Shown one piece after another: positions 1 through 64,000 of a stretch of 64,000 nucleotides of DNA. The notes beneath the pieces were generated by a model that was given only the letters and a program-made list of their open reading frames with translations, ran no database searches and was not told the DNA's origin. The translations under genes were made by a program, and so were the position numbers. Numbering within the stretch: the first letter of the stretch is position 1; the number at the start of each line of letters is the position of its first letter. This DNA is from a virus, in IMG/VR virus record IMGVR_UViG_3300033149_007571, positions 20,822 through 84,821 of that record; one strand, written 5' to 3'.

Positions 1-113
1 AGGAGCAAGTCGGGCGGCTGCAATCATTGACCGATTTCAGGACCATTTTTACGACAGTAAAGCGGCTGGTTTTGCTTTGGCTTGTTGGGACATTGTGAAA
101 GGTTCGAGGTGAG

Positions 114-323
114 ATGAGGAAGGCCAAGGTAGAATATAGTCTTGCTCGTACATTGAACATGGGTAACTATGAGTCGACGAAGATCCACATAGGTTTTGCT
201 GTGGAGTGTGAAGCAACAAAGGAGGCTGTTGAAAAAGCATTTGAAGGATGTCGAGCATTTGTCAAACGGAAGATTGCTAAAGAGGAGATGGAGTACAAAG
301 TTGGTGATCCATATGAAGAGTAG
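114..323 (+). CDS. Hypothetical phage protein
   Basis: GAGGTG RBS just upstream; compact ORF (RTLNMGNYESTKIHIG) abutting the next gene. Confidence 0.65.
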   Translation: MRKAKVEYSLARTLNMGNYESTKIHIGFAVECEATKEAVEKAFEGCRAFVKRKIAKEEMEYKVGDPYEE

Positions 324-333
324 GAGAATAGTG

Positions 334-864
334 ATGGGTGATAACTCGGCTGTGGGAAAAGAAGGCAGTGGAACTGTTACTAATATATTCTCGATTGATG
401 AGTACAATTTGGAGAAAGAGTGGATTGGCCAGCCGAAGTTGTACTTCACCTGGGCAAAAAGAGCAGCAGATTGCCGTAGTCGCTTCGATGAGGCAAAGAC
501 CAACCTCGACTTGGTCCGAGCCGAAGTTGATCAAGAGATTCGGGAGACACCAGCCAAATATGGATTCGGTGAGAAGAAGCCGACGGAAAAGGCCATTGAG
601 TCGTTGGTTGTGCAACATGAACGTGTTGTCCGGGCAATGCATAATTTAGTGACTATGCGTCATGCTTATGATATTGCGCAAGCTGCGGTTGCTGCCCTTG
701 ACCATCGCAAGACGGCATTAGAACGCTTGGTCCAGTTGCATTTGGCAAATTACTATAGTGAACCTCGATCTCCAAAAGGCTACGAGGATGAGATCGAGGA
801 AGCTAAGAAAGACCGAGCTTGGAAATCGAGACAGAAGAGGGCGAGAGAGGCGCACGATGATTGA
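334..864 (+). CDS. UvsY-like recombination mediator
   Basis: Helical protein (FSIDEYNLEKEWIGQPKLYF...TEKAIESLV) upstream of SSB and RecA; start moved to ATG 334 after the AGGAG RBS. Confidence 0.6.
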   Translation: MGDNSAVGKEGSGTVTNIFSIDEYNLEKEWIGQPKLYFTWAKRAADCRSRFDEAKTNLDLVRAEVDQEIRETPAKYGFGEKKPTEKAIESLVVQHERVVRAMHNLVTMRHAYDIAQAAVAALDHRKTALERLVQLHLANYYSEPRSPKGYEDEIEEAKKDRAWKSRQKRAREAHDD

Positions 865-997
865 TGTACTAGTAACGTTGTTGGTGTTGCTTTTATTTCC
901 GTTTGTGGTGTTCTTCAGTGTGAAACTGGGGACTTACGCATTTTACCGAGGAAGGGCTCTATTTGAAGAGGAGAACGAGAATGGGACGAAAGGCTAG
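857..997 (+). CDS. Small membrane protein
   Basis: MIDVLVTLLVLLLFPFVVFFSVKLG single TM helix; overlaps both neighbours. Confidence 0.55.
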   Translation: MIDVLVTLLVLLLFPFVVFFSVKLGTYAFYRGRALFEEENENGTKG

Positions 998-2156
998 GGA
1001 ACGTCGCCGGGTTTCGGCGAAGAAGTGGAGAGAGGAGATTCGAGGGGGTTCCAATTATTTGAGGATACCTGATGAGGTCGGACTGTTTCGGCCAAAGGCC
1101 GAAACGTATCGGTTAGACTTCATGCCGTATGTTGCTGGGGATGGAAACCCAAGGGCAGAGAAGGGAGAGGAGTATTTTGAGCGAACGTTTTGGGTTCACC
1201 AGAATGTTGGAGTCAATCAGGATTGGCATCTCTGTGCGGCGAAGACTTTCAAGAGGCCCTGCCCGATTTGCGAGCACAGAGCAAAACTGATGGCTGACCC
1301 TGATGCAGATGAGGACGTTATCAAGAGTTTGGCGCCGAAGGAAAGGCAGCTTTGGTTGGTTCGGAATACGCAAGAAGATCCAGATGCTCTGTTGCTCTGG
1401 GAGGTGAGCTACCATCTGTTCGGACGATCACTTAAGGATAAGATCAACAACGCCGACGAGGAAGATGGTTACGATTATTTTGCTGATCCAACCGATGGGT
1501 ACACTGTCCGCGTGGCATTCACGCAATCTGAGCGTGGCAAATGGTTGGACGTTGCTGATATTGAGTTCCGCAAGAGGGCGGTTTCATATGATGTCGAGAT
1601 CGCAAAGGAGATGCCTTGCCTAGACGATATGTTGGTCGAGACTCCATATGATAAGCTCAAAAAGATCTTCCTGCAGACGGATGACACGGATGATGAGGAT
1701 CATGATGACGAACCCAAGGAGACTAAACCTTCTGTATCGAGGGGAAGTAAGAAAAAGGTCGAGTCCAAAACTGGCAAGAGGAAGCAAAAGGAGCAAGAAC
1801 CTCGCGCCGCTAACTTATCGGCAGGCGATATGGTCTCCTACGAGGGCGAAGAGTGTGAAGTGTTGAAGGTGTCTGGAGACGGCACCAGTTTGATTCTCGA
1901 AGCTCCGGATGGGACAATCCATAGAGCGATCGGTTTGGACGATTTGGACAGTGATTCGCCAGCAGTGTCGTCGGGTGAGCCGACTGCTTCGTCAAAGGAT
2001 CAGGATGACGATGATGATTGGGATTTTGATGATACGGATGATGCATCTGGGAATGGGGATGGACCGGAAAAGAAATTCGGATCGGACGTGGACGACGTTG
2101 TCGAGGACGATGGGGATGATGAGGATGATGAGGATTGGGATTTTGGCGACGATTGA
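981..2156 (+). CDS. T4 gp32-like single-stranded DNA-binding protein
   Basis: H...C...CPIC zinc motif, long very acidic C-terminal tail ending DWDFGDD, next to RecA; GAGGAG RBS before ATG 981. Confidence 0.8.
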   Translation: MGRKARERRRVSAKKWREEIRGGSNYLRIPDEVGLFRPKAETYRLDFMPYVAGDGNPRAEKGEEYFERTFWVHQNVGVNQDWHLCAAKTFKRPCPICEHRAKLMADPDADEDVIKSLAPKERQLWLVRNTQEDPDALLLWEVSYHLFGRSLKDKINNADEEDGYDYFADPTDGYTVRVAFTQSERGKWLDVADIEFRKRAVSYDVEIAKEMPCLDDMLVETPYDKLKKIFLQTDDTDDEDHDDEPKETKPSVSRGSKKKVESKTGKRKQKEQEPRAANLSAGDMVSYEGEECEVLKVSGDGTSLILEAPDGTIHRAIGLDDLDSDSPAVSSGEPTASSKDQDDDDDWDFDDTDDASGNGDGPEKKFGSDVDDVVEDDGDDEDDEDWDFGDD

Positions 2157-2173
2157 TATGTGATTGTGTGTAC

Positions 2174-2214
2174 TCCCCTTCATCATCTAAACGGATGGTG
2201 AAGGGGACTTTTAT
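2174..2214 (+). terminator. Intrinsic terminator after SSB gene
   Basis: 14-bp stem TCCCCTTCATCATC/GATGGTGAAGGGGA (one G-U), 6-nt loop, followed by CTTTTAT. Confidence 0.7.
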
Positions 2215-2246
2215 AGATTGGGCCAAGAGTGGTTCAGTGTGGGGAC

Positions 2247-2395
2247 GAATTTTGGCAGATTCTGGCGGAGCCCAAGAGGGGGGATTCACGTCTCCCCTGA
2301 AGGGGGAGACGTCCCGGAGGAGAAACACGAAGGAGAGATGATGCCAGAGAGGCCACCTGGTGCCCGACGTTGCCGTCTCAGGGGGCGCTTCGGGG
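2247..2395 (+). repeat. Non-coding dispersed repeat, copy 1 (inverted relative to 61240-61408)
   Basis: 2353-2395 matches the reverse complement of 61240-61282 at 41/43 nt; includes hairpin ACGTCTCCCC-TGAAG-GGGGAGACGT (2288-2312). Confidence 0.9.
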
Positions 2396-2486
2396 CTTTC
2401 CCCCTCTTGCCTCAAGAGCCTTGTAACGAAGCCTGATTGAGACCCCGAGAGAGGGGTGTCCTTTGGTTCCCCTTCGGAGGGTGAAG

Positions 2487-3548
2487 GTGGATGACACAGA
2501 GAAGATAAAGCAAATGTTGAGAATGATTGGAACGCAGCAGGGATCTCATCAACTTTTGCATAGTGGATCAACGTTAGTCGATTTGGCTTGTACAGGGACA
2601 ATAGAGGGAGCATTTTTGGCCGGGCATTATTACTTCGTTGTAGGTGATAGCAATTCTGGCAAAACCTGGTTGGGATTGTCGTGCTTTGCTGAGGCAGCGA
2701 CTGATCCACAGTGGGATAATTATCGTCTAGTGTACGACCCGGTAGAAGGTGGAGCGCTGATGGATCTGGAGCGATTCTTCGGTAGGAAGGCAGCAGAACG
2801 GATCGAAGTCGTTGATCCGCCGTCAGAGACGGTTGAAGAGTTTTATTATAATTTGGATGATCAATTGAGTGGGGATCGTCCTGTTATCAGTGTGCTCGAC
2901 AGTCAAGATGCCTTGAGTAGCGTTGCCGAACAAGAGAAGTTTGAAAAAACCAAGAAGGCATATCGAAGTGGAAAGAGCACATCGGGCAGCTTCGGGGATA
3001 ACAAGGCAAAGGTGCATTCGGCGAATTTGCGGAAGTTCATGGGACCGTTGCGAGACACGGGATCAATTTTGCTTATCTTGAATCAGACACGTGATAGTTT
3101 TGACTTGTTCACGCCGAAGACATATTCGGGTGGGAGGGCGCTGAAGTTCTATGCTACGATCCAACTTTGGAATAAGGTGAAGAAGAATTTGATCAAGAGC
3201 GTTCGTGGTAAGAAAAGACAGCTTGGCGTTCTCGTTGAATTAAGGGCGAAGAAGAGTCGGGCGACAGGGCGTGACCGGGTCGTCGAAATACCTATCTATC
3301 ATAGTTATGGTATTGATGATGTCGGTTCGTGCGTAGATTATCTTGTTAGCGAAGGAGTGTGGTCAAAGGGGAGTACAGGCTATATCCAAGCAACGGGGAT
3401 TGGCCCAACGTTTAAGGGTTATCGGGATAAGATAATCGACATCATTGAACAGGAAGACAAGATAGATGATCTTCGATTACTTGTTGAACGGACCTGGCGA
3501 GAAATTGAAAAGGAGTGTGAGATACGTAGGAGACCACGGTATGAGTGA
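2487..3548 (+). CDS. uvsX: RecA/UvsX-like recombinase
   Basis: Walker A GDSNSGKT, Walker B-like VLDS, LNQTR and SGGRALKFYA motifs; GTG start after GGAGG. Confidence 0.9.
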   Translation: MDDTEKIKQMLRMIGTQQGSHQLLHSGSTLVDLACTGTIEGAFLAGHYYFVVGDSNSGKTWLGLSCFAEAATDPQWDNYRLVYDPVEGGALMDLERFFGRKAAERIEVVDPPSETVEEFYYNLDDQLSGDRPVISVLDSQDALSSVAEQEKFEKTKKAYRSGKSTSGSFGDNKAKVHSANLRKFMGPLRDTGSILLILNQTRDSFDLFTPKTYSGGRALKFYATIQLWNKVKKNLIKSVRGKKRQLGVLVELRAKKSRATGRDRVVEIPIYHSYGIDDVGSCVDYLVSEGVWSKGSTGYIQATGIGPTFKGYRDKIIDIIEQEDKIDDLRLLVERTWREIEKECEIRRRPRYE

Positions 3549-3557
3549 TACTTGGTT

Positions 3558-4391
3558 ATGAATGATACTTGGTTGATCCTCGATTGTCCCTTCCTCGCTC
3601 ACCGTGCTCAGATGTCTATGGGTGAGTTGCACTATGAAGGAGAGGAGACGACAATCGTTTTTGGTCTGATGCGTGATCTCGTTAACTGGAAGGAGGTTTT
3701 CCGGACGAGGAGGGTGGTGTTCTGTTTTGACCGAGGGCGAAACAAGCGATTGGAATTGTATCCTGAATACAAAGCTAATCGTTTGGATGGGTCGGAAGAG
3801 GAAAGAGAGCGTAGGATATCCCTCAAAAGGCAAATCACTCGATTGATGGAAACCGACTTATTCCGTCTTGGGTATCGCAATGTGTTGTGGGAGGAAGGTT
3901 ACGAGGCTGATGATATTATTGCATCCGTTGTGCTATCAAGTATTCCCGAGGGGGATGAGGTAGTGATTGTTAGTAGCGATTCCGACTTGTACCAATTGAT
4001 CTCTTCCACAGTGTCGATATTTGATCCCAGAACGAACAAGAGACGAACATTGCAATGGTTCTTCGGCAAGTATGGGATTGAACCAAGTCAGTGGGCGGAC
4101 GTTAAGGCGTTGGCTGGTTGCATAGGAGATAATATCATAGGGGTGAAGACTGTAGGAGAGAAGTCGGCTATTGCGTTTCTGCAGGGGAGAATGCCTTCAA
4201 CGGCAAAACGTTATCAAGCTATTGTTAGTAATAGCGATCTCTGGCGACGGAACATGAGGCTTGTTCAGTTGCCTTTCGAAGGATGTCCAGTCTTCAATTT
4301 GAGGAAGGATCAGGTGTCCAAAGAGCGTTGGCATCGGTTCTGCGAAGATTTTGGGATAAAGAGCTTAAAGGGCATATATCCAGGGGGATAA
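3558..4391 (+). CDS. 5'-3' exonuclease / flap endonuclease (T4 RNase H, T5 D15-like)
   Basis: LILD, YPEYKANR, GYEADDIIAS, SSDSDLYQL, DNIIGVKTVGEK motifs. Confidence 0.92.
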   Translation: MNDTWLILDCPFLAHRAQMSMGELHYEGEETTIVFGLMRDLVNWKEVFRTRRVVFCFDRGRNKRLELYPEYKANRLDGSEEERERRISLKRQITRLMETDLFRLGYRNVLWEEGYEADDIIASVVLSSIPEGDEVVIVSSDSDLYQLISSTVSIFDPRTNKRRTLQWFFGKYGIEPSQWADVKALAGCIGDNIIGVKTVGEKSAIAFLQGRMPSTAKRYQAIVSNSDLWRRNMRLVQLPFEGCPVFNLRKDQVSKERWHRFCEDFGIKSLKGIYPGG

Positions 4392-4392
4392 A

Positions 4393-4899
4393 ATGAATAT
4401 ACTTGCTCTTGATCTAGCAACGAAGACAGGTTGGGCTCATAGCTCAGGGGAAAGCGGTGTTCAAGATTTTACTCCTCGTCGTGGTGATTCTCCAGGTATG
4501 AGGTATTTGAATCTTGGAGCATGGTTGTCTCGTTTATATGAGATGGCTCCATTCGATCTGATAGCGTATGAACAACCTCATTATCGAGGAGGACACTCGA
4601 CCGAGGTTTTGGTTGGGATGATTACAAAAGTGCAAGAATGGGCTGCAGAACGAGGAATTGAGACGACGAGTCGACACTCGGGCGAGATAAAGAAGCATGC
4701 ATTGGGGAAAGGTCGTGGGACGAAGTTAGCAATGCGTTTGAAGGCGGAGGTGAGATGGGGAAAAGTAATTGATAGTGATGATGAGTCAGATGCATTGTGG
4801 TTGTTGGATTTAGTTCAGATGGATATCGGGGTTGGATCTAGAGCAGGAGCAGCAGTTAAAGAACACCGTCGTCCAATATACGATCCGATGGAAGAATGA
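4393..4899 (+). CDS. ruvC: RuvC-like Holliday junction resolvase
   Basis: N-terminal ILALDLATKTGWA, IAYEQ, EIKKHALGKG and DDESDAL acidic residues. Confidence 0.8.
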   Translation: MNILALDLATKTGWAHSSGESGVQDFTPRRGDSPGMRYLNLGAWLSRLYEMAPFDLIAYEQPHYRGGHSTEVLVGMITKVQEWAAERGIETTSRHSGEIKKHALGKGRGTKLAMRLKAEVRWGKVIDSDDESDALWLLDLVQMDIGVGSRAGAAVKEHRRPIYDPMEE

Positions 4900-5819
4900 T
4901 AGAACGAATTCGCTTATGTAATTTTCAGAAGCATGAGGACACGAGGATCACATTCGATCCTCATGTGACGACATTCGTTGGTCCTAACGATATTGGCAAG
5001 TCTTCTATATTGAGAGCAATCCGTTGGGTGATGACGAACAAGCCTTCGGGGGTCGCTTTTATTCGTGATGGGCAGAATCAATGCAAGGTATTGATGCGAG
5101 TTGATGGTAAATCAGTTGTTAGGGCAAAGGGAAGGAAGGGTAGCTACATCGCGACGAAAGGGATGGGTGGTACGTCTTCTGATAGGAGAACATACAAAGC
5201 ATTCGGATCGGACCTACCGGAACCCATCATCCGTTTTTTCAATGTTGGTAATGTGAACTTTCAAAGGCAACATGAACAACCATTCTGGTTTTGTCTAACG
5301 GCGGGTCAGGTAAGTCGGGAACTAAACGCGGTTGTGAATCTCGATGAGATTGACAGGTCGTTGGCGGAACTGTCGAGGCGAGTAAAGAAAGCAAGGAGCG
5401 AAGTGGGTTTTTGTGAGGAACGGGTGGTCGACATTGAAAAGGAGCGGGAAGCCCTGTTATGGGTACCCAAGATGAGTGAAGAATGGTTGGCTTTGTGCGC
5501 CTTGAAGAACAAAGCGAAGACCGTCGCTTCCAGAGTGAAGCAGATGCAGAAGATGTTGGAAGCCACCGAAAAACTGCGAAAAGAGGTTGATATTGAAGTG
5601 CCTGATATCTCCAAGTTGGAGCGGTTACGATCTGAATGTTTTGCATTGACCAGAAAGAAAGAGGATTGGGTGTCGATATTAGAGAAAGTAGAGGAAGATC
5701 GGACAAGGGCAATCCAGTTGGCGAAGGAGTTGGACAGGATGGAAAACGATCTGGTGAATAAGATGGGTGGGGTGTGTCCACTATGTGGTGGGCCAATGAA
5801 GAAAACCAATGCCTCATAA
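4896..5819 (+). CDS. sbcC: Rad50/SbcC (gp46-like) ATPase, N-terminal half
   Basis: NFQKH, Walker A GPNDIGKS, Q-loop NFQRQ, coiled coil ending in zinc hook CPLCG. Confidence 0.85.
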   Translation: MIERIRLCNFQKHEDTRITFDPHVTTFVGPNDIGKSSILRAIRWVMTNKPSGVAFIRDGQNQCKVLMRVDGKSVVRAKGRKGSYIATKGMGGTSSDRRTYKAFGSDLPEPIIRFFNVGNVNFQRQHEQPFWFCLTAGQVSRELNAVVNLDEIDRSLAELSRRVKKARSEVGFCEERVVDIEKEREALLWVPKMSEEWLALCALKNKAKTVASRVKQMQKMLEATEKLRKEVDIEVPDISKLERLRSECFALTRKKEDWVSILEKVEEDRTRAIQLAKELDRMENDLVNKMGGVCPLCGGPMKKTNAS

Positions 5820-6756
5820 GATTGCTGTATTGTGTGCAGATTTGCATTTGAGCGACAAACCCCCGATAGCACGAAGTGGGGAACCAGATTGGTATGAGGC
5901 AATGAGTCGTCCGTTGAGAGAATTGAGAGATATACAAAGTGATGTAGAGAAACAGCCAGTGATCTGTGGTGGGGATGTATTTGATCGATGGAAGTCACCT
6001 CCAAAGCTCATCACATTTGCTATGCAGCAATTACCTGATAACTTTGAATCGGTAATGGGACAACATGACTTGCCATATCATAGTTGGGGTGAGCGGACAT
6101 CTTCTGCGTTTTGGACATTGGTTGAGGGCAATGCACTTGATTGTTTGGATGGGTGGAGGTCGGATGGGAAACTAGCACGTCGAGGGTTCCAATGGGGAGA
6201 GAAATTGGAGCCTTGCGAACGAGGATTAAAAGAAGATGAGTCTGTGTCTTTATCTGTTGCACACGCATTCTGTTGGTGGAAAGATCGAGGACCAGAATCT
6301 TTATCGTCGGTCGATTTCGGAGTGAATCATCGGATGAGACAACTGGAGAAGTTTGACGTAATGTTGTTCGGCGACAACCACAGGGGGTTTCTGGTGGAGC
6401 TTGGGAAGAGCGCAAGAAGGCGTGGCAAGCGAACTGTGTTCAATGCCGGTACGTTCATGCGTCGGACTGTTGATGAAAAGGATTATGCGCCAATGGTTGG
6501 TGTACTGTTTGATGACGGGACGGTGAAGAGGCACTATCTAGATACCTCGTCCGATATCTTGGACGCGTCAGAACCGGTTGCCGAAGCGGAAGAAACTATG
6601 GTGAACTTCGCTCCATTTCTAGAGGAGTTGTCATCACTGAGTGATGGCCCTATTGACTTTCGGCAAGCAGTAGAGCATGCTCTTGCAGTGGAGCAAGTGA
6701 GCAAATCCGTTCGGCGGGTGATTTTGGAATCGATGGAGCAGGCTTGTGGAGATTGA
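5809..6756 (+). CDS. sbcD: Mre11/SbcD (gp47-like) metallophosphoesterase nuclease
   Basis: ADLH, GGDVFD, GQHD and GDNH motifs; between the two Rad50 halves. Confidence 0.88.
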   Translation: MPHKIAVLCADLHLSDKPPIARSGEPDWYEAMSRPLRELRDIQSDVEKQPVICGGDVFDRWKSPPKLITFAMQQLPDNFESVMGQHDLPYHSWGERTSSAFWTLVEGNALDCLDGWRSDGKLARRGFQWGEKLEPCERGLKEDESVSLSVAHAFCWWKDRGPESLSSVDFGVNHRMRQLEKFDVMLFGDNHRGFLVELGKSARRRGKRTVFNAGTFMRRTVDEKDYAPMVGVLFDDGTVKRHYLDTSSDILDASEPVAEAEETMVNFAPFLEELSSLSDGPIDFRQAVEHALAVEQVSKSVRRVILESMEQACGD

Positions 6757-7000
6757 GCAATACACACGATTGAAAAAGAGTGTTGACGACCTTCGTCGAC
6801 GTAGAGATAAAGCCGAAGGAGCATTTGAACAATCTCTCCAACGGCTAAAAGAAACGATTGGGGTCGAATCAGAGGACGAAGCCCGTCGGAAATTGGAGGA
6901 GTTGGTGGAGAAGGCTGGACGGATTGAAAGACAGTACAAACTGGCATTACGACGGTTTTTGGAGAAGTGGGGTGAGAAGTTGGGGATAGGCGTTGATTAG
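6746..7000 (+). CDS. Small coiled-coil protein
   Basis: Heptad-rich 84 aa ORF between SbcD and the SbcC C-half. Confidence 0.65.
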   Translation: MEIEQYTRLKKSVDDLRRRRDKAEGAFEQSLQRLKETIGVESEDEARRKLEELVEKAGRIERQYKLALRRFLEKWGEKLGIGVD

Positions 7001-7009
7001 AGGGAAGCA

Positions 7010-7579
7010 ATGGATTTGGAACGATTAGAGCAAGAAGTTATGCGGATGAGGACCGAATACGAGAGAGTATTAAAAAGTCAGGCTATTGAGGAAGAGAGGT
7101 TAGTGAAGGCTAGACAGAATAGGGCAGATGCGGAGCAGGCACAGAAAATTGTTCAGGAAGTCGCCTCTGCCGTTCAGCGATCCGCTCATCAAAAAGTAGC
7201 TAGTGTCGTCACGAGGTGTCTACAAGCTGTGTTTGACGATCCATACGAGTTTGAGATCAATTTTGAAAGAAAAAGAGGTAAGACAGAAGCCACGATGCTT
7301 CTTGCCCGTCGCGGAATGAAAATCCGTCCGATGGAAGCTGTTGGTGGAAGTGTGATTGACATTGCTGCATTTGCTCTGCGGTTGGCAAATCTCGTTCTAG
7401 CGAAGCCTCCTAAGCGTCGGGTACTGATCCTTGATGAGCCGTTTCGATTTGTCAGTCCGAAGTTGCGTCCAAGAGTGAGAAAGTTGTTGGAGACACTAGC
7501 GGAGGAGATGGGCATCCAGTTCATTCTTGTTACTCATGATTCCGCTCTAGCAGCGGGAAAGGTGATAGAACTAAAATGA
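7010..7579 (+). CDS. sbcC: Rad50/SbcC ATPase, C-terminal half
   Basis: Coiled coil, signature-like VGGS, Walker B/D-loop LILDEP, H-loop LVTH. Confidence 0.85.
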   Translation: MDLERLEQEVMRMRTEYERVLKSQAIEEERLVKARQNRADAEQAQKIVQEVASAVQRSAHQKVASVVTRCLQAVFDDPYEFEINFERKRGKTEATMLLARRGMKIRPMEAVGGSVIDIAAFALRLANLVLAKPPKRRVLILDEPFRFVSPKLRPRVRKLLETLAEEMGIQFILVTHDSALAAGKVIELK

Positions 7580-7935
7580 CAGTTCCAAGAGATGTAAGAA
7601 AGAAGATCGCAGCGAGCTATAGGAAAGGCGAGAAAATCGCATTGATTGCCAAGAGATTCGGTGTTTCAGATTGCACGGTGAGTGCGATTGCAAAGGAAGC
7701 CGGATGTCCTCCAAGATATGGTTATGTCTCATTTGATAAAGTGCCTGATCCAACGCCAGAAGAGATCGAAAAGAGAGCGGCCGAAATCAGAGCTACGTGG
7801 TCGGACGAAACGTATTATCAGAGGGCAGCGGTAAACATGGGAGTTGTGCCGTACAAGCTGCCTGTGTTTTCTAGAATTGAAGTGTTTTCTAGAGTTGAAA
7901 GGCGTTGCGGAGTGAGGTTTGTGCGGAAGGAGTAA
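7576..7935 (+). CDS. Helix-turn-helix DNA-binding protein
   Basis: IALIAKRFGVSDCTVSAIA HTH. Confidence 0.7.
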   Translation: MTVPRDVRKKIAASYRKGEKIALIAKRFGVSDCTVSAIAKEAGCPPRYGYVSFDKVPDPTPEEIEKRAAEIRATWSDETYYQRAAVNMGVVPYKLPVFSRIEVFSRVERRCGVRFVRKE

Positions 7936-8070
7936 TTGGAGAGGAAGAAGAGACGCGATGTTGACCTAACCTTCGTTAAGCCAAGACGTTAGGAGAAGTA
8001 GAGGAGGGTTGAACACCCTAACAAAGATGGAGAGCTTTTCTCCGAGACAGGGAAGAGACTTGGAAAACAG

Positions 8071-8826
8071 GTGCGAAAAAACAAGATGACTAATCATATC
8101 CGAATTCGGAAACATAACACAGACCGCCAACAAAGACTAGCTAAGTTGAGAAAGGATTGGTTGGACGGCGGGTGGAATAGTCAGCATGAGTTGGCAGTAC
8201 GGTACGGAGTATCGGATTGTCAAATTTGTAGAGACTTGAAGATCATACGAGAGGTTTGCAGGGCCGAGTTTGAGGAGGAGAGCAAAACCGATTTTGATAG
8301 AAGGATTAAGCAATTGGAATCGGTAGCGGGAAGGGCAGCTCAGGGATATGAGAGAAGCAGAAAAGACCATGAAGAAGTTACCGTTCGGTACGAAAAAAAG
8401 CCTTGTACGGAGTGTGCTAACGATAAGGACAAAAAGTCGACTTGTAGGAAGTGTGAAGGGCGAGGCTTCACATACGAAGAGCATATCACCAAGAGGGTGG
8501 TTGGCCAGGCGGGGGATCCGAGGTTCCTGAGCATAATCACAAAGTGCATTACCGAGATTTGCCGTTTGCGGGGCCACTATCCTGACAAGCGCCAGGGATT
8601 AGGGAGCAAACTACAATACAAGGATGAGCCTGTACTGACATCATTTGCCAATGCCGATCCCGAGCTAATTGTGCGACATCGGTTGTTGTTATTCGAGATT
8701 GAACAATCGAAGAATGGACATCGATCTCCTGATGTACTAGAAGCCGAGTTTGAACGGGAAGAGCAAGGAGATAGTAAAGAGAATGAGTCGCAGGGGAGCG
8801 GAGTGAATAAGAAGCAAACCGAGTAA
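8071..8826 (+). CDS. Putative terminase small subunit
   Basis: HTH (SQHELAVRYGVSDCQICRDLK), GDPRFL motif, inserted CxxC..CxxC; upstream of TerL. Confidence 0.6.
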   Translation: MRKNKMTNHIRIRKHNTDRQQRLAKLRKDWLDGGWNSQHELAVRYGVSDCQICRDLKIIREVCRAEFEEESKTDFDRRIKQLESVAGRAAQGYERSRKDHEEVTVRYEKKPCTECANDKDKKSTCRKCEGRGFTYEEHITKRVVGQAGDPRFLSIITKCITEICRLRGHYPDKRQGLGSKLQYKDEPVLTSFANADPELIVRHRLLLFEIEQSKNGHRSPDVLEAEFEREEQGDSKENESQGSGVNKKQTE

Positions 8827-8857
8827 AGGGTAGACTTGGTATACCTGGAGGTGATGT

Positions 8858-9082
8858 ATGGCGACCAATTGCAACCGGAGTCTCGGACGGCGCGGTGTCG
8901 ATTGGGTGTATGTAAAGAGGGAACCTCTGCAGGCAGGAGACGAATGGTTATTCCGGTCGGGGGCCGGTGCGGAGATTTGGTATCCAATCGATGAGCGTTT
9001 TATTGGTTTTGCTAGTTCAGACATCTATCCTGGTTGTCGGATACGGAGAAGGAAAAGTAAGGATCAGACAGGAAAAGATTAA
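8858..9082 (+). CDS. Hypothetical protein
   Basis: GGAGGTG RBS; fills the gap before TerL. Confidence 0.5.
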   Translation: MATNCNRSLGRRGVDWVYVKREPLQAGDEWLFRSGAGAEIWYPIDERFIGFASSDIYPGCRIRRRKSKDQTGKD

Positions 9083-9136
9083 CTACACACGCAAGACAAT
9101 AACAAGCAAGGAGAGCCAGTGTAAAATGGTCTAGCA

Positions 9137-10747
9137 ATGGTTTTGGGTGAAGACCTTCCTGCTTTCCCATATGAGGAAGCAGCGAAGGATGACTTCTTAA
9201 CTTTCGCTCGATGCGTTGTTATCCCATCTGCTTCGGGAGAGCAGGTGATGGAAGCAGCGATGCTCTCGTATGAGCGAAAGGGTATCGAACCCTTCCAACG
9301 TCGGTTTTTTCAAGACGTGGCCCCATCTCTTCAGGCTATCCGAATCGGAGCTATGCCCCCTTGCCGCCGATTCTGGATGGAAAGAACAAAGAAGGCTAGC
9401 AAGGACAACGATCTGGCTATTTGTGTCCTTTGGCTGATGGCCTACCCGCGAAGACCTCTCTTTTGTCAGATCGTTGCTGCTGATCGGGAACAGGCGGGAA
9501 TTCTCAAACGGCGTGCCGAAGATATTTTGTTCTACAATGAATGGTTGCGTCCATTTGTGCAGATTCGTCGGAATCGGATTATTAGTGAGAATGGTCTGGC
9601 CCAAACGGTTATCGAAGCATCAGACAAAGCATCGGCTCATGGTGAGACACCGGCTCTGTTAATACTCAATGAACTTGTCCATGTTGCCAAGTGGGATGTG
9701 ATGCAGGTTCACTATAACAACGCGTCTGGTGTGCCTCGTGGTGTTGTAATCATTTCGACGAATGCAGGATACAAAGGAACGAAGGCTGAGGTTTGGAAGA
9801 AAAATGCAGAGACGAAAAAAGAGCGTTGGCATATTCACGTTTGGGATAAGAAGGCGCCTTGGTTGAGCGACGAGGACGTAGCTGACGCACAGGCAATGAA
9901 CACGAAGTCGGAGTACGTGCGCCTTTTCAAGGGAAGATGGGTAAGCGGGAAAGGAGATGCGGTTGACGAAGATTCTATCGAACGTATCTTCCGACCGGAA
10001 CTGGAGCCTTTAGTTGGGCCGGAGAAGGGTTGGGTTTACATAGGCGGTTTGGACTTAGGTGTCAGTCATGATCATGCTGGATTGGTCATTCTTGGTGTCA
10101 ATCGAGATGAGAAACGATTGCGTGTGGCGATGCTGAGAGACTGGAAACCGTCGATTCCTAATGACAAAGGCGTTTTGGAGGTAGACATTGCAAGGGTGAA
10201 GGAGGCGACAGTCCAAGCGTCAAAAGCGTTTTCGGTGCTTTGGTTTGGGTATGATCCGGCAGCAGGAGGGAGCTTTTTTGCTCAGGAGTTGAGACAATCA
10301 GGTGTTTTAATGAAGGAGGTGAGGTTTACTGGAGTTTCATTGAATGATATGGCGACGGCATTCATGCAGGTGATAGAATCGGGTCGTTTGCAATGTTTCG
10401 AGAGTGAAGAGTTGCGGCGTGATTTGGGGAAATTTCATATCGTAGCTCGTGTGCCGCAAGGATATCAGCTTAAGGCAATGACTGATGAGTATGGACATGC
10501 TGACGTGGGGACGGCTTTGGTGATTTGTTTACCAATGGCAATGAAATTGCTTGGGGGTTCGTTGCTTATGGTGCCTGATTTGATTGCCGACGATGGCAAA
10601 GAACTGACCAAAGAGGAGGAAGAATCGATGGACCCGTTGCTGAGGGATATTGTTGATGATATTGATAAGCTGAAGGAAGACAGTTTATTTCGAGGGCGCC
10701 TGACGGAGGGGTCTTGCAGTTGGGAAAGACCCCCTATGGTTTTTTGA
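9137..10747 (+). CDS. terL: Terminase large subunit with atypical Walker motifs
   Basis: PFQ adenine-binding motif, IVAADREQA, coupling motif ISTNAG, nuclease GGLDLGVSHD and HADVGTAL. Confidence 0.85.
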   Translation: MVLGEDLPAFPYEEAAKDDFLTFARCVVIPSASGEQVMEAAMLSYERKGIEPFQRRFFQDVAPSLQAIRIGAMPPCRRFWMERTKKASKDNDLAICVLWLMAYPRRPLFCQIVAADREQAGILKRRAEDILFYNEWLRPFVQIRRNRIISENGLAQTVIEASDKASAHGETPALLILNELVHVAKWDVMQVHYNNASGVPRGVVIISTNAGYKGTKAEVWKKNAETKKERWHIHVWDKKAPWLSDEDVADAQAMNTKSEYVRLFKGRWVSGKGDAVDEDSIERIFRPELEPLVGPEKGWVYIGGLDLGVSHDHAGLVILGVNRDEKRLRVAMLRDWKPSIPNDKGVLEVDIARVKEATVQASKAFSVLWFGYDPAAGGSFFAQELRQSGVLMKEVRFTGVSLNDMATAFMQVIESGRLQCFESEELRRDLGKFHIVARVPQGYQLKAMTDEYGHADVGTALVICLPMAMKLLGGSLLMVPDLIADDGKELTKEEEESMDPLLRDIVDDIDKLKEDSLFRGRLTEGSCSWERPPMVF

Positions 10748-10755
10748 AATTTGAC

Positions 10756-10784
10756 TTGGAGTATTTTTCGACACCCCTTATAAT
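10756..10784 (+). promoter_or_regulatory. Sigma70-type promoter
   Basis: TTGGAG-17 bp-TATAAT in the intergenic gap after TerL. Confidence 0.55.
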
Positions 10785-10798
10785 AGGAGGGTGTAAGG

Positions 10799-11215
10799 AT
10801 GGGTAGGATGCGGAAGACTCCGACCGAGCAAATGATAGATGCCGTTTGTGCAATCCACGAAGATGAATGTCCAACCCTGCCTGCAACATTTCTGCGAGGT
10901 CTTCGTGGAGCGTTAGATGCTGGTCTCAGTGCTGAGCAGATTACGGCGTTGCTTGTGTTGTTTACTGGTATCTATGAGGCGTCTAAGAAAGTTCCACAGG
11001 ATGAGTTAATACATCGAGCGTGTCTTCTGGCCAATGTTATGAAAGGAGACATTGTCGATCTATCTGAGCAACGAAGCCAAGCAGAGGCGAATCGAGAGTA
11101 CCGACGGCAACGCGAGGAACAGATTCGTCAGGAGAAAATTGCGAGGCTGAGAGCAAAGATCGAGGCAGAAGAAAATGGGTTAGAGGATTGGGAAAACGGC
11201 GGTTCGGAAGACTAA
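10799..11215 (+). CDS. Hypothetical protein
   Basis: ORF directly after the promoter; charged C-terminal helix. Confidence 0.65.
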   Translation: MGRMRKTPTEQMIDAVCAIHEDECPTLPATFLRGLRGALDAGLSAEQITALLVLFTGIYEASKKVPQDELIHRACLLANVMKGDIVDLSEQRSQAEANREYRRQREEQIRQEKIARLRAKIEAEENGLEDWENGGSED

Positions 11216-11263
11216 AAGGCCAAGGTTCACATCTCACCACTTTAAGTGCAAGAGGAGAAAGAT

Positions 11264-11644
11264 ATGGAAAAGCTGAAAGCGTTAGAACTGACCAAGTTGA
11301 GCGGGGTGTTGTACGATCAGATCAAAGAGGCTGTTGACAAGGTCCGCCTCAAAATTGCCGAGGCTTATGCGGACGGCACGATCACTTTTGCGGAGGTCTT
11401 CAATGTCGTCGGTATGATCGTCGGTGAACTGATTGGTGTGTTTCAGACGTTCCAAGGTATGAGCAATGCCGAGAAGAAGGAGGCAATCGTCGAGCTTGTC
11501 GACGAGGTATACAAGAAGGACGTTGCTCCCCTCGACATTACGTTCGTTCCCGATAGTATCGAGGAGATGTACATCGATCCGCTCATCGGACAGCTAGTAC
11601 ACACCGCTGCTGTTGCTTTGGTTGACTTCTTGTCCCCTAAATAA
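11264..11644 (+). CDS. Hypothetical helical protein (possibly lysis-associated)
   Basis: GAGGAG RBS before ATG 11264; amphipathic helices. Confidence 0.7.
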   Translation: MEKLKALELTKLSGVLYDQIKEAVDKVRLKIAEAYADGTITFAEVFNVVGMIVGELIGVFQTFQGMSNAEKKEAIVELVDEVYKKDVAPLDITFVPDSIEEMYIDPLIGQLVHTAAVALVDFLSPK

Positions 11645-11744
11645 GAGGAAAGTTATGCGGAAGGAGACAGATTGGGTTATGATTTCAGTGGGTCTCCCTT
11701 TGCCTGCTGAGATCTTTCATAAAGCGAATTGGAGAGTAACGTCA

Positions 11745-12038
11745 ATGAACCAGCGACAAAAACGAAAAGTGGCTCGGAGGGTATTCAATGAAGCGGCAAA
11801 GGATTTTGAGTTGACGCGTCGGGAGTTTGTCAAGCTGTTGAAGGAGAAGGACGACGATGCTTGGGCAGCGGTTGCTCTGGTTGGCAGTGGAGAGATATCA
11901 CCAGAGTTTCCCTGGAATGAGCTGATCAACATGATTTGGGCGATTGTGGAGTTTCTGGTGGTATGGCTCTTAGGTGATGACGGCGTCAAATGCCGAGAGA
12001 TACCAAACGAGCAAAACCAAGAGGAGGAAAGAGAATGA
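11745..12038 (+). CDS. Hypothetical protein with C-terminal hydrophobic helix
   Basis: GGAGAG RBS before ATG 11745; LINMIWAIVEFLVVWLL. Confidence 0.6.
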   Translation: MNQRQKRKVARRVFNEAAKDFELTRREFVKLLKEKDDDAWAAVALVGSGEISPEFPWNELINMIWAIVEFLVVWLLGDDGVKCREIPNEQNQEEERE

Positions 12039-12193
12039 GCAAGTTAGGAAACGATATTGTTGATTTCTGGGAGTGGCTCAAGCAACAGCCCCCGTGGCTA
12101 ATTATGGGAGCCATCTTTCTGATCATCGTCCTCGGATCACAGATTGGTGGTTGCTGTCACTATCGAGACCCATTGTGGTGGTTGCCTGGGTGA
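12035..12193 (+). CDS. Small membrane protein
   Basis: GAGGAGG RBS; WLIMGAIFLIIVLG TM helix; ATGA overlap. Confidence 0.55.
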   Translation: MSKLGNDIVDFWEWLKQQPPWLIMGAIFLIIVLGSQIGGCCHYRDPLWWLPG

Positions 12194-12393
12194 GGAGAGG
12201 ACGGTGTATTCTCTCATTGTGCTGTCAGTATTGTTCGTCGTATGGTTGGTAGCATCAATTACTTTGGGAGTAATGTTGTGGGCCTGCCAACCTGATCAAG
12301 GCGATGATCTCTCACTACCGAAGGTGAGAGATCATCGCTTGCTTTTGTGACCTTTCCTGTTGTGGGTCAAGCTGTTGCAAAGGGAGATAAAGG

Positions 12394-13092
12394 ATGTTTT
12401 TGTTAAAGGCAATGCTTGTCGTACCCTTTATTCTCGCTCAGTCTCCTGAGTTGAAGATAGTGCCTCACCCAGGCAGCGAGAATCCCGTTCACCCATATCA
12501 GAACGTGAGGCTTGAAATCATTGGAGCCTCCTTGGATGATTTGCGGGTCAATAGTGCGGTGCTGAGTCCTCCTAGACGTGGGGTGTCTATCAATGAGGTC
12601 GCGACTTGGGAAGGTGAACCGTATTTGCTGTTCGAAGCTCAGACCAATGGTAGTTATTGGTTGGCGTTGGTGACGATTATTAACGATAAGCTGTGTGTAG
12701 CCGACTATACGGTAGAGGTTGGTGAGGGACCGGAACCTGAACCCGACCCCGACCCCGAGCCGGAACCCGACCCCGATCCTACTCCGCCGAAACCTGTGAG
12801 CTTCAGTGTGGTAGTAGGGGAGACCGCGATATGGACGAACCGTCACGCAGCAATTCTCACGTCGCAAGTGCTGCGGCAGATGTTCGACGAAACACGGTTT
12901 CGCGTTTTCGACAAGGATATTGAAACAACGCCGGAAGGACGGGCGTGGATAGGTAGAGTGCCGAAAGATGCTACTCTTCCATATTGGTTCCTTGCCGATG
13001 TCGAAGGGAGAATTCTGTATGAAGGGCCATTGGCTTCGTCGGTGTCTGAAGCAGTGTCAATAGTGAAGAAGTATCAGAGAACCAGGGAGTAG
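12394..13092 (+). CDS. Secreted two-domain protein with (PE/PD)n linker
   Basis: Signal-peptide-like N-terminus; GPEPEPDPDPEPEPDPDPTPP linker near 12727-12790. Confidence 0.75.
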   Translation: MFLLKAMLVVPFILAQSPELKIVPHPGSENPVHPYQNVRLEIIGASLDDLRVNSAVLSPPRRGVSINEVATWEGEPYLLFEAQTNGSYWLALVTIINDKLCVADYTVEVGEGPEPEPDPDPEPEPDPDPTPPKPVSFSVVVGETAIWTNRHAAILTSQVLRQMFDETRFRVFDKDIETTPEGRAWIGRVPKDATLPYWFLADVEGRILYEGPLASSVSEAVSIVKKYQRTRE

Positions 13093-13097
13093 AGCAA

Positions 13098-13844
13098 ATG
13101 GGAAATTGGGATATACCCCCTGACTTCAAACCAGGGTGTTTGCCGCGAGAGAGCGAATATGGCAAGCTCGCAGGTTGCCCTCCATTTAGCGAGGCAATCA
13201 AAGTAATTCCCAGGCGAGATTGGCCGGATCTATTGTCTGATCATGATGGCTTGCGCCAATTTGTGCCTGAGCCGCACGGTATCTACGATCAAGACGGTGT
13301 GGGTTCTTGCGCTGCAGAATCATCCAACCAAGCTGTTTCAATTGTTCGTGTGTTTAGTGGTCAGTCATGGGTCGAATTCAACCCTTGGTTTACGTACCAT
13401 ACGACTTCCGGAGGAGTGGATCGGGGTTCCACGATCGATGGCAATCTTGCTTTTTTGAGAAGCAAAGGTGCGTGCCCTGAATCTGTCTGGCCAAGGTCGA
13501 AAGGTTGGAGGCAACAGCCAAGCGACGAGGCTTATGAAGCAGCTCAAAACTTTCGTATTCTGGAGTTCTTCGACCTCAACACCATTGAAGAAGCTGGGAC
13601 TGCTCTTTTGCTGGGCTTTCCGGTTGTCTATGGTTCAGACGGACACGCCAAATGCTATGTGAAGATGTTGAGCCCCGACGTTGGTTTGTATGTTAACAGT
13701 TGGTCACCGAATTGGGGAGACGGTGGGTTTGGTATGGAACCGTTTCATAATGTTAATTGGGGATATGGGGCGTTTGCCATACGGAGCGTTGTTGACATCG
13801 AGCCTATACAACCGCCAGAGAGACTGGAAGCAGCTTTGTGTTGA
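13098..13844 (+). CDS. Papain-family (C1A-like) cysteine peptidase, candidate lysin
   Basis: DQDGVGSCAA (Gln, catalytic Cys), GHA (His), VNSW-x3-WG (Asn). Confidence 0.85.
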   Translation: MGNWDIPPDFKPGCLPRESEYGKLAGCPPFSEAIKVIPRRDWPDLLSDHDGLRQFVPEPHGIYDQDGVGSCAAESSNQAVSIVRVFSGQSWVEFNPWFTYHTTSGGVDRGSTIDGNLAFLRSKGACPESVWPRSKGWRQQPSDEAYEAAQNFRILEFFDLNTIEEAGTALLLGFPVVYGSDGHAKCYVKMLSPDVGLYVNSWSPNWGDGGFGMEPFHNVNWGYGAFAIRSVVDIEPIQPPERLEAALC

Positions 13845-13865
13845 GAAAACGGAAGAGGTGAAAAT

Positions 13866-14459
13866 ATGGATGTATTGTTGTCTATTGCAATGTTAGGGGT
13901 GTTCAGTCAATGCGGGAATTCATCGTGTGCTATGTGCTATGGTAGTTATTGGCTTCATTCGACCCCGGCCGAGCGATCCTATTACTACCACGTCCCTTCT
14001 GCATTGGTTACAGATGATGCCACAACTCACTACCAAGCATCCGATAAGCACCCCTGGTCGTTTGCGAAGGCTGAGGCAAAAAGGAAGAAGGAGAACTGTC
14101 CGCTGTTGATTATGGTATCGGCAGCGTGGTGTAAGGAGTGCCAAAGAGTGAAGAGGGAGATCTTACCAAAAGCTCAAGCTAATGGTACGTTCGACGATGT
14201 GGCATTTGCTGTGATTGATTATGATTTGGAAGGTCGTTTGAGAAGGCAGGTCATGAAGGGGCAGGAGGACAAAGCATTGCCTAGATGGGTGAGATACGAG
14301 TATTTCCAAGGAAGGCTGTTTAGGTGGTCGACTACGTTTGCACCGAAGACTTTAGAAGGACTCGACAGGTTCGTGAACCGATCAATTGAGCCGGAGGTTC
14401 AAATACGGATGATGATCCAAATTGACAAGGAGAAGAGTATTCCAAAACCGAAAGGGTGA
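13866..14459 (+). CDS. Secreted thioredoxin-fold protein
   Basis: Hydrophobic N-terminus; LIMVSAAWCKECQRVK active-site motif. Confidence 0.75.
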   Translation: MDVLLSIAMLGVFSQCGNSSCAMCYGSYWLHSTPAERSYYYHVPSALVTDDATTHYQASDKHPWSFAKAEAKRKKENCPLLIMVSAAWCKECQRVKREILPKAQANGTFDDVAFAVIDYDLEGRLRRQVMKGQEDKALPRWVRYEYFQGRLFRWSTTFAPKTLEGLDRFVNRSIEPEVQIRMMIQIDKEKSIPKPKG

Positions 14460-14463
14460 GAAA

Positions 14464-14649
14464 ATGAACGTAAGTAATGTGACTAAAGCAGTGGCAGATG
14501 CAACTGCTCCAATCAAGGAAGCTATTGCCAAGTCTGTCCAAGAGACCGAAGGTGATGTAAAGGTAATCGTTCCCGTGGTTGTTGTGATTGTTGGGAATCG
14601 TATTATCGTTGATCGGGAATGGGATTGGGAGAAGGAGTCTGAAACATAG
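14464..14649 (+). CDS. Hypothetical protein
   Basis: ATG 14464 right after the upstream stop. Confidence 0.5.
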   Translation: MNVSNVTKAVADATAPIKEAIAKSVQETEGDVKVIVPVVVVIVGNRIIVDREWDWEKESET

Positions 14650-14692
14650 CAGATCACTGTCCGGGGGGAGGTTACTTCGGGAGAGATGATCG

Positions 14693-14980
14693 ATGACCGC
14701 TTTTTCTGAAGAAAGAAGCGGCGCTAACGGTATGCTTTCAGTTAAGGTGCCGCTGGACGAATTCATACGAGAGATGGCTCGTGAATGTACTCGCGTTTTT
14801 ATTGAAGAGCACATAAAGACGTGCGTTGTCCATGAAGTGAAACAAGATGTTGAACGGAACAAGGATGAGATAAGCAACATCAAGCTGCGGTTCGCGTGGC
14901 TCGTTGGAGCGATGATAGGGAGTGGCTTGTTGGGGGGAGGTGTGGCGAGTGCATTGGCATCAATTCTAGGTGGCAGGTAG
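14693..14980 (+). CDS. Coiled-coil + C-terminal TM protein (holin-like)
   Basis: Coiled coil followed by FAWLVGAMIGSGLLGGGVASAL. Confidence 0.55.
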   Translation: MTAFSEERSGANGMLSVKVPLDEFIREMARECTRVFIEEHIKTCVVHEVKQDVERNKDEISNIKLRFAWLVGAMIGSGLLGGGVASALASILGGR

Positions 14981-15042
14981 GTGTTTTGGGCCTATAACGG
15001 AATTGGCAATCGTCACGTATTAGATTGGGAAGGTGGTAGACA

Positions 15043-15234
15043 ATGATCAGGATTATAATCGCGACCAGGTCAAGCGGTTATTACTCTTGGATATTGAGGC
15101 CGGTATCTCCAAAGGCTAATTGGTTGGAGGTGGCAAGTACCCGCGTCTATCGTAAAGCGTGCACAGCGGAGAACGCCGCTTTCCGGTTTGTTGATCGTCA
15201 CAATTTCAAGGTCAAAGAGGTTATTCGACTCTGA
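15043..15234 (+). CDS. Hypothetical protein
   Basis: AAGGTGG RBS; short basic ORF. Confidence 0.45.
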   Translation: MIRIIIATRSSGYYSWILRPVSPKANWLEVASTRVYRKACTAENAAFRFVDRHNFKVKEVIRL

Positions 15235-15361
15235 TTGACGTGGACACGAATCGTGATCATGACTAAGGAGGACAGGGGCAGTTTAGTTATTTGTGATTGC
15301 AATGGAAGTGCCAAAGCAGCTTCGGTTATTGCGGAGATGACGAGGTTGGGAGAAAGGCGTT

Positions 15362-18277
15362 ATGGCGTTCGTGTTAGCTGATCGCGTTCAAGAGACTTCA
15401 GCAACAACGGGAACAGGCACGTTTTCGTTGGCGGGGGCTGTGGTAGGCTATCAAGGATTCGTGGCAGGAATCGGTAGCGGGAATAGTACGTTTTACGTCA
15501 TCCAGAATTTGGTTCACAGCGAATGGGAAGTGGGTATTGGGACCGTAACTGATGCTGCTACAGATACCCTGTCTCGCGATGCGGTTTTAGCTTCTTCTAA
15601 TGCTGGGGCAAAAGTCGACTTCTCGGCAGGGACAAAGCAAGTCTTCATTCCCGATCCTCCCGCATTGAGAGCCGTTTATCGCTCGGCTGCTGCCTGGGTT
15701 AATTCGAGGGCTGTGATTACGGATGCAGTAGGAGCTTTGGCTACATCTGTTGTGACAACAACTGAATTGGGTTATTTGTCGGGAGCGACGTCCAATATCC
15801 AAAACCAGATCGATAACATCAGTTTAGATGCTATCTCCAACTTCGCTCAGGATCGCATTGCCGGTCGAGTGTCCGCAGGCAGCGGTGATAGCGAGGAGTT
15901 AACCCCCGCCCAGGTGATGGCGTTGCTTAGCAGCGAGGCTACAGCGGCATTTGATTTTAACGGGCAAAATGTGTCGGCAGGCGACTTCTACGTTCCTGAT
16001 GGAGGCTTCGTAGGCGTGAGCGGTGCGGATGGATGGACGTTCGACAGTTCCAATGGAGACATCGGTACGACGAGTAATGTCGGAATCGGGACGACGGAGC
16101 CGAGCGAGAGGTTACATGTCTCAGACGGGGTGGCCGTATATGACCCCGACAGAAGTATAACTGATTTGCACCATTTGGTTGACAAAAAGTATGTAGACGA
16201 GGCGGTGACTGCGCTAGGGGCAAGGTACTACATGCTTGACACCGATTCCGGTGAAGAGGATTACAAAGACTGTTCGATTACTCCGTCGGCTGGTGGGGAA
16301 CAAAGCGTTAGCAAAGCGGGCTTGTCGGATGACGATTATGTGCAGGGTTGGATTGCTCCAAATGTCAATGAGCCAGACAAGTTAATAATTGGGGTATACA
16401 ACTGGCGGGTCTACGCCGAGAAGACTGCCGGTACGAAAACGCTGAGGCTGTATTGGCGATTGGTTGAGCGGAAAAACGATGATTCAGAGGTTGTTATTGG
16501 AACCTCGGTTGTCAGCAATGAGATAGTGTCTGGCAAAAACTCATACATCATTCCGCTGACTTTGTCAGCGGACTACGACATAGCAAGCGATAGCTATGTT
16601 GTTGGAAAGATGTATGCTAACGTGTCCGGTTCGGGTAATGACCCGAGCGTTACTTTGTACTATGAAGGTGATTCTGATTCTCATTGGGAAATTCCTGTCA
16701 ACTTGGAAATACTTGACGATATTTATATTCGCCAAGGCAGCGATGCAACGCTCGGTGATATTGTTACCCTTCACAATACCACTCACGAAGACGCGGATGA
16801 TGGGCGCAAAAGCGAGATACGGTTCAAAGGTGAGCAAAGCGGTGGTGAGATATCAACGTTAGCTAAGGTAGTAGTTGCGCACGATGGAGCGGCTGACGAT
16901 GAGAAGGGCAAAATCACGTTGCTTGTCAATGATGGCAACGATGGAGATAGCCCGAGCAAGGAATGGGAATTCAACAGTGCTGGTAAGTTTATTGCTTCTG
17001 GTATAATACAAGGCAATCAGTTAAGTGTTCAAGGGAGTTCAATTTTTGTTATTCAGCAGGAGTCTAAGTGGATATCCTTCTATCATCCAGCTTTCAACAA
17101 TACCAAAGGGTTTATTTTCCGCAGCTACACTCCCGATCGGTCAAGGATAACGATGGGACCAGGAGCATATAGCCAGCTTGGTCTTACAGCCAATCTTGAT
17201 CAAAATGATGTGTTGATTGAAAGAGATGTCGATGGTGGTGGGTCTTATTCTGAGGCGGGATCTTTGCTCAAGTTGTACAGGGATGTAACCAATGTCACAA
17301 GTGAGGCAGGACACTTCCTCGAATGTGAAGACGAAGCTAACGGGGTGGAGTTGTGTGTTGACCGTCTCGGGAACCTCATCCTTGGAGGCACGTCAGTAGG
17401 AGCAAACGGAGACACAATCATTACGCTCAACAACGGGACGGCGCCGGGAGCGTTGGCTAACACGGCGAGCTTCGTAGCCCTTGCAGGAGAGATGTGGGGG
17501 TACGACAGCGGAGGAGCAGGTAGTCTCCTGACCTGTCACGCCACAGATGCTCCTAGTTATTTGTATGTAGGCCCCGGCCCCGGTTTGGAGTGGATGGACA
17601 AACGCATGGTCCCATACGGCGAAGGAAGGGTGGTGTTTACCAACGCTAAAGGGGAGTTCTCGGTTGAGACCTATGCCCAGTACAACAAAAGGAGGAGGGC
17701 TGAGAACCCAAACCATGTTGATTTAAGGACAGTGGATTGGGATGAGGAGCAAGAATCGATTCGGTTGAAGACTATCGAAGCTCAACAGAATTGGGACAAA
17801 GTGCAGGAAGCGCAGGAGCGCCTTCACAAAGAGGTACAGGAACATTGGGATATTGAAGACAGGAAGAAGAGGGAAGAGCACAGGCGGAAGTGGTTGAAGT
17901 GGGTTCAGTTTCATGAGCGTCGGAGGGACGAAAGGAAGCGGGAGCAGGAAGAGGCAAGGCGGCGTAATGAAGAGGGAGAGAAGAGGGCGACCCAAAGGAG
18001 GTTGGAGTGGTTGAAGGAAGTGGATAAGTGGAGGGAAAGCGTGCAGAGGTGGAAGCGGTTGCCTTGGTGTTTGAGGGGGGATTTGCCTCTGTTCACAGAG
18101 AGGAAGCCTGCGGAATACACTCCTGTTGAGATCCCCCAAGATTATGTCATGCCGGATACGACTTTACCTGATTATGAGAATGACGAGGAACGTCCACCTG
18201 ACTATGTTCGACCGAATACTCGTCCTCCTGACTACGTGAAACAAGAGAAGCCTGTTTGGTTGAGGAACATGAAATAA
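15362..18277 (+). CDS. Tail fibre / receptor-binding protein
   Basis: N-terminus MAFVLADRVQETSATTGTG typical of fibre proteins; TTTELGYLSG, NVGIGTTEPSERLHV, VDKKYVD motifs; mosaic beta-rich body. Confidence 0.8.
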   Translation: MAFVLADRVQETSATTGTGTFSLAGAVVGYQGFVAGIGSGNSTFYVIQNLVHSEWEVGIGTVTDAATDTLSRDAVLASSNAGAKVDFSAGTKQVFIPDPPALRAVYRSAAAWVNSRAVITDAVGALATSVVTTTELGYLSGATSNIQNQIDNISLDAISNFAQDRIAGRVSAGSGDSEELTPAQVMALLSSEATAAFDFNGQNVSAGDFYVPDGGFVGVSGADGWTFDSSNGDIGTTSNVGIGTTEPSERLHVSDGVAVYDPDRSITDLHHLVDKKYVDEAVTALGARYYMLDTDSGEEDYKDCSITPSAGGEQSVSKAGLSDDDYVQGWIAPNVNEPDKLIIGVYNWRVYAEKTAGTKTLRLYWRLVERKNDDSEVVIGTSVVSNEIVSGKNSYIIPLTLSADYDIASDSYVVGKMYANVSGSGNDPSVTLYYEGDSDSHWEIPVNLEILDDIYIRQGSDATLGDIVTLHNTTHEDADDGRKSEIRFKGEQSGGEISTLAKVVVAHDGAADDEKGKITLLVNDGNDGDSPSKEWEFNSAGKFIASGIIQGNQLSVQGSSIFVIQQESKWISFYHPAFNNTKGFIFRSYTPDRSRITMGPGAYSQLGLTANLDQNDVLIERDVDGGGSYSEAGSLLKLYRDVTNVTSEAGHFLECEDEANGVELCVDRLGNLILGGTSVGANGDTIITLNNGTAPGALANTASFVALAGEMWGYDSGGAGSLLTCHATDAPSYLYVGPGPGLEWMDKRMVPYGEGRVVFTNAKGEFSVETYAQYNKRRRAENPNHVDLRTVDWDEEQESIRLKTIEAQQNWDKVQEAQERLHKEVQEHWDIEDRKKREEHRRKWLKWVQFHERRRDERKREQEEARRRNEEGEKRATQRRLEWLKEVDKWRESVQRWKRLPWCLRGDLPLFTERKPAEYTPVEIPQDYVMPDTTLPDYENDEERPPDYVRPNTRPPDYVKQEKPVWLRNMK

Positions 18278-18289
18278 GAGAGGGATAGT

Positions 18290-18736
18290 ATGGCAATTCT
18301 GCAACCCGAACGAGACATTCCGTTGGAATTGATCACCGATCCGCCGATCGAAGGGACGGTCAAAAAGGATTTATTGACGCGGACCTTCCGGTTAGAGTTT
18401 CCTCATCCTTCTGAGAAGAATCACGTCATTGTAATTCAATCGCACGTAGGAGGAGCCAACAAAAGGCCCGTGAAGCAGGTAGCGATTCACTTCACTGGGG
18501 AAAGGCAGCCAGGAAAGCCGGAAGAAGATGTGAAAGACCCTGTGACAGGCGAGGTAGTAGTTTCCGCTAACAGTATTCAAACTCCCCTTCCGAGCGTTGC
18601 CGATCTGCACAAGATGCGTCTTCCAAAACCGGTGAAGGTGGAGACCTACGGAGATCTATTCAATGTGACAAGACGGGCTATTTATTTGCTCCTTCCCAAG
18701 ATTCGTCCCCATTTGAAGGGAGGGCAAGAAGTATGA
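18290..18736 (+). CDS. Hypothetical protein (possible fibre chaperone)
   Basis: Directly after the fibre gene with GAGGG RBS. Confidence 0.6.
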   Translation: MAILQPERDIPLELITDPPIEGTVKKDLLTRTFRLEFPHPSEKNHVIVIQSHVGGANKRPVKQVAIHFTGERQPGKPEEDVKDPVTGEVVVSANSIQTPLPSVADLHKMRLPKPVKVETYGDLFNVTRRAIYLLLPKIRPHLKGGQEV

Positions 18737-18918
18737 TTAGTGGCTCTCCGATGTGCTCTTTGCCAATGAGTTCATTATCTCGTCGCTCGCGACATCCTGC
18801 TTCGAAGACGGTGACAGTTAGCGGTCCGGCTTTTACAACGATCACTGCCAGAGGGCCAGCATCGAAAACGGTAACTGTTTCCGGTCCTGCTAGTGCAACA
18901 GTTTCGAGGGCGACATGA
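18733..18918 (+). CDS. Small protein with 10-aa tandem repeats
   Basis: ASKTVTVSGP / AFTTITARGP / ASKTVTVSGP / ASATVSRAT; ATGA overlaps on both sides. Confidence 0.6.
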   Translation: MISGSPMCSLPMSSLSRRSRHPASKTVTVSGPAFTTITARGPASKTVTVSGPASATVSRAT

Positions 18919-19256
18919 GTCTGATTGTCTTAGAACAAGGTCTCGGTAAGACGATCAACATCGTGATAGTTGATGCTGATGGTGCGATTATTACTCCTGG
19001 CGCATCGGACTTGGTAAGGATAAGGATAGGTCGAACAGGTCAAGATGATGTATTTACACTGACAAGCGGTTCTCCGACAGCGGCAGGAAGTCAGATCACT
19101 CCAGGGGGGACGAACGTTGTCCGCTTTGACGCTGAGGATTTGGCGAATATTGATCCAGGCGTTTATACAATGTGGGTGGAGTATTACGACGCTGCCGATG
19201 CATTGGAGTGGAAACTTGTGGAAGCGCAGGTTGTTCATATCAAAGCGATAGGATGA
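18915..19256 (+). CDS. Ig-like / BppU-N-like virion protein
   Basis: Beta-rich, ends with PGVYTMWVEY strand pattern. Confidence 0.55.
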   Translation: MSLIVLEQGLGKTINIVIVDADGAIITPGASDLVRIRIGRTGQDDVFTLTSGSPTAAGSQITPGGTNVVRFDAEDLANIDPGVYTMWVEYYDAADALEWKLVEAQVVHIKAIG

Positions 19257-19260
19257 CTCT

Positions 19261-20064
19261 ATGGGAACCATAGCTGATTTGTCGGAAGTGCTTTTGGAAC
19301 TCGGATTGTCTGCTTCATGTTCTGATGAGGAAAGGGCGATATCCGATGTTGCGTTGAGGCGGGCTGAAGGTGCCGTCAAGCGGTTTCTCGGTTATGACCC
19401 AGTGTTGAAGAGCAGGACGGAATACTACCCTCGACGAGATTATAATTATGGTAATGCTGTGCATGTATGGGAGGCAACCTCGTCGGAGGCGTATGTTCGT
19501 CGGTTGGCCGAAGGCAGTACGAATGAGTTACAGGTTCAGCATATACCAATTCGGGAAGTACCTGCGATTGAATTGCGAATCGATTACGATGGGAGAGGGG
19601 GAGCCAACCCAACAGCCTTCAGCGACGCTAATACATTGAAAGTGGAGGGAACAGACTTTTGGCCCAGTTACGACAAGCACGATAGTAACGGGAATGGTGT
19701 GTGTTCTGATGGGATCATTCGTAGTGTTGGGTTATGGCCCACAACTTTTGGTTCAGTTCGGATAATATACACGGCAGGGTATTCCAATGCCGAACTACAC
19801 GGGGAAGATAGTATCATTGATGCAAGCCCAATTCTTGAGGCTGTGGTTGAGGAGGCCAAGCGTCGGGCTGAGCAGATATTCGTGAGGAAGAAATCGACCA
19901 TCGGTTTCGTTGCTGGGTTGAAGAGTACAGAGAGGCTTGGTGATTATAGTTATTCGATAGACACAGCATTAGCATCCAAATTGTATGGAAACGTGAAAGA
20001 CCTGACTGACCAATCGAAGATGATGCTTGAGGAATTTGTCAATAGGGGATGGGCATTTTCATGA
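19261..20064 (+). CDS. Head-tail connector (HK97 gp6 / SPP1 gp15-like)
   Basis: AEGAVKRFLGY, VRIIYTAGY, STERLGDYSYS motifs. Confidence 0.8.
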   Translation: MGTIADLSEVLLELGLSASCSDEERAISDVALRRAEGAVKRFLGYDPVLKSRTEYYPRRDYNYGNAVHVWEATSSEAYVRRLAEGSTNELQVQHIPIREVPAIELRIDYDGRGGANPTAFSDANTLKVEGTDFWPSYDKHDSNGNGVCSDGIIRSVGLWPTTFGSVRIIYTAGYSNAELHGEDSIIDASPILEAVVEEAKRRAEQIFVRKKSTIGFVAGLKSTERLGDYSYSIDTALASKLYGNVKDLTDQSKMMLEEFVNRGWAFS

Positions 20065-20432
20065 GCCTTCTCGATAACTTGCCGGATCTGTGTACGATCA
20101 GCCGTCGCGTGCGAGAGAAGGATGCACTTGGGGGGAGCAAAGATACATCCACTATTGAGCAGACAAATGTTGCTTGTTGGGAGCAACAGGCTTCTGCCTC
20201 TGAGTCGGCTGAATACCAGAAAAGGGGGATGTTGTTGCGGAGTAAAATATACTTTGCATTGAATCCACAAGTAACGAGGAGGCATCAAATAACCGTAACA
20301 AGTCGCGATGGGACAGTGTTGTCAACGACTACAACATGGAACGTTCTGGATTCGCCATCTCCAGACGTGTCTGTGGGTCGAGGTTTGTTGTGGCGTGTGA
20401 TGGTTGGTTTCAATTTGGGACAAGATGATTGA
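20061..20432 (+). CDS. Head closure / stopper protein
   Basis: Follows the connector; CTISRR..DALGG pattern; about 123 aa. Confidence 0.7.
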   Translation: MSLLDNLPDLCTISRRVREKDALGGSKDTSTIEQTNVACWEQQASASESAEYQKRGMLLRSKIYFALNPQVTRRHQITVTSRDGTVLSTTTTWNVLDSPSPDVSVGRGLLWRVMVGFNLGQDD

Positions 20433-20470
20433 GTGGACTTGCACTTATTGGAAGAGGATAGGAGGACGAT

Positions 20471-21367
20471 ATGTACGTCTACCGATCGATGATTAGTATG
20501 GTGTTCGTGGTTGGTTTGTTTGTTGTTTGTTCTGTTGGGATTCCGGCTGCCGAGCCCAACCCATCACTCGATGAGACTGGGACTGCTGTTGACCCTGACG
20601 TCCAAGCCTACTTTTCGGAGAGCGATGGCCAGAGGAAAAGCGAAATCGAGATGATAGGAGAGTATTGCAGGGAAAGTTGTGGTACATGGACGAAGAAGAC
20701 TAAAAAGTACATTGAAGATTTACAGTCTGCCATAGCCTATCGTCCAAATTTGGAAGCTCGGTTGAATAGTGTTGGTCATCTGCTCGAACCGATAAGGATT
20801 ATCCAACGGATCGATGACGCTTCGGGTCTTGTGGAGGCTCACTTCTATAACGGCATCTGGAATCAGATCCGGGGTACGTGCGATCCGGTGGTGGTTTATC
20901 GTGTGTTGGAAGCACGCACTATACTCTTGAGAAACGTGAACTTCAAATCGCATGCGGACGGAGATGATCTTGATGCAGCCGATCTGATTTTGAAAGTTGT
21001 GGGGACGACAAAGTATTCCACGGCTTTGGGAAGCTCGAAGACAGTATATGTGGTGCAGCCTGTGTCTGACGAAATTGAAGGTGCTATTGTCAAGGAGTTG
21101 ACCAAGAGGAAGGAATTGCGGAAGCAAAAGTTAGAACAGGAGCAGAAGAAGCCACCGACCAAAGCTTCCTCATATACGCTCCGAACGTGGACGGACTCAA
21201 CGGGTAAGTACACAGTGGAGGCGAAGTTTCGTGGTGTGATTGCTGGTATGGTTCGGTTGGAAAAGGCAGACGGTCAGAAGATTACTCTTCCAATGGGGAA
21301 GCTCAGCAAGGAAGACCAAGAATGGATTCACGATCCTTCAAAACGTAAACCCAATGGGGACGGATAG
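20471..21367 (+). CDS. Secreted protein with C-terminal SHD1 (SLA1 homology domain 1)
   Basis: Signal peptide; RTWTDSTGKYTVEAKF...VRLEKADGQKITLPMGKLSKEDQEWI. Confidence 0.85.
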   Translation: MYVYRSMISMVFVVGLFVVCSVGIPAAEPNPSLDETGTAVDPDVQAYFSESDGQRKSEIEMIGEYCRESCGTWTKKTKKYIEDLQSAIAYRPNLEARLNSVGHLLEPIRIIQRIDDASGLVEAHFYNGIWNQIRGTCDPVVVYRVLEARTILLRNVNFKSHADGDDLDAADLILKVVGTTKYSTALGSSKTVYVVQPVSDEIEGAIVKELTKRKELRKQKLEQEQKKPPTKASSYTLRTWTDSTGKYTVEAKFRGVIAGMVRLEKADGQKITLPMGKLSKEDQEWIHDPSKRKPNGDG

Positions 21368-21371
21368 CGTT

Positions 21372-21695
21372 ATGAGGATAATATGTAAGTCAATGGATGC
21401 GTTCATTGCCAACTTGCAAAACGCAGAGGTTTTCCAAAAGAAGGTATGGTTGGAACGATCATATCGTTGGGTCCATGAGCATAAAAGGATGGTAAACATA
21501 CAGGCGTCGGCTGTGATAATTTTTTCAAATGAAGCAGAAGCATTGTTGCAATTCGGAATGGATTGCGGTGTTGATCTCCTTGACGGGAGACCTGACGAAA
21601 AAGGTACCTTGGCAGCCGATAAAGCAAGCAAGTTGTTATCAGATTATTGCCTCGAGAATAACCTGACGATTTGTCCTGGATTTGTGGAGGTATAG
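21372..21695 (+). CDS. Hypothetical protein
   Basis: Fills the gap between neighbours; start uncertain (21354 or 21372). Confidence 0.55.
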   Translation: MRIICKSMDAFIANLQNAEVFQKKVWLERSYRWVHEHKRMVNIQASAVIIFSNEAEALLQFGMDCGVDLLDGRPDEKGTLAADKASKLLSDYCLENNLTICPGFVEV

Positions 21696-22002
21696 AGGAT
21701 TGAATCTTCATGATGCAAAGTACAAAATAAATGGTCGGTTTTGGAAGCTCCGCTTCGTTCGGTTAAGAGGGAAAAGCAGCGGATGGTGCTATGGACCGGA
21801 AGCCGAGAACCCTTGCCGAATTTTGATCCATCGCGGTCGCAAAGGCCGACGAAGCGCCAAGCGTTTGATGGGGGATTTGATTCATGAGGTATTACATGCT
21901 GCGTGTCCCCAGTTGTCTCATGATGCTGTGGAGGAGGTCGATGAGGTGCTGAGTCGGATATTGTGGGATCAGGGGTTTCGCTATCCTACCGATAGAGTGT
22001 GA
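21682..22002 (+). CDS. Small HExxH metallopeptidase-like protein
   Basis: GWC...ILI...LIHEVLHA...VEEV. Confidence 0.6.
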   Translation: MWRYRGLNLHDAKYKINGRFWKLRFVRLRGKSSGWCYGPEAENPCRILIHRGRKGRRSAKRLMGDLIHEVLHAACPQLSHDAVEEVDEVLSRILWDQGFRYPTDRV

Positions 22003-22011
22003 GGAATAAAA

Positions 22012-22518
22012 ATGGTGCATCCAAGCGTAAGTGATGAGGAGTTGATCAAGACATTGAGAGAGTACGAGAAGTGTGGTAATAGTGCAACAAAAGCGGCCAT
22101 TCGTCTTGGGATTGACCGAACTACTGTAGGCCGTCGGTTGCGTTTGGCAAGGGAGAGGAAATTGGTGAAGGGGTCTGAGAAGAACCTTTTTAAGAGAACG
22201 AGAAGGATCAAAGCCAAACAGCAGAAGAAAACGGTCGTCTCACTAGATGACTTTCGTTCACAGTTCGATAGTTATACAAGGACAAGAGAAGCTATTCAGC
22301 GAGGTTTGGAGCAACTCGAAGAAAATTCTGTCGTTCGGGACACGGACTTCCGCCAGGAGTTCTGTGGTTTGGCTCCAGCAAACGGATGGAGACAAGTTGC
22401 CGAGGAAGAACAATTCCGTAAGTATCAATTCCTTTGCGGGGGCAAAATTTGGTGGGGTACACCCAACACAGTGAAGAAAGCGATCAATATGGTATCGAAG
22501 GCAAAGGAGTTGATATGA
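22012..22518 (+). CDS. HTH DNA-binding protein
   Basis: NSATKAAIRLGIDRTTVGRRL (Fis-like HTH). Confidence 0.7.
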   Translation: MVHPSVSDEELIKTLREYEKCGNSATKAAIRLGIDRTTVGRRLRLARERKLVKGSEKNLFKRTRRIKAKQQKKTVVSLDDFRSQFDSYTRTREAIQRGLEQLEENSVVRDTDFRQEFCGLAPANGWRQVAEEEQFRKYQFLCGGKIWWGTPNTVKKAINMVSKAKELI

Positions 22519-23117
22519 AGTTCATTGGGGAGCATCCTCATGGTCCAACTGTTATTAACACTTACACGGGGAAGTGGATGGATATCGCTCATCCGAAAGC
22601 AGAGTCCATTGACTTTCGCGACATTGCCCACGCTTTGTCGAACATCTGTCGGTTCGTTGGCCATACAAGTCGTTTCTACAGTGTAGCGGAGCATTCGATT
22701 CATTGCCACGATGTTGCTGTGAGTCTTGTGGGCTGCCGATGTCCGGTCACGGCTGCCGTGTTGTTGCATGATGCTGCCGAAGCCTATATGCACGATTTGT
22801 GTCGAGCTGTCAAATACCAGAAGGAGATGGTTGGTTATCGTGTCCAACTTGATGCTTTGCAAGAGTTGATCGAGCGAACAGCATCAGAGGATATTGCCAA
22901 CGCAAAGATAGCCCATAGATCATTTATCAAATTCGTCGATAATGGTTTGTTGGAATTGGAAGCCTCGCGATTGTTTTCTCGAACCAAAGGGGCTAGTTGG
23001 AATTGGAACGGGCAGCTTCCTGCCAAAGTTTCATGGCTGTCTTGGTGGTGGTATAACTTGCCGGGCAATGCAGAGAGGGGGTTTTTAGCGCGGTTGCGTA
23101 CATATGGAATCATTTGA
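22515..23117 (+). CDS. HD-domain 5'-deoxynucleotidase (YfbR/YfdR-like)
   Basis: DIAHALSNICRFVGH, YSVAEHS, LLHDAAEAY. Confidence 0.88.
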   Translation: MKFIGEHPHGPTVINTYTGKWMDIAHPKAESIDFRDIAHALSNICRFVGHTSRFYSVAEHSIHCHDVAVSLVGCRCPVTAAVLLHDAAEAYMHDLCRAVKYQKEMVGYRVQLDALQELIERTASEDIANAKIAHRSFIKFVDNGLLELEASRLFSRTKGASWNWNGQLPAKVSWLSWWWYNLPGNAERGFLARLRTYGII

Positions 23118-23130
23118 TGGAGAAGGTGCA

Positions 23131-23490
23131 ATGAAGAGCGCAGAGGAACATTATTGGGAAGCCCACGAAGAGATTAAGGCTTTGCACAAGAAGAAGGGGG
23201 CTGACTATGGAACGCAAAATGATCCATTCAATAATTTGCGAGCGGCGGAAACGTTTGGGATTCCTAGCTACATTGGTGTAATGCTTCGGATGGAAGACAA
23301 GATGAGTCGTTTGAGGGCATTCGTTCGTAATGGAAGTTTGAAGAATGAATCTGTTGAGGACACCTTGTTAGATTTAGCTAACTATTCGATATTGGCGTTG
23401 GCGTTGTATCGAGAGAGTGTGGAGGTAGAGCATGACCAAAACACAGAAGGAGGAGGCGCAAGTGAGGCGAAAGCCAGGGACGTCCCTTAG
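23131..23490 (+). CDS. Nucleotide-modification-associated domain 1 (DUF1599-like)
   Basis: KKGADYG...DPFNN...RMEDKMSRL...ESVEDTLLDLANYSIL. Confidence 0.78.
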   Translation: MKSAEEHYWEAHEEIKALHKKKGADYGTQNDPFNNLRAAETFGIPSYIGVMLRMEDKMSRLRAFVRNGSLKNESVEDTLLDLANYSILALALYRESVEVEHDQNTEGGGASEAKARDVP

Positions 23491-24556
23491 CGACCTCAAA
23501 TCGCAGTATGATCCAGCGGAAGAGGTCAAGCATCTTCGGGGAGAGATTGCCAAGCTGGAGAGAGATCACGAAGCATACACGAAAGAGCATGGGCGTCTGT
23601 CCATCTTGTTCGATGATTTGCGTCGTTCTATCGAAGAACTAGATCCTCCTGAGATTGACTACAAACCTCCGAAACGTAGTACGGTAACATCTCCCGTCGT
23701 TCATGTTTCACACATGACTGATTGGCATTTGGGGGCGATTCAGAACCCAGAGGAAGTCGAGGGGTTCCGCGAGTTCAATCCTGAAGTGCTCGAGTTGGAG
23801 ATGGTGAATTGTGAATTGAGTCAGTTACAGTGGTGTGAGCTACATCGGAAAAATTACACAATCAACGAACGGAGGAATATCGTTACGGGAGATCTAATCA
23901 GCGGAGGCATCCACGACGAGTTGTTATGGACGAATGCGTATCCCGAACCTGTTCAGGCAGTCCGAGCGGGGGAATTGTTAGCAAAACTGGTGGCTATGCA
24001 ATCTCCTCACTACCAGAAGGTGATTGTCGATTTCATTACCGAGGATAACCATGCTCGGCTAACGAAGAAACCGCAGGCGACCGAGGCTGGTTTGAACACT
24101 TGGAATTATGTTATTGGGTTCTATGCAAAGGAACGTCTGAAGTCATTTGGTAATGTGGAGTTTAATATCTATCCACAACTGCAGAAGGTCATCAAAGTAG
24201 CAAACCGGCAGTACCTTATCACGCATGGACATCATGTTCGGGGTTGGGCTGGCTTTCCATATTATGGGATCGAGAGGAAAGCCGGTCGTGAGGCAATGCG
24301 TCGCATGAGACGAGTCGTGGAATCTCAGTATGATGTAGAAAAGGCAATCGGGTCACTCTTCCATAAGATTATTATGGGTCATTGGCACGCCCCTCTTGCT
24401 CATCCGTGGTATTGGATTGGAGGATCAGCCAGTGGTACGACAGCATATGATCACAAGGAAGGCAGAGAGGCACAACCTATACAATGTGCTTGGATGGTGC
24501 ATCCAAAGTGGGGTGAGTTTGATCGAACCGAGTGGCTTCTGACGTCGAAAAAGTAG
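23432..24556 (+). CDS. Calcineurin-like metallophosphoesterase
   Basis: TDWHLG, TGDLISG, DNHAR, THGH, MGHWH motifs. Confidence 0.85.
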   Translation: MTKTQKEEAQVRRKPGTSLSDLKSQYDPAEEVKHLRGEIAKLERDHEAYTKEHGRLSILFDDLRRSIEELDPPEIDYKPPKRSTVTSPVVHVSHMTDWHLGAIQNPEEVEGFREFNPEVLELEMVNCELSQLQWCELHRKNYTINERRNIVTGDLISGGIHDELLWTNAYPEPVQAVRAGELLAKLVAMQSPHYQKVIVDFITEDNHARLTKKPQATEAGLNTWNYVIGFYAKERLKSFGNVEFNIYPQLQKVIKVANRQYLITHGHHVRGWAGFPYYGIERKAGREAMRRMRRVVESQYDVEKAIGSLFHKIIMGHWHAPLAHPWYWIGGSASGTTAYDHKEGREAQPIQCAWMVHPKWGEFDRTEWLLTSKK

Positions 24557-24638
24557 ATGGCAAATGAAGATCGTTTTGGGTGGATTCCTATCTGGGAATC
24601 TTATACAATGTCCATTATGAGTAGAGAGGAGAACCGAG

Positions 24639-25058
24639 ATGGGTAGACAGATGTTATCAGAACGGGAAGCCGTAAACGACGTGCGGGTGGCTATTAATGA
24701 GGTTCTTGGAGGAAGGTGGATGATTGCGGTGTGGAAGGTTGATGATTCGATCAAGTCAAACGAGCCACCGAAGTTGTCATTGGTAAGGAGGACTTGTTGG
24801 AAGATGCCGATGGATTTATTTGATGTTGCTGTGGGTCAATTGGCTAGGAGCATTGCAGAGGAAACCCTTCACAATTCCCAATTTGATAATCCCCTTCCTC
24901 CTGCTCCTCTGCAGATTGCGGACTTTTTGAAGGAGGATGAGGATGAAGCCAGTGAGAAGTTACGATATGAAACGGGTCCGCTCCGAGGGGGTTCGGCAGA
25001 TAAGCAGAGTATGGACAGTGCGTTTCGGGAGAGAGCCAGATTGGACGAGAAATTATGA
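24639..25058 (+). CDS. Hypothetical protein
   Basis: GAGGAG RBS. Confidence 0.6.
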   Translation: MGRQMLSEREAVNDVRVAINEVLGGRWMIAVWKVDDSIKSNEPPKLSLVRRTCWKMPMDLFDVAVGQLARSIAEETLHNSQFDNPLPPAPLQIADFLKEDEDEASEKLRYETGPLRGGSADKQSMDSAFRERARLDEKL

Positions 25059-25450
25059 TTGCAACGATCTGTCGATTGCTGAATCCTCGCTCGAAGGCGG
25101 TGCAAATGGCTGACCGAGCATCTGCCCGGTTGGTTGAAGCTCGCAAGCGTTTACAACATGATCTGAATCAGATCCGGAGGGTAGAAAAGAAAGCATCAGC
25201 GATTTTAGAAAGAATCTTGAGTATTGCCGAAACCTTGAGCGAGGATGTTGATTTGAGCCAACGACGGTTAGCTCAAGCGGAGAAGGCTCTTGAGGCGCTT
25301 CGTTCCGAACATGATGTTGATGCCGACGTTGTGATTCCTGCTCTTCAATCTCGGTTTCGTGAAATCCAGGCAACCAGTGAAGCCAAAATTGCTGAGTCAA
25401 ACTATAGGCGAGCAGCAGCCACACCAAAAACTGTTGAGCGAGATATCTGA
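25055..25450 (+). CDS. Coiled-coil protein upstream of portal
   Basis: Heptad pattern; overlapping start/stop with both neighbours. Confidence 0.6.
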   Translation: MIATICRLLNPRSKAVQMADRASARLVEARKRLQHDLNQIRRVEKKASAILERILSIAETLSEDVDLSQRRLAQAEKALEALRSEHDVDADVVIPALQSRFREIQATSEAKIAESNYRRAAATPKTVERDI

Positions 25451-27129
25451 TGTCACAGGCACTAATGAAGGCTATCAGACGGAGTGAGATGGTAGCTAGA
25501 GAAGCGTTCGAGTCTGCCGTGCGTCGCAAGGCGGTTGGTGGGTTGGATTTTATATCCACCGGTTCGATTGGTGGGTTCAGTGATTGGCGAAAGCAGCAGG
25601 TATACTCCGAGCGTTATAATTTGATGCGGGGTTGGGTGTATGCTGCTATCAATATTCTGGCGTCTGAAGCTGCTGGTCAATCTCCGATGGTGGCAAAGTT
25701 GAAAGGGGTTTCTACTAATAAACCCCAAGGGAAAAAAGCCTACTTCCATCGTCGGATGACGAAGACTGCCCGAGCGAAGACTGCAAGCGTCGAGTATGAG
25801 GTTTTGGAAGATCATTGGATCAAGGATCTTCTCGATCAACCAAATCCAGTACAGAACAAGTGGCAATTCGTTTATTCCTTTGTGGCCAACTTGTGTTTGA
25901 CAGGTTGGTCGTATGTGGTGATTGGAAAGCACAAGAAGAAATTGGAGATGTACTGTCTGCCGACGACTTGGTGTAAACCCATTCATGATCCTGTTCCGTT
26001 TGCTATGCTGAAAGTGAAGAATCCGAGAAAAGTGGGAACGGAACCAGCTATTTTGAAACGTGAACAATTTGGGTTTGCTCATTTGCCTAATCCGTCCGAT
26101 CCGTTGAGTGCATTGGCTCCTGCTGCGGCTCAGATAATGGCCATTCGGATTGATGATCACATTCAAACAAGTCAGGAAGCATTCTTTCGCAATGGCATCT
26201 TTCCATCGGTGATTATTACAGTTGGCAAATCTCCATATGTAGATTCCGAAGGCCGACCTGTGTTGACGGGATCTCAACGACGTCAAATCTTTAGTGCGGT
26301 GAAGAAAGTTTGGGGTGGCGTTGCCAACTATGGCAATCCTGCTATTGTTGACGGGTTGATTGAAAAGATCGATCGCTTGTCAGCAACACAAAACGAGATG
26401 GGTTGGCAACGATCCGAGGACAAGGTGAGAACTCGGATACTCTCGGCATTTGGTATCCATCCTTACATTCTTGGGGAATCTGTTTCTGTTGGTGGTTATG
26501 CTCAAGTAGCAAACATCGAAAAGCGCTTTTACAAGCGGGTGAATACCCTGCTCGATATGCTCTCTGTGTTGTTGACGAATTTATTGGGTGGTTTGGATAA
26601 GAAGGAGCGGTTGCTGATTTGGTATGAGGAGTGTGAAGTGTCTGATCCTCAACTTCGTCAGCAATTGCTCATAACGATGCGCAAGAACAATGACATTACC
26701 CAAAACGAGATGAGGGCCGAGGTGGGTTTCCCTCCCGACGAGGATGACAACGAGGCTGAAATCCCGCCCGTGATGTTGCAGGGAATTAGCACGATACTGG
26801 GATTATTAGGCAGCGGTCGGGTCCAGAAGGAGCAGGCTGTTGCTTTGCTTGAAGGATTAGGTCTGTCGAAAGACAGAGCCGAGGGTATTGCGGGTGTTGG
26901 TTTGGCTGAGCCTAAACCTTCAGCTCCACCTAAGCCCCCTCTGAAACCGCCGCAAGGCAGTGAGGAGGGCGAGTCATCTGAGGAAGGAGGGGAGGGAGAA
27001 GAAGGCAAAATTGAAGAAGCAATGGAAGAGTTGAAGCGAGCCAATGGACTATTGGAGAAGGTTATGTCTCCCGATTTGATAGCTGAAGAGATTCTGGAGA
27101 GCATAGGACACGAGTGTTTGGAAGAATAA
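25450..27129 (+). CDS. Portal protein (HK97 family)
   Basis: WVYAAINILA, LLDQPNP, FFRNGIFPS, ILSAFGIHPYILG, ITQNEMRAEVGFPP; Pro-rich and acidic C-tail. Confidence 0.92.
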   Translation: MSQALMKAIRRSEMVAREAFESAVRRKAVGGLDFISTGSIGGFSDWRKQQVYSERYNLMRGWVYAAINILASEAAGQSPMVAKLKGVSTNKPQGKKAYFHRRMTKTARAKTASVEYEVLEDHWIKDLLDQPNPVQNKWQFVYSFVANLCLTGWSYVVIGKHKKKLEMYCLPTTWCKPIHDPVPFAMLKVKNPRKVGTEPAILKREQFGFAHLPNPSDPLSALAPAAAQIMAIRIDDHIQTSQEAFFRNGIFPSVIITVGKSPYVDSEGRPVLTGSQRRQIFSAVKKVWGGVANYGNPAIVDGLIEKIDRLSATQNEMGWQRSEDKVRTRILSAFGIHPYILGESVSVGGYAQVANIEKRFYKRVNTLLDMLSVLLTNLLGGLDKKERLLIWYEECEVSDPQLRQQLLITMRKNNDITQNEMRAEVGFPPDEDDNEAEIPPVMLQGISTILGLLGSGRVQKEQAVALLEGLGLSKDRAEGIAGVGLAEPKPSAPPKPPLKPPQGSEEGESSEEGGEGEEGKIEEAMEELKRANGLLEKVMSPDLIAEEILESIGHECLEE

Positions 27130-28833
27130 ATGCTGAAGACACTTTCTAGTGATAAAGCGATCCTTTCCATTCTTCGTACCGCGACGAAAGAAGTCCAGGA
27201 GAAGCAGAGATCGGTCCGAGCCAAGAACATTCGTCTTATTCATAAGGCTTTGGCCGTTCGTCAGTTTACCAAGGCAGAGAAGGAGTTGACGGAAGCTCTA
27301 ATCCCCTTCTTCGTTGAACAGGGACGTTCGATGGTTGATCGATTGAAAAAGTTGGAAGTGAGTTCGACAAAAACTGTTGCTCCTTCTCTTGATTCTGCTC
27401 ATGCTCTTGCATCATTGATTTTTGATCCGAAGGAGTGGAGAGAAAAGCTAACGAATCGATTGTTGCCGGTCATGGCTCAAAAGATGGCCGAGGCAGGGGT
27501 TGCTCACTTGATGGCTTTGGGTATTGATGTGCGGAAAAAGGATCGGAAAGGTTTGAAGCATCTTCCTGGCCGACACGATCAAAGTAGTCATGGAAGAGGA
27601 GGAGGAGGGGATCGTGCTCCTCGGGATTTGTCTTGGAATGATGTCGAATTGGTGCCTCATAGTAAGTGGAGAGAAACGAAGGCTACTACCGCATCCGAGT
27701 GGGTAGATGAGCATATGGAAAGTTGGGAATCGTTACTTGCAGCCTATGAAGCATCTGGTCTGCCTCTTGGTTTGCTGAATGAGATTCCTAGATGGATGTT
27801 GGAATCTATAGCTGAGCAGTTGATTGAAAGTTTCGATCAGGATTATTGGGATGCGGTTTCCCAAACAACGATGGGAGATGCCGAGAAGGTATTGTCGAAA
27901 GGGTTGTCCGAAGGTTGGTCAATTCACAGGATGGGAATGGAATTGCGCCAATATTTCGAGGGAGGTGGGTTTCGATATGCACGGCGGCGAGCCGAAAACA
28001 TTGCGATGACGGAGTCTGCCAATGCTTTGAATGGAGCTCGCAAGGAGTCGGTGGTTCAATTGCAACAAGAGTTGGGTCCGCGGGTTCCGATCAAACAGGT
28101 GTGGTTGTCCGTTTTGAGTAACACGACTCGGGCTTCACACGCCATGTTGGATCAAGTGCCTGAGGATGAGAACGGGTTGTGGAATTTGTCAGGCTATATG
28201 ATTCCGTGGCCAGGTCATATAAGTTTGCCTCCTGGTGAACGCTGTTGGTGTTATTGTACTGTATCTATCGAGTTCGGAATGAATGCGACCGAAGCTCAAA
28301 GCATAATCGATGAGTATTGGCAACGAGTACAAGAGTGGGAGTCAAAGGGGTATGTTTGGCTTTGGGTGAAACACCTCCCTGGTCGGCATGACCAGAGCAG
28401 TCATGGTCGGGGAGGGGGCAGAAGAGCGAGAGCCTTACGTACCCATAAGCCAAGTACGGTAGAGAAACAGCGAAGGGCCAAAACTGAGCAAGCTCGGTTG
28501 GCAAAGTTGATCGGTGGGATGAACACTGACAATAATGATGCATTTGATGTTTTACTTCAAGGGCATGCGATCGAGGTTAAATGTGTGATGGATAACAATA
28601 ACGACAAGATCACGATGCATCCTAAATCCCGTCGGCGGAAGGAATCTTATGCGAGGAAAAATGGAATGCAACCCCATACAGTTGCTATCGACATTCGACG
28701 AGGGCAACGGGCGTTTTACTACAGGAAGGGTATTGGTTCGTTTCGACTGCGAAACATGAAAAAGGTGACGATAACCGAGCTAGAGGCAATAGTAGCGGGA
28801 AAATCAGTAGTTCCTTCTGGAGTGGTATACTGA
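27130..28833 (+). CDS. MuF / SPP1 gp7-like minor head protein with C-terminal PD-(D/E)xK nuclease-like domain
   Basis: RAENIAMTES, KQVWLS...TRASH, IPWPGH..LPPGERCWCYC; C-terminal AFDV...IEVK; two KHLPGRHDQSSHGR motifs. Confidence 0.85.
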   Translation: MLKTLSSDKAILSILRTATKEVQEKQRSVRAKNIRLIHKALAVRQFTKAEKELTEALIPFFVEQGRSMVDRLKKLEVSSTKTVAPSLDSAHALASLIFDPKEWREKLTNRLLPVMAQKMAEAGVAHLMALGIDVRKKDRKGLKHLPGRHDQSSHGRGGGGDRAPRDLSWNDVELVPHSKWRETKATTASEWVDEHMESWESLLAAYEASGLPLGLLNEIPRWMLESIAEQLIESFDQDYWDAVSQTTMGDAEKVLSKGLSEGWSIHRMGMELRQYFEGGGFRYARRRAENIAMTESANALNGARKESVVQLQQELGPRVPIKQVWLSVLSNTTRASHAMLDQVPEDENGLWNLSGYMIPWPGHISLPPGERCWCYCTVSIEFGMNATEAQSIIDEYWQRVQEWESKGYVWLWVKHLPGRHDQSSHGRGGGRRARALRTHKPSTVEKQRRAKTEQARLAKLIGGMNTDNNDAFDVLLQGHAIEVKCVMDNNNDKITMHPKSRRRKESYARKNGMQPHTVAIDIRRGQRAFYYRKGIGSFRLRNMKKVTITELEAIVAGKSVVPSGVVY

Positions 28834-30249
28834 TGGGCTATTGGTTAGAAGATGCTGATGAACGATGGTTGGGAGACTTTGCTACGAACAAGGGTATTAT
28901 GGATATGCGTCGTGATGGTCCTGATTCGTTGATAGAGTTCCTCGATATGGGAGAGGCTGACGATGACCTGATCGAGAAGATCATAGCAGATGTGGAGAAG
29001 TCCAAGATTTTGGAGTATATTGCCAAAATGCTTCAGGGAGTGAAAGCCCCGGTTTTTGTCACGGATGGTTGTGGTGAGGTCGAGGGGGGTGTGAAGCATC
29101 TTCCTGGCCAACACGATCAGAGTACTCATGGAAGGGGAAAAAGACGAGGGACTTTGTCTGAAACATTGGAGGTTGTGAAGAAGGGAACAGGATACGACGA
29201 AAAGACAATTAGAGATGCAATGACTGGCGATTGTTCAGCGAACAATCCGGCTCGTGCGAAGGTGAGAGCAAAGGTGGTAGGGGCTATTTACGCTAGTGGA
29301 ACTATGCAGAAGGATGCTGTAATGGATGTTCTCGATGGCGATAGTTTCGCGGCGAAGAAGAGATTGATAGAGAAGAAGACCATAGGAAATAAAAACGAGG
29401 CAGTCAAAGAGTTGGCAACTGTTCCAGAGTACGATCTGCACGTGGTGGGGAAGATCATTGTGATGGACCATCCTATGCTGGGCGAGGCTATGTGTGACAT
29501 GGCAACGAGAGATCTGACAATGGGTGCTAATACGCGATCAGGCTCGTACCGTCATGAGTTAGGCCACGCTGTGAGGTCTGCGATGGGTGGTGATTCCTAT
29601 CTGAGCAAACGGGTGATAACGAGAGCAGTGAATAAAGAGTATGGGAAGGTCGAAAAGAGAATTGCCAAGAATCCCGCAGGTGTGGAGAAGAAACTAAGTC
29701 ACGAGTGGTATGAGAAAAACTATGGGGTTGCGGGTAGGAGATCGCTTGATCATTGGGAAGAGAATTTTGCTGAGCATTATCGTTTGTATCATCGAGAAAT
29801 ATACAGAGATCGGCATGAAGGTGGGGGTGGTAAGCATCTAGCTCAGTATCGAGAACGTCATTCGGGAATGGCAAAGATATTTGATGCTTGGTACACAGGA
29901 GCATTACTCGGGAGAGAACTATCTAAGTAGCGAAGGGTGTGGAATGGCGATTGGTATTTTCAATAAGCATATCTTGGTTGGGGTAGAAGAGAACGGAGAG
30001 ATCCGTCCCGAAGACAACGGGTTCGGTAAGAAGTTAGATAGTTGGTTGAAAAATGGAGTTCCTGGGTTAGTCTCGTCGATGAGAGGAGATAAGATCATAG
30101 AAAAGGAGAGGACGATAGCGACCGATCATCCTTTGTTCGGTTTGGCGTTATTAGAACATTTCGAGCGTATCGGTTGGGAGGTGAAGGAGATCAAAGGTGA
30201 TGGGAGAGGTACGAAGCACCTCGTTCATGATCAGAGTACACACGGTAGG
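27556..30249 (+). repeat. Four copies of the K-HLPGxHDQS(S/T)HGR peptide motif (27556-27597, 28369-28410, 29094-29135, 30214-30249)
   Basis: KHLPGRHDQSSHGR x2, KHLPGQHDQSTHGR and KHLVHDQSTHGR read directly from three consecutive ORFs. Confidence 0.95.
28833..29930 (+). CDS. Acidic N-domain + motif + zinc metallopeptidase (HExxH, lethal-factor-like) effector
   Basis: YRHELGHAV at 29547-29573 and downstream WEENFAEHY third-ligand motif. Confidence 0.72.
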   Translation: MGYWLEDADERWLGDFATNKGIMDMRRDGPDSLIEFLDMGEADDDLIEKIIADVEKSKILEYIAKMLQGVKAPVFVTDGCGEVEGGVKHLPGQHDQSTHGRGKRRGTLSETLEVVKKGTGYDEKTIRDAMTGDCSANNPARAKVRAKVVGAIYASGTMQKDAVMDVLDGDSFAAKKRLIEKKTIGNKNEAVKELATVPEYDLHVVGKIIVMDHPMLGEAMCDMATRDLTMGANTRSGSYRHELGHAVRSAMGGDSYLSKRVITRAVNKEYGKVEKRIAKNPAGVEKKLSHEWYEKNYGVAGRRSLDHWEENFAEHYRLYHREIYRDRHEGGGGKHLAQYRERHSGMAKIFDAWYTGALLGRELSK

Positions 30250-32484
30250 AAGATGGGCGCTCACCCAGGTTGGCCAGTAACCGAGACTGTGGACACGACG
30301 AAATGGCCAGCTCATAATGTGGCGGCTAAATATGCGGCTAAGAAAATTGCGAAAATCGAGAAGGCTGCAGCAGAAGGTGATTGGGATTTTGTTCTTTCTG
30401 TTCACATCAAATCGAAAGTGCCTAACTCGTATCAGAAGGGGATTCTGAAGGCCAAAGAGGTTGTATTAGCAAAACATCAGAAGAAGTCGGCAACTCAGCC
30501 AAAGGCCGACGGATTGAAGTACGAAGGCAAATACGTTAATGCCGACGGATGGAAGAAAGTGTCGGGGAAGCTCGGTACGCAGGAGGGTGGAAAGTTTGTG
30601 GCAGACGATGGCAAGACATACTATGTCAAGTTCCCGAGTGATCCAAAGATAGCAGTCAATGAATTGATTACAAATAAGTTGTATGAAGCAGCAGGATCTC
30701 CTGTGGCAAAGGCCCACCTCGTTAAGAGGAATGGCGAGGTCGGTTTTGCTTCTGAGTGGATATCAGATGCACAGAAAGCTAAATGGGGCACCCATGAGCA
30801 TAGGGATTTGGCGGCCCAGGATTTTGCCACTCACGCTTGGTTAGCGAATTGGGATTGCGTTGGTCATGTTTCCGAGATGGATAACATTCGTGTTGTTGGG
30901 AGTGGTCCGAATGCAAAAGCATTGACGGTAGATGTTGGCGGAGGAATGTTCTATAGAGCGCAGGGGGCTGAGAAGACGTTTGGCGCCAAGGTAGCGGAGT
31001 GGGACACCTTGAGGGATCAGTCCATTAATCCGTCTGGTGCTAAAGTTTTTGGTAACATGACAAAGCAGCAGTTACTAGCTAGCGCTCAGAAGGTGACCAA
31101 CGTTAGCGATGAAGTCATCGACGGGATTTGCCAGAAGTATGGAGGGATGCATGGGTTGAAGACGCCTGCTACGTTGGCGACTCGATTGAAGAAGAGGCGT
31201 GATGCTATTGAAGATAGGATGCTCAATTTAATGGGTTCTGCATCTCCCAAGAAAGTGCCCAAGCCCAAACCCGGACTCGTTCAAACGCCTGAAGGGAAGT
31301 TGGCAAAATCCGTTCCGATTGGACCAACTGTTAAATCTCCTCCAACGATCAATTCGAAGTATAACGGACCTATCTATCAGCCTAAATTCAACAAGCTCCA
31401 CGAATTGGCATCGCAAGGGAAGTGGGATGAGGTTGCTAATTTCAAGACTAACCCAAACGCGAAACAGTGCTATGCTAAGAAGCTGCATCAATACAAGCAA
31501 GATCTGTTACAAGCTGCTGGTCAGGGTGGAAAGGTTGAAAAGGCGACGACCCCTGTAAAATCTAAGTATGGGAAAGCCCCGAAAATAGACACTAGTCTAT
31601 TTCCGGAAGAACCTGTCTTTGTCTCAAAAGATCAAGCTCATATTGCTCAAAACAAAGCTGCGGTGAAGACGGCATTGAAGTATGCCAAGGCTGGGGACGT
31701 TGATGCTTTGAAAGGGATGGAGTTGCCTCCAAGTCCAAAGTTGAAAGCATTCCACGAAGATTTAGTTATGAGTCTCTCGTCTCAGCTTCACCCATCTCCT
31801 CCAGCGAAGAAACTTAGTAAATCGTTAGCGAAGATTGACAAGTTGGCTGCTCCTATTGTGGGATCGAAGGGGAGGAGCCATCAGTCAAAAGTGGGTAAGT
31901 ATCTTGTGCTTGGGGAAGCAAATCCGGTACCATCGAGTCTGAAAGTGGTGGAGGGTGAATGGCTAGAGCCTTCTTGGTCAGCAGGGAAGAGTTCGTATAA
32001 CAAGCTGTCTGATGCCGAACGAGATGCTGTCGTGGATTACACAGGAGGTGGTTATGATTCTATGAACAAGAGACTTCGCGGTCATGGAAAGTTGCAAGCA
32101 CACGATTTGAATGCTGCTAGGGGAGTGACCAAGGCTGCTATTGATCTGACGCCTGGTAAGTTGCTAAGTCGCAAGCACAACCTTAGTCCAAAGAGTGCAA
32201 AAGCCTTACTAAAATCGGTGGGGAAAGTGATTCAGGATAGGGGGATCGTCAGTACATCCACAAGTCCGTATGTTTGGTCAGGGAATGTTGTTTGGAAGTT
32301 GAAAGTTGGTCCTGGTGTGAAAGGATTGCCTTCTAGACTCTTTAGTGACAACGCACCCGAAGATGAGGTAATCCTTCCGCCAAATACGAGATATTTGGTG
32401 ACGAAGGCTAAAGAGAAAGATGGAATATACCATATGGAAGGAGTGATTCTTCCCTTCCATCCTTCACAATGTTGTCCTCCATAG
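29944..32484 (+). CDS. N-domain + motif + HipA/PI3K-like kinase + R-S-E ADP-ribosyltransferase effector
   Basis: Kinase: LGTQEGG..YYVK, NELITNKLY, WLANWD, DNI, VDVGG. ART: YTGGGYDSMNKRLR, LSRK, VSTS, EDEVILP. Confidence 0.8.
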   Translation: MAIGIFNKHILVGVEENGEIRPEDNGFGKKLDSWLKNGVPGLVSSMRGDKIIEKERTIATDHPLFGLALLEHFERIGWEVKEIKGDGRGTKHLVHDQSTHGRKMGAHPGWPVTETVDTTKWPAHNVAAKYAAKKIAKIEKAAAEGDWDFVLSVHIKSKVPNSYQKGILKAKEVVLAKHQKKSATQPKADGLKYEGKYVNADGWKKVSGKLGTQEGGKFVADDGKTYYVKFPSDPKIAVNELITNKLYEAAGSPVAKAHLVKRNGEVGFASEWISDAQKAKWGTHEHRDLAAQDFATHAWLANWDCVGHVSEMDNIRVVGSGPNAKALTVDVGGGMFYRAQGAEKTFGAKVAEWDTLRDQSINPSGAKVFGNMTKQQLLASAQKVTNVSDEVIDGICQKYGGMHGLKTPATLATRLKKRRDAIEDRMLNLMGSASPKKVPKPKPGLVQTPEGKLAKSVPIGPTVKSPPTINSKYNGPIYQPKFNKLHELASQGKWDEVANFKTNPNAKQCYAKKLHQYKQDLLQAAGQGGKVEKATTPVKSKYGKAPKIDTSLFPEEPVFVSKDQAHIAQNKAAVKTALKYAKAGDVDALKGMELPPSPKLKAFHEDLVMSLSSQLHPSPPAKKLSKSLAKIDKLAAPIVGSKGRSHQSKVGKYLVLGEANPVPSSLKVVEGEWLEPSWSAGKSSYNKLSDAERDAVVDYTGGGYDSMNKRLRGHGKLQAHDLNAARGVTKAAIDLTPGKLLSRKHNLSPKSAKALLKSVGKVIQDRGIVSTSTSPYVWSGNVVWKLKVGPGVKGLPSRLFSDNAPEDEVILPPNTRYLVTKAKEKDGIYHMEGVILPFHPSQCCPP

Positions 32485-32493
32485 GAGAGCGTT

Positions 32494-33012
32494 ATGGCAA
32501 ACGAGCAATCAGGTGTACGGGATATGGGAAGTGAGTTCCTGTTTGTGGAAGCACTCAAATCCATTCAGGAGAACGAGCAGAGGGGATGGCTTGGCGATAA
32601 ATACGTTGTCGAATCGATCTTACGGAATGCTTTGTTCCAAGTGCTTGATGGGCTTCCCCAACTAGCCGAGAAGGGTATGAAGGTAAGTGACTTCGCTTAC
32701 AGGGTTGGAGCGAGGGAGATGAGAGTATTTCTGAGAGAGAACTCTCAAGGGCATAAGGGTGTGAGGGGGTGGAATGTACCAGGAGGTGTTGATGTTTTTG
32801 CTGCTAAATGGGTAGGCGTTGATGCCGATCGTCCTATCGAAAGGCTGATCGGAGTGTTCCTGGAGATGGTGAGTGAGGCTTTGGAAATTGAGAATCAAGC
32901 CCAAAACGGCGAGTCGGCAGAGCAATGGATGTGGCAAGTTGATGAGTTGTTGGAAAGATATGCTTTCATTTTAATTGGGATCTCTCCGGCAGATCAGGTT
33001 GTTTTGCTATGA
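32494..33012 (+). CDS. Acidic helical protein, putative immunity protein for the upstream effector
   Basis: Directly follows the ART gene with AGGAG RBS; function inferred from position only. Confidence 0.55.
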   Translation: MANEQSGVRDMGSEFLFVEALKSIQENEQRGWLGDKYVVESILRNALFQVLDGLPQLAEKGMKVSDFAYRVGAREMRVFLRENSQGHKGVRGWNVPGGVDVFAAKWVGVDADRPIERLIGVFLEMVSEALEIENQAQNGESAEQWMWQVDELLERYAFILIGISPADQVVLL

Positions 33013-33212
33013 TTGACGAGATTGACAGTATCTTCTCTAAGGAGAGGGATCGGGTAATCCGATCGGTTTTGCAGAGTAAAGCTAAGCGCAACAAGCCGTG
33101 TCCTTGTGGGTCTGGTATGAAGTTCAAACATTGTTGTTTGAGAAAGATTCGAGATGAGCAGAACCAACGGACGAGGAGATCTCCGTCACGGGGATCGTCT
33201 ATTACCAAGTAG
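33009..33212 (+). CDS. SEC-C metal-binding motif protein
   Basis: RNKPCPCGSGMKFKHCC. Confidence 0.8.
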   Translation: MIDEIDSIFSKERDRVIRSVLQSKAKRNKPCPCGSGMKFKHCCLRKIRDEQNQRTRRSPSRGSSITK

Positions 33213-33489
33213 CAAGGAAGTGAGATCATTGTTGGTGGAGATGCAACCGAGGTTTCTCGCCATTTGCGAATTGTATGGAAGAGCCTTTGGCGGGCAACCT
33301 CTGCAGATACCGAAAGATCTTGAACCTCACTTTATTCGATGGAGGCAGGTAACCGTTCGCCATCGTGGTGGAGACATACGAAATACCGAGTCCGAGTGGA
33401 AATCAATGAAGTTAATCGCTCAGTGGATTATCGATGTCAATTGCAAACTGAGAGGTCAAAGGCCGAAGAAGCTCATTTGGACGGAGTAA
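33154..33489 (+). CDS. Hypothetical protein
   Basis: ORF in the operon; start uncertain. Confidence 0.55.
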   Translation: MSRTNGRGDLRHGDRLLPSSKEVRSLLVEMQPRFLAICELYGRAFGGQPLQIPKDLEPHFIRWRQVTVRHRGGDIRNTESEWKSMKLIAQWIIDVNCKLRGQRPKKLIWTE

Positions 33490-33505
33490 TAGGAGGTTTG
33501 GTTTT

Positions 33506-33739
33506 ATGTGGACGAAGATGCCGAAGATTGCTAACATACAATGTCATCGTCTTCGATTCGAGAAGGGTGACAAAATCATCGTTCGTGTGTATGGAGAGTT
33601 AAGCCAAGAACAGAAGCACAAATTAAGGGATTCCGTGCAGAAGTGGGCTGGAGACGTCGAAGTGCTAATTGTGGATACACGGAAGTTTGATATAGAGGTG
33701 GAAAAAGCATGCCAGAAAACCAAGTTATTCGTGCCTTGA
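33506..33739 (+). CDS. Hypothetical protein
   Basis: AGGAGG RBS. Confidence 0.6.
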   Translation: MWTKMPKIANIQCHRLRFEKGDKIIVRVYGELSQEQKHKLRDSVQKWAGDVEVLIVDTRKFDIEVEKACQKTKLFVP

Positions 33740-33972
33740 AGCACAACGACGAATCACTAAAGGAGTTCCTTGCGGCTCTCCAGGACTTCAATCAAATGTT
33801 CTGCGATGCTATAGCTGATGGCATTGATTTTACAATTAAATTGGAAGTGCGTGGAAACGTTGGAGAGATGTTACATGCTCGGGTCTATACGGACCGATGG
33901 AGAAGACCGAATGGGGTGGAGAGGAAGATTGAGCAGAAACAGCGGAGATTAAAACTTTCCAATGTTTCTTAA
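33709..33972 (+). CDS. Hypothetical protein
   Basis: GAGGTGG RBS; ends just before the promoter. Confidence 0.6.
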   Translation: MPENQVIRALKHNDESLKEFLAALQDFNQMFCDAIADGIDFTIKLEVRGNVGEMLHARVYTDRWRRPNGVERKIEQKQRRLKLSNVS

Positions 33973-33979
33973 ATTCCCC

Positions 33980-34008
33980 TTGTCGGGAACGGGGGAATCC
34001 CTTATAAT
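33980..34008 (+). promoter_or_regulatory. Sigma70-type promoter for the head/tail operon with overlapping inverted repeat
   Basis: TTGTCG-17 bp-TATAAT; ATTCCCC (33973-33979) / GGGGAAT (33992-33998) palindrome brackets the -35. Confidence 0.7.
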
Positions 34009-34057
34009 TCGGAAGATTGAAAAGAAGTAAACGTCCAGGCGTTCTGAAATAGCAGGA

Positions 34058-34107
34058 GCCGCGGCGTACTAACCCCTCAGAGCAGGGTTCGTACCCCGCG
34101 GTTTTTT
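34058..34107 (+). terminator. Leader (attenuator-like) intrinsic terminator
   Basis: Stem CCGCGG-GTAC-AACCC / GGGTT-GTAC-CCGCGG followed by T6, about 50-100 nt downstream of the promoter. Confidence 0.7.
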
Positions 34108-34124
34108 ATATGGGAGAAGACGAG

Positions 34125-34769
34125 ATGAGAGTAGCTTTTGGTTTAGGAGCGGCGACGGGTTTGGCAAGCCGGGTTTTGACGATCACCCGGATGCCTAGAG
34201 CCGGTGACGTGCTTCCAATTGCCCCTCAGTACAATGCCAACGTGGGGGCTGCGGCAACCACGGCCGTGGTTACAGGACTCCCTGAAAACACGATGTGGCA
34301 GGCACGACTTCGAGACACACTTACTGACGGGACAGTGAATTCGCCAGATAGTGTTTTGAATTTCCACACGGGAACAAATTTCTTTCCCGGTCCTGCTGAC
34401 AACGAAACGGGACGGTTACGGATTCTCTGGATGGAAGACGAATCGAGTTCGAGTAGCTCTTCGAGTGTGTCGAGCGAAAGTAGTTCTTCGTGGTCGAGCC
34501 ATTCGTCTTCGTCAAGCTCGAGCAGCAGTTCTTCGGTGACATCGAGTTCTAGTAGTTCTTCGGTGACATCGAGTTCTAGTAGTTCTTCGGTGACATCGAG
34601 TTCTAGTAGTTCTTCGGTGACATCGAGTTCTAGTAGTCCTTCGAGTGCTTCTAGCACGTCGAGTTCATCGGAATCGTCGAGTAGCCCTTCGAGCTCGCAA
34701 AGCTCGATGTCGAGTGCCTCCAGTACGTCGAGCAGTTCCGTAAGTAGTTCGTCTTGGTCGTCTGCGTGA
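34125..34769 (+). CDS. Putative virion protein: beta-sandwich (Fn3-like) domain + ~108-aa poly-Ser tail
   Basis: VVTGLPENTMWQARL Fn3-like strand; EDE followed by Ser-rich tail ending WSSA. Confidence 0.7.
   Translation: MRVAFGLGAATGLASRVLTITRMPRAGDVLPIAPQYNANVGAAATTAVVTGLPENTMWQARLRDTLTDGTVNSPDSVLNFHTGTNFFPGPADNETGRLRILWMEDESSSSSSSSVSSESSSSWSSHSSSSSSSSSSSVTSSSSSSSVTSSSSSSSVTSSSSSSSVTSSSSSPSSASSTSSSSESSSSPSSSQSSMSSASSTSSSSVSSSSWSSA
34530..34637 (+). repeat. 27-bp tandem repeat x4 (encodes SSVTSSSSS)
   Basis: TCTTCGGTGACATCGAGTTCTAGTAGT, four exact copies. Confidence 0.97.
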
Positions 34770-35233
34770 TGGGAAGACTTGTAGACAGATGGAATAGGCA
34801 CGTTAGAATGCCACGACCTAATGTGCCTGACACGGTTACTTTGGAAGATGAGATATTACTTTTGAACCCTGGACGAAGCATAGGGAGGAAAGTGATGACG
34901 GCGACGTCTGTAACAATGAATCGGCATGCCATTGTGGACCTGGCCCTCTTCGGTCCCGCCGATAAGATAGAGGCCGTGTTTCGACAGTTATATCCGACAA
35001 TGAAAAAGCTGAGGTTGCTCCGATTTGTGGATAAGGCCCAAGCATTCGTGGAGCCGCCTGACGGCTTGGGGTCTTGGCCCCAACTCCATGATACGATGAG
35101 ATGGTTGGACAGCCTAACGCGAAACGCGGAGCATAAGGATGACCGTTTGTTTCTTCTTCGGTTGTACAAAACACTTTTGTCTCGGGTTCGTCCCGAAGTA
35201 ATTGAAGACCTACAGAAAGGCGGAGGCCACTAA
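34769..35233 (+). CDS. Hypothetical protein
   Basis: TGATG coupling with the upstream gene. Confidence 0.6.
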   Translation: MGRLVDRWNRHVRMPRPNVPDTVTLEDEILLLNPGRSIGRKVMTATSVTMNRHAIVDLALFGPADKIEAVFRQLYPTMKKLRLLRFVDKAQAFVEPPDGLGSWPQLHDTMRWLDSLTRNAEHKDDRLFLLRLYKTLLSRVRPEVIEDLQKGGGH

Positions 35234-35535
35234 TGCCTTTTCTCAGCTACGAGCGGTTGCTGCTAGCTGGTGGTGGGGTGGTTCATACAGGAGCCGCCTT
35301 AACGTTTCCTAGCCCCTGCCAACGGGTGATGATCCAAGCAGATGGCGGAGACATCCGATACACATTGGATGGAAGCAATCCGAATGGGGTGCCAGGACGT
35401 GGAATGATTCTCTATAATGGAGAAGCTCCAGTGTGGTTTGAACGGGAAGATTTGGTTAATTTTCGGTTTTGTCGTTCAGTACCAGCAACCGCGACGTATT
35501 TGAACGTTCATTACTATGCTCCGAGGGATGTGTGA
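35233..35535 (+). CDS. Small beta-rich virion/decoration-like protein
   Basis: VMIQADGGDIRYTLDGSNP...GMIL. Confidence 0.6.
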   Translation: MPFLSYERLLLAGGGVVHTGAALTFPSPCQRVMIQADGGDIRYTLDGSNPNGVPGRGMILYNGEAPVWFEREDLVNFRFCRSVPATATYLNVHYYAPRDV

Positions 35536-37607
35536 TGTCTGATCAATCAATCCATGACGAACTATTGGCTCTCGTTCGATCTCGTGGTCAAACAAAGTTC
35601 AATCGTGGCATTTTGACTGCCGATCGATACGTGAAGACAATTCAAGATGCGATCGGAGTTCAATCTTGCTATCGACATATGTGTCGAACGGATGGAGGGG
35701 GTTGGGCATCGTTTGATGATGTAATGAAGAAAGCAGCAGGAACGTTGACTTTCAATGATCCTGATATGATTGTTTTGAAAAAGAGGGAAGAGGTTCGACT
35801 GCCCTCGAAAATAGAACGGCCGAAAAACACTTTGATGGTGTTTCGCCATGTTCTTACAACCAGTAAGAAGGATCGGGATGGTGATATCCTTCGGACGAAG
35901 GGAGCCAAAGTTGATCCGAAGATGTTGCTATTGTTCCAACACGTTCATACAATGCCCATTGGAAAGATGTTAGCGGTTGCTTCTCACACGAAAGATGAGT
36001 TGCAGCTTTATTCTTGCATCGTAGATATGAATGAGTTGAGTCATGACTGTGCTGTGATGATCGACAACGATATGGGTCGATTTTCGCACGGTTTCCGGGC
36101 ATTGGACTTCTTGGAGATCAAGGCGAGAGATCGGGAAGGGGTGGGTGGATTTGATGTCAAGTCGTTCGAGATCCTTGAGGAATCGCTCGTGTCGGTTCCT
36201 GCTAACCCCGATTCACAGACGCAGGAAGTCATCTTGTCATTAGTTGAGGGGGGTAAACTGACGAGCGGGTTGTTGAAAGACTATGGAGCAAGCATACGGA
36301 ACCAGCGCCCCATGTCAGTACCAGTTAACTTAGATGTCAAATTGCTAGTCAACGGTCAGGAGGTGAAAGGCAATGAGAACAAGTCCAGAGACGAAGAGAG
36401 AATCGGAGAAAACGGCTACGCCAGCACACCAAAAGAAGCCAATGATGTATTCGACGAAGAGCAAACAGGGGGAGAAGAAGCAGTTGAAGACAAGGAAGTA
36501 GTATTGGGAGAGAAGTATGGATTGGTGAGCAATCTGGACGACTCTTGGGAGGACATCGCTAGCCGTTTGGGTGATAAGGTACGGACGTTTCTGCTGGGGG
36601 CGGGTGTGCCTTTAGGGGATCGTGATTGGACTCTTATCATCGGCACTTATTCAGATCGTGTTGTAATAGCAATCGATAGACAAGGAACTTACGAGTATTG
36701 GCAAATCAATTGGAGGATGGAGGAAGGCGATCCTCAACTCCAAGGAGAGCCAAAGCAAGTAGACGTCGTCGTTTCATCAGAGGTTATCGAAAAAATGAAG
36801 GCCATCCGGGGCCAGACCAGTTATCAAGTAGAAGGACAAAAGCCTTACCCGAATGAGCATGCTATTCGTCTCAACGATCCAGATAAGTACAAGCGAATCC
36901 GTCGTCAGAATGATAAGTTTGGTCCAGGTATTCATGCCATTTTCGGTGTGACCGAGGATGGCAAAACTGAATTGCAATCTATCCGCTTCTCGGTAGATAA
37001 GTTTACAGCAGACGAAGCCCGAGAATGGTTGGAAGAGCATGATTACAAAACGAGCGGTTTTGAACCGGCGAAAGCCAAACCGAAGGAACAGGCTAAGAAG
37101 GAAGGCAAACAGCTTATCGACGACGATGTGTCGGGTGGCTTTGAGGCTACCCCTCCAAAGTTTGATAACGATGAGGAAGTGAAGAAGATGGTCTGTCCCG
37201 AATGCGATTATGTCGGTTTAGGAAAAGGAGGCAAGTGTCCTGAGTGCGGTGCCAAGCTCATTCCGAGGAAGGATTATACAATGGAAAAGCTCGGGCGTGT
37301 GTTGAGCAAAGCGAATGAAGCTAAAATCCAGGATGCTATTGAAGACTTGGCTGAAATAAGTAAAATGGACATACCACGGAGTTGCAAAGCTCTTGTGGCA
37401 TCCGCGCGTAGAAAGCTAACCGATGTGCTTGCATCTTTGGGAACCGAGCAGAGGGTCGAGAAAACTTCTGTAAGAGAAGCAATGGCCATTGTTCTTGCCA
37501 AGGGTGGACGCAACGAGATTCTAGTGTTGAGGACGCTATTGGATGTACTGGAGGCTTGTCAAAAGCAAGATGATGTTGTCAAACAGTACGAAAGTTTGTT
37601 GACGTAA
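35535..37607 (+). CDS. HK97-type prohead protease with long modular C-terminal extension
   Basis: DRDGDIL, LLFQH..PIGK, FSHGF, EESLVSVPANP; extension includes PYPNEHAIRL domain, capsid N-arm copy, CPEC-CPEC ribbon, KLGRVLSKANE. Confidence 0.9.
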   Translation: MSDQSIHDELLALVRSRGQTKFNRGILTADRYVKTIQDAIGVQSCYRHMCRTDGGGWASFDDVMKKAAGTLTFNDPDMIVLKKREEVRLPSKIERPKNTLMVFRHVLTTSKKDRDGDILRTKGAKVDPKMLLLFQHVHTMPIGKMLAVASHTKDELQLYSCIVDMNELSHDCAVMIDNDMGRFSHGFRALDFLEIKARDREGVGGFDVKSFEILEESLVSVPANPDSQTQEVILSLVEGGKLTSGLLKDYGASIRNQRPMSVPVNLDVKLLVNGQEVKGNENKSRDEERIGENGYASTPKEANDVFDEEQTGGEEAVEDKEVVLGEKYGLVSNLDDSWEDIASRLGDKVRTFLLGAGVPLGDRDWTLIIGTYSDRVVIAIDRQGTYEYWQINWRMEEGDPQLQGEPKQVDVVVSSEVIEKMKAIRGQTSYQVEGQKPYPNEHAIRLNDPDKYKRIRRQNDKFGPGIHAIFGVTEDGKTELQSIRFSVDKFTADEAREWLEEHDYKTSGFEPAKAKPKEQAKKEGKQLIDDDVSGGFEATPPKFDNDEEVKKMVCPECDYVGLGKGGKCPECGAKLIPRKDYTMEKLGRVLSKANEAKIQDAIEDLAEISKMDIPRSCKALVASARRKLTDVLASLGTEQRVEKTSVREAMAIVLAKGGRNEILVLRTLLDVLEACQKQDDVVKQYESLLT

Positions 37608-37638
37608 TAGAAAATCCTCCTATGTAGGAGAGAATCGA

Positions 37639-39243
37639 ATGTTTGAGTTGACGAAGGCTTTACGGGATTGGCTTATAGCTAATCAAGACATCTCAGAGGA
37701 TTCCTCTGAGGAAGAGTTCCGTATGGAGGCCGGAATGGCGTTGGTAGATGGATCGCTTACAAGAGAGAAATTCATTGAGCTAACGACTCCTCCGAAGGCA
37801 ACGGAAGCTAATGAATTCAGTAAGAAGCTGGATGTAATGACTGCCAGCCTTGACAGCTTGGCTAAGGTTTTGACTGGGAAGAAAGAGGGGTTGGAGACTG
37901 AGAAGAAAGTTGATCTTGGCAATGGAAACAAGGATGAGGAGTTGGAGGATATGTCCAGGGTCATTGCTGATCAAGGAGGGACACCAAGCGAGTCTGAAAC
38001 TACCAAAGCTCGGGTGAAGACGGTTGATGAGATCTTCAATACAACCAAGTCGGCGGTTGTCTATCCTTCCTCGACGAGAGGGGGGAAGCCCCATTCGTTT
38101 GCAGGACAGCCTGTAGTGTATCAGCAAAGACCGATGGACACGCCGAGTGAATTGGACAAGGCTTGTGCAGGAGCGTGGGCCAAGCTCCACTTGGCTTTGC
38201 AGCTTCCGCAAATTTGTGGACCTCCAAATCTGATTTGGGATCGTTTGCCCGAGATCGATAAGCAACTTCTTCACTATCTCTGTGAGAAGGGAATGTGGGA
38301 TGAGACGGAGAAGGACAATCAGTCTCGACCTCGGTTGGTCAAGGGTTATCGAGGAGGTATAAAGCAGTTGATCGACGATGTAAACTCGGGTGGCTTTGAG
38401 GCCGCTCCGATTGTATTCGACGATCAGGTGATCGAGACTCCTTTGCTTTATGGCGAGTTGTATCCGCTAGTCAATGAGGTGCCTCTGCCTCGCGGACGTC
38501 GGGTAGAAGCTGTATCGATCGGAACCGTCACTGGCGGTTGGGGTGGAATTGACGCAACGAACATCGCTTTGTTTAACACGGCAGGTTTTGTTGCTGCATT
38601 CGATACAACGATCTATCGATGGGAAGGAGCAGTGGTTATTGGGCTCGATTTCCTATCCGATACACCCATTGACTTCGGTTCAACAATTACTCGTCAGTAT
38701 GGTGAAAGGTTGCTTGAGGACTTGGATGATGTTGTTGCTACAGGCAATGGCACTAACCAACCTCAAGGTATCATGAATGCTGCTGGAACTACTGCTGTTG
38801 CCTTTGGTGGGGCGACCACGCTCGGAGCCTATGAGACTTTGCTATTTGCCGTCCACAAGAGAGAACTCAAGAATCCGACGATAGATCGGACATTTGTGTT
38901 CTGTGGAACGGAAACTAGTTACAGTCGGGCAAGAGCGTTGAATGTGACCGCAGCCGACCAGAGAAGGTTGGGAGGAGGACACGCTGATCAAGGGGATTAC
39001 CGATCCTATCGTTGGATGGGTCGTCCCTACAAGATCAATGAATCGTTAGCAAATACGCAGATTTTTGCCGCAGTGCTTGGGAGATATCGCATGTATCGGA
39101 GGAAAGGTTTTACTGTGAGGACAAGCACTGAAGGTGCGACGCTAATTCGAGCTAATGAGATCCTGATCTCTGTTACGGCTCGCTACGGCGGTCAGCTCGA
39201 GAGAGGAGCTTGTGCTGGCGTAACCACCACGGCTCCTGCGTAG
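37639..39243 (+). CDS. Major capsid protein (HK97 fold) with ~242-aa N-terminal scaffold/delta domain
   Basis: SGGFEAAP N-arm, LSDTPIDF, TGNGTNQPQGIM, WMGRPY; follows the protease. Confidence 0.92.
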   Translation: MFELTKALRDWLIANQDISEDSSEEEFRMEAGMALVDGSLTREKFIELTTPPKATEANEFSKKLDVMTASLDSLAKVLTGKKEGLETEKKVDLGNGNKDEELEDMSRVIADQGGTPSESETTKARVKTVDEIFNTTKSAVVYPSSTRGGKPHSFAGQPVVYQQRPMDTPSELDKACAGAWAKLHLALQLPQICGPPNLIWDRLPEIDKQLLHYLCEKGMWDETEKDNQSRPRLVKGYRGGIKQLIDDVNSGGFEAAPIVFDDQVIETPLLYGELYPLVNEVPLPRGRRVEAVSIGTVTGGWGGIDATNIALFNTAGFVAAFDTTIYRWEGAVVIGLDFLSDTPIDFGSTITRQYGERLLEDLDDVVATGNGTNQPQGIMNAAGTTAVAFGGATTLGAYETLLFAVHKRELKNPTIDRTFVFCGTETSYSRARALNVTAADQRRLGGGHADQGDYRSYRWMGRPYKINESLANTQIFAAVLGRYRMYRRKGFTVRTSTEGATLIRANEILISVTARYGGQLERGACAGVTTTAPA

Positions 39244-39276
39244 CAGTTTCAAGGGTAGTTGTCTACCCCCTGGCAT

Positions 39277-39345
39277 CCCCTGTCCAATGCCTTCGGTTCT
39301 CCAGCATTGGACAGGGGTATTTATCCCCTTCAATTTGGGAGAACC
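39277..39345 (+). terminator. 14-bp hairpin after the capsid gene (terminator-like, possible pseudoknot)
   Basis: CCCCTGTCCAATGC/GCATTGGACAGGGG then TATTTAT; loop GGTTCTCC complementary to GGAGAACC at 39338-39345. Confidence 0.65.
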
Positions 39346-39372
39346 ACAAACTAAAATGCTAGGGAGGAAAAG

Positions 39373-39999
39373 ATGAGTACTGTAACGAAGAAGATGGCAA
39401 CCTCGGTGATGCCTTTTGCTATTGAAGCAAAGACGCCAAGGAACCAAGACATTATAATCCAGTGCCTCGGTTGCAAGCGATTGAGAGGTGCTGTGAGAGC
39501 ATCAATGGAGGCATTCGATCGTCAGTGGCAGGACCAAGATGACGACGAAAGTGCAACTCGTCCAGTATCGGCAAACCTGATCGATGGCATCGGCGAATTG
39601 CCAGGTCAGGTTCTCTATGTGGACCCCGCTGAATTGACTTGGAAAATTCGAGATCCACTATGGGGAGAGGATTCTAAATTGGAACGGATTCGCAAGGCAA
39701 TGAGGAGGGCTCTTGGTCTTGCTGTGATCGATCAGAAACTTCAAGGAATGAAGCCTGAAGATGGAACACTCGATGTAGACACTATGAAGACTCTCTGTTT
39801 GGAGTTGTTGTCTTTTATTGAAGCTGGTGAGGCTCGAGTGGTTAAGGGGATCAAACCCTCGAAGGAGGATATCGATGAGTTGCCCGGCCGGTATCTTTTG
39901 AATTGGTCGAACCGAAACAAGTGGAGGCAGCCGAAGTATGCCGACCAGTATGATGAGTGGGAGCGGGATATGAACAAACTCAGCCGATCAGATGGGTGA
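39373..39999 (+). CDS. Hypothetical protein
   Basis: GGGAGG RBS; follows the capsid gene. Confidence 0.7.
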   Translation: MSTVTKKMATSVMPFAIEAKTPRNQDIIIQCLGCKRLRGAVRASMEAFDRQWQDQDDDESATRPVSANLIDGIGELPGQVLYVDPAELTWKIRDPLWGEDSKLERIRKAMRRALGLAVIDQKLQGMKPEDGTLDVDTMKTLCLELLSFIEAGEARVVKGIKPSKEDIDELPGRYLLNWSNRNKWRQPKYADQYDEWERDMNKLSRSDG

Positions 40000-40508
40000 T
40001 GGCTTTACCAACGACTTTCCCTCAACCTTCGCTTGTTGCTGGCGGGAAGATACCAACCCCGGTTGCCGAGGTGTTGGCGGCTCGCGGAAGGAGAGCTGAG
40101 GCTGCTACCCATACTGAAGTTAGGATAAAATGGTTTATCGAGGAGGTAAGCAATAAGATTGCTATGACAATGAGACAACGGATGGACATTGTCACTCATA
40201 TATTGAAGGATCGAGTGGTAAGGAACATTTCGGTGCCCGTTGTCAAAGGGACCGGTCCTCGGGGAGGTCGGGTGGCATTAGGAAGAAGTTTACCAGGCGA
40301 GTATCCTCGTGCCGATACGAAGCAATTGATGAGAACCATATTCAAAGAGGTGCGAGAAGTTGTTCCAGGAGCATATGAAGGTTATGTTGGGACACCTCTT
40401 GACTATGGTTTAATTTTGGAAACGCGAATGGGACGCAAGTTCCTTCTTGCATCACTATATGAGTCGTTTAATGACATCAAGCGCATATTGTCAGGGCCTA
40501 TTGAATGA
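39999..40508 (+). CDS. HK97 gp10-like neck/tail protein
   Basis: SLPGEYPRADTKQL...VGTPLDYGLILE...RKFL pattern. Confidence 0.7.
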   Translation: MALPTTFPQPSLVAGGKIPTPVAEVLAARGRRAEAATHTEVRIKWFIEEVSNKIAMTMRQRMDIVTHILKDRVVRNISVPVVKGTGPRGGRVALGRSLPGEYPRADTKQLMRTIFKEVREVVPGAYEGYVGTPLDYGLILETRMGRKFLLASLYESFNDIKRILSGPIE

Positions 40509-41005
40509 GTGTCGGAACTGCTGATGTGGCAAAGGCTTTGAACACCGCTTGGGATGCAAGTACATTGAATGAGACGTTCCAGGCGTTGTGGACTGATCCG
40601 ACGGAGACTGAATTTCCTGTGTTGCATGAGCAGGAAGCTGGAGGAGAGCAACCGTGGCCATATTGTGTCTTCGAGATGCCAACGCCGACGACAAATGTTC
40701 GGATGTCGGGTGGTGACACTACATTGAGAGAGATACGAGATTATCCCATAAGGTTTCATATTCACACTACTAATGTGGATGGCGATTCACGATCAGCGAA
40801 GGAGATAGCTGCATACTTGGCAGAAGAGGTTATGAAAGTCTTTGGTGGCCACCCTTCTGTAACTCCGACAGGAAATTTATCTCTGGACAATGGTAACTTC
40901 TTAATCTCGACCTACCAAAACGATTACGCAGTCCGAGAATCTGATGACCATTACGTTTGGATTGTGTATTATATCTTCCGAATTGACGTACCTGTGGCAG
41001 CTTAA
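40505..41005 (+). CDS. Tail terminator / completion protein
   Basis: PWPYCVF motif, size and position before the tail tube. Confidence 0.65.
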   Translation: MSVGTADVAKALNTAWDASTLNETFQALWTDPTETEFPVLHEQEAGGEQPWPYCVFEMPTPTTNVRMSGGDTTLREIRDYPIRFHIHTTNVDGDSRSAKEIAAYLAEEVMKVFGGHPSVTPTGNLSLDNGNFLISTYQNDYAVRESDDHYVWIVYYIFRIDVPVAA

Positions 41006-41020
41006 GCAGGAGAAACAATA

Positions 41021-41803
41021 ATGGCTCGTTCGATGTCATCGATGAGTGTCTCTTTCCGTATGCAGGGGACACTAACGAATTCGTTGACCGACGGTTCTGG
41101 ACCGAGTGTCCAGCAACCGAGTTTCAATTATTCAATGTCAGGTACAGTCTTGACGAGCGGGATTAATAGCAATCAATGCAACCGAGGATGGCAAAGTCGC
41201 AATCGATCATTGGGAAATGGGGCAAGCGAAACACTCGATTTGTACGATATGGCAGGGGTTGACATTGGTGCGGGCGCGGGACTAGATGGCGTCGGTCAAG
41301 CTATCGTGTTTGAGGAGATCGTTGGGATTGTTATTGTTAATGAGAATGATGTGGACGAAGATGGGGCGTTGGAGATCTCTCCTGCGGCAGCTAATGGATG
41401 GAATGCCATCGGTACTCATTCTGTTGCTAACGATGGAGCTTTGTACGGTCAGGGGGTGCTAATCAAATTCCAACCAGATGGCCGGGGACTGGATATTGTT
41501 GATGGTGCGACTCATAAACTTACATTCACAGCCAATGGAGGAGATGTTACATATTCAATCTACTTGTTGGCACGACACGATGATGAGGAATCGAGTTCCA
41601 GTTCGAGTTCCAGTAGTCCAAGTTCTACTAGCTCTACCAGCAGCAGCAGTGCAAGTAGTGAATCTAGTAGCTCCTCAAGTAGTGTAACGAGTAGTTCGTT
41701 CAGTTCACATTCCAGCAGTTCGTCGGGGACATCAAGCTCCAGCAGTTCGTCAGTGACATCGAGTTCCAGTTCTGAGAGCAGTTCGTCATGGTCTGCTCCG
41801 TAG
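41021..41803 (+). CDS. Tail-associated virion protein with ~70-aa poly-Ser tail
   Basis: Beta-rich N-domain; HDDEE followed by Ser tract ending WSAP. Confidence 0.75.
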   Translation: MARSMSSMSVSFRMQGTLTNSLTDGSGPSVQQPSFNYSMSGTVLTSGINSNQCNRGWQSRNRSLGNGASETLDLYDMAGVDIGAGAGLDGVGQAIVFEEIVGIVIVNENDVDEDGALEISPAAANGWNAIGTHSVANDGALYGQGVLIKFQPDGRGLDIVDGATHKLTFTANGGDVTYSIYLLARHDDEESSSSSSSSSPSSTSSTSSSSASSESSSSSSSVTSSSFSSHSSSSSGTSSSSSSSVTSSSSSESSSSWSAP

Positions 41804-41834
41804 TTGACTATATCCTGAGAAAGGGAGGATAACC

Positions 41835-42263
41835 GTGAGCAGTGAAAACACTATAACAGGCAGACTTGGTGAGCATGTCGTTGGGGACACCCAAGTGGCA
41901 AGATTAACTCAGTGGCAGGTAACCAAAACATTAGCTAGTAAGACTGAATGGGGTGATTCGGATACTGCAGGATACACAGCTCGGGCGCCTGGACGAATCG
42001 ACGGGACGTTTACCACGGAAGGCAAGTATGATAATTCGAGTGAAGTGTTCGATTTGTTCCAACCTGGCGATATTGTAATCAGTGTGCTTTGGATGAACGC
42101 TTCGCTCTATTGGGACTTCCCCCGTTCACTCAATGATAACTTTCAATTGACTGTAAACATTGATAGTCAAGAAGTTATTGGATGGACGGCTGCCTGGGGA
42201 GCGGATGGTATTTTCTACTATCCTGGTCAATCTGGAGCAACACCTCGAACCCTACCGACATAG
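41835..42263 (+). CDS. Major tail tube protein
   Basis: 142-aa beta-rich protein (TEWGDSD..GYTAR..GRIDGTFT) in the canonical position; GGGAGG RBS. Confidence 0.7.
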   Translation: MSSENTITGRLGEHVVGDTQVARLTQWQVTKTLASKTEWGDSDTAGYTARAPGRIDGTFTTEGKYDNSSEVFDLFQPGDIVISVLWMNASLYWDFPRSLNDNFQLTVNIDSQEVIGWTAAWGADGIFYYPGQSGATPRTLPT

Positions 42264-42276
42264 AAAGGTTGAAGGC

Positions 42277-43101
42277 ATGGAACCAAATTCAGCTTTGAAT
42301 GGGGTTCCCATTGCATATCAAATTGCTGTCACCTACAATTGCAATGCGGCTTGCAAATGGTGTGTACAACATCTTGATGTTATTCGATGGAATCACATTG
42401 ATACGAATATAACAGTCCGAGAGGTACGGACTGCTGCTCATTTTCTGAAGCTCTATGGAATACGTATTGGGAAACTACGGGTGACTGGTGGAGAACCAAT
42501 GGTACACCCGAATCTGAGAGAAATATTGTTTGCTGTCAACGAAAGTTGGGCTCCGAGGACGGGTTGGTTTCGCATCTATAGCAATGGTAAGTTGCCCATT
42601 CTTCGCGGTACTCCAGGGAGGTTTTCTGTTGTTCCACTCAATAGTGTGAAGAAGACAGCTTGTTTTACTCCCTTCAATGTTTCTCCCGCCGACTTGGGTA
42701 TTGAACCCGTTTTCGGATTTGTGCGACCTTGTGTGCAACAAGTTCGTTGCGGTCGGTGGTTCGATTGTTTTGGGTTTACTTCTTGTGGTGTAGCTGGTAT
42801 TTTGGGAACAATGTTGGGCGACGATTGCTACGAACCCTTGCCTGTGTTGATGGGACGACCGAGCGTCTGTCAGCATTGCCTCTACAGTTTACCGAAGGCG
42901 CAGCGGCATTCCATCACGCGACAGGTTCACGCTGGGAAAATTCCGGAGATTACAAAAACGTTCAAGCAAGCAATTGAGCGATGGCATGACAGTCCTCCAA
43001 GACCTCGTCGGTTTTGGGAGCGTTTGCCAGAAAAGTTTGTGCCAGGGGAACTGAATGATGAAACCAAACGATCCAAATGTAATGCAGGTAGTCCGAGTTG
43101 A
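42277..43101 (+). CDS. Radical SAM protein
   Basis: CNAACKWC (CxxxCxxC), VTGGEP, YSNG; C-terminal Cys cluster. Confidence 0.88.
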   Translation: MEPNSALNGVPIAYQIAVTYNCNAACKWCVQHLDVIRWNHIDTNITVREVRTAAHFLKLYGIRIGKLRVTGGEPMVHPNLREILFAVNESWAPRTGWFRIYSNGKLPILRGTPGRFSVVPLNSVKKTACFTPFNVSPADLGIEPVFGFVRPCVQQVRCGRWFDCFGFTSCGVAGILGTMLGDDCYEPLPVLMGRPSVCQHCLYSLPKAQRHSITRQVHAGKIPEITKTFKQAIERWHDSPPRPRRFWERLPEKFVPGELNDETKRSKCNAGSPS

Positions 43102-43330
43102 GCATCACCTGTGGAAGACCTGTCATTGTCGAGAATGTACTGAAGAGCGAGCCCGCCGAGCAATCCCTCGAGAGCCCACCGATTCCCACCTCTGTCGCAT
43201 TTCCCCCGATGCCGCATATCTATTAGGTATCATTAAGAAACGTTGCCCGGAAGGTTCGTTAGCACGGCAATTGGCTTTGGCCGAGTCCCCATCCCTCGAA
43301 AAGGGGGAATGTGCCGACAGCTTGCCATAG
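43055..43330 (+). CDS. Small Cys/His-rich hypothetical protein
   Basis: HHLWKTCHCREC. Confidence 0.45.
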   Translation: MMKPNDPNVMQVVRVEHHLWKTCHCRECTEERARRAIPREPTDSHLCRISPDAAYLLGIIKKRCPEGSLARQLALAESPSLEKGECADSLP

Positions 43331-43422
43331 ATGGGGTTTTGGTCAACAGGTATGGATAGGCCAAGCGTTGCCTGATCGCCAATCCTGGGCCGACACAGGA
43401 CTTGTTATGGGAGGTTTTTACG

Positions 43423-44175
43423 ATGTCGTGGTATTTCCCCGAGAAGCGGGTTCTTTTCCTTCATATCCCTCGGACTGGGGGTACATGGATCAAAGAGTGC
43501 CTATACCAGTCAGGCGTCCCTATGGAGAAGTGGGGGCGGATCGGAGAGGGACAATATCGTCCGCAGAAGCACACAATCATCCCTCATATCCGACGAGATC
43601 TATTGCAAAGAGTAGATCAGGTCTATTCTCTAGTCCGCCATCCGATTCCTTATTACGTGTCGGTTTGGAGGTTCACAACAAGGAAGGTGGAAATTAGTCC
43701 CGAACGGATGCATAATCTTATTTTTGCTCGGAAAGACCCTGCAGCAATTAGTGAGGCAGTCCTCCGTTGGAAACCGAATTTTGAGCAGTGGCTTGAGGAG
43801 ATGCTTGAGGAGGAGCCTGGATGGGTGACGAGATGGTTTGAGAGGTTTGTCGGTCCTCCACGGGGTGAGTTTTGTCACTTCATCGGACGGACGGAAACAA
43901 TTGCAGATGACTTGAAAAGAATGATGACGATGATGGGCTATGAACGGAATTGGAGAATGTCACTTGACAAAATCAAACAGATCCATCATGCCAAGAATCG
44001 TGTGCGCGAAGTGAAGGTGCCACACGTGTGGCCAAGTGAAGAATTGTGTCGGCGGATCGAAAATTCCGAGAGAGTGGCGATCCGTCGGTTTTATGAAGGT
44101 GAAGGTAGAGACAAACGAATTTATCGAACCGAAGAAGGAGAACCAATATGGGAGAGTCTGAGAACCGAGCCGTAG
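43423..44175 (+). CDS. Sulfotransferase-family protein
   Basis: FLHIPRTGGTW (5'-PSB loop), VRHP..YYVS (3'-PB), FIGRTE. Confidence 0.8.
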   Translation: MSWYFPEKRVLFLHIPRTGGTWIKECLYQSGVPMEKWGRIGEGQYRPQKHTIIPHIRRDLLQRVDQVYSLVRHPIPYYVSVWRFTTRKVEISPERMHNLIFARKDPAAISEAVLRWKPNFEQWLEEMLEEEPGWVTRWFERFVGPPRGEFCHFIGRTETIADDLKRMMTMMGYERNWRMSLDKIKQIHHAKNRVREVKVPHVWPSEELCRRIENSERVAIRRFYEGEGRDKRIYRTEEGEPIWESLRTEP

Positions 44176-44789
44176 CGGCAGGCAGTACAATCACAGTACA
44201 GGGTAAAGAGTATACCCTCCGACCAATCACCGTCCAGCATCTTTGTGACCTAGAACGGGAAGCATTGAAGTTTTACAAACGACAATACCTTGAAACATTT
44301 ACTGAGAATGCTGATTTGGTTGGAGGAGACATCACCAAACTGATTGAAAGGAAGTTGGATGAGATGGCGGAATGGACTTTGGATGATCTCCCGAAGAAGG
44401 TAGCTTTCAGCGTGTCAAACGTTCCTGTAACTGCAAAACTGAAGAAGTGGGCTACCAATTACCGTGCCAAGGCGGGAGGGGAGGAAGATACAAATATAAC
44501 AGATCGCAAAGTCCGAGTGTTGTTGACTACTGCTTTGGATCGTGGAGAACTGTCGCCCGAGAAAGTGAAGGAGATGACAGGACGAAGACCAGTTGAGGGT
44601 CGCGTTCGTTATGATCAGTGGTGGGTGACAGGATGTATTGAAGGGATGGTATTGTTTATCCATTCTTCGATAAAGCATGATCATCCGGAAATATCGAAGG
44701 AGGATATTAGGAATTGGCCTATTTCCGCCATCTTTGAAGCAGCTCGAGTTGCGGAAGGTGTTACGGCTCCCGACTTGGGAAATGGATAA
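44148..44789 (+). CDS. Tail assembly chaperone (gpG-like)
   Basis: Upstream of the tape measure; ends in slippery G GGA AAT. Confidence 0.75.
   Translation: MGESENRAVAAGSTITVQGKEYTLRPITVQHLCDLEREALKFYKRQYLETFTENADLVGGDITKLIERKLDEMAEWTLDDLPKKVAFSVSNVPVTAKLKKWATNYRAKAGGEEDTNITDRKVRVLLTTALDRGELSPEKVKEMTGRRPVEGRVRYDQWWVTGCIEGMVLFIHSSIKHDHPEISKEDIRNWPISAIFEAARVAEGVTAPDLGNG
44777..44783 (+). other. Programmed -1 ribosomal frameshift site
   Basis: X XXY YYZ heptamer GGGAAAT; the -1 frame is open from 44777 into ORF 44801-45214. Confidence 0.8.
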
Positions 44790-44800
44790 CGTCCGCCGCT

Positions 44801-45214
44801 TTGGATGAGATCGGCGTCACGGAAGAGGTCGTTGAGAGCGGCGGACTGTTGGGAGGATTGAATGCTTGGCATCTGAGGTTATTGTGTGAGAATCCTTGGA
44901 ATGGAGGGGGAGGTTATAGTCCGAGGGAAGTGGCCAATTGGTCATTGGACCAATGTTGGTTCCGTCTTTGCAAAATGGATGTATTGGGGTCAGCAGCAGG
45001 TAGAACAACGAATGTTGATCCATATGCAGTCAAAGTTGAGAAGGATGGTTCAATCAAAGGGCGCGCGGCTGACGGATCACCAATAAAAGGACGGATCGTG
45101 GGTAAATCACTGGCTCGGCAGTTGATGGAGAAGGAAGAGGAAAGGAAGAGACAAGAGCGAGCCAGACAAAAGAGGGCTTTGAAGAGAAAGAGGAGGAGGA
45201 AGCGTGGGACTTGA
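44801..45214 (+). CDS. Tail assembly chaperone frameshift extension (gpT-like)
   Basis: No obvious RBS; reached by the -1 frameshift. Confidence 0.72.
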   Translation: MDEIGVTEEVVESGGLLGGLNAWHLRLLCENPWNGGGGYSPREVANWSLDQCWFRLCKMDVLGSAAGRTTNVDPYAVKVEKDGSIKGRAADGSPIKGRIVGKSLARQLMEKEEERKRQERARQKRALKRKRRRKRGT

Positions 45215-47570
45215 GATAGCCAAAGCATGGGTTGTGGTTAGAGGAGACGTAAGCAAAGTAGCTGGCGATTTGAATGCTGGCAAAACTCAGATTGCGGGTG
45301 TGGTAGGCCGTATCCAAAGGATGATTACTGGGATTGGTACAGCAGCGGCAGCTTCTTTTGGAGTATTGCGTGCTCTGACGTCAGCAGGACAGTTTGAGCA
45401 GACCACTATAGCATTCAATACAATGATTGGCTCTGCTGAGGAAACCAAGCGAACTATGGAAGCTCTGACTGAATATGCAGCCAAAACCCCATTCGAGATG
45501 CCCGAGATCCAAAGGGCGGCTCGTGGTTTGATTATGTTTGGCGAGCGAGGTGATGAGTTGATGGAGACTCTCAACATTTTGGGCAATGCGGCAGCAGGTA
45601 CGTCTACTGATTTTGGAATGTTGGCATTGATTTTCAACCAAATTCGTGGTGTTGGTAAATTGCTAACTCAAGATTTTCGTCAGCTATCTACTCGTGGTGT
45701 GATTTGCCTACAGGATATTGCCGATCATTTTGATGTTGCGACTGATACAGCTCAAAGAATGCTATCGACGGGCAAAGTGTCATTTGAAGATGTACGTGAG
45801 ATTTTGAAGGGACTTAGTCAGGAGGGCGGTCGTTTTCACGATATGACGGAAGTGCTATCGACATCTTACACTGGATTGCTCAGTACACTGAAAGATTCGA
45901 TTAATTTAGCAGCGAGAGCGTTGGGCGAAGGGCTTCTTCCCTATGCGAAGACTTTCGTGGAAATACTTCTCGAGGGCGCAGAGGAATTACGAACTTGGAT
46001 TGAAGATCATGGAGAATTGGTAGATGTTTTCGGCAAGTTGTTAATAGTCATTGGTTCTCTGACGACTGCGTGGTTAGTCTATCGAGCCTCTATAAAGGCT
46101 GTAGCGCTTGCACAAGCAACACTGTTGGCTTTGTCCGGACCTAAAGGGTGGGCTATTTTGGCTTCAGGTTTAGCGATTGCTGCAATTGTGTCATGGCAAT
46201 TGGAGAAGCGATTTAATAAGTTGTCTGATGAGGTTAAAAAGGTATCGGATCGAGCAAAGGATGCAACAAAAGAGACAAAGGATTTGGCTAAGGCGGAAGT
46301 GGAGCTAGATAGCAACCTAGAGAAGAGAATCTCAAGATTGAATGAATTGAATAGAGAAGGAAAGCTAAACAACGAGCAAATGGACGAAGCTCAAGCAATC
46401 ATAGACAAGTTGACTCTTAATTATGGTGAACTTGGAATCGAGATCGATCGTTCAACTGGTCGTATCAAAGGATTCAAGGAGGCGCAGCAAAGAGTAGCCG
46501 AAGTTTATCGAGAACAACGAATTGCTGAACTAACGTCCAAGGTTAAGAAGTTAACAGATGAATACTACGAAGCGGATAGAAAGTCACACGGGTTTCTTCG
46601 CTCTCAAAGCTATTGGAGAAGAATAGCTAAGGAAATCAACAAAGAGCTAGTACAAGCCCAATTACAACTCCACATGCTTCAAACCACCCCGTTGGAAATT
46701 CCGGGTATGAAAGATGTTAAGGAACAAGTGGAGGAATTTGCTGAAGCGTCTCGTCTTGCTGCAGAACAAGCAGCCGAGGCCGCTGCTCAAATGAAAGAAT
46801 CGTTAGTTTCTGAATTAAAGAAGTTGGATTTTGCTTCGGCTCGCGAGGAATTTGAATGGTTAAAGGCACAAGTGGAAGCTATTACGAGGGAATTTCCAGA
46901 ACTTGAGGAAGCTGCCAAGAAGTTCCTCGATAAGAAATGGGCTGAGACACCTATGGGCAAGGAAGCTGCCGAACAGAAAGAGATGTGGGAAGGCATTGAA
47001 AAGCAGATAACCGATGTCCATATGGAAGCAGCAGCCTTGCGATATGAGTGGGATGAGATGGACAAGGCAATGGTGAAGTTCAGAGATCAAGAGTTTGTAA
47101 CACGATCACAAATCGACCGATTCCATGATGCTCAGTCATCATTGAGAGAGATAAGAAAATTGGCTGATTGGAGGTCAAAGGCCCGTCGGTTTGAGGAAGA
47201 GTTTGCTTCTCCGGCAGAGAAGATGAGGAGAGATCTTGAAGAACTACAAAAAGCCTTTGAAAAGGGAATAGGTCCAGAAGGTCAGCGTTTGCTCACTCCG
47301 GAGGCTTATGAAAGAGCGAGAAGGGCAATTATGGAGAGACACCAACCTACACCTACTATGGAAGCTGGCCGTTTCGGCTTCGTTGAGTATGGTCGTCGTC
47401 TTCAAGATATATTTCTCAAATCCAGTAACCCACAAGAGCGGACGGCAAAAGCAACCGAGAAGATGGAAAAATACTCCGAGAAGACTGTAATAACCTTGAA
47501 GGACATAGAGGAATCAGTGGATTCGCTTGTGAGCAGAGGTATGACAGTAGGTTACGCTATGGGAGATTAG
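45204..47570 (+). CDS. Tape measure protein
   Basis: FEQTTIAFNTMIGSAEE..AAKTPFE tape-measure domain, hydrophobic segments, long helical body. Confidence 0.92.
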   Translation: MGLEIAKAWVVVRGDVSKVAGDLNAGKTQIAGVVGRIQRMITGIGTAAAASFGVLRALTSAGQFEQTTIAFNTMIGSAEETKRTMEALTEYAAKTPFEMPEIQRAARGLIMFGERGDELMETLNILGNAAAGTSTDFGMLALIFNQIRGVGKLLTQDFRQLSTRGVICLQDIADHFDVATDTAQRMLSTGKVSFEDVREILKGLSQEGGRFHDMTEVLSTSYTGLLSTLKDSINLAARALGEGLLPYAKTFVEILLEGAEELRTWIEDHGELVDVFGKLLIVIGSLTTAWLVYRASIKAVALAQATLLALSGPKGWAILASGLAIAAIVSWQLEKRFNKLSDEVKKVSDRAKDATKETKDLAKAEVELDSNLEKRISRLNELNREGKLNNEQMDEAQAIIDKLTLNYGELGIEIDRSTGRIKGFKEAQQRVAEVYREQRIAELTSKVKKLTDEYYEADRKSHGFLRSQSYWRRIAKEINKELVQAQLQLHMLQTTPLEIPGMKDVKEQVEEFAEASRLAAEQAAEAAAQMKESLVSELKKLDFASAREEFEWLKAQVEAITREFPELEEAAKKFLDKKWAETPMGKEAAEQKEMWEGIEKQITDVHMEAAALRYEWDEMDKAMVKFRDQEFVTRSQIDRFHDAQSSLREIRKLADWRSKARRFEEEFASPAEKMRRDLEELQKAFEKGIGPEGQRLLTPEAYERARRAIMERHQPTPTMEAGRFGFVEYGRRLQDIFLKSSNPQERTAKATEKMEKYSEKTVITLKDIEESVDSLVSRGMTVGYAMGD

Positions 47571-47575
47571 ATACG

Positions 47576-48577
47576 ATGGAAGATCCATCCGAATGGCGAT
47601 TGATGACTCCAGGTGGGATTCGTCATAGATTAGTCAGTCAACACGGTTCGTTTCAAGAGGAAGATGCTACATGGATCATGACTATCATCATCCAAGCATC
47701 TGACTTGGCGAATTTTATTACAGAGGCGTTTCCCACACCCACATTTGGGACATCTATTTTCTACCCCCGTCGTTTCTATCCTTACGGTCTCCCTGCCTTG
47801 CGAGCTAAGCGGGTATCGGTGAAGGGAAACACAGATGGGAGACCGATTGACCCATTTAGCGCTGACGCACAAGCTCCATCGGGAACGTATGAACCTTTTT
47901 TGAAAGTTACAATTGAGTTTACAACGTGCCCTGAAAATGATCAGCCGGAAGCAGACAATCCGTTTACATTCCTCGATATTAGAGCGCAGGCATCTGGGGA
48001 ATACCTCACTTCGGAAGTAAGCGGAGACCATGTACGTTGGCAAGACGAGGAAGGGGATACCGAGTCACCAACTGAGCAGGACACACCGTTGGAGCAGAAA
48101 GTACCGTCGGTAGAAATAGAGTGGTCCTGCAAGTGGAAGCAGATCCCGTTTGACTGGTTTAGAGACACACTGATTCCCCGTATGAGAAGTTTGATTGGTA
48201 AGGTTAACAATGCCAATATGGTATTGTTTCACAATGCTCCTCCTGAAACTATTCTGTTTGATTCCTGGTCAATGACCTACCAATATACCTGGCGGGAAGG
48301 ATATCCAGGTAAGTCCCCTGTATCATTGGATATGAAATTCATTGAGAAGAACTTCGAGGGGGAATATAACCCTATTGAACCGGAAATTGATTCTGATGAG
48401 ATGTCCGAATATTCTGGATCTGAATCTTCTCAATCTGAATCTTCCCAATCTGAAACGTTCACTGTGCAAGTTACACACAACCACATCTGGCGTCCAAACT
48501 GCGGATGGCAACGTTTGCTGATCAACGGCAACCCCATATATCAACAAGCTGACCTAGCGTCCTTGTTTGAACCATAA
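47576..48577 (+). CDS. Distal tail/hub-region protein with Ser-rich insert
   Basis: Follows the tape measure; SEYSGSESSQSESSQSET from a 15-bp repeat at 48419-48454. Confidence 0.65.
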   Translation: MEDPSEWRLMTPGGIRHRLVSQHGSFQEEDATWIMTIIIQASDLANFITEAFPTPTFGTSIFYPRRFYPYGLPALRAKRVSVKGNTDGRPIDPFSADAQAPSGTYEPFLKVTIEFTTCPENDQPEADNPFTFLDIRAQASGEYLTSEVSGDHVRWQDEEGDTESPTEQDTPLEQKVPSVEIEWSCKWKQIPFDWFRDTLIPRMRSLIGKVNNANMVLFHNAPPETILFDSWSMTYQYTWREGYPGKSPVSLDMKFIEKNFEGEYNPIEPEIDSDEMSEYSGSESSQSESSQSETFTVQVTHNHIWRPNCGWQRLLINGNPIYQQADLASLFEP

Positions 48578-48580
48578 GCT

Positions 48581-49279
48581 ATGAGTAGAGAGCTCTTTGA
48601 CGACGTCAAGGTAGGCCAACCCATTACGGCCAGTCGTACCAATCGGGAAGCACAAGTGCTCAATCGTTTGGCGCGTTTCCAAGGAGGGATTGGTTTAGTG
48701 GGTCGACACAGTGGTTACAGTATCTCGATGAGGACTCGTCCACCTTGGGATCAAGGGATTGTAACGATCACAGAATCTTTAGGGTCGGGGATTTATCTGG
48801 GGACGAAAAGGAGATACAATTTCAACCAAGCAGAATGGAGAGATCGGCAGAGGGAATGGCAGGTCGATGCTAACGGTCTTGATACAACATTAAATGTTGG
48901 TGATAGATTAGTTGTTTACTGGGATGCACAACGTGGAATGCTCGTACCTTCGGCACCTCCATTTGGAGGTGTGGGTTTTATGCTAGCGGAGGACCATCCA
49001 GGTCGAGGTCTTCTATTTGAAGTCTGGTTAGGAACGTGGGATTCGGCTACTCATTCTTGGGATTACGATGGTTCTGTAACGTACCAGTGTATTGATTGGC
49101 GTTACGATGTACCCTATCCCGAAATATGTGCTACAGGTTTGGGATTCTGGATGCCGTCTGATGAGTATGGCAAGATCATTGAAGTATGGTCGTTGGATTG
49201 CTCGTCTCCTGGATGCGAATCGAGCAGCAGTATAACATCATTTTCTGCTTCGTCTGCATCTTCTTCGTCTTCGTTTTAG
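48581..49279 (+). CDS. Tail tip-region protein with Ser-rich C-terminus
   Basis: VGQPITASRTN N-terminus; ends CESSSSITSFSASSASSSSSF. Confidence 0.65.
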   Translation: MSRELFDDVKVGQPITASRTNREAQVLNRLARFQGGIGLVGRHSGYSISMRTRPPWDQGIVTITESLGSGIYLGTKRRYNFNQAEWRDRQREWQVDANGLDTTLNVGDRLVVYWDAQRGMLVPSAPPFGGVGFMLAEDHPGRGLLFEVWLGTWDSATHSWDYDGSVTYQCIDWRYDVPYPEICATGLGFWMPSDEYGKIIEVWSLDCSSPGCESSSSITSFSASSASSSSSF

Positions 49280-49292
49280 CAGATGCTTTAAG

Positions 49293-50375
49293 ATGGCTCG
49301 TCGACGCTGTTGCTGCCCCCCGACCGGTTGTCTCATCTTCGAGGATGATTTCAATCGGGTAGACAATACCGATCTGGGTTCGGGTTGGTGGGAATTCGGC
49401 GGCGATTGGGAAATTGCTAGTAATCGTTTATGGGAGGCCGGTACAGCTAATGCTGTGGCTTTGGCCACCACTCCAAATCCTGTTAGTGAACGGGCCGATA
49501 TTACCATTAGACTTCATCCTGCACTGCCTAACTATGGTGAGAAGTTTCGCATAATATTTAATGCACCCAATCTTATCACTGATGGCGATTATTATTATGC
49601 CGAAGCTGAAACAACAGAGGCAGAACTTACGCTAAACATCAACGGCAACGGCGAACGTTCTTACGGAATTGCCGACGGTTGGGATATCACAAGTCCATCC
49701 ATGTTTATGAGGGTATACATATCAGAACACATTTACTGGCTTGAAGTCAGTACGCTAGCTCAAACTTTTTGTACATACATCGTCTCAGGCGATCCTCAAT
49801 ATGATGCTTTGGTCCAAGGTCGTCATTATGCTGGAGTTGGCAACGGAGGTACGGTGCCAATAACTATTGACGATTTCGTTTTCCAAAAGCACCTTTACGA
49901 TCTTCCGATTTGTAATGCTAAGGGTTGTTATTGTCAAGGTGCTGTTCCTTCGTACCCAGGGCGCAATTACATATCCCGTCGAATAGAACTCAGTTACTTC
50001 GGTGCGGATGGCTGTGATTGTTTCACTAACGGATGGGCTATACTTGAGTGGGATTGCCTTCTTGAAAAGTGGAAATGTATTGATGGCATGCTTTGTGGGC
50101 AGCCACTTCCAATAACAATTGGAGATGTTACAGATTTTCCACATATCTATTGTGGTGATCCTGAGGATTTGAGTACGTGGTATTTGGATCATCCACTCTG
50201 TACTATTGCAAATCCCTGCCAAGGATACGACTGCGTTCCGTCTTCGACTTCTTGCGAACCGTTTGAACTTCGATGGGATTTCAATGTGCCGATGGGTGAT
50301 TTAGATTGTCCGTTTTGCGGTGGAGGAAATCCTGGGAGTTGGTATGTTATTGCAACCGAAATGTCACTGCCCTGA
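49293..50375 (+). CDS. Cys-rich tail tip / receptor-binding protein with lectin-like beta domain
   Basis: MARRRCCCPPTGC, FEDDFNR..LGSGW, DDF; many Cys. Confidence 0.6.
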   Translation: MARRRCCCPPTGCLIFEDDFNRVDNTDLGSGWWEFGGDWEIASNRLWEAGTANAVALATTPNPVSERADITIRLHPALPNYGEKFRIIFNAPNLITDGDYYYAEAETTEAELTLNINGNGERSYGIADGWDITSPSMFMRVYISEHIYWLEVSTLAQTFCTYIVSGDPQYDALVQGRHYAGVGNGGTVPITIDDFVFQKHLYDLPICNAKGCYCQGAVPSYPGRNYISRRIELSYFGADGCDCFTNGWAILEWDCLLEKWKCIDGMLCGQPLPITIGDVTDFPHIYCGDPEDLSTWYLDHPLCTIANPCQGYDCVPSSTSCEPFELRWDFNVPMGDLDCPFCGGGNPGSWYVIATEMSLP

Positions 50376-50796
50376 TCCTTGCCCTACGGGAAGCGAGACG
50401 GTATGGTGCTCGCGACACTGTTGTTTCAAGTCCGCATCTATGCGGAAGAAATGTCGTGAGGATATTTCATATTTCATGCTCTATGAACAAGGTAAAGGTG
50501 CGGCTCAAAAAGCTGTGTCCGACAAGCAGAAGGGAAAGAAACATTCAAGCGTAAATCCTGCCACTCCCCTACGCACCAAGCGGTACTTAGGGGATCACGT
50601 ACACAGCGCTCTAAAGGCCGTAGGAATCACAGAAGAGCGGGTAAGCCGTTGGGTGGGCCGCCCCTGCGGCTGCGCTCGAAGGCGCGAGCGCCTAAACCAG
50701 TTGCACCGATGGGCAGAGCAGCGAATCAAAGGGCTATTCAAAACATCCGAAGAAGCTCGCAAGAACCTAGAGAACCTTCTGGAACCACCTCAATGA
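50320..50796 (+). CDS. Cys-rich hypothetical protein
   Basis: LGDHVHSALKAVGIT...PCGCARRRERLN; start uncertain. Confidence 0.6.
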   Translation: MEEILGVGMLLQPKCHCPDPCPTGSETVWCSRHCCFKSASMRKKCREDISYFMLYEQGKGAAQKAVSDKQKGKKHSSVNPATPLRTKRYLGDHVHSALKAVGITEERVSRWVGRPCGCARRRERLNQLHRWAEQRIKGLFKTSEEARKNLENLLEPPQ

Positions 50797-50859
50797 AATG
50801 GGCCTTGACGTAACTACAATACCGAGTAGGTTCGAGAAGATCGATAGAGGATTGGTAGA

Positions 50860-51912
50860 ATGAGTGGTTGTGTATATCTTGGCGAGCAGGTAAAAGGGAA
50901 GAAGTGTAAACAAGACGTCTATCAATGTTTCAAATTCAGTTGCCATGTGGTTCAAGGGAAAGGCAGTCGAACCGTCCCTGGATGCTTAGGATGCAAGCAC
51001 AGGTTAGTTCTTTCTGATCCCGAATTCAGGTCGAAGTGGGAAGATCCTTTGATTGTTTTGGATCGACATCGTAAGAGGTGCTCCGCTTTGAGAGGTATGC
51101 TTGCCGGTCGATCGGTTTTTTTAGCTTGTGGAGGGCCATCGGCAAACGATCTTCCTCTCGAGCGGTTGAACGAAAGGGGGATATGGACGTTTGCTGTGAA
51201 CAACATGGCCGGGCATAGCAGGTTCAAAGCCAATGGTTTTGTGTGTTCCGATCCGTTGGTGAAGTTCTCTCATTCGATTTGGTATGATCCAGCAATTATG
51301 AAGTTCGTTCCAACACCAAAGCTAACGAACAAAGGACGAGGGTTTATCAAACGGAAGGTGGGGCCGGGTAGTTTTGAGACAGTTGGGACAGTAATGGATT
51401 GTCCGAATGTGTGGGGTTTCCAACGGAATCCTTGGCTTTGGCCTGATCATCGGTTTTTCACAGAGAATGGAGCAGCTTGGGGCAACCAAGACATTGGGGT
51501 GAAAAAGACAGGAGAGAAGAAGACTGTCAACACGATGCTGTTGGCCATGAGAATCCTCCGTTATCTCGGAGCCAGTCGGGTATTTATGATTGGAGTGGAC
51601 TTCCGGATGGGGGCTAACTATGGCTACGCGTTCGATCAAACAGTAAGACACAAAAGGCAAGGCGTTTGGGACAACTCCCAGTATGAAATAACGAATGAGT
51701 GGCTTTGTCGAATGCAAGAGGCCGGTGTCTTCGAGCAGTTTGGTATTGAGTTTTACAACTGCTTTTGGGAATCCTCTCTGCGCGCTTTTCCATATGTCCC
51801 TTTTGAGAGAGCTATAGTGGAGTGCAAGGGGTTTGTGGAAAATGAACCAGACTTGTCCGAATGGTATGACAAAGCCAAAGGCAGCGACAAAAAGAAAGTC
51901 CGCCGTCGATAA
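50860..51912 (+). CDS. Maf/DUF115 (CstII-like) CMP-sugar glycosyltransferase-like protein
   Basis: VFLACGGPSA, FAVNN, VCSDP, TMLLAMRILRYLGASRVFMIGVDF. Confidence 0.68.
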   Translation: MSGCVYLGEQVKGKKCKQDVYQCFKFSCHVVQGKGSRTVPGCLGCKHRLVLSDPEFRSKWEDPLIVLDRHRKRCSALRGMLAGRSVFLACGGPSANDLPLERLNERGIWTFAVNNMAGHSRFKANGFVCSDPLVKFSHSIWYDPAIMKFVPTPKLTNKGRGFIKRKVGPGSFETVGTVMDCPNVWGFQRNPWLWPDHRFFTENGAAWGNQDIGVKKTGEKKTVNTMLLAMRILRYLGASRVFMIGVDFRMGANYGYAFDQTVRHKRQGVWDNSQYEITNEWLCRMQEAGVFEQFGIEFYNCFWESSLRAFPYVPFERAIVECKGFVENEPDLSEWYDKAKGSDKKKVRRR

Positions 51913-51923
51913 TATGGAGAGGG

Positions 51924-52448
51924 ATGGCTGTGGATAGTGACATCAAAATAGTGATCCCAATAAAGCCGGATGACTTTTTTGCCATGATGGAAATCGGACT
52001 CCAGTCATTCGGCGACCTGTGGGATGCCGAAGGTTTTGTAGCAGACTTGGAGAAGCGGAACTCCTCTGCTCGTCTTGCTGTACGTAAGGTCGCCCTGCCT
52101 AACTGGTTGTTGGGGTTCGTTGTTTATCAAAAGGAAAAGGCAACAATCGAAATTCTGAGTTTGGCTGTTCTCCCTGCTTGGTGGCGGCGGGGCTATGCTA
52201 CTGCGATGGTTGATTACTTAAAAGAGATCGCAGGTAAAGGTCGACGCCGTAGAATTGAAGCGAAAGTAAGAGAGTCCGATCTAACATCTCAGTTGTTCTT
52301 CCGTTCTTGTGGTTTCCGAGCCGTGCGTATTGAACCGAACTATTATTATGAAGCTGGGTTGGATGCGTATGTGATGGAGTGGAACAAACAAGGACATGTT
52401 CCTAAGAATCGTGTTTTCGGAGTAAAAACAAATGCTACCGACCTTTGA
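51924..52448 (+). CDS. GNAT acetyltransferase (RimI-like)
   Basis: LAVLPAWWRRGYAT, VRESD..SQLFFRSCGF, NYY..DAYVM. Confidence 0.88.
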   Translation: MAVDSDIKIVIPIKPDDFFAMMEIGLQSFGDLWDAEGFVADLEKRNSSARLAVRKVALPNWLLGFVVYQKEKATIEILSLAVLPAWWRRGYATAMVDYLKEIAGKGRRRRIEAKVRESDLTSQLFFRSCGFRAVRIEPNYYYEAGLDAYVMEWNKQGHVPKNRVFGVKTNATDL

Positions 52449-52812
52449 TGTTCCACCTGTCGGACCAAAGCAAGCGAAGGTGTGGGGGACCACGCAGCTT
52501 GTCTTCGCCCATTATGGTATCGAATGTCATCTTATTAACTTCAAGAAGGGATTCCGCTGTTCCAAACATCGTCATCAACACAAGTGGAATCGGTTCCTTG
52601 TTTTGGAAGGAAAGTTGCGCGTAGATATTCACCAAGACGATGAATACTCACTAGACTCGACAACGATAGAAAAGGGGCAAGTAACTGATGTACCTCCTCT
52701 TACATGGCACCGGTTTGTGGGGATAGAGGATGGTTGGGCTTTAGAGATATACTGGACGGTGTTAGATGCTCGGGATATCGATAGAATAGATGTGGGAGGA
52801 CCGGTTCCGTGA
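52432..52812 (+). CDS. Cupin (sugar isomerase/epimerase-like)
   Basis: KVWG, CSKHRHQHKWNRFLVLEG, VPPLTWHRF, LEIY. Confidence 0.8.
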   Translation: MLPTFDVPPVGPKQAKVWGTTQLVFAHYGIECHLINFKKGFRCSKHRHQHKWNRFLVLEGKLRVDIHQDDEYSLDSTTIEKGQVTDVPPLTWHRFVGIEDGWALEIYWTVLDARDIDRIDVGGPVP

Positions 52813-53606
52813 TCATTCCTAACTATACCTTAGTCGTTGGTGTCGATGCCTACCACCTTTGGCAGTTGTCTTTGGTCTGGCCAACGTGGAAGAGGCACAA
52901 ACCATCCCTTTTGGATCATCCAATGATTGTGTTTCATGACAGTGAACAAGTAAGAGCCAACCAAGTTCGTGAAGTTGTGGATCATCCAAACCTACGTATT
53001 GTTCCTTGGCCATTGAAGGGTTTGGACTATGGTGGTAGTGGAACAAGCAAATGGGATGACCCGCAGAGGGCAAAGATGTTGTCGGGATTCGTTTACGTTC
53101 CTGCTTTGTTTGCGAATACACCATACTGGTTGAAAGTAGATACAGATGTAGTAGCTACAGGGAGGGATGATTGGATTGATCCTAATTGGTTTCTTTCCTT
53201 TCCTGCCATTGTTTCGCACTCATGGTCATTTACTAAGCCTGCTGACCAAATGATCAAGCTGGATCAATGGGTAGAGAAGCATAAGAATCAATTGCCAAAG
53301 GAAGTTGTTAACCATCCTCCATTGAACTTGAGACCCAAAGAGGGATGCGATCGCTTGAGCCACAAGCGAATTAACTCTTGGTGTGGTTTTTTCGATACGC
53401 AGTGGACGTTCGACGTGGCTCGGATGACTAAGAAGAATGGAGGACGTTATGAACTTCCGGTACCATCACAAGATGGTTTTTTGTGGTACATGGCAACTCG
53501 GATGGGACGCGAGGTGGTGCGAACGACTATGAAGTCAAGAGGTTGGGCTCATTGGCATACGATGGGTAACATTGAAAAATCTGTTAAGGAGGTAATGAGG
53601 TGTTAG
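52809..53606 (+). CDS. Putative GT-A glycosyltransferase
   Basis: YWLKVDTD DxD motif; SQDGFLW. Confidence 0.62.
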   Translation: MIIPNYTLVVGVDAYHLWQLSLVWPTWKRHKPSLLDHPMIVFHDSEQVRANQVREVVDHPNLRIVPWPLKGLDYGGSGTSKWDDPQRAKMLSGFVYVPALFANTPYWLKVDTDVVATGRDDWIDPNWFLSFPAIVSHSWSFTKPADQMIKLDQWVEKHKNQLPKEVVNHPPLNLRPKEGCDRLSHKRINSWCGFFDTQWTFDVARMTKKNGGRYELPVPSQDGFLWYMATRMGREVVRTTMKSRGWAHWHTMGNIEKSVKEVMRC

Positions 53607-53785
53607 ATCCAACAAAGAGGGCCGAGCTCGATCAGATGATGGCATTAATGCAAGATACACTGCCATCTATAATAGCGGGACTGTTCCGGAAATTCAAAGA
53701 GGAAGAAGAGTTCAGCGAAATACAAGCATGGGAGTTGGCGAAGATAGCGATGATCTGTATGTGCAACGGGAGGATAACAGTCTAA
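53600..53785 (+). CDS. Hypothetical protein
   Basis: AGGAGG RBS, coupled to both neighbours. Confidence 0.5.
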   Translation: MLDPTKRAELDQMMALMQDTLPSIIAGLFRKFKEEEEFSEIQAWELAKIAMICMCNGRITV

Positions 53786-54477
53786 TGGCCGGACGACTCC
53801 TGAGACGCAGTGGTATTGCTGTGGTGTTGGTTGCTGAATTGTTGGAATGGGAACCAACTGTAATCTTCGAGGTGGGTATTGGTGTCAAGCATCCCGAAGT
53901 TGATATCTTTCGTCATGCGTGGCCTACTGTAGACATTATAGGGTTTGAACCTCACCCAGGAATCGCGTTGGGTATTAAGAAGTTCCCCGGTCTATTGCAT
54001 CGGATAGCTCTTGGGAGAAAACCAGGACAAGGCACTTTGTACTATTCACCCAATCATCGTGACGGGGCTTCGTTATTTGCAGGAGATCCCAATTTAGAAT
54101 CGGCCGATGTAGAGATTGATTCATTGGATAATCTATATGGCAATTTGAATTGGAAGAGAAAGGATGACCGGGTGCTGCTGTGGATGGATTGTGAAGGATC
54201 AGAGCTAGACGTATTGATTGGGGGAGAAGATTTTGTCAAAGATGTCGATGTGATCAATGTGGAGATGACTGGTGTTCCTCTCCGCCGAGGTTGGCCGGAC
54301 CCGGTCGAAGTGAACCGTTGGCTGCTCGACCACGGTTTCTGGTTGCAGTTTATACACACCCATCGGATTACAAGTGGACAGAACGATGTAGTCTATGTCA
54401 AGTCTGGTCTGTTTCGTCCGGAGTATTGCTCCAGTCCATTACAGGTAGAACAATGGAGGCTTAAATGCTCAAAGTAA
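53785..54477 (+). CDS. FkbM-family methyltransferase
   Basis: IFEVGIG, GFEPHP, DSLD, LLWMDCEGSELDVL.G. Confidence 0.85.
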   Translation: MAGRLLRRSGIAVVLVAELLEWEPTVIFEVGIGVKHPEVDIFRHAWPTVDIIGFEPHPGIALGIKKFPGLLHRIALGRKPGQGTLYYSPNHRDGASLFAGDPNLESADVEIDSLDNLYGNLNWKRKDDRVLLWMDCEGSELDVLIGGEDFVKDVDVINVEMTGVPLRRGWPDPVEVNRWLLDHGFWLQFIHTHRITSGQNDVVYVKSGLFRPEYCSSPLQVEQWRLKCSK

Positions 54478-54734
54478 TAATTGAGCTTGTGCCTGGTGGT
54501 GATGAAGAGAAAAGCCGAGTGTTAGGGGTAGCTACGATTTCCAACGACCTTGTCGAATCATCGGAGACTAATGGTCGGTTGGGAAGCTACCTTGTGCGAT
54601 TGTCGAAGTGGGCTCCTAATCAGAATCAGATATGGAAAAAGGGAAAAGTAGAAGGCTTTGATCGGAAGAGAAAAGGCCCTTGGGATTTATTGTATGTTGC
54701 TTTGAGGAACACCATTGGAGGCAGAAATAAATGA
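54465..54734 (+). CDS. Hypothetical protein
   Basis: GGAGG RBS; MLKVIIELVPGGD. Confidence 0.6.
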   Translation: MLKVIIELVPGGDEEKSRVLGVATISNDLVESSETNGRLGSYLVRLSKWAPNQNQIWKKGKVEGFDRKRKGPWDLLYVALRNTIGGRNK

Positions 54735-55633
54735 AGAGACAGGTCGTTTATCTGATGAGTGGTCAAGCTCATCTCCCATATTTGGTTGTGTCTCTCTACA
54801 CTCTCCGGAAACATTGGCCAGGGTCCGTTCGAGTTTTTGCTTGGCCTGAGTCCTTCGACATTGTGAAAACGATTGCTGAGGATACACGATTGGCAATCGA
54901 AGTTGAAGTCCATGAACCCAAGTATCGAGCAAGAAGAGATGAGGGTAGACGGGGCAATAATGACCAATTCATCTCGAAAATCAGATTGTTTCAGACCCTC
55001 CACGACATTGATATTGGTCTTTATCTGGATGCTGATTCGAGTATTCACGGCAATTTGATGCCACTATTCCGAGCGGCAAAACAATATGGTTTTTGTGCCA
55101 CACGTTTCTCATCTTGGACGACGGCAGGCAGCGTTCCGAGGAAGAGGATCAAACGGCTTCGAGAATTTGAGGAGATTGACAAGGGTTGTATTTCAACTGT
55201 GTTGAGAATTCCTTGGCCGAGTGTCAACGGAGGGGTTTGGGCAGCCAGACCGGATAGTCCTGTCCTCTCAACCTGGGAGCAATGGACTTGGGCGGCACGA
55301 CATATATTTATTGCGGATGAGACGGTTCTCCATGCGTTGCTACCTAAATACGTTCCAGAGAAGTTAATGTTTGTGTGGCCAGACGGTCGGTTCAATTGCT
55401 CATGCAATCCGAAGTGGATGCCGGAGAAGTTAGGCGAGGGAGACATAGTCGTTTGGCACTATCACGGAGATTCCAATGTGAGACCTGACAAGCATGGCGG
55501 GCATGCATACCGTCGGTGGTTGCCTATGTGGATGGAGTGTGTAGAGAAGAACATTGGTAATGTGTTGAGTTGGCTTCCAAACGAACAAAATGATTGGCTT
55601 GGAAATAAGTGGTTGGCTTTGCTGTCAGAATGA
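54731..55633 (+). CDS. GT8-like glycosyltransferase
   Basis: LVVSLYTLRKH, GLYLDAD, VNGGV, DE, WHYHG. Confidence 0.75.
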   Translation: MKRQVVYLMSGQAHLPYLVVSLYTLRKHWPGSVRVFAWPESFDIVKTIAEDTRLAIEVEVHEPKYRARRDEGRRGNNDQFISKIRLFQTLHDIDIGLYLDADSSIHGNLMPLFRAAKQYGFCATRFSSWTTAGSVPRKRIKRLREFEEIDKGCISTVLRIPWPSVNGGVWAARPDSPVLSTWEQWTWAARHIFIADETVLHALLPKYVPEKLMFVWPDGRFNCSCNPKWMPEKLGEGDIVVWHYHGDSNVRPDKHGGHAYRRWLPMWMECVEKNIGNVLSWLPNEQNDWLGNKWLALLSE

Positions 55634-55694
55634 GGTAGGCAATAGTAAACTCGTGTCTGACTGAAAACAATCATACATCGTAAAAGGATCATGA

Positions 55695-56255
55695 ATGAGA
55701 AAACACGAAAAATCTCTTGTGCGTGTTCTCTTTGCCGAATTTGGAAAAGAGCGCACCATCCGCGGTGCAGAAGTGGGTGTGTGGAAAGGACATCTTTCGG
55801 CAGAATTGTTGAGGTTCTTTCCCGATCTCCATCTTGTAATGGTCGACCTATGGAGTATTCCTCCTGGTCCGTCGTCAATGCGTGAAAGAGACAATAACGC
55901 TTCTGCCATGTTGAAAGCAATGAAGATGGCTCGAACGCAAACCGAGTTTGCCTCGGCTCGTCGGAGGCTATACCAAGAAGCCAGTGTAGATGCAGCTAGG
56001 CGTTTCTCTGTAGGAAGTTTCGATTTCGTGTTTATTGATGCTGATCATTACTACAAGAGTGTAGTAGCTGACATATTAGCTTGGTGGCCAAGAGTCAAGG
56101 TTGGAGGGATACTTGCTGGCCATGATTATAATGGCGTTGGCGACCGTCGAAAGGGATGGGGGGTGAAAAAGGCAGTTGATCGTTTTGCTATAGCTCAACA
56201 CGTTCCAATTAATGTAGAGCCTGGCTTGGTTTGGTGGACGAAGAAAACGGTGTAG
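55695..56255 (+). CDS. Class I SAM methyltransferase (Methyltransf_24-like)
   Basis: GAEVGVWKG, FDFVFIDADHYY, VKVGGILAGHDY. Confidence 0.88.
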   Translation: MRKHEKSLVRVLFAEFGKERTIRGAEVGVWKGHLSAELLRFFPDLHLVMVDLWSIPPGPSSMRERDNNASAMLKAMKMARTQTEFASARRRLYQEASVDAARRFSVGSFDFVFIDADHYYKSVVADILAWWPRVKVGGILAGHDYNGVGDRRKGWGVKKAVDRFAIAQHVPINVEPGLVWWTKKTV

Positions 56256-56290
56256 CGTATGCCCAAAGAGTTACTGTTTGTTGGAAAGTC

Positions 56291-56929
56291 ATGAGGAAGA
56301 AAAATCCGATTGCCGTTCTCAAAACACTCTTCCCTTGGCCGGAAGAGAGACCGGATGTTCCGTTGAGAAGAGAGCGTTGGTTCAACACGAGAAAGCAGGT
56401 TCTTCTCCGTCGAGTTGTATCAAGAGATTCGAAGTTGGTTGTGGAACTAGGTTCTTGGGTTGGCGACTCGACACAATGGTTTTTGACCCATTGTCCAAAA
56501 GCGGTTGTTATAGCTGTTGATACTTGGCTTGGAAGTTGTGAGCACTTAGTGAAGAGACGGGCTTTGTTGCCAATACTTTATGAAACGTTCTTGGCAAATT
56601 GTTGGGAGTACCGAGATCGGCTCATCCCGTTTAGGAACACATCCCTTACAGCTTTGAGCTATCTTAGCAAATTGGGGTTAAAACCCGATGTGATCTATTT
56701 TGACTCGGATCATTCTTATTGGGGATTGACAGCAGAATTAGAGATGGCGTGTGAATTGTTTCCTGGAACAGAGTTTCTCGGCGACGATTATTCGGGAGGC
56801 AAGATTGCGAAGACTTTGGAAGATTGTCTACATCGACAATATCGTTCGGTTCTCTATGATCGTTCAAAGGAACCACTCTTTTCTAGGGTCGAAGATTTGA
56901 ATGATACTTGGCATTTGGTGAAGGTGTGA
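56291..56929 (+). CDS. Class I SAM methyltransferase (Methyltransf_24-like)
   Basis: VVELGSWVGDS, AVDTW, DVIYFDSDHSY, GDDY. Confidence 0.85.
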   Translation: MRKKNPIAVLKTLFPWPEERPDVPLRRERWFNTRKQVLLRRVVSRDSKLVVELGSWVGDSTQWFLTHCPKAVVIAVDTWLGSCEHLVKRRALLPILYETFLANCWEYRDRLIPFRNTSLTALSYLSKLGLKPDVIYFDSDHSYWGLTAELEMACELFPGTEFLGDDYSGGKIAKTLEDCLHRQYRSVLYDRSKEPLFSRVEDLNDTWHLVKV

Positions 56930-57014
56930 GAAGAGATGAGCAGGCAAGAATAGTAGCTGTCCATAGGGTTGGATTTGCTTGTAGAACTGGGATTCGTTTG
57001 GTGGATGATGTATT

Positions 57015-57599
57015 ATGACAAATGTTGGAATCTACTCCGAATCGTTTCAACAACGAAAGAATGCCGAGCATAAGAGCAAACCCATACACAGGGGCACAAA
57101 GGGTTTGATTCGTGCTATTCTTGCTATAATTCCTAAGCACGAATCGATAATAGACTTAGGGGCAGGAAGCGGCCGACACGTGAGATTATTAACGTCGGAA
57201 GGCTATCATTGCATGGGGATCGATGGAACACCTAATGTATGTCAGATTACAGAAGGTTGGGTAGAACAAAGGGACTTGTTATATCCGCTTAGAGATGTTG
57301 GCACTTGGGATTGGGGTTTGTTCTACGATGTCGGAGAGCATGTTCCTCGGGAGCACGAAGAAAAACTGATCGACAACATCTGTTCGGTTCCTCGGAAGGG
57401 ATTGATCATCTCGTGGGGCTTCCCACACGAACGAGGACGAGGACACGTCAACTGTAGGACGCAGGTACATGTAGCTTGTGAATTTGCCCGCCGAGGATTC
57501 TGGGCAGATGATGAGTTGACTCAACGGGCAAGAGATGCCTCCGGATTCAGGCAACATTACATTCGTTTGTTTGTAGCAATTCGGAAATCGAAGTGGTGA
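57015..57599 (+). CDS. Class I SAM methyltransferase
   Basis: IIDLGAGSG, GIDG, VGEHVP, GHVNC. Confidence 0.82.
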   Translation: MTNVGIYSESFQQRKNAEHKSKPIHRGTKGLIRAILAIIPKHESIIDLGAGSGRHVRLLTSEGYHCMGIDGTPNVCQITEGWVEQRDLLYPLRDVGTWDWGLFYDVGEHVPREHEEKLIDNICSVPRKGLIISWGFPHERGRGHVNCRTQVHVACEFARRGFWADDELTQRARDASGFRQHYIRLFVAIRKSKW

Positions 57600-57615
57600 C
57601 AAGGGGAAAGACAAG

Positions 57616-58107
57616 ATGGGTTGGACAGAACGTTGGATGGACTTGGCTAATCTTATTGCCTCTTGGAGCAAAGACCGTTCGAGGAAAGTTGGTTGTGTAA
57701 TCGTTGACGAACGGCAAACCGTTGTAAGTTTAGGTTGGAATGGATTTCCAAGGGGGGTCGATGATAACGTTGGAGTTAGGCACGAACGACCGGCCAAGTA
57801 TTTGTGGACACATCATGCTGAAGCTAATGCAATAGACAATGCGGCTGCCAATGGACGAGCTTGCAAACATTGTACGATGTATCTAACTTGGTACCCGTGT
57901 GCATCGTGTGCTCGTCACATTATCCAAGCTGGTATTCGCCATCTCGTTTGCGTCGAACCGGATTGGGAAGACATCTCGTTCAGTTCCGATTTCCACGCCT
58001 CTAGAAGTATGCTAAGAGAAGCTGGTGTGTCCACATTTTACGTCTCTGATAGACGGCCACCCGAGAGGAAGGATAGGATTCGGAACGAGCCAATCGAGGT
58101 TACTTAG
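57616..58107 (+). CDS. dCMP deaminase
   Basis: SKD..KVGCVIV, GWNGFPRG, HAEANA, PCASC. Confidence 0.92.
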   Translation: MGWTERWMDLANLIASWSKDRSRKVGCVIVDERQTVVSLGWNGFPRGVDDNVGVRHERPAKYLWTHHAEANAIDNAAANGRACKHCTMYLTWYPCASCARHIIQAGIRHLVCVEPDWEDISFSSDFHASRSMLREAGVSTFYVSDRRPPERKDRIRNEPIEVT

Positions 58108-58129
58108 ATTTAATGAGAGAGGAAAGGCG

Positions 58130-58696
58130 ATGCCAATTGACTATAGTCAATTCTCTTATGCTGCTCCGCCAGGAACGGGCGTGAGTTGGGTGACTGAGGC
58201 TTGTCGGGTGGTAGGGTTGATAGGATATGGTAATGGAGTATCGCTTCCGTTCCCTAAGGAGAGGAACAAAAACAAGTTGAGAATCTCCACCGTTCGTCAT
58301 CCCTGTCATTGGCTTCGTAGCGTTTACGATATGAAAACGATGGGTGGTTGGATTTCCGGTCCCTTCTTAACACTCTTTGTTTATTGGCCCATATTTGACA
58401 GGTTATGCACAACGACTTTTGATTTGTTTGTGAGAGATTACTTGCACTTGGCAAGGGGACAAATAAGCAAGGTCTTTAATTCATATCGTTGCGACGTCCG
58501 TATGCGGTTGGAAGATATGCCGTGGCCGTTGGTTCAATTGTTCGATTCGCTTGGTGTTCCTGATTGTGAACAAGACAAGGTTGTTGCTATGGGAAAGAGG
58601 ATAGAATCGCTTTACAAGTCAACATGGAACGACCTTTTATTTCAACAGGTGATGGATAGTGAATCAGAACTTTGTGCCGAGCTCGATTATTTCTAA
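58130..58696 (+). CDS. Sulfotransferase-like protein
   Basis: AAPPGTGVSW, VRHPCHWLRSVY, RLED; ends LDY. Confidence 0.6.
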   Translation: MPIDYSQFSYAAPPGTGVSWVTEACRVVGLIGYGNGVSLPFPKERNKNKLRISTVRHPCHWLRSVYDMKTMGGWISGPFLTLFVYWPIFDRLCTTTFDLFVRDYLHLARGQISKVFNSYRCDVRMRLEDMPWPLVQLFDSLGVPDCEQDKVVAMGKRIESLYKSTWNDLLFQQVMDSESELCAELDYF

Positions 58697-58708
58697 AAGG
58701 GCAACACA

Positions 58709-59425
58709 ATGTTCGATGGATCATCTCGTAGGAAGACGCTCATTCTCATCCCTGCACGGATGGAGAGCAAACGGTTGCCAGGCAAACCGATGTTAAAGGC
58801 TGCGGGGAGGGCTCTTGTTCATTGGACTTATTTACAAGCGAAGAAAACTAGGGCTGACCACGTCATTGTGGCTACCGATAGTCAAGCTATTGCTCGGTAT
58901 TGTCATAGCAATGGGTTAGTGTGGATGTCTTCGAGCAGTTCTTTACCGAATGGTACTTCGCGTTGTCACGATGTTTATATGAGGATGAGACCAGAAGTGC
59001 GGGAGAACACGAGGACGGTCGTGAATTGGCAAGTGGACGAACCGTGCATCAATCCTGCAGAGGTGGATCTCCTACTTGATCAGAGGATCGGAACGATAGG
59101 CACGCTCGTTTATCCTAAATGTCCTGTTGATGCTGATTCCAATCATGTTCGTGTGGTGTATTCGAAGGGGAAATGCCATTGGTTCTCGCGAGCTCCAATG
59201 GCGGGATCAGGCACCCACATTGGTATCTATTCGTTCTGCCCTTTTCTGTTGCAGATGGTTTCCCTGCTAGAGATCTCGAAGTATGCTTCGATGGAACGTT
59301 TGGAGCAATTGACTTGGGTAGAAAACGGGATGTTGATAACTCCGACAGAGGTTGCCGAGTTACCTTTGGCAATCAACACAAAGGAGGACTGGATCGAATT
59401 CAAGAAGATGAAGGAGGCAGCATGA
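58709..59425 (+). CDS. kdsB: CMP-Kdo synthetase-like cytidylyltransferase
   Basis: IPARMESKRLPGKPM, VATD, GTSR, NWQVDEP, FSRAP, HIGIY, ERLEQL. Confidence 0.9.
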   Translation: MFDGSSRRKTLILIPARMESKRLPGKPMLKAAGRALVHWTYLQAKKTRADHVIVATDSQAIARYCHSNGLVWMSSSSSLPNGTSRCHDVYMRMRPEVRENTRTVVNWQVDEPCINPAEVDLLLDQRIGTIGTLVYPKCPVDADSNHVRVVYSKGKCHWFSRAPMAGSGTHIGIYSFCPFLLQMVSLLEISKYASMERLEQLTWVENGMLITPTEVAELPLAINTKEDWIEFKKMKEAA

Positions 59426-59658
59426 TGCGATTTCTTTTTGCCGAGCCGTCCCTTGTAGAAGGAATAAGCCGCCTATTCGACTGGGGCGGAACGCTCAATC
59501 AATACGACACGTCGCACACCGGCGCGGAGGCTGATCGGCTTGCCCTGTTATTTGATTGGACAGCCATTGGCGAGGATTTCCTCCACGCCATAGAAGAGTA
59601 CGCGAAAGACGCGGGAGTGCCACAGCATCGTTCGGCATCGAGTTCGAGAACGACGTGA
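59422..59658 (+). CDS. Hypothetical protein
   Basis: FLFAEPSLVEGISRLFDWGG; ATGA overlap. Confidence 0.55.
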   Translation: MMRFLFAEPSLVEGISRLFDWGGTLNQYDTSHTGAEADRLALLFDWTAIGEDFLHAIEEYAKDAGVPQHRSASSSRTT

Positions 59659-59836
59659 GATCCGCGACTCTCTCATACGATACGGGACACGGCCCATTCT
59701 CGCACACTAGCGAGCAGTTCTTTATTAGGTTAAACCCAACCCCCGGAACAAAGACAGTGGCTATTCCGATCGTGCGGGGTAGCACGGCATTGAAGAATGA
59801 GACACAAGCCAGTAATTGAGATTGTTTCGTATTGTT

Positions 59837-60157
59837 ATGCTTAAGACAAGACTTCTCATACATAACGATGATGTACTTTTGCAACAGAAAGTTGAGAGAC
59901 CAAAAGATACTTTGAGTGCTGTGTTGTTCACTCAGTATGATGAGGTGCCCGCACCATTATGTGATGGAGGAGATTACCATCACGAATTATCCATTCGGAT
60001 CGTCGATAGAGCGTCAGACAATCCTATGGTGCAAATTCGTTGGAAGAGACACGAAAATGATCGGCAGAGGCATACTATAAAGATGCCGTGGCTGGTGTTT
60101 TGGGAAGCGATCGTTGCAGCAGCAGAAAGGGCGAGGAAAGGGAGTATTGAAGAATGA
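59837..60157 (+). CDS. Hypothetical protein
   Basis: ORF coupled to the next gene; start uncertain. Confidence 0.45.
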   Translation: MLKTRLLIHNDDVLLQQKVERPKDTLSAVLFTQYDEVPAPLCDGGDYHHELSIRIVDRASDNPMVQIRWKRHENDRQRHTIKMPWLVFWEAIVAAAERARKGSIEE

Positions 60158-60891
60158 GACACAAGCCGGTAGTTGAGATCATTTCGCATTGTTATGCTAA
60201 AGAGCTGCACCATTTTGCAGCTTGTTTGGTTTACCAAACCAGCAGTCTGGTTTTGGATCGACCGAGGCTTTGCGATGTTTGTTTAACTATGTGTGTTTGT
60301 AATGAGGATGAGCGAACAATGCAAGTGGTGGAATGGGCCAAGCGAAAGCTGGTTGAGTTTGGTCATACCTATGTTGTTTGTCACCTTAGCCAAACTGAAA
60401 TTGGACGACGTTGCATTGGGCGAAACGAAGCCGCTGGTTTCTCTAAAGCTGACATTGTTTGGTTTGCCGACGTTGATCAGGTTTATCGAGACGGGATACT
60501 CGACCGGCTTGTATCAATGCATTGGCCAGATGCAGCGGTGATGGTGTACCCGCGAGAGATTCGAATCCATAAGGACCATGCGACAGGAGACAAACGAACC
60601 TCAGCAGTGGATTTGAACCACCTCCGTGTTGTTGATATCGATCCTGCTGAGTTTGTCGTCAAACGCTATCGCAAAGCGATTGGTGGTGTCCAAATCGTTC
60701 GCGGAGATTTTGCTCGCCAATACGGATATCTAGATGGTAATGATAGGTGGCAACAAACGACTAACAAACCATTCGGCGACTTCCGCGATGACATAGCTTA
60801 TCGTCGTTTCTGCTTGCAGTACGGGAATATTGTCGGAGTTGATTTACCAGGAATGTACCGCATACGTCACACGGCAGTTAGTTACAAATGA
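60154..60891 (+). CDS. GT2-like glycosyltransferase
   Basis: GRNEAA, IVWFADVD, GGVQIV, DDIAY, IRH. Confidence 0.75.
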   Translation: MRHKPVVEIISHCYAKELHHFAACLVYQTSSLVLDRPRLCDVCLTMCVCNEDERTMQVVEWAKRKLVEFGHTYVVCHLSQTEIGRRCIGRNEAAGFSKADIVWFADVDQVYRDGILDRLVSMHWPDAAVMVYPREIRIHKDHATGDKRTSAVDLNHLRVVDIDPAEFVVKRYRKAIGGVQIVRGDFARQYGYLDGNDRWQQTTNKPFGDFRDDIAYRRFCLQYGNIVGVDLPGMYRIRHTAVSYK

Positions 60892-60902
60892 GGTGAATCA
60901 CT

Positions 60903-61154
60903 ATGTGGTTAAAACGATTGCTCAAGCAACTGAAGGCTTTCTTCTGCTCACCCCCGTCGATGACGTTGGAATGTTGCATTCGAGGAGAGCGGGAGACTTT
61001 CATTATCTATGGTTCCGCCGGTTTCTGTCTTAAAGGGCATTCCCTCAACGGAGATCGTATCATCCGTAAGAGAGACGCGATCGATCAGGTTCGTTGGCAA
61101 CGAATATGGGATCACTTGAATCCCAACGCGGTTCTCACTTGGGTAGATGGGTAG
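60903..61154 (+). CDS. Hypothetical protein
   Basis: GAGGTG RBS. Confidence 0.5.
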   Translation: MWLKRLLKQLKAFFCSPPSMTLECCIRGERETFIIYGSAGFCLKGHSLNGDRIIRKRDAIDQVRWQRIWDHLNPNAVLTWVDG

Positions 61155-61239
61155 GTGGATGATCTCCACCCGATGGGGGGGAGGCCGAGCAATCGATTCT
61201 AAGGGCAAGGACGAAATGTGGGATGAGGACATCGAATCC

Positions 61240-61408
61240 CCCCGAAGCTCCCCCTGAGACGGCAACGTCGGCCACCAGGTGGGTTGTCTGGCATCGTTTC
61301 TCCCTCTTGTTCCTTCTCTGGAGATGTCTCCCCCTTTCAGGGGAGAAGAGAGTCCCCCTCTTGCGGCTCCGCCAAGCCGCCAGAATCTGCCGAAATCCGC
61401 CAAAATTC
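61240..61408 (-). repeat. Non-coding dispersed repeat, copy 2 (inverted relative to 2247-2395)
   Basis: 41/43-nt core identity plus shared TCTCCCC/GGGGAGA hairpin and CCGCCAGAATCTGCC end. Confidence 0.9.
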
Positions 61409-61431
61409 TCCGGAATCTGGCGAATATCATG

Positions 61432-61460
61432 TGGACTTCCGGCGTCTAGGATTATAGAAT
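61432..61460 (+). promoter_or_regulatory. Sigma70-type early promoter
   Basis: TGGACT-17 bp-TAGAAT upstream of the small-gene cluster. Confidence 0.75.
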
Positions 61461-61507
61461 TCAATAAACAAAGGGGCAAGGCAGATACAAACGAAAGGAC
61501 CAATACG

Positions 61508-61801
61508 ATGACCGAGTTGACCCAGGAAGTCGCCGCGAACGAGCAATTCGAGGCTGAGACGATCGGAGCGAGAGTGGACGGCCACGACTACACGATCGCC
61601 GAACTGCGGAAAATCTCAGATCGAGTATTCGATGCGACAAACTGGAAAGCGCCTTGGACGGCGTACGTGCCTTACCAGTTGGTGCCCGTAGTGACGGCGG
61701 CAGTGGAGTTCTTTCACGCGGATACGCCTCGCGTCGTCGGCATGGAACCCGCACCGAGTACTGGCCGTGTACTGATGGCAGGTCGAGGCTATCAAGGCTA
61801 A
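61508..61801 (+). CDS. Hypothetical early protein
   Basis: AAGGA RBS before ATG 61508. Confidence 0.7.
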   Translation: MTELTQEVAANEQFEAETIGARVDGHDYTIAELRKISDRVFDATNWKAPWTAYVPYQLVPVVTAAVEFFHADTPRVVGMEPAPSTGRVLMAGRGYQG

Positions 61802-62174
61802 CTAAGGAGGATCGACAAATGACCCCGGAAGTTGAGTACCTACGTGGAGTGTTGCGACAAGCATCCGAAGCATTAACTGCCGCGTGCACTCTGCTTGATC
61901 GCCAACTGGGTGCAGGCTGGCGGCGCGAGTGGGCCATTGCCGACATCGCAACTCTTGTAAATCGGGAAGCCAACGGTTGGCCCACGTTTGAGGACGCCGA
62001 GGAGGAGGCGGAGCGTCGCAATGCTGCTGAAGGGTTGTCCCGCGATAACCCCGAAGCATGGGGCGTGTGGGTCACCGCAGAAGGTGCGCCAGTGGTCACG
62101 AAACCCGACTAGTGAACAAGCCCGCGCCAAGTACCAGCCGTGTACTAATGGCAAGCCAAGGTTATCAGGGCTAA
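61748..62174 (+). repeat. 54-bp direct repeat pair (61748-61801, 62121-62174)
   Basis: 44/54 identical, all mismatches transitions. Confidence 0.88.
61819..62112 (+). CDS. Hypothetical early protein
   Basis: AAGGAGG RBS before ATG 61819. Confidence 0.7.
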   Translation: MTPEVEYLRGVLRQASEALTAACTLLDRQLGAGWRREWAIADIATLVNREANGWPTFEDAEEEAERRNAAEGLSRDNPEAWGVWVTAEGAPVVTKPD

Positions 62175-62195
62175 CATTTTGAACAGGAGAATATC

Positions 62196-62477
62196 ATGAA
62201 CATCGAATGGCGAACGAACAACGCGTATGACAGTGTGCTCGTGATCGACGACGAGGGCAAGGTCGTTACCTGGTTCGCGAACAACAGCGCGGACTCGATC
62301 CGCGACATGTTGGTCGAGCTGGGCGATGTGGGCGATTGGGAAGGGCGAGATCCAGAAGAGGTCACGGATCCTAATGAGTACGGCGAGTTGGTCCTGTGTC
62401 GAGCCGCAGACGGCGCCGTTTTGGAGATCGGCCCACAATTCGCGGAGCGGCTGGCGTTCTGGTTCCGCGGCGAGTGA
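62196..62477 (+). CDS. Acidic hypothetical early protein
   Basis: AGGAG RBS. Confidence 0.72.
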   Translation: MNIEWRTNNAYDSVLVIDDEGKVVTWFANNSADSIRDMLVELGDVGDWEGRDPEEVTDPNEYGELVLCRAADGAVLEIGPQFAERLAFWFRGE

Positions 62478-62503
62478 TTCCATTTATCTGAGGAGGACAA
62501 GAG

Positions 62504-63113
62504 ATGAGTACCTACTTAGCAATCCGGGACGGCGTTATTCGGGCGCGTGTTCCAAATGCAGAAATCCGTGATGGTGTTCTCGTGGGCCCGGCCGGCGAAC
62601 ATGTAATCGACGCCGAATTGGCTAAAGCCGACGGCCAGTACGAGCGAGTTCGTGAATTGGCGAAGGCCCATCGATCGAAAGTACATCGCCAGTCCTGGAA
62701 CCTCGCCCAGCGGCTTGTTGATTATCGAGGAGGAGGAATGGCACAAAAGGGAGCGTCAGCAGGCGGAGCAGTCCCCCGGCGCCAAAGAGCGAGCCGAAAT
62801 CGAGCAGTTGTGCCTAATGGCCGAACGCGAGCTCCACAGGGGAAACATCGAGGGCCATTTCCGGCTCCGGACTGAGGCAGACCAGCGCCTAGCGGCATGG
62901 CGTGCTAAGTATCCTCGCGCAGCGGCCGCCGAGCATGCGGCCGAGTTGCAGTCTCAAGCAGATCACGCAGAGCAGATGGCCGCGGGAGCTATGGTGTATG
63001 ATTGTGACGGCAGTCTCGGTCAGGACGATCAGGAGCAGCGCGCGACTAACTACCGCATCAAAGCGGCCAATCTTAGGGCCGAGGCCGAGAGAATGTCAAA
63101 GAATGCAAACTAG
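62504..63113 (+). pseudogene. Probable single early gene split by a frameshift (ORFs 62504-62875 and 62652-63113)
   Basis: First ORF has a GAGGAGG RBS and looks protein-like until about 62680; second lacks an RBS and looks protein-like after about 62700. Confidence 0.45.
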
Positions 63114-63177
63114 GCAAAGCCCAAGTCACTGGTGCCGTTCAAGTGCAGCAATAGCACCACAACTAGGAGTCACGACC

Positions 63178-63684
63178 ATGACCAACGACCAAACCATAGA
63201 CAAACTGTGTGCCGAGTGCCTTGCCCGCTTCGAGGGGCGAGATTACGACCCGGACGGACCGCCGGTGTGGGCATGGCACATTCACCACACAGAGTTGGTA
63301 GAGGTCCTAATCGAGCCGGTTGCTTCTCGTGTCGCCTGGATTTGCGATAACAAGGACCCAGCAGAGATTCCCAGAAGGCTCGAACGGCTGCGGCCTGTGT
63401 TGGGAGAGCTGCCCGAAGCGGTCGCCGAAGCTGGCCGTCGGCTCATCGAAGCTGCTAAAGTGTGTCGTAAGGTGTTCGGCGAGCCCACCCGAAGATACAG
63501 ATACAGCGAAGCCTTCACAGCGCTCGGTAAGGCAGGGCGGGCATACCACAAAGCCCGAAAGGCGCACGCAAAAGAATTGGAAGCTCTGCACGCTGTCGAA
63601 TGTCCCAACTGCCCGTGGAACGGAGAACAACTCGTGTTCCCGGAAAGCCTCGATGAAGAGGAGAGTCAACATGGGTTACAATAA
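63178..63684 (+). CDS. Hypothetical early protein
   Basis: AGGAG RBS before ATG 63178; WAWHIHH...LHAVECPNCPWNG. Confidence 0.72.
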   Translation: MTNDQTIDKLCAECLARFEGRDYDPDGPPVWAWHIHHTELVEVLIEPVASRVAWICDNKDPAEIPRRLERLRPVLGELPEAVAEAGRRLIEAAKVCRKVFGEPTRRYRYSEAFTALGKAGRAYHKARKAHAKELEALHAVECPNCPWNGEQLVFPESLDEEESQHGLQ

Positions 63685-64000
63685 CATGCTGATTCGCAAG
63701 GCCGCTTCTCTTGCACGGCGATTGGGATTTCGCACCATTGTTTCCGATAGTTGCACAACCGAATCCGCGTACCTTCACGTTGGCTTGCCGAGCCGACACG
63801 GCGGTTTTGAGACTCTTGCAATCCTTCGAGTTTCAAACCATCCGCAGCCGGGTTACGAAAACGGCGGTTGGCACCACACAGCTATAGGCTTAGGGTTGTA
63901 CTTCGATTTGCGCCCTCGGTCTCGCTGTTATGACGACGAGCGGGTTAACAAGTTCCTTCTCACTGTTAGGTCAAAGGAGAGAGGAAAGAGAGTAACATGA
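63671..64000 (+). CDS. Hypothetical early protein
   Basis: GAGGAG RBS; TESAYL...LRVSNH. Confidence 0.65.
   Translation: MGYNNMLIRKAASLARRLGFRTIVSDSCTTESAYLHVGLPSRHGGFETLAILRVSNHPQPGYENGGWHHTAIGLGLYFDLRPRSRCYDDERVNKFLLTVRSKERGKRVT

Follow-up and report, generated by a model that had tools for sequence, protein, structure and literature searches.

The head-gene region of this virus holds an array of effector-type enzymes and small partner modules that is a real variant of the MuF/polyvalent effector systems. On balance, we lean toward the interpretation that it is a head-module array of the MuF-toxin/polyvalent-protein type in which the enzymes are accompanied by partners that bind and inhibit them, and in which partners fused to the next enzyme chain the loading of the payload. 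The comparisons presented here establish the anatomy of the array, the conservation and specificity of its pairings, its fusions and the indels. Fusion of a partner to the next enzyme is also seen in many other phages, all uncultured, and we believe this arrangement to be undescribed.

Organization of the array

The stretch of DNA analyzed (the window) covers 64,000 nucleotides, positions 20,822 to 84,821, of IMG/VR record IMGVR_UViG_3300033149_007571. As the preliminary description had it, the portal gene is followed by four consecutive, tightly packed genes on the + strand (MuF, ORF2, ORF3 and ORF4): the start of ORF2 overlaps the MuF stop, and the remaining spacers are 13 and 9 nt. Features are listed below in window coordinates; L001, L002 and so on are labels of the viral loci used for comparison.

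25450 to 27129, + strand: portal, start of the head module, given as context (PF04860, E 1.2e-26; phrog_12, E 4.7e-33)
27130 to 28833, + strand: MuF gene (PF04233, E 5.3e-5; phrog_2468 head morphogenesis, E 5e-18)
27130 to 27555, + strand: MuF N-terminal part, aa 1-142, basic, pI 10.2 (58-60% identity with the L001 and L002 counterparts)
27556 to 27597, + strand: junction motif copy 1, KHLPGRHDQSSHGR, MuF aa 143-156, followed by GGGG (sequence)
27676 to 28368, + strand: MuF core domain (PF04233 at aa 252-378; phrog_2468; 66-70% identity with L001/L002)
28369 to 28410, + strand: junction motif copy 2, KHLPGRHDQSSHGR, MuF aa 414-427, followed by GGG (sequence)
28420 to 28830, + strand: MuF_C, basic PD-(D/E)xK-like domain, aa 431-567, pI 10.9 (conserved signature, Atlas neighbors)
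28833 to 29930, + strand: ORF2 (N-module O2_N, motif copy, HExxH domain O2_C)
28833 to 29093, + strand: O2_N, ORF2 N-module, aa 1-87, pI 4.1 (cognate partner of MuF_C by synteny)
29094 to 29135, + strand: junction motif copy 3, KHLPGQHDQSTHGR, ORF2 aa 88-101 (sequence)
29139 to 29927, + strand: O2_C, HExxH zincin-like domain, pI 9.3 (18 homologues, C-terminal in all)
29944 to 32484, + strand: ORF3, ATG at 29944 (N-module O3_N, motif copy, kinase region, ADP-ribosyltransferase (ART))
29944 to 30210, + strand: O3_N, ORF3 N-module, aa 1-89 (cognate to the HExxH domain by synteny; 37 homologues at E<=1e-3)
30214 to 30249, + strand: junction motif copy 4, KHLVHDQSTHGR, ORF3 aa 91-102 (sequence)
30541 to 31203, + strand: HipA/HopBF1-like kinase region of ORF3 (HipA_C, E 0.081; HopBF1, E 0.023; weak)
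31996 to 32481, + strand: ART domain of ORF3, pI 9.4 (PF03496, E 4.7e-10)
32494 to 33012, + strand: ORF4, 172 aa, acidic (pI 4.6), encoded on its own (candidate partner for the ART of ORF3)

A MuF-type head-morphogenesis domain adjoins the portal gene, as in MuF toxin systems, with a PF04233 score in the window of 24.4 bits against a cut-off of 29.6, below the Pfam threshold; the MuF proteins of relatives L002 and L003 score above it. Two or more effector-type domains share a polypeptide in the head block, both in MuF (MuF plus nuclease-like) and in ORF3 (kinase-like plus ART). A small partner lies directly downstream of the first putative toxin, in the window as the N-module of ORF2 rather than as a separate gene. 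ORF4 is indeed the stand-alone acidic protein originally noted. In IMG/VR the record is listed as a provirus with a completeness of 90%. A profile search found no integrase/recombinase (PF00589 or PF00239), so that protection of lysogens, the rationale of MuF toxins, would be conjectural for this phage.

The enzyme domains differ in how well they can be assigned. In MuF_C, the D, E-x-K and NDKIT-H residues are invariant across 27 carrier proteins, no Pfam or PDB sequence match was obtained, and the structural neighbors in the ESM Atlas (PDDEXK_14 and Hjc, TM 0.58-0.65) are a lead only. A PD-(D/E)xK-like nuclease fold is thus a lead that draws on the conserved motif and on Atlas neighbors at TM ~0.6; the earlier reading of the MuF end as motif plus basic PD-(D/E)xK-like domain stands as regards the motif, the charge and the invariant signature. 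Similarly, ORF2 had been described as an acidic N-domain, a motif and an HExxH metallopeptidase. The acidic pI and the motif are there, and H-E-x-x-H and a downstream E/D/E are invariant in alignments of 19 and of 13 sequences, while a sequence search matched the domain to no Pfam or PDB peptidase. For ORF3, said to combine an N-domain, motif, kinase and ART, the ART is secure, its 39.6 bits clearing the cut-off of 23.4. By sequence it also matches PDB chains 8za7_B (E 4.6e-6) and 6dre_B (E 1.8e-4); the names carried by the matched chains are 'PAAR repeat-containing protein' (6dre_B, which we take to be the T6SS toxin Tre1) and Lmo0066. By eye, LSRK, STS and EDEV occur in an order fitting R, S-x-S and E-x-E as putative catalytic positions. 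The kinase assignment is weak. The region is 34-45% identical to its counterpart in cultured-phage virion proteins and the L028 polyprotein, and HipA_2 is hit at E 1.3e-4, below the cut-off, in the homologue P0022.

Enzymes and downstream modules form conserved, specific pairs

Loci were sampled from enzyme to partner. The MuF_C profile retrieved 43 viral loci, reduced to 33 non-redundant ones, of which 31 have an O2_N homologue downstream (the exceptions are L070 and L085); in 23 of these 31 it starts -10 to +30 nt from the carrier gene stop. The carriers are diverse (among 27 scanned, six have a MuF domain, six a portal domain, and most others no Pfam match), and the MuF_C/O2_N pair is therefore kept across architectures. 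O2_N stands alone in 21/31 loci, closest relatives included, and is fused to at least 160 aa of downstream sequence in nine, with a MuF domain in five of the fused proteins and an ART in one.

Comparable behavior is seen at the second link, where O3_N comes right after the HExxH gene stop in 15 of 21 informative non-redundant loci, standing alone in L016, L018, L021 and L029. An acidic module of ~45 aa takes its place in L008, L009, L014 and L027 (in L009 as a 51-aa stand-alone gene), L028 combines the HExxH domain and O3_N inside one 1936-aa protein, and L035 is the sole HExxH locus of the 21 without any such module. Among 36 O3_N homologues examined, 27 are fused and 9 stand alone; a recognized junction motif lies just past the module in 17 of the fused ones, and the eight proteins scanned for payloads behind O3_N yielded members of known toxin families, an ART in five and a Zeta_toxin in two. 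A reverse scan from O3_N gave one locus only, on the same contig as L010.

At the third link, an ORF4 homologue (32% identity, E 1.5e-18) directly follows the kinase+ART polyprotein of L028, and O4-like acidic proteins of ~160 aa follow kinase+ART proteins in all six cultured phages fetched (hhalign probability 95%, E 3.1e-8 against ORF4). In L015, an ART matching that of ORF3 (E 1.8e-8) is followed by a different N-module.

Co-variation of a toxin with the next N-domain, proposed as a check in the preliminary description, holds at all three links (31/33; 15/21; L028 plus the six cultured phages) without cross-pairs: counting redundant loci, MuF_C is followed by O2_N 55 times and by O3_N 0 times, and HExxH by O3_N 19 times and by O2_N 0 times. 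The same description had required the N-domains to be unrelated and the post-motif domains to vary between related phages. Mutual similarity of the N-domains is indeed absent, and homologous MuF proteins end in a PD-(D/E)xK-like domain (window and L001), an ART (L002) or an HExxH domain (L003). Charge is complementary within each pair, the N-modules and ORF4 being acidic or neutral and the enzyme domains basic (pI of partner versus enzyme, 4.1 versus 10.9, 5.9 versus 9.3 and 4.6 versus 9.4). At the level of sequence, then, the enzyme-partner pairings are demonstrably conserved and specific, although synteny alone can mimic pairing because neighboring genes have common descent.

A junction peptide marks module boundaries

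The motif KHL(PGx)HDQS[ST]HGR occurs four times in the window array, two of them in MuF; the preliminary description had recognized the copy that closes the MuF core and those in ORF2 and in ORF3 and had overlooked the first MuF copy (aa 143-156). No further copies were found in six frames of the whole 84,821-base (84.8-kb) contig. The two MuF copies are identical at 17/17 residues and differ in 13/17 codons, which indicates that the peptide is conserved and not the DNA. MuF copy 1 and the ORF2 copy differ in codons at 2/13 shared positions. When the MuF proteins are aligned, that of L001 shows KYNPNRDPATGRF and a run of Gly where copy 2 stands, and lacks both motif and spacer at site 1.

The motif had been proposed as a dedicated joint between immunity and toxin domains. 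This is contradicted by MuF site 1, where it links the MuF N-terminal part with the MuF core, and by other phages, where the part that it connects to a following domain may be a portal, a MuF, a short leader or an earlier enzyme. The HDQ form in the window is a rare, genome-specific variant of a widespread family of module-boundary motifs. The junction peptide may serve as a processing site, as a hinge, or as a handle that some component of the head recognizes.

The array appears to grow by cassettes

The idea that the array grows by insertion at the motif gained support from cassette-type indels at the predicted places. In L001 and L002, O2_N is a gene of its own, after which comes the homologue of window 33154-33489, so that these closest relatives lack ORF2-C to ORF4 and the window has an extra block from 29094 to ~33150. 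L051 and L054 differ by an in-frame [motif-ART-stop-33 aa] insert in the tail of the O2_N protein, and at MuF site 1 of L002 two domains are inserted between two motif copies in the MuF alignment. We suspect that [motif-enzyme-stop-partner] blocks were added behind an existing partner gene. Relatives of the array in L002, L008 and L028 are single proteins of 1200-1900 aa.

How the array might work

The array has three units of enzyme type: the PD-(D/E)xK-like nuclease domain that MuF carries, the zincin-like HExxH domain, and a kinase-like region paired with an ADP-ribosyltransferase. Directly past its stop codon, each has its own specific small acidic partner (ORF2-N, ORF3-N and ORF4, respectively), which may bind the preceding enzyme and would most likely silence it both in the cell that makes the phage and inside the capsid. 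Since KHLPGxHDQSxHGR and a Gly/basic run attach two of the partners to the enzyme that comes next, the result would be a chain, MuF > ORF2 > ORF3 > ORF4, that could be loaded together.

The preliminary description had claimed that immunity to one toxin is fused to the next toxin. The pairing and the motif fusion agree with part of this; the classical form of immunity, a separate protein retained by the producer, fits less well, as two of the three window partners are fused to the next effector and the partners seem to end up in the phage particle. Co-packaging is suggested because five of the nine fused O2_N proteins carry a MuF domain and because in Yersinia phage fHe-Yen8-01 the O4-like protein and the preceding ART protein are both annotated as particle associated. 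These signs suggest a co-packaged inhibitor or tether rather than immunity kept in the producer. An enzyme injected with its inhibitor would then need an extra release step.

Co-packaging is also what one would expect if the N-modules were docking domains and the chain a loading device, with tethering but no inhibition. A portal or MuF domain is present on 12 of the 27 scanned MuF_C carriers, and O2_N forms the N-terminus of a MuF-domain protein in five loci, which would make the pair a bridge from one head protein to another; the particle-associated annotations of fHe-Yen8-01 point the same way. We nevertheless regard tethering without inhibition as unlikely: most partners have no cargo (21/31 O2_N and 9/36 O3_N stand alone), and the invariance of residues of catalytic type, in MuF_C as in the HExxH site, argues for enzymes plausibly needing control, not mere docks. 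A tethering role is compatible with the inhibitory-partner interpretation.

It is quite improbable that the N-modules act as propeptides for targeting to the capsid, with the motif as a protease site, as in T4 internal proteins, and we give similarly little credence to its corollary that a prohead protease or the HExxH peptidase is the cutter and enzyme adjacency mere gene order. Such processing would account for a motif at nearly every module boundary with a flexible Gly run after it, and a motif type largely constant inside one locus and different between loci is as expected with one co-evolving trans-acting reader. Two neighboring L005 genes carry an identical 46-aa leader ahead of the motif, which also means that this leader cannot provide immunity against the gene before it. 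Moreover, Iyer et al. 2017 (PMC5512222) predicted that polyvalent proteins are processed by zincins. Left unexplained, however, are the restriction of O2_N to MuF_C and of O3_N to HExxH and the existence of stand-alone partner genes. The capsid protein lacks the motif, and what its N-arm has in common with the extension of the protease is a segment of another sequence. An HExxH domain occurs in a motif-bearing ORF within ~8 kb in only 3 of 19 motif-bearing MuF_C-sampled loci (32 scanned), and L069 has seven motifs and no HExxH. Least credible to us is the absence of any functional link, with the N-modules as ordinary N-termini in a conserved operon and the motif as a functionless, recombination-prone linker. 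All loci are related head modules in which common descent inflates counts, and the 2/13 codon differences between MuF copy 1 and the ORF2 motif are consistent with recent recombination, but the pairs persist despite changes of carrier, downstream fusion partner, motif type and stand-alone versus fused state, stop/start overlaps are typical, and an unchanged peptide with 13/17 codons altered shows selection on the peptide.

Returning to inhibitory partners, a bolder version is tentative: the N-modules would clamp the preceding enzymes, and a non-covalent train of mutually inhibited enzymes (nuclease, peptidase, kinase/ART) anchored on portal or MuF would enter the capsid as a unit, stay harmless near the phage DNA and come apart only when threaded through the tail at infection, the junction peptide being a handle or cut site for some component of the head. 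If true, this would be a general, so far undescribed way to load, silence and release multi-enzyme payloads.

Comparison with known systems

Polymorphic MuF toxins of temperate phages are the subject of Jamet et al. 2017 (PMC5576092), and the relevant passages of two further papers describe experimentally established MuF toxins with adjacent small immunity genes, Apk2 with IapK/Aph1 (PMC12226406) and Bxa with Bsi/BAH (PMC11699363). Like the systems in these accounts, the array has a variable C-terminal enzyme or toxin on a MuF head protein and a small gene immediately after it, whose homologues travel with the toxin domain. Unlike them, the window partner is fused to a further effector, twice in succession, each payload is preceded by a conserved junction peptide, the partners appear to be packaged, and the first enzyme belongs to an unannotated PD-(D/E)xK-like family also found on portals and short leader proteins.

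Polyvalent proteins, as described in the main text of Iyer, Burroughs, Anand, de Souza and Aravind 2017 (PMC5512222), carry enzymes predicted to be injected with the DNA, and they resemble the array in that several conflict-type domains, an ART and, as putatively assigned in the array, zincin-like peptidase, nuclease and kinase domains, are strung in or near head-morphogenesis genes. Word searches of the main text of PMC5512222 gave no passage on partner or immunity modules between enzymes, on a linker or on HDQ, and the interleaving of partner modules between enzymes sets the array apart from the proteins as described there. The same text summarizes Alt of phage T4. With T4 internal proteins and Alt, the array would share enzymes, including an ART, and the head packaging and injection proposed here. 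The T4 proteins are head-packaged and injected, their loading being governed by a leader at the N-terminus together with a protease site. The leaders of the array are instead modules of folded size (85-90 aa) that are strictly specific for the upstream enzyme, and its motif is unrelated to the T4 site.

Orphan modules of cdiA and rhs loci are mostly untranslated spare parts with separate immunity genes; arrays of such toxin-immunity cassettes behind cdiA and rhs genes were reportedly described by Poole et al. in 2011. The array resembles them in its tandem modules, in toxin pieces that start at a shared pre-toxin motif and in the use of that motif as a cassette exchange site. It differs in that all of its modules lie in an open, translationally coupled frame and the modules resembling immunity proteins are joined to the putative toxin that comes next.

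Organization of the head module

The window covers bases 20822-84821 of one 84,821-base IMG/VR record. All of the large genes in this record, which IMG/VR classes as a provirus that is ~90% complete and in which no integrase was found, lie on the + strand. Those that concern us here belong to the head module.

Genes of the head module
25450-27129, + strand, portal
27130-28833, + strand, MuF
28833-29930, + strand, ORF2
29944-32484, + strand, ORF3
32494-33012, + strand, ORF4
33009-33212, 67-aa ORF with a SEC-C zinc-binding motif (PF02810, E 8.7e-10), overlapping the ORF4 stop
35469-37607, + strand, prohead protease, further along the module
37639-39243, + strand, major capsid protein, further along the module

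The MuF stop overlaps the start of ORF2, the remaining spacers are 13 and 9 nt, and the genes from MuF through ORF4 are translationally coupled. The preliminary description of four closely spaced genes after the portal, three of them with a shared motif, was confirmed, and one motif copy that it had missed (MuF aa 143-156) was added. The peptide, KHL(PGx)HDQS[ST]HGR (the HDQ motif), is thus present in four copies (MuF aa 143-156 and 414-427, ORF2 aa 88-101, and ORF3 aa 91-102) and was found in no frame elsewhere in the 84,821-base contig.

Two other features of this region were noted in passing. Proteins of the structural region end in long poly-serine tails that terminate in W-S and are conserved in relatives (window 34110-34769, L001 13884-14684, L002 10344-11063), and in L001, the closest relative, MuF (9965-12478) is interrupted by an intein-like insert (PF14890, E 1.2e-4, below the cut-off) with a 256-aa ORF on the opposite strand inside it (11030-11800, -).

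The junction motif belongs to a varied family

The two MuF copies of the motif are identical at 17 of 17 residues yet differ at 13 of 17 codons, which argues that the peptide is under selection. MuF copy 1 and the ORF2 copy, on the other hand, differ at only 2 of 13 shared codons, which may reflect recent DNA exchange between at least two of the copies. At the same alignment positions, the closest relatives carry KYNP(N/Y)(R/H)D..GRF followed by a Gly run (the GRF type), and the junctions of other loci are of the types NxFCPTGxGGGxDxSC, NCGTGxGGFxxGNxC, CxRDxxGHCLP, CxxGERxDxTxCxP, and GSGNFGHxGRPGxVGGS. The HDQ type recurs in the homologous proteins P0002, P0021, and P0054, and P0003 and L015 carry variants of it. 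Motif types are largely uniform inside a locus and differ between loci. Regular expressions for them gave 177 coding-strand matches in the stored loci against 8 on the opposite strand, which served as the control, and all 8 were of the loosest type; loose GRF-type matches in the window at 42595 and 62829 are attributed to chance. When the HDQ motif was searched in the genome_contigs set as a degenerate DNA pattern, there were 0 matches, and a full-text literature search with motif strings (HDQ, GRF, FCPTG, NCGTG, and related types) found no relevant paper; motifs or domains of these kinds may be listed in the supplements to Iyer et al. 2017 and Jamet et al. 2017.

The motif had been proposed as the joint between an immunity module and the next toxin. 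It does lie between a partner and the following enzyme, but it also joins pieces that are not partners: the MuF N-terminal part to the MuF core in the window, and portal or MuF to payloads in other loci. We therefore take it to be a general mark of module boundaries rather than specifically an immunity-toxin joint.

Two candidate proteases for the motif were considered and both are weakened, the HExxH peptidase as a universal reader because most motif-bearing 8-kb loci lack HExxH, and the prohead protease because the capsid protein lacks the motif. A ~20-aa segment, KQLIDD..SGGFEA.P, is common to the prohead protease extension (37107-37166) and the capsid protein (38362-38421); because this shared segment is a different sequence, capsid maturation probably proceeds without the HDQ motif.

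Enzyme domains and their candidate partners

The C-terminal domain of MuF (aa 431-567, pI 10.9) is PD-(D/E)xK-like, and in its 27 carrier proteins a D, E-x-K, and NDKIT-H are invariant. Its neighbors in the ESM Atlas, where the structure compared was the Atlas's own model, are PDDEXK_14 and Hjc resolvase models (TM 0.58-0.65), a lead toward a nuclease-like fold rather than proof of one; Pfam and PDB sequence searches with the domain were blank. The C-terminus of ORF2 belongs to an unannotated family in which HExxH and downstream acidic residues are invariant. ORF3 is kinase-like in its middle, with weak family scores, and ends in an ADP-ribosyltransferase (ART) domain (PF03496, E 4.7e-10) that also matches 8za7_B (E 4.6e-6) and 6dre_B (E 1.8e-4) in PDB sequence searches. 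Pfam gave nothing useful for the HExxH and MuF C-terminal families, nor did NCBIfam and PADLOC for the MuF, ORF2, ORF3, and ORF4 proteins; PDB sequence and profile searches with both enzyme families and the ORF2 and ORF3 N-terminal modules (ORF2-N and ORF3-N) returned nothing significant, and cultured phage records searched with ORF2 and the MuF C-terminal domain contained no match. A helical repeat of ~50 aa (F.S....NV..N ... GD...L ... SPK...Y) was seen in ORF3 at window positions of about 31300-31950 and, by eye, in many HExxH-carrying proteins (P0004, P0008, P0010-P0013, P0015, P0018).

The module that follows each enzyme is acidic or neutral, with a pI of 4.1 for ORF2-N, 5.9 for ORF3-N, and 4.6 for ORF4. 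The three show no similarity to one another, and homology among the N-modules was rejected, as an all-against-all blastp comparison gave nothing below E 0.3. Close relatives of ORF3-N, ORF4, and the ART tail were not found in scans of viral contigs, and a profile of ORF3-N had a single match in viral contigs, L019, whose contig also holds L010, and none in metagenome and genome contigs. A search of a 5.8-billion-protein set for ORF4, at near and longer lengths, retrieved only ORF4 itself, and the ESM Atlas held no usable match to it. In L048, on a contig shared with L044, positions 1437-1622 encode 60 aa that are similar to the C-terminus of ORF4 (42% identity, E 3e-11); this segment, possibly a remnant or a read-through module, comes directly after a stop codon that is preceded by a GRF-type motif and a Gly run.

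Each enzyme is followed by its own partner

If each enzyme is paired with the module encoded after it, the two should travel together, as the preliminary description had predicted for toxin and next N-domain. They did so in 31 of 33 loci for the first link, in 15 of 21 for the second, and in L028 and six cultured phages for the third.

The first places in which the MuF C-terminal domain was found (window, L001, L002, L004-L007) had an ORF2-N homologue downstream in 7/7 cases. A profile scan then gave 43 viral loci, or 33 non-redundant ones once 10 with an identical MuF C-terminal sequence were dropped, and an iterated HMM detected ORF2-N downstream in all of these except L070 and L085, at -10 to +30 nt from the stop of the carrier gene in 23 of the 31. 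L037, where ORF2-N occurs without the enzyme, is uninformative, being at a contig end. The carriers themselves vary: a MuF domain was present in 6/27 of those scanned and a portal domain in another 6/27, most others having no Pfam match. Far from the head module of L005, at 8653-10384, two adjacent genes share an identical 46-aa leader and GRF-type motif and differ in payload, an ART-like domain (by eye; Pfam found no family) in one and the MuF C-terminal domain in the other, with an ORF2-N homologue after the second gene.

For the second link, the HExxH profile sampled 27 loci (11 viral, 16 metagenome). After exclusion of near-duplicates (L012, L031, L033) and of loci cut by contig ends (L013, L017, L026, L034), 20 loci remained, which with the window made 21 informative ones. 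ORF3-N begins right after the HExxH gene stop in the 15, as a stand-alone gene in L016, L018, L021, and L029. Its place is taken in 4/21 (L008, L009, L014, L027) by a shorter acidic module of ~45 aa with the signature D-(P/D)-L-(Y/F)-W-M-E, which is a separate 51-aa gene in L009. L028 encodes HExxH and ORF3-N in a single 1936-aa polypeptide with ORF3-N upstream, and L035 has neither module after HExxH.

The C-terminus of this L028 polyprotein matches ORF3 in both its kinase region (45% identity) and its ART domain (44%), and only 4 nt separate its stop from the start of an ORF4 homologue (32% identity, E 1.5e-18). Proteins ending in a matching kinase+ART are also encoded by six cultured ~90-kb phages (L089-L094): Yersinia fHe-Yen8-01, Pseudomonas Touem01 and Dolphis, Aeromonas ST4, Morganella Mecenats66, and Escherichia ECML-606-1. 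An acidic protein of 159-167 aa follows immediately in 6/6, and a profile of ORF4 and its L028 homologue, compared with the profile of these six, gave 95% probability and E 3.1e-8 over 141 columns. The gene order is the same in all six phages; the third gene encodes ~250-280 aa and is annotated as a NUDIX hydrolase or nucleotide phosphatase in 4/6 records; by analogy with BAH or Aph1, its product could be an enzymatic second antidote. L015 is a counter-case, in which an ART matching that of ORF3 (E 1.8e-8) is followed by a different N-module of ~70 aa, a motif, and another ART-like domain.

Blocks are gained or lost as cassettes

The array had been predicted to grow by insertion of cassettes at the motif, and indels of this type were seen in three comparisons. 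The syntenic relatives L001 and L002 (portal, MuF, protease, capsid) have a stand-alone ORF2-N gene and then a homologue of window 33154-33489; in the window, positions 29094 to about 33150 form an additional block that opens with the motif and closes with ORF4 and the SEC-C ORF. L051 and L054 are distinguished by a block (FCSTG motif, ART, stop, 33 aa) that lies in frame within the tail of the ORF2-N protein. MuF site 1 holds two additional domains in L002, flanked by two copies of the motif and of the residues before it, and no motif in L001. These alignments show modular gain or loss of blocks.

Discussion

A boundary rule emerges from these loci: enzyme and partner are separated by a stop codon, and partner and next enzyme by a stop or a junction motif. 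The comparison shows three specific enzyme/partner pairs and repeated cases of a partner fused to the head protein or effector that comes next. Of the 36 ORF3-N homologues examined, 9 stand alone and 27 are fused, 17 of the latter with a recognizable junction motif within ~80 residues after the module; among the payloads behind ORF3-N are ART (5/8 proteins scanned) and Zeta_toxin (2/8). Each partner would bind the enzyme that precedes it, which fits the basic/acidic charge pairs, and binding would most likely silence that enzyme; separation at ejection or cleavage at the junction would then be needed for release.

One rival reading is mere synteny, in which the paired modules are simply neighbors. 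The pairing is specific: among all stored loci, redundant ones included and sampled from enzyme toward partner, the MuF C-terminal domain is followed by ORF2-N in 55 cases and by ORF3-N in 0, and HExxH by ORF3-N in 19 and by ORF2-N in 0. A second rival holds that the modules are leaders followed by a protease site. The motif does occur after short leaders, such as the one on the two adjacent L005 genes.

The partners might also be pure packaging tethers. They do appear to enter the virion, via fusion to MuF or effectors or as separate proteins. ORF2-N is fused to at least 160 aa of downstream sequence in 9/31 loci; a MuF domain is present in five of these fusions, an ART in one, and a MuF domain together with DUF3626 in one. 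In the Yersinia fHe-Yen8-01 record (OR620963.1) the depositors labeled the ART protein and the two proteins after it, of which the first is ORF4-like, 'particle associated'. Because of this apparent entry, we favor reading the partners as travelling safety catches that also chain the cargo, not as immunity proteins retained by the producer. The earlier proposal of a chained array, in which immunity to one toxin is fused to the next, is partly supported: cognate pairing and growth by cassettes hold up in the comparative test that it called for, and binding, and any role as immunity, is what we infer.

How a phage produces several dangerous enzymes, keeps them harmless, and loads them as a group has, to our knowledge, not been described. 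The recurring boundary rule and the three families make the silencing and loading question directly testable, and since the ART/ORF4-like pair is present in cultured phages of the laboratory hosts Pseudomonas putida, Escherichia coli, and Yersinia, a tractable system exists for at least one link. Capsid cargo in metagenomes could also be sought by way of the junction motif family.

Phages are already known to carry MuF toxins and polyvalent proteins. From the window and ~60 related loci come three enzyme/partner families that are new and specific: a PD-(D/E)xK-like domain with an acidic protein of ~85 aa, an unannotated HExxH domain with a module of ~85 aa, and a kinase+ART with an acidic protein of ~165 aa. 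Compared with the MuF toxin/immunity systems and the polyvalent proteins published so far, what is new is the three unannotated partner families, together with an apparently undescribed family of junction motifs.
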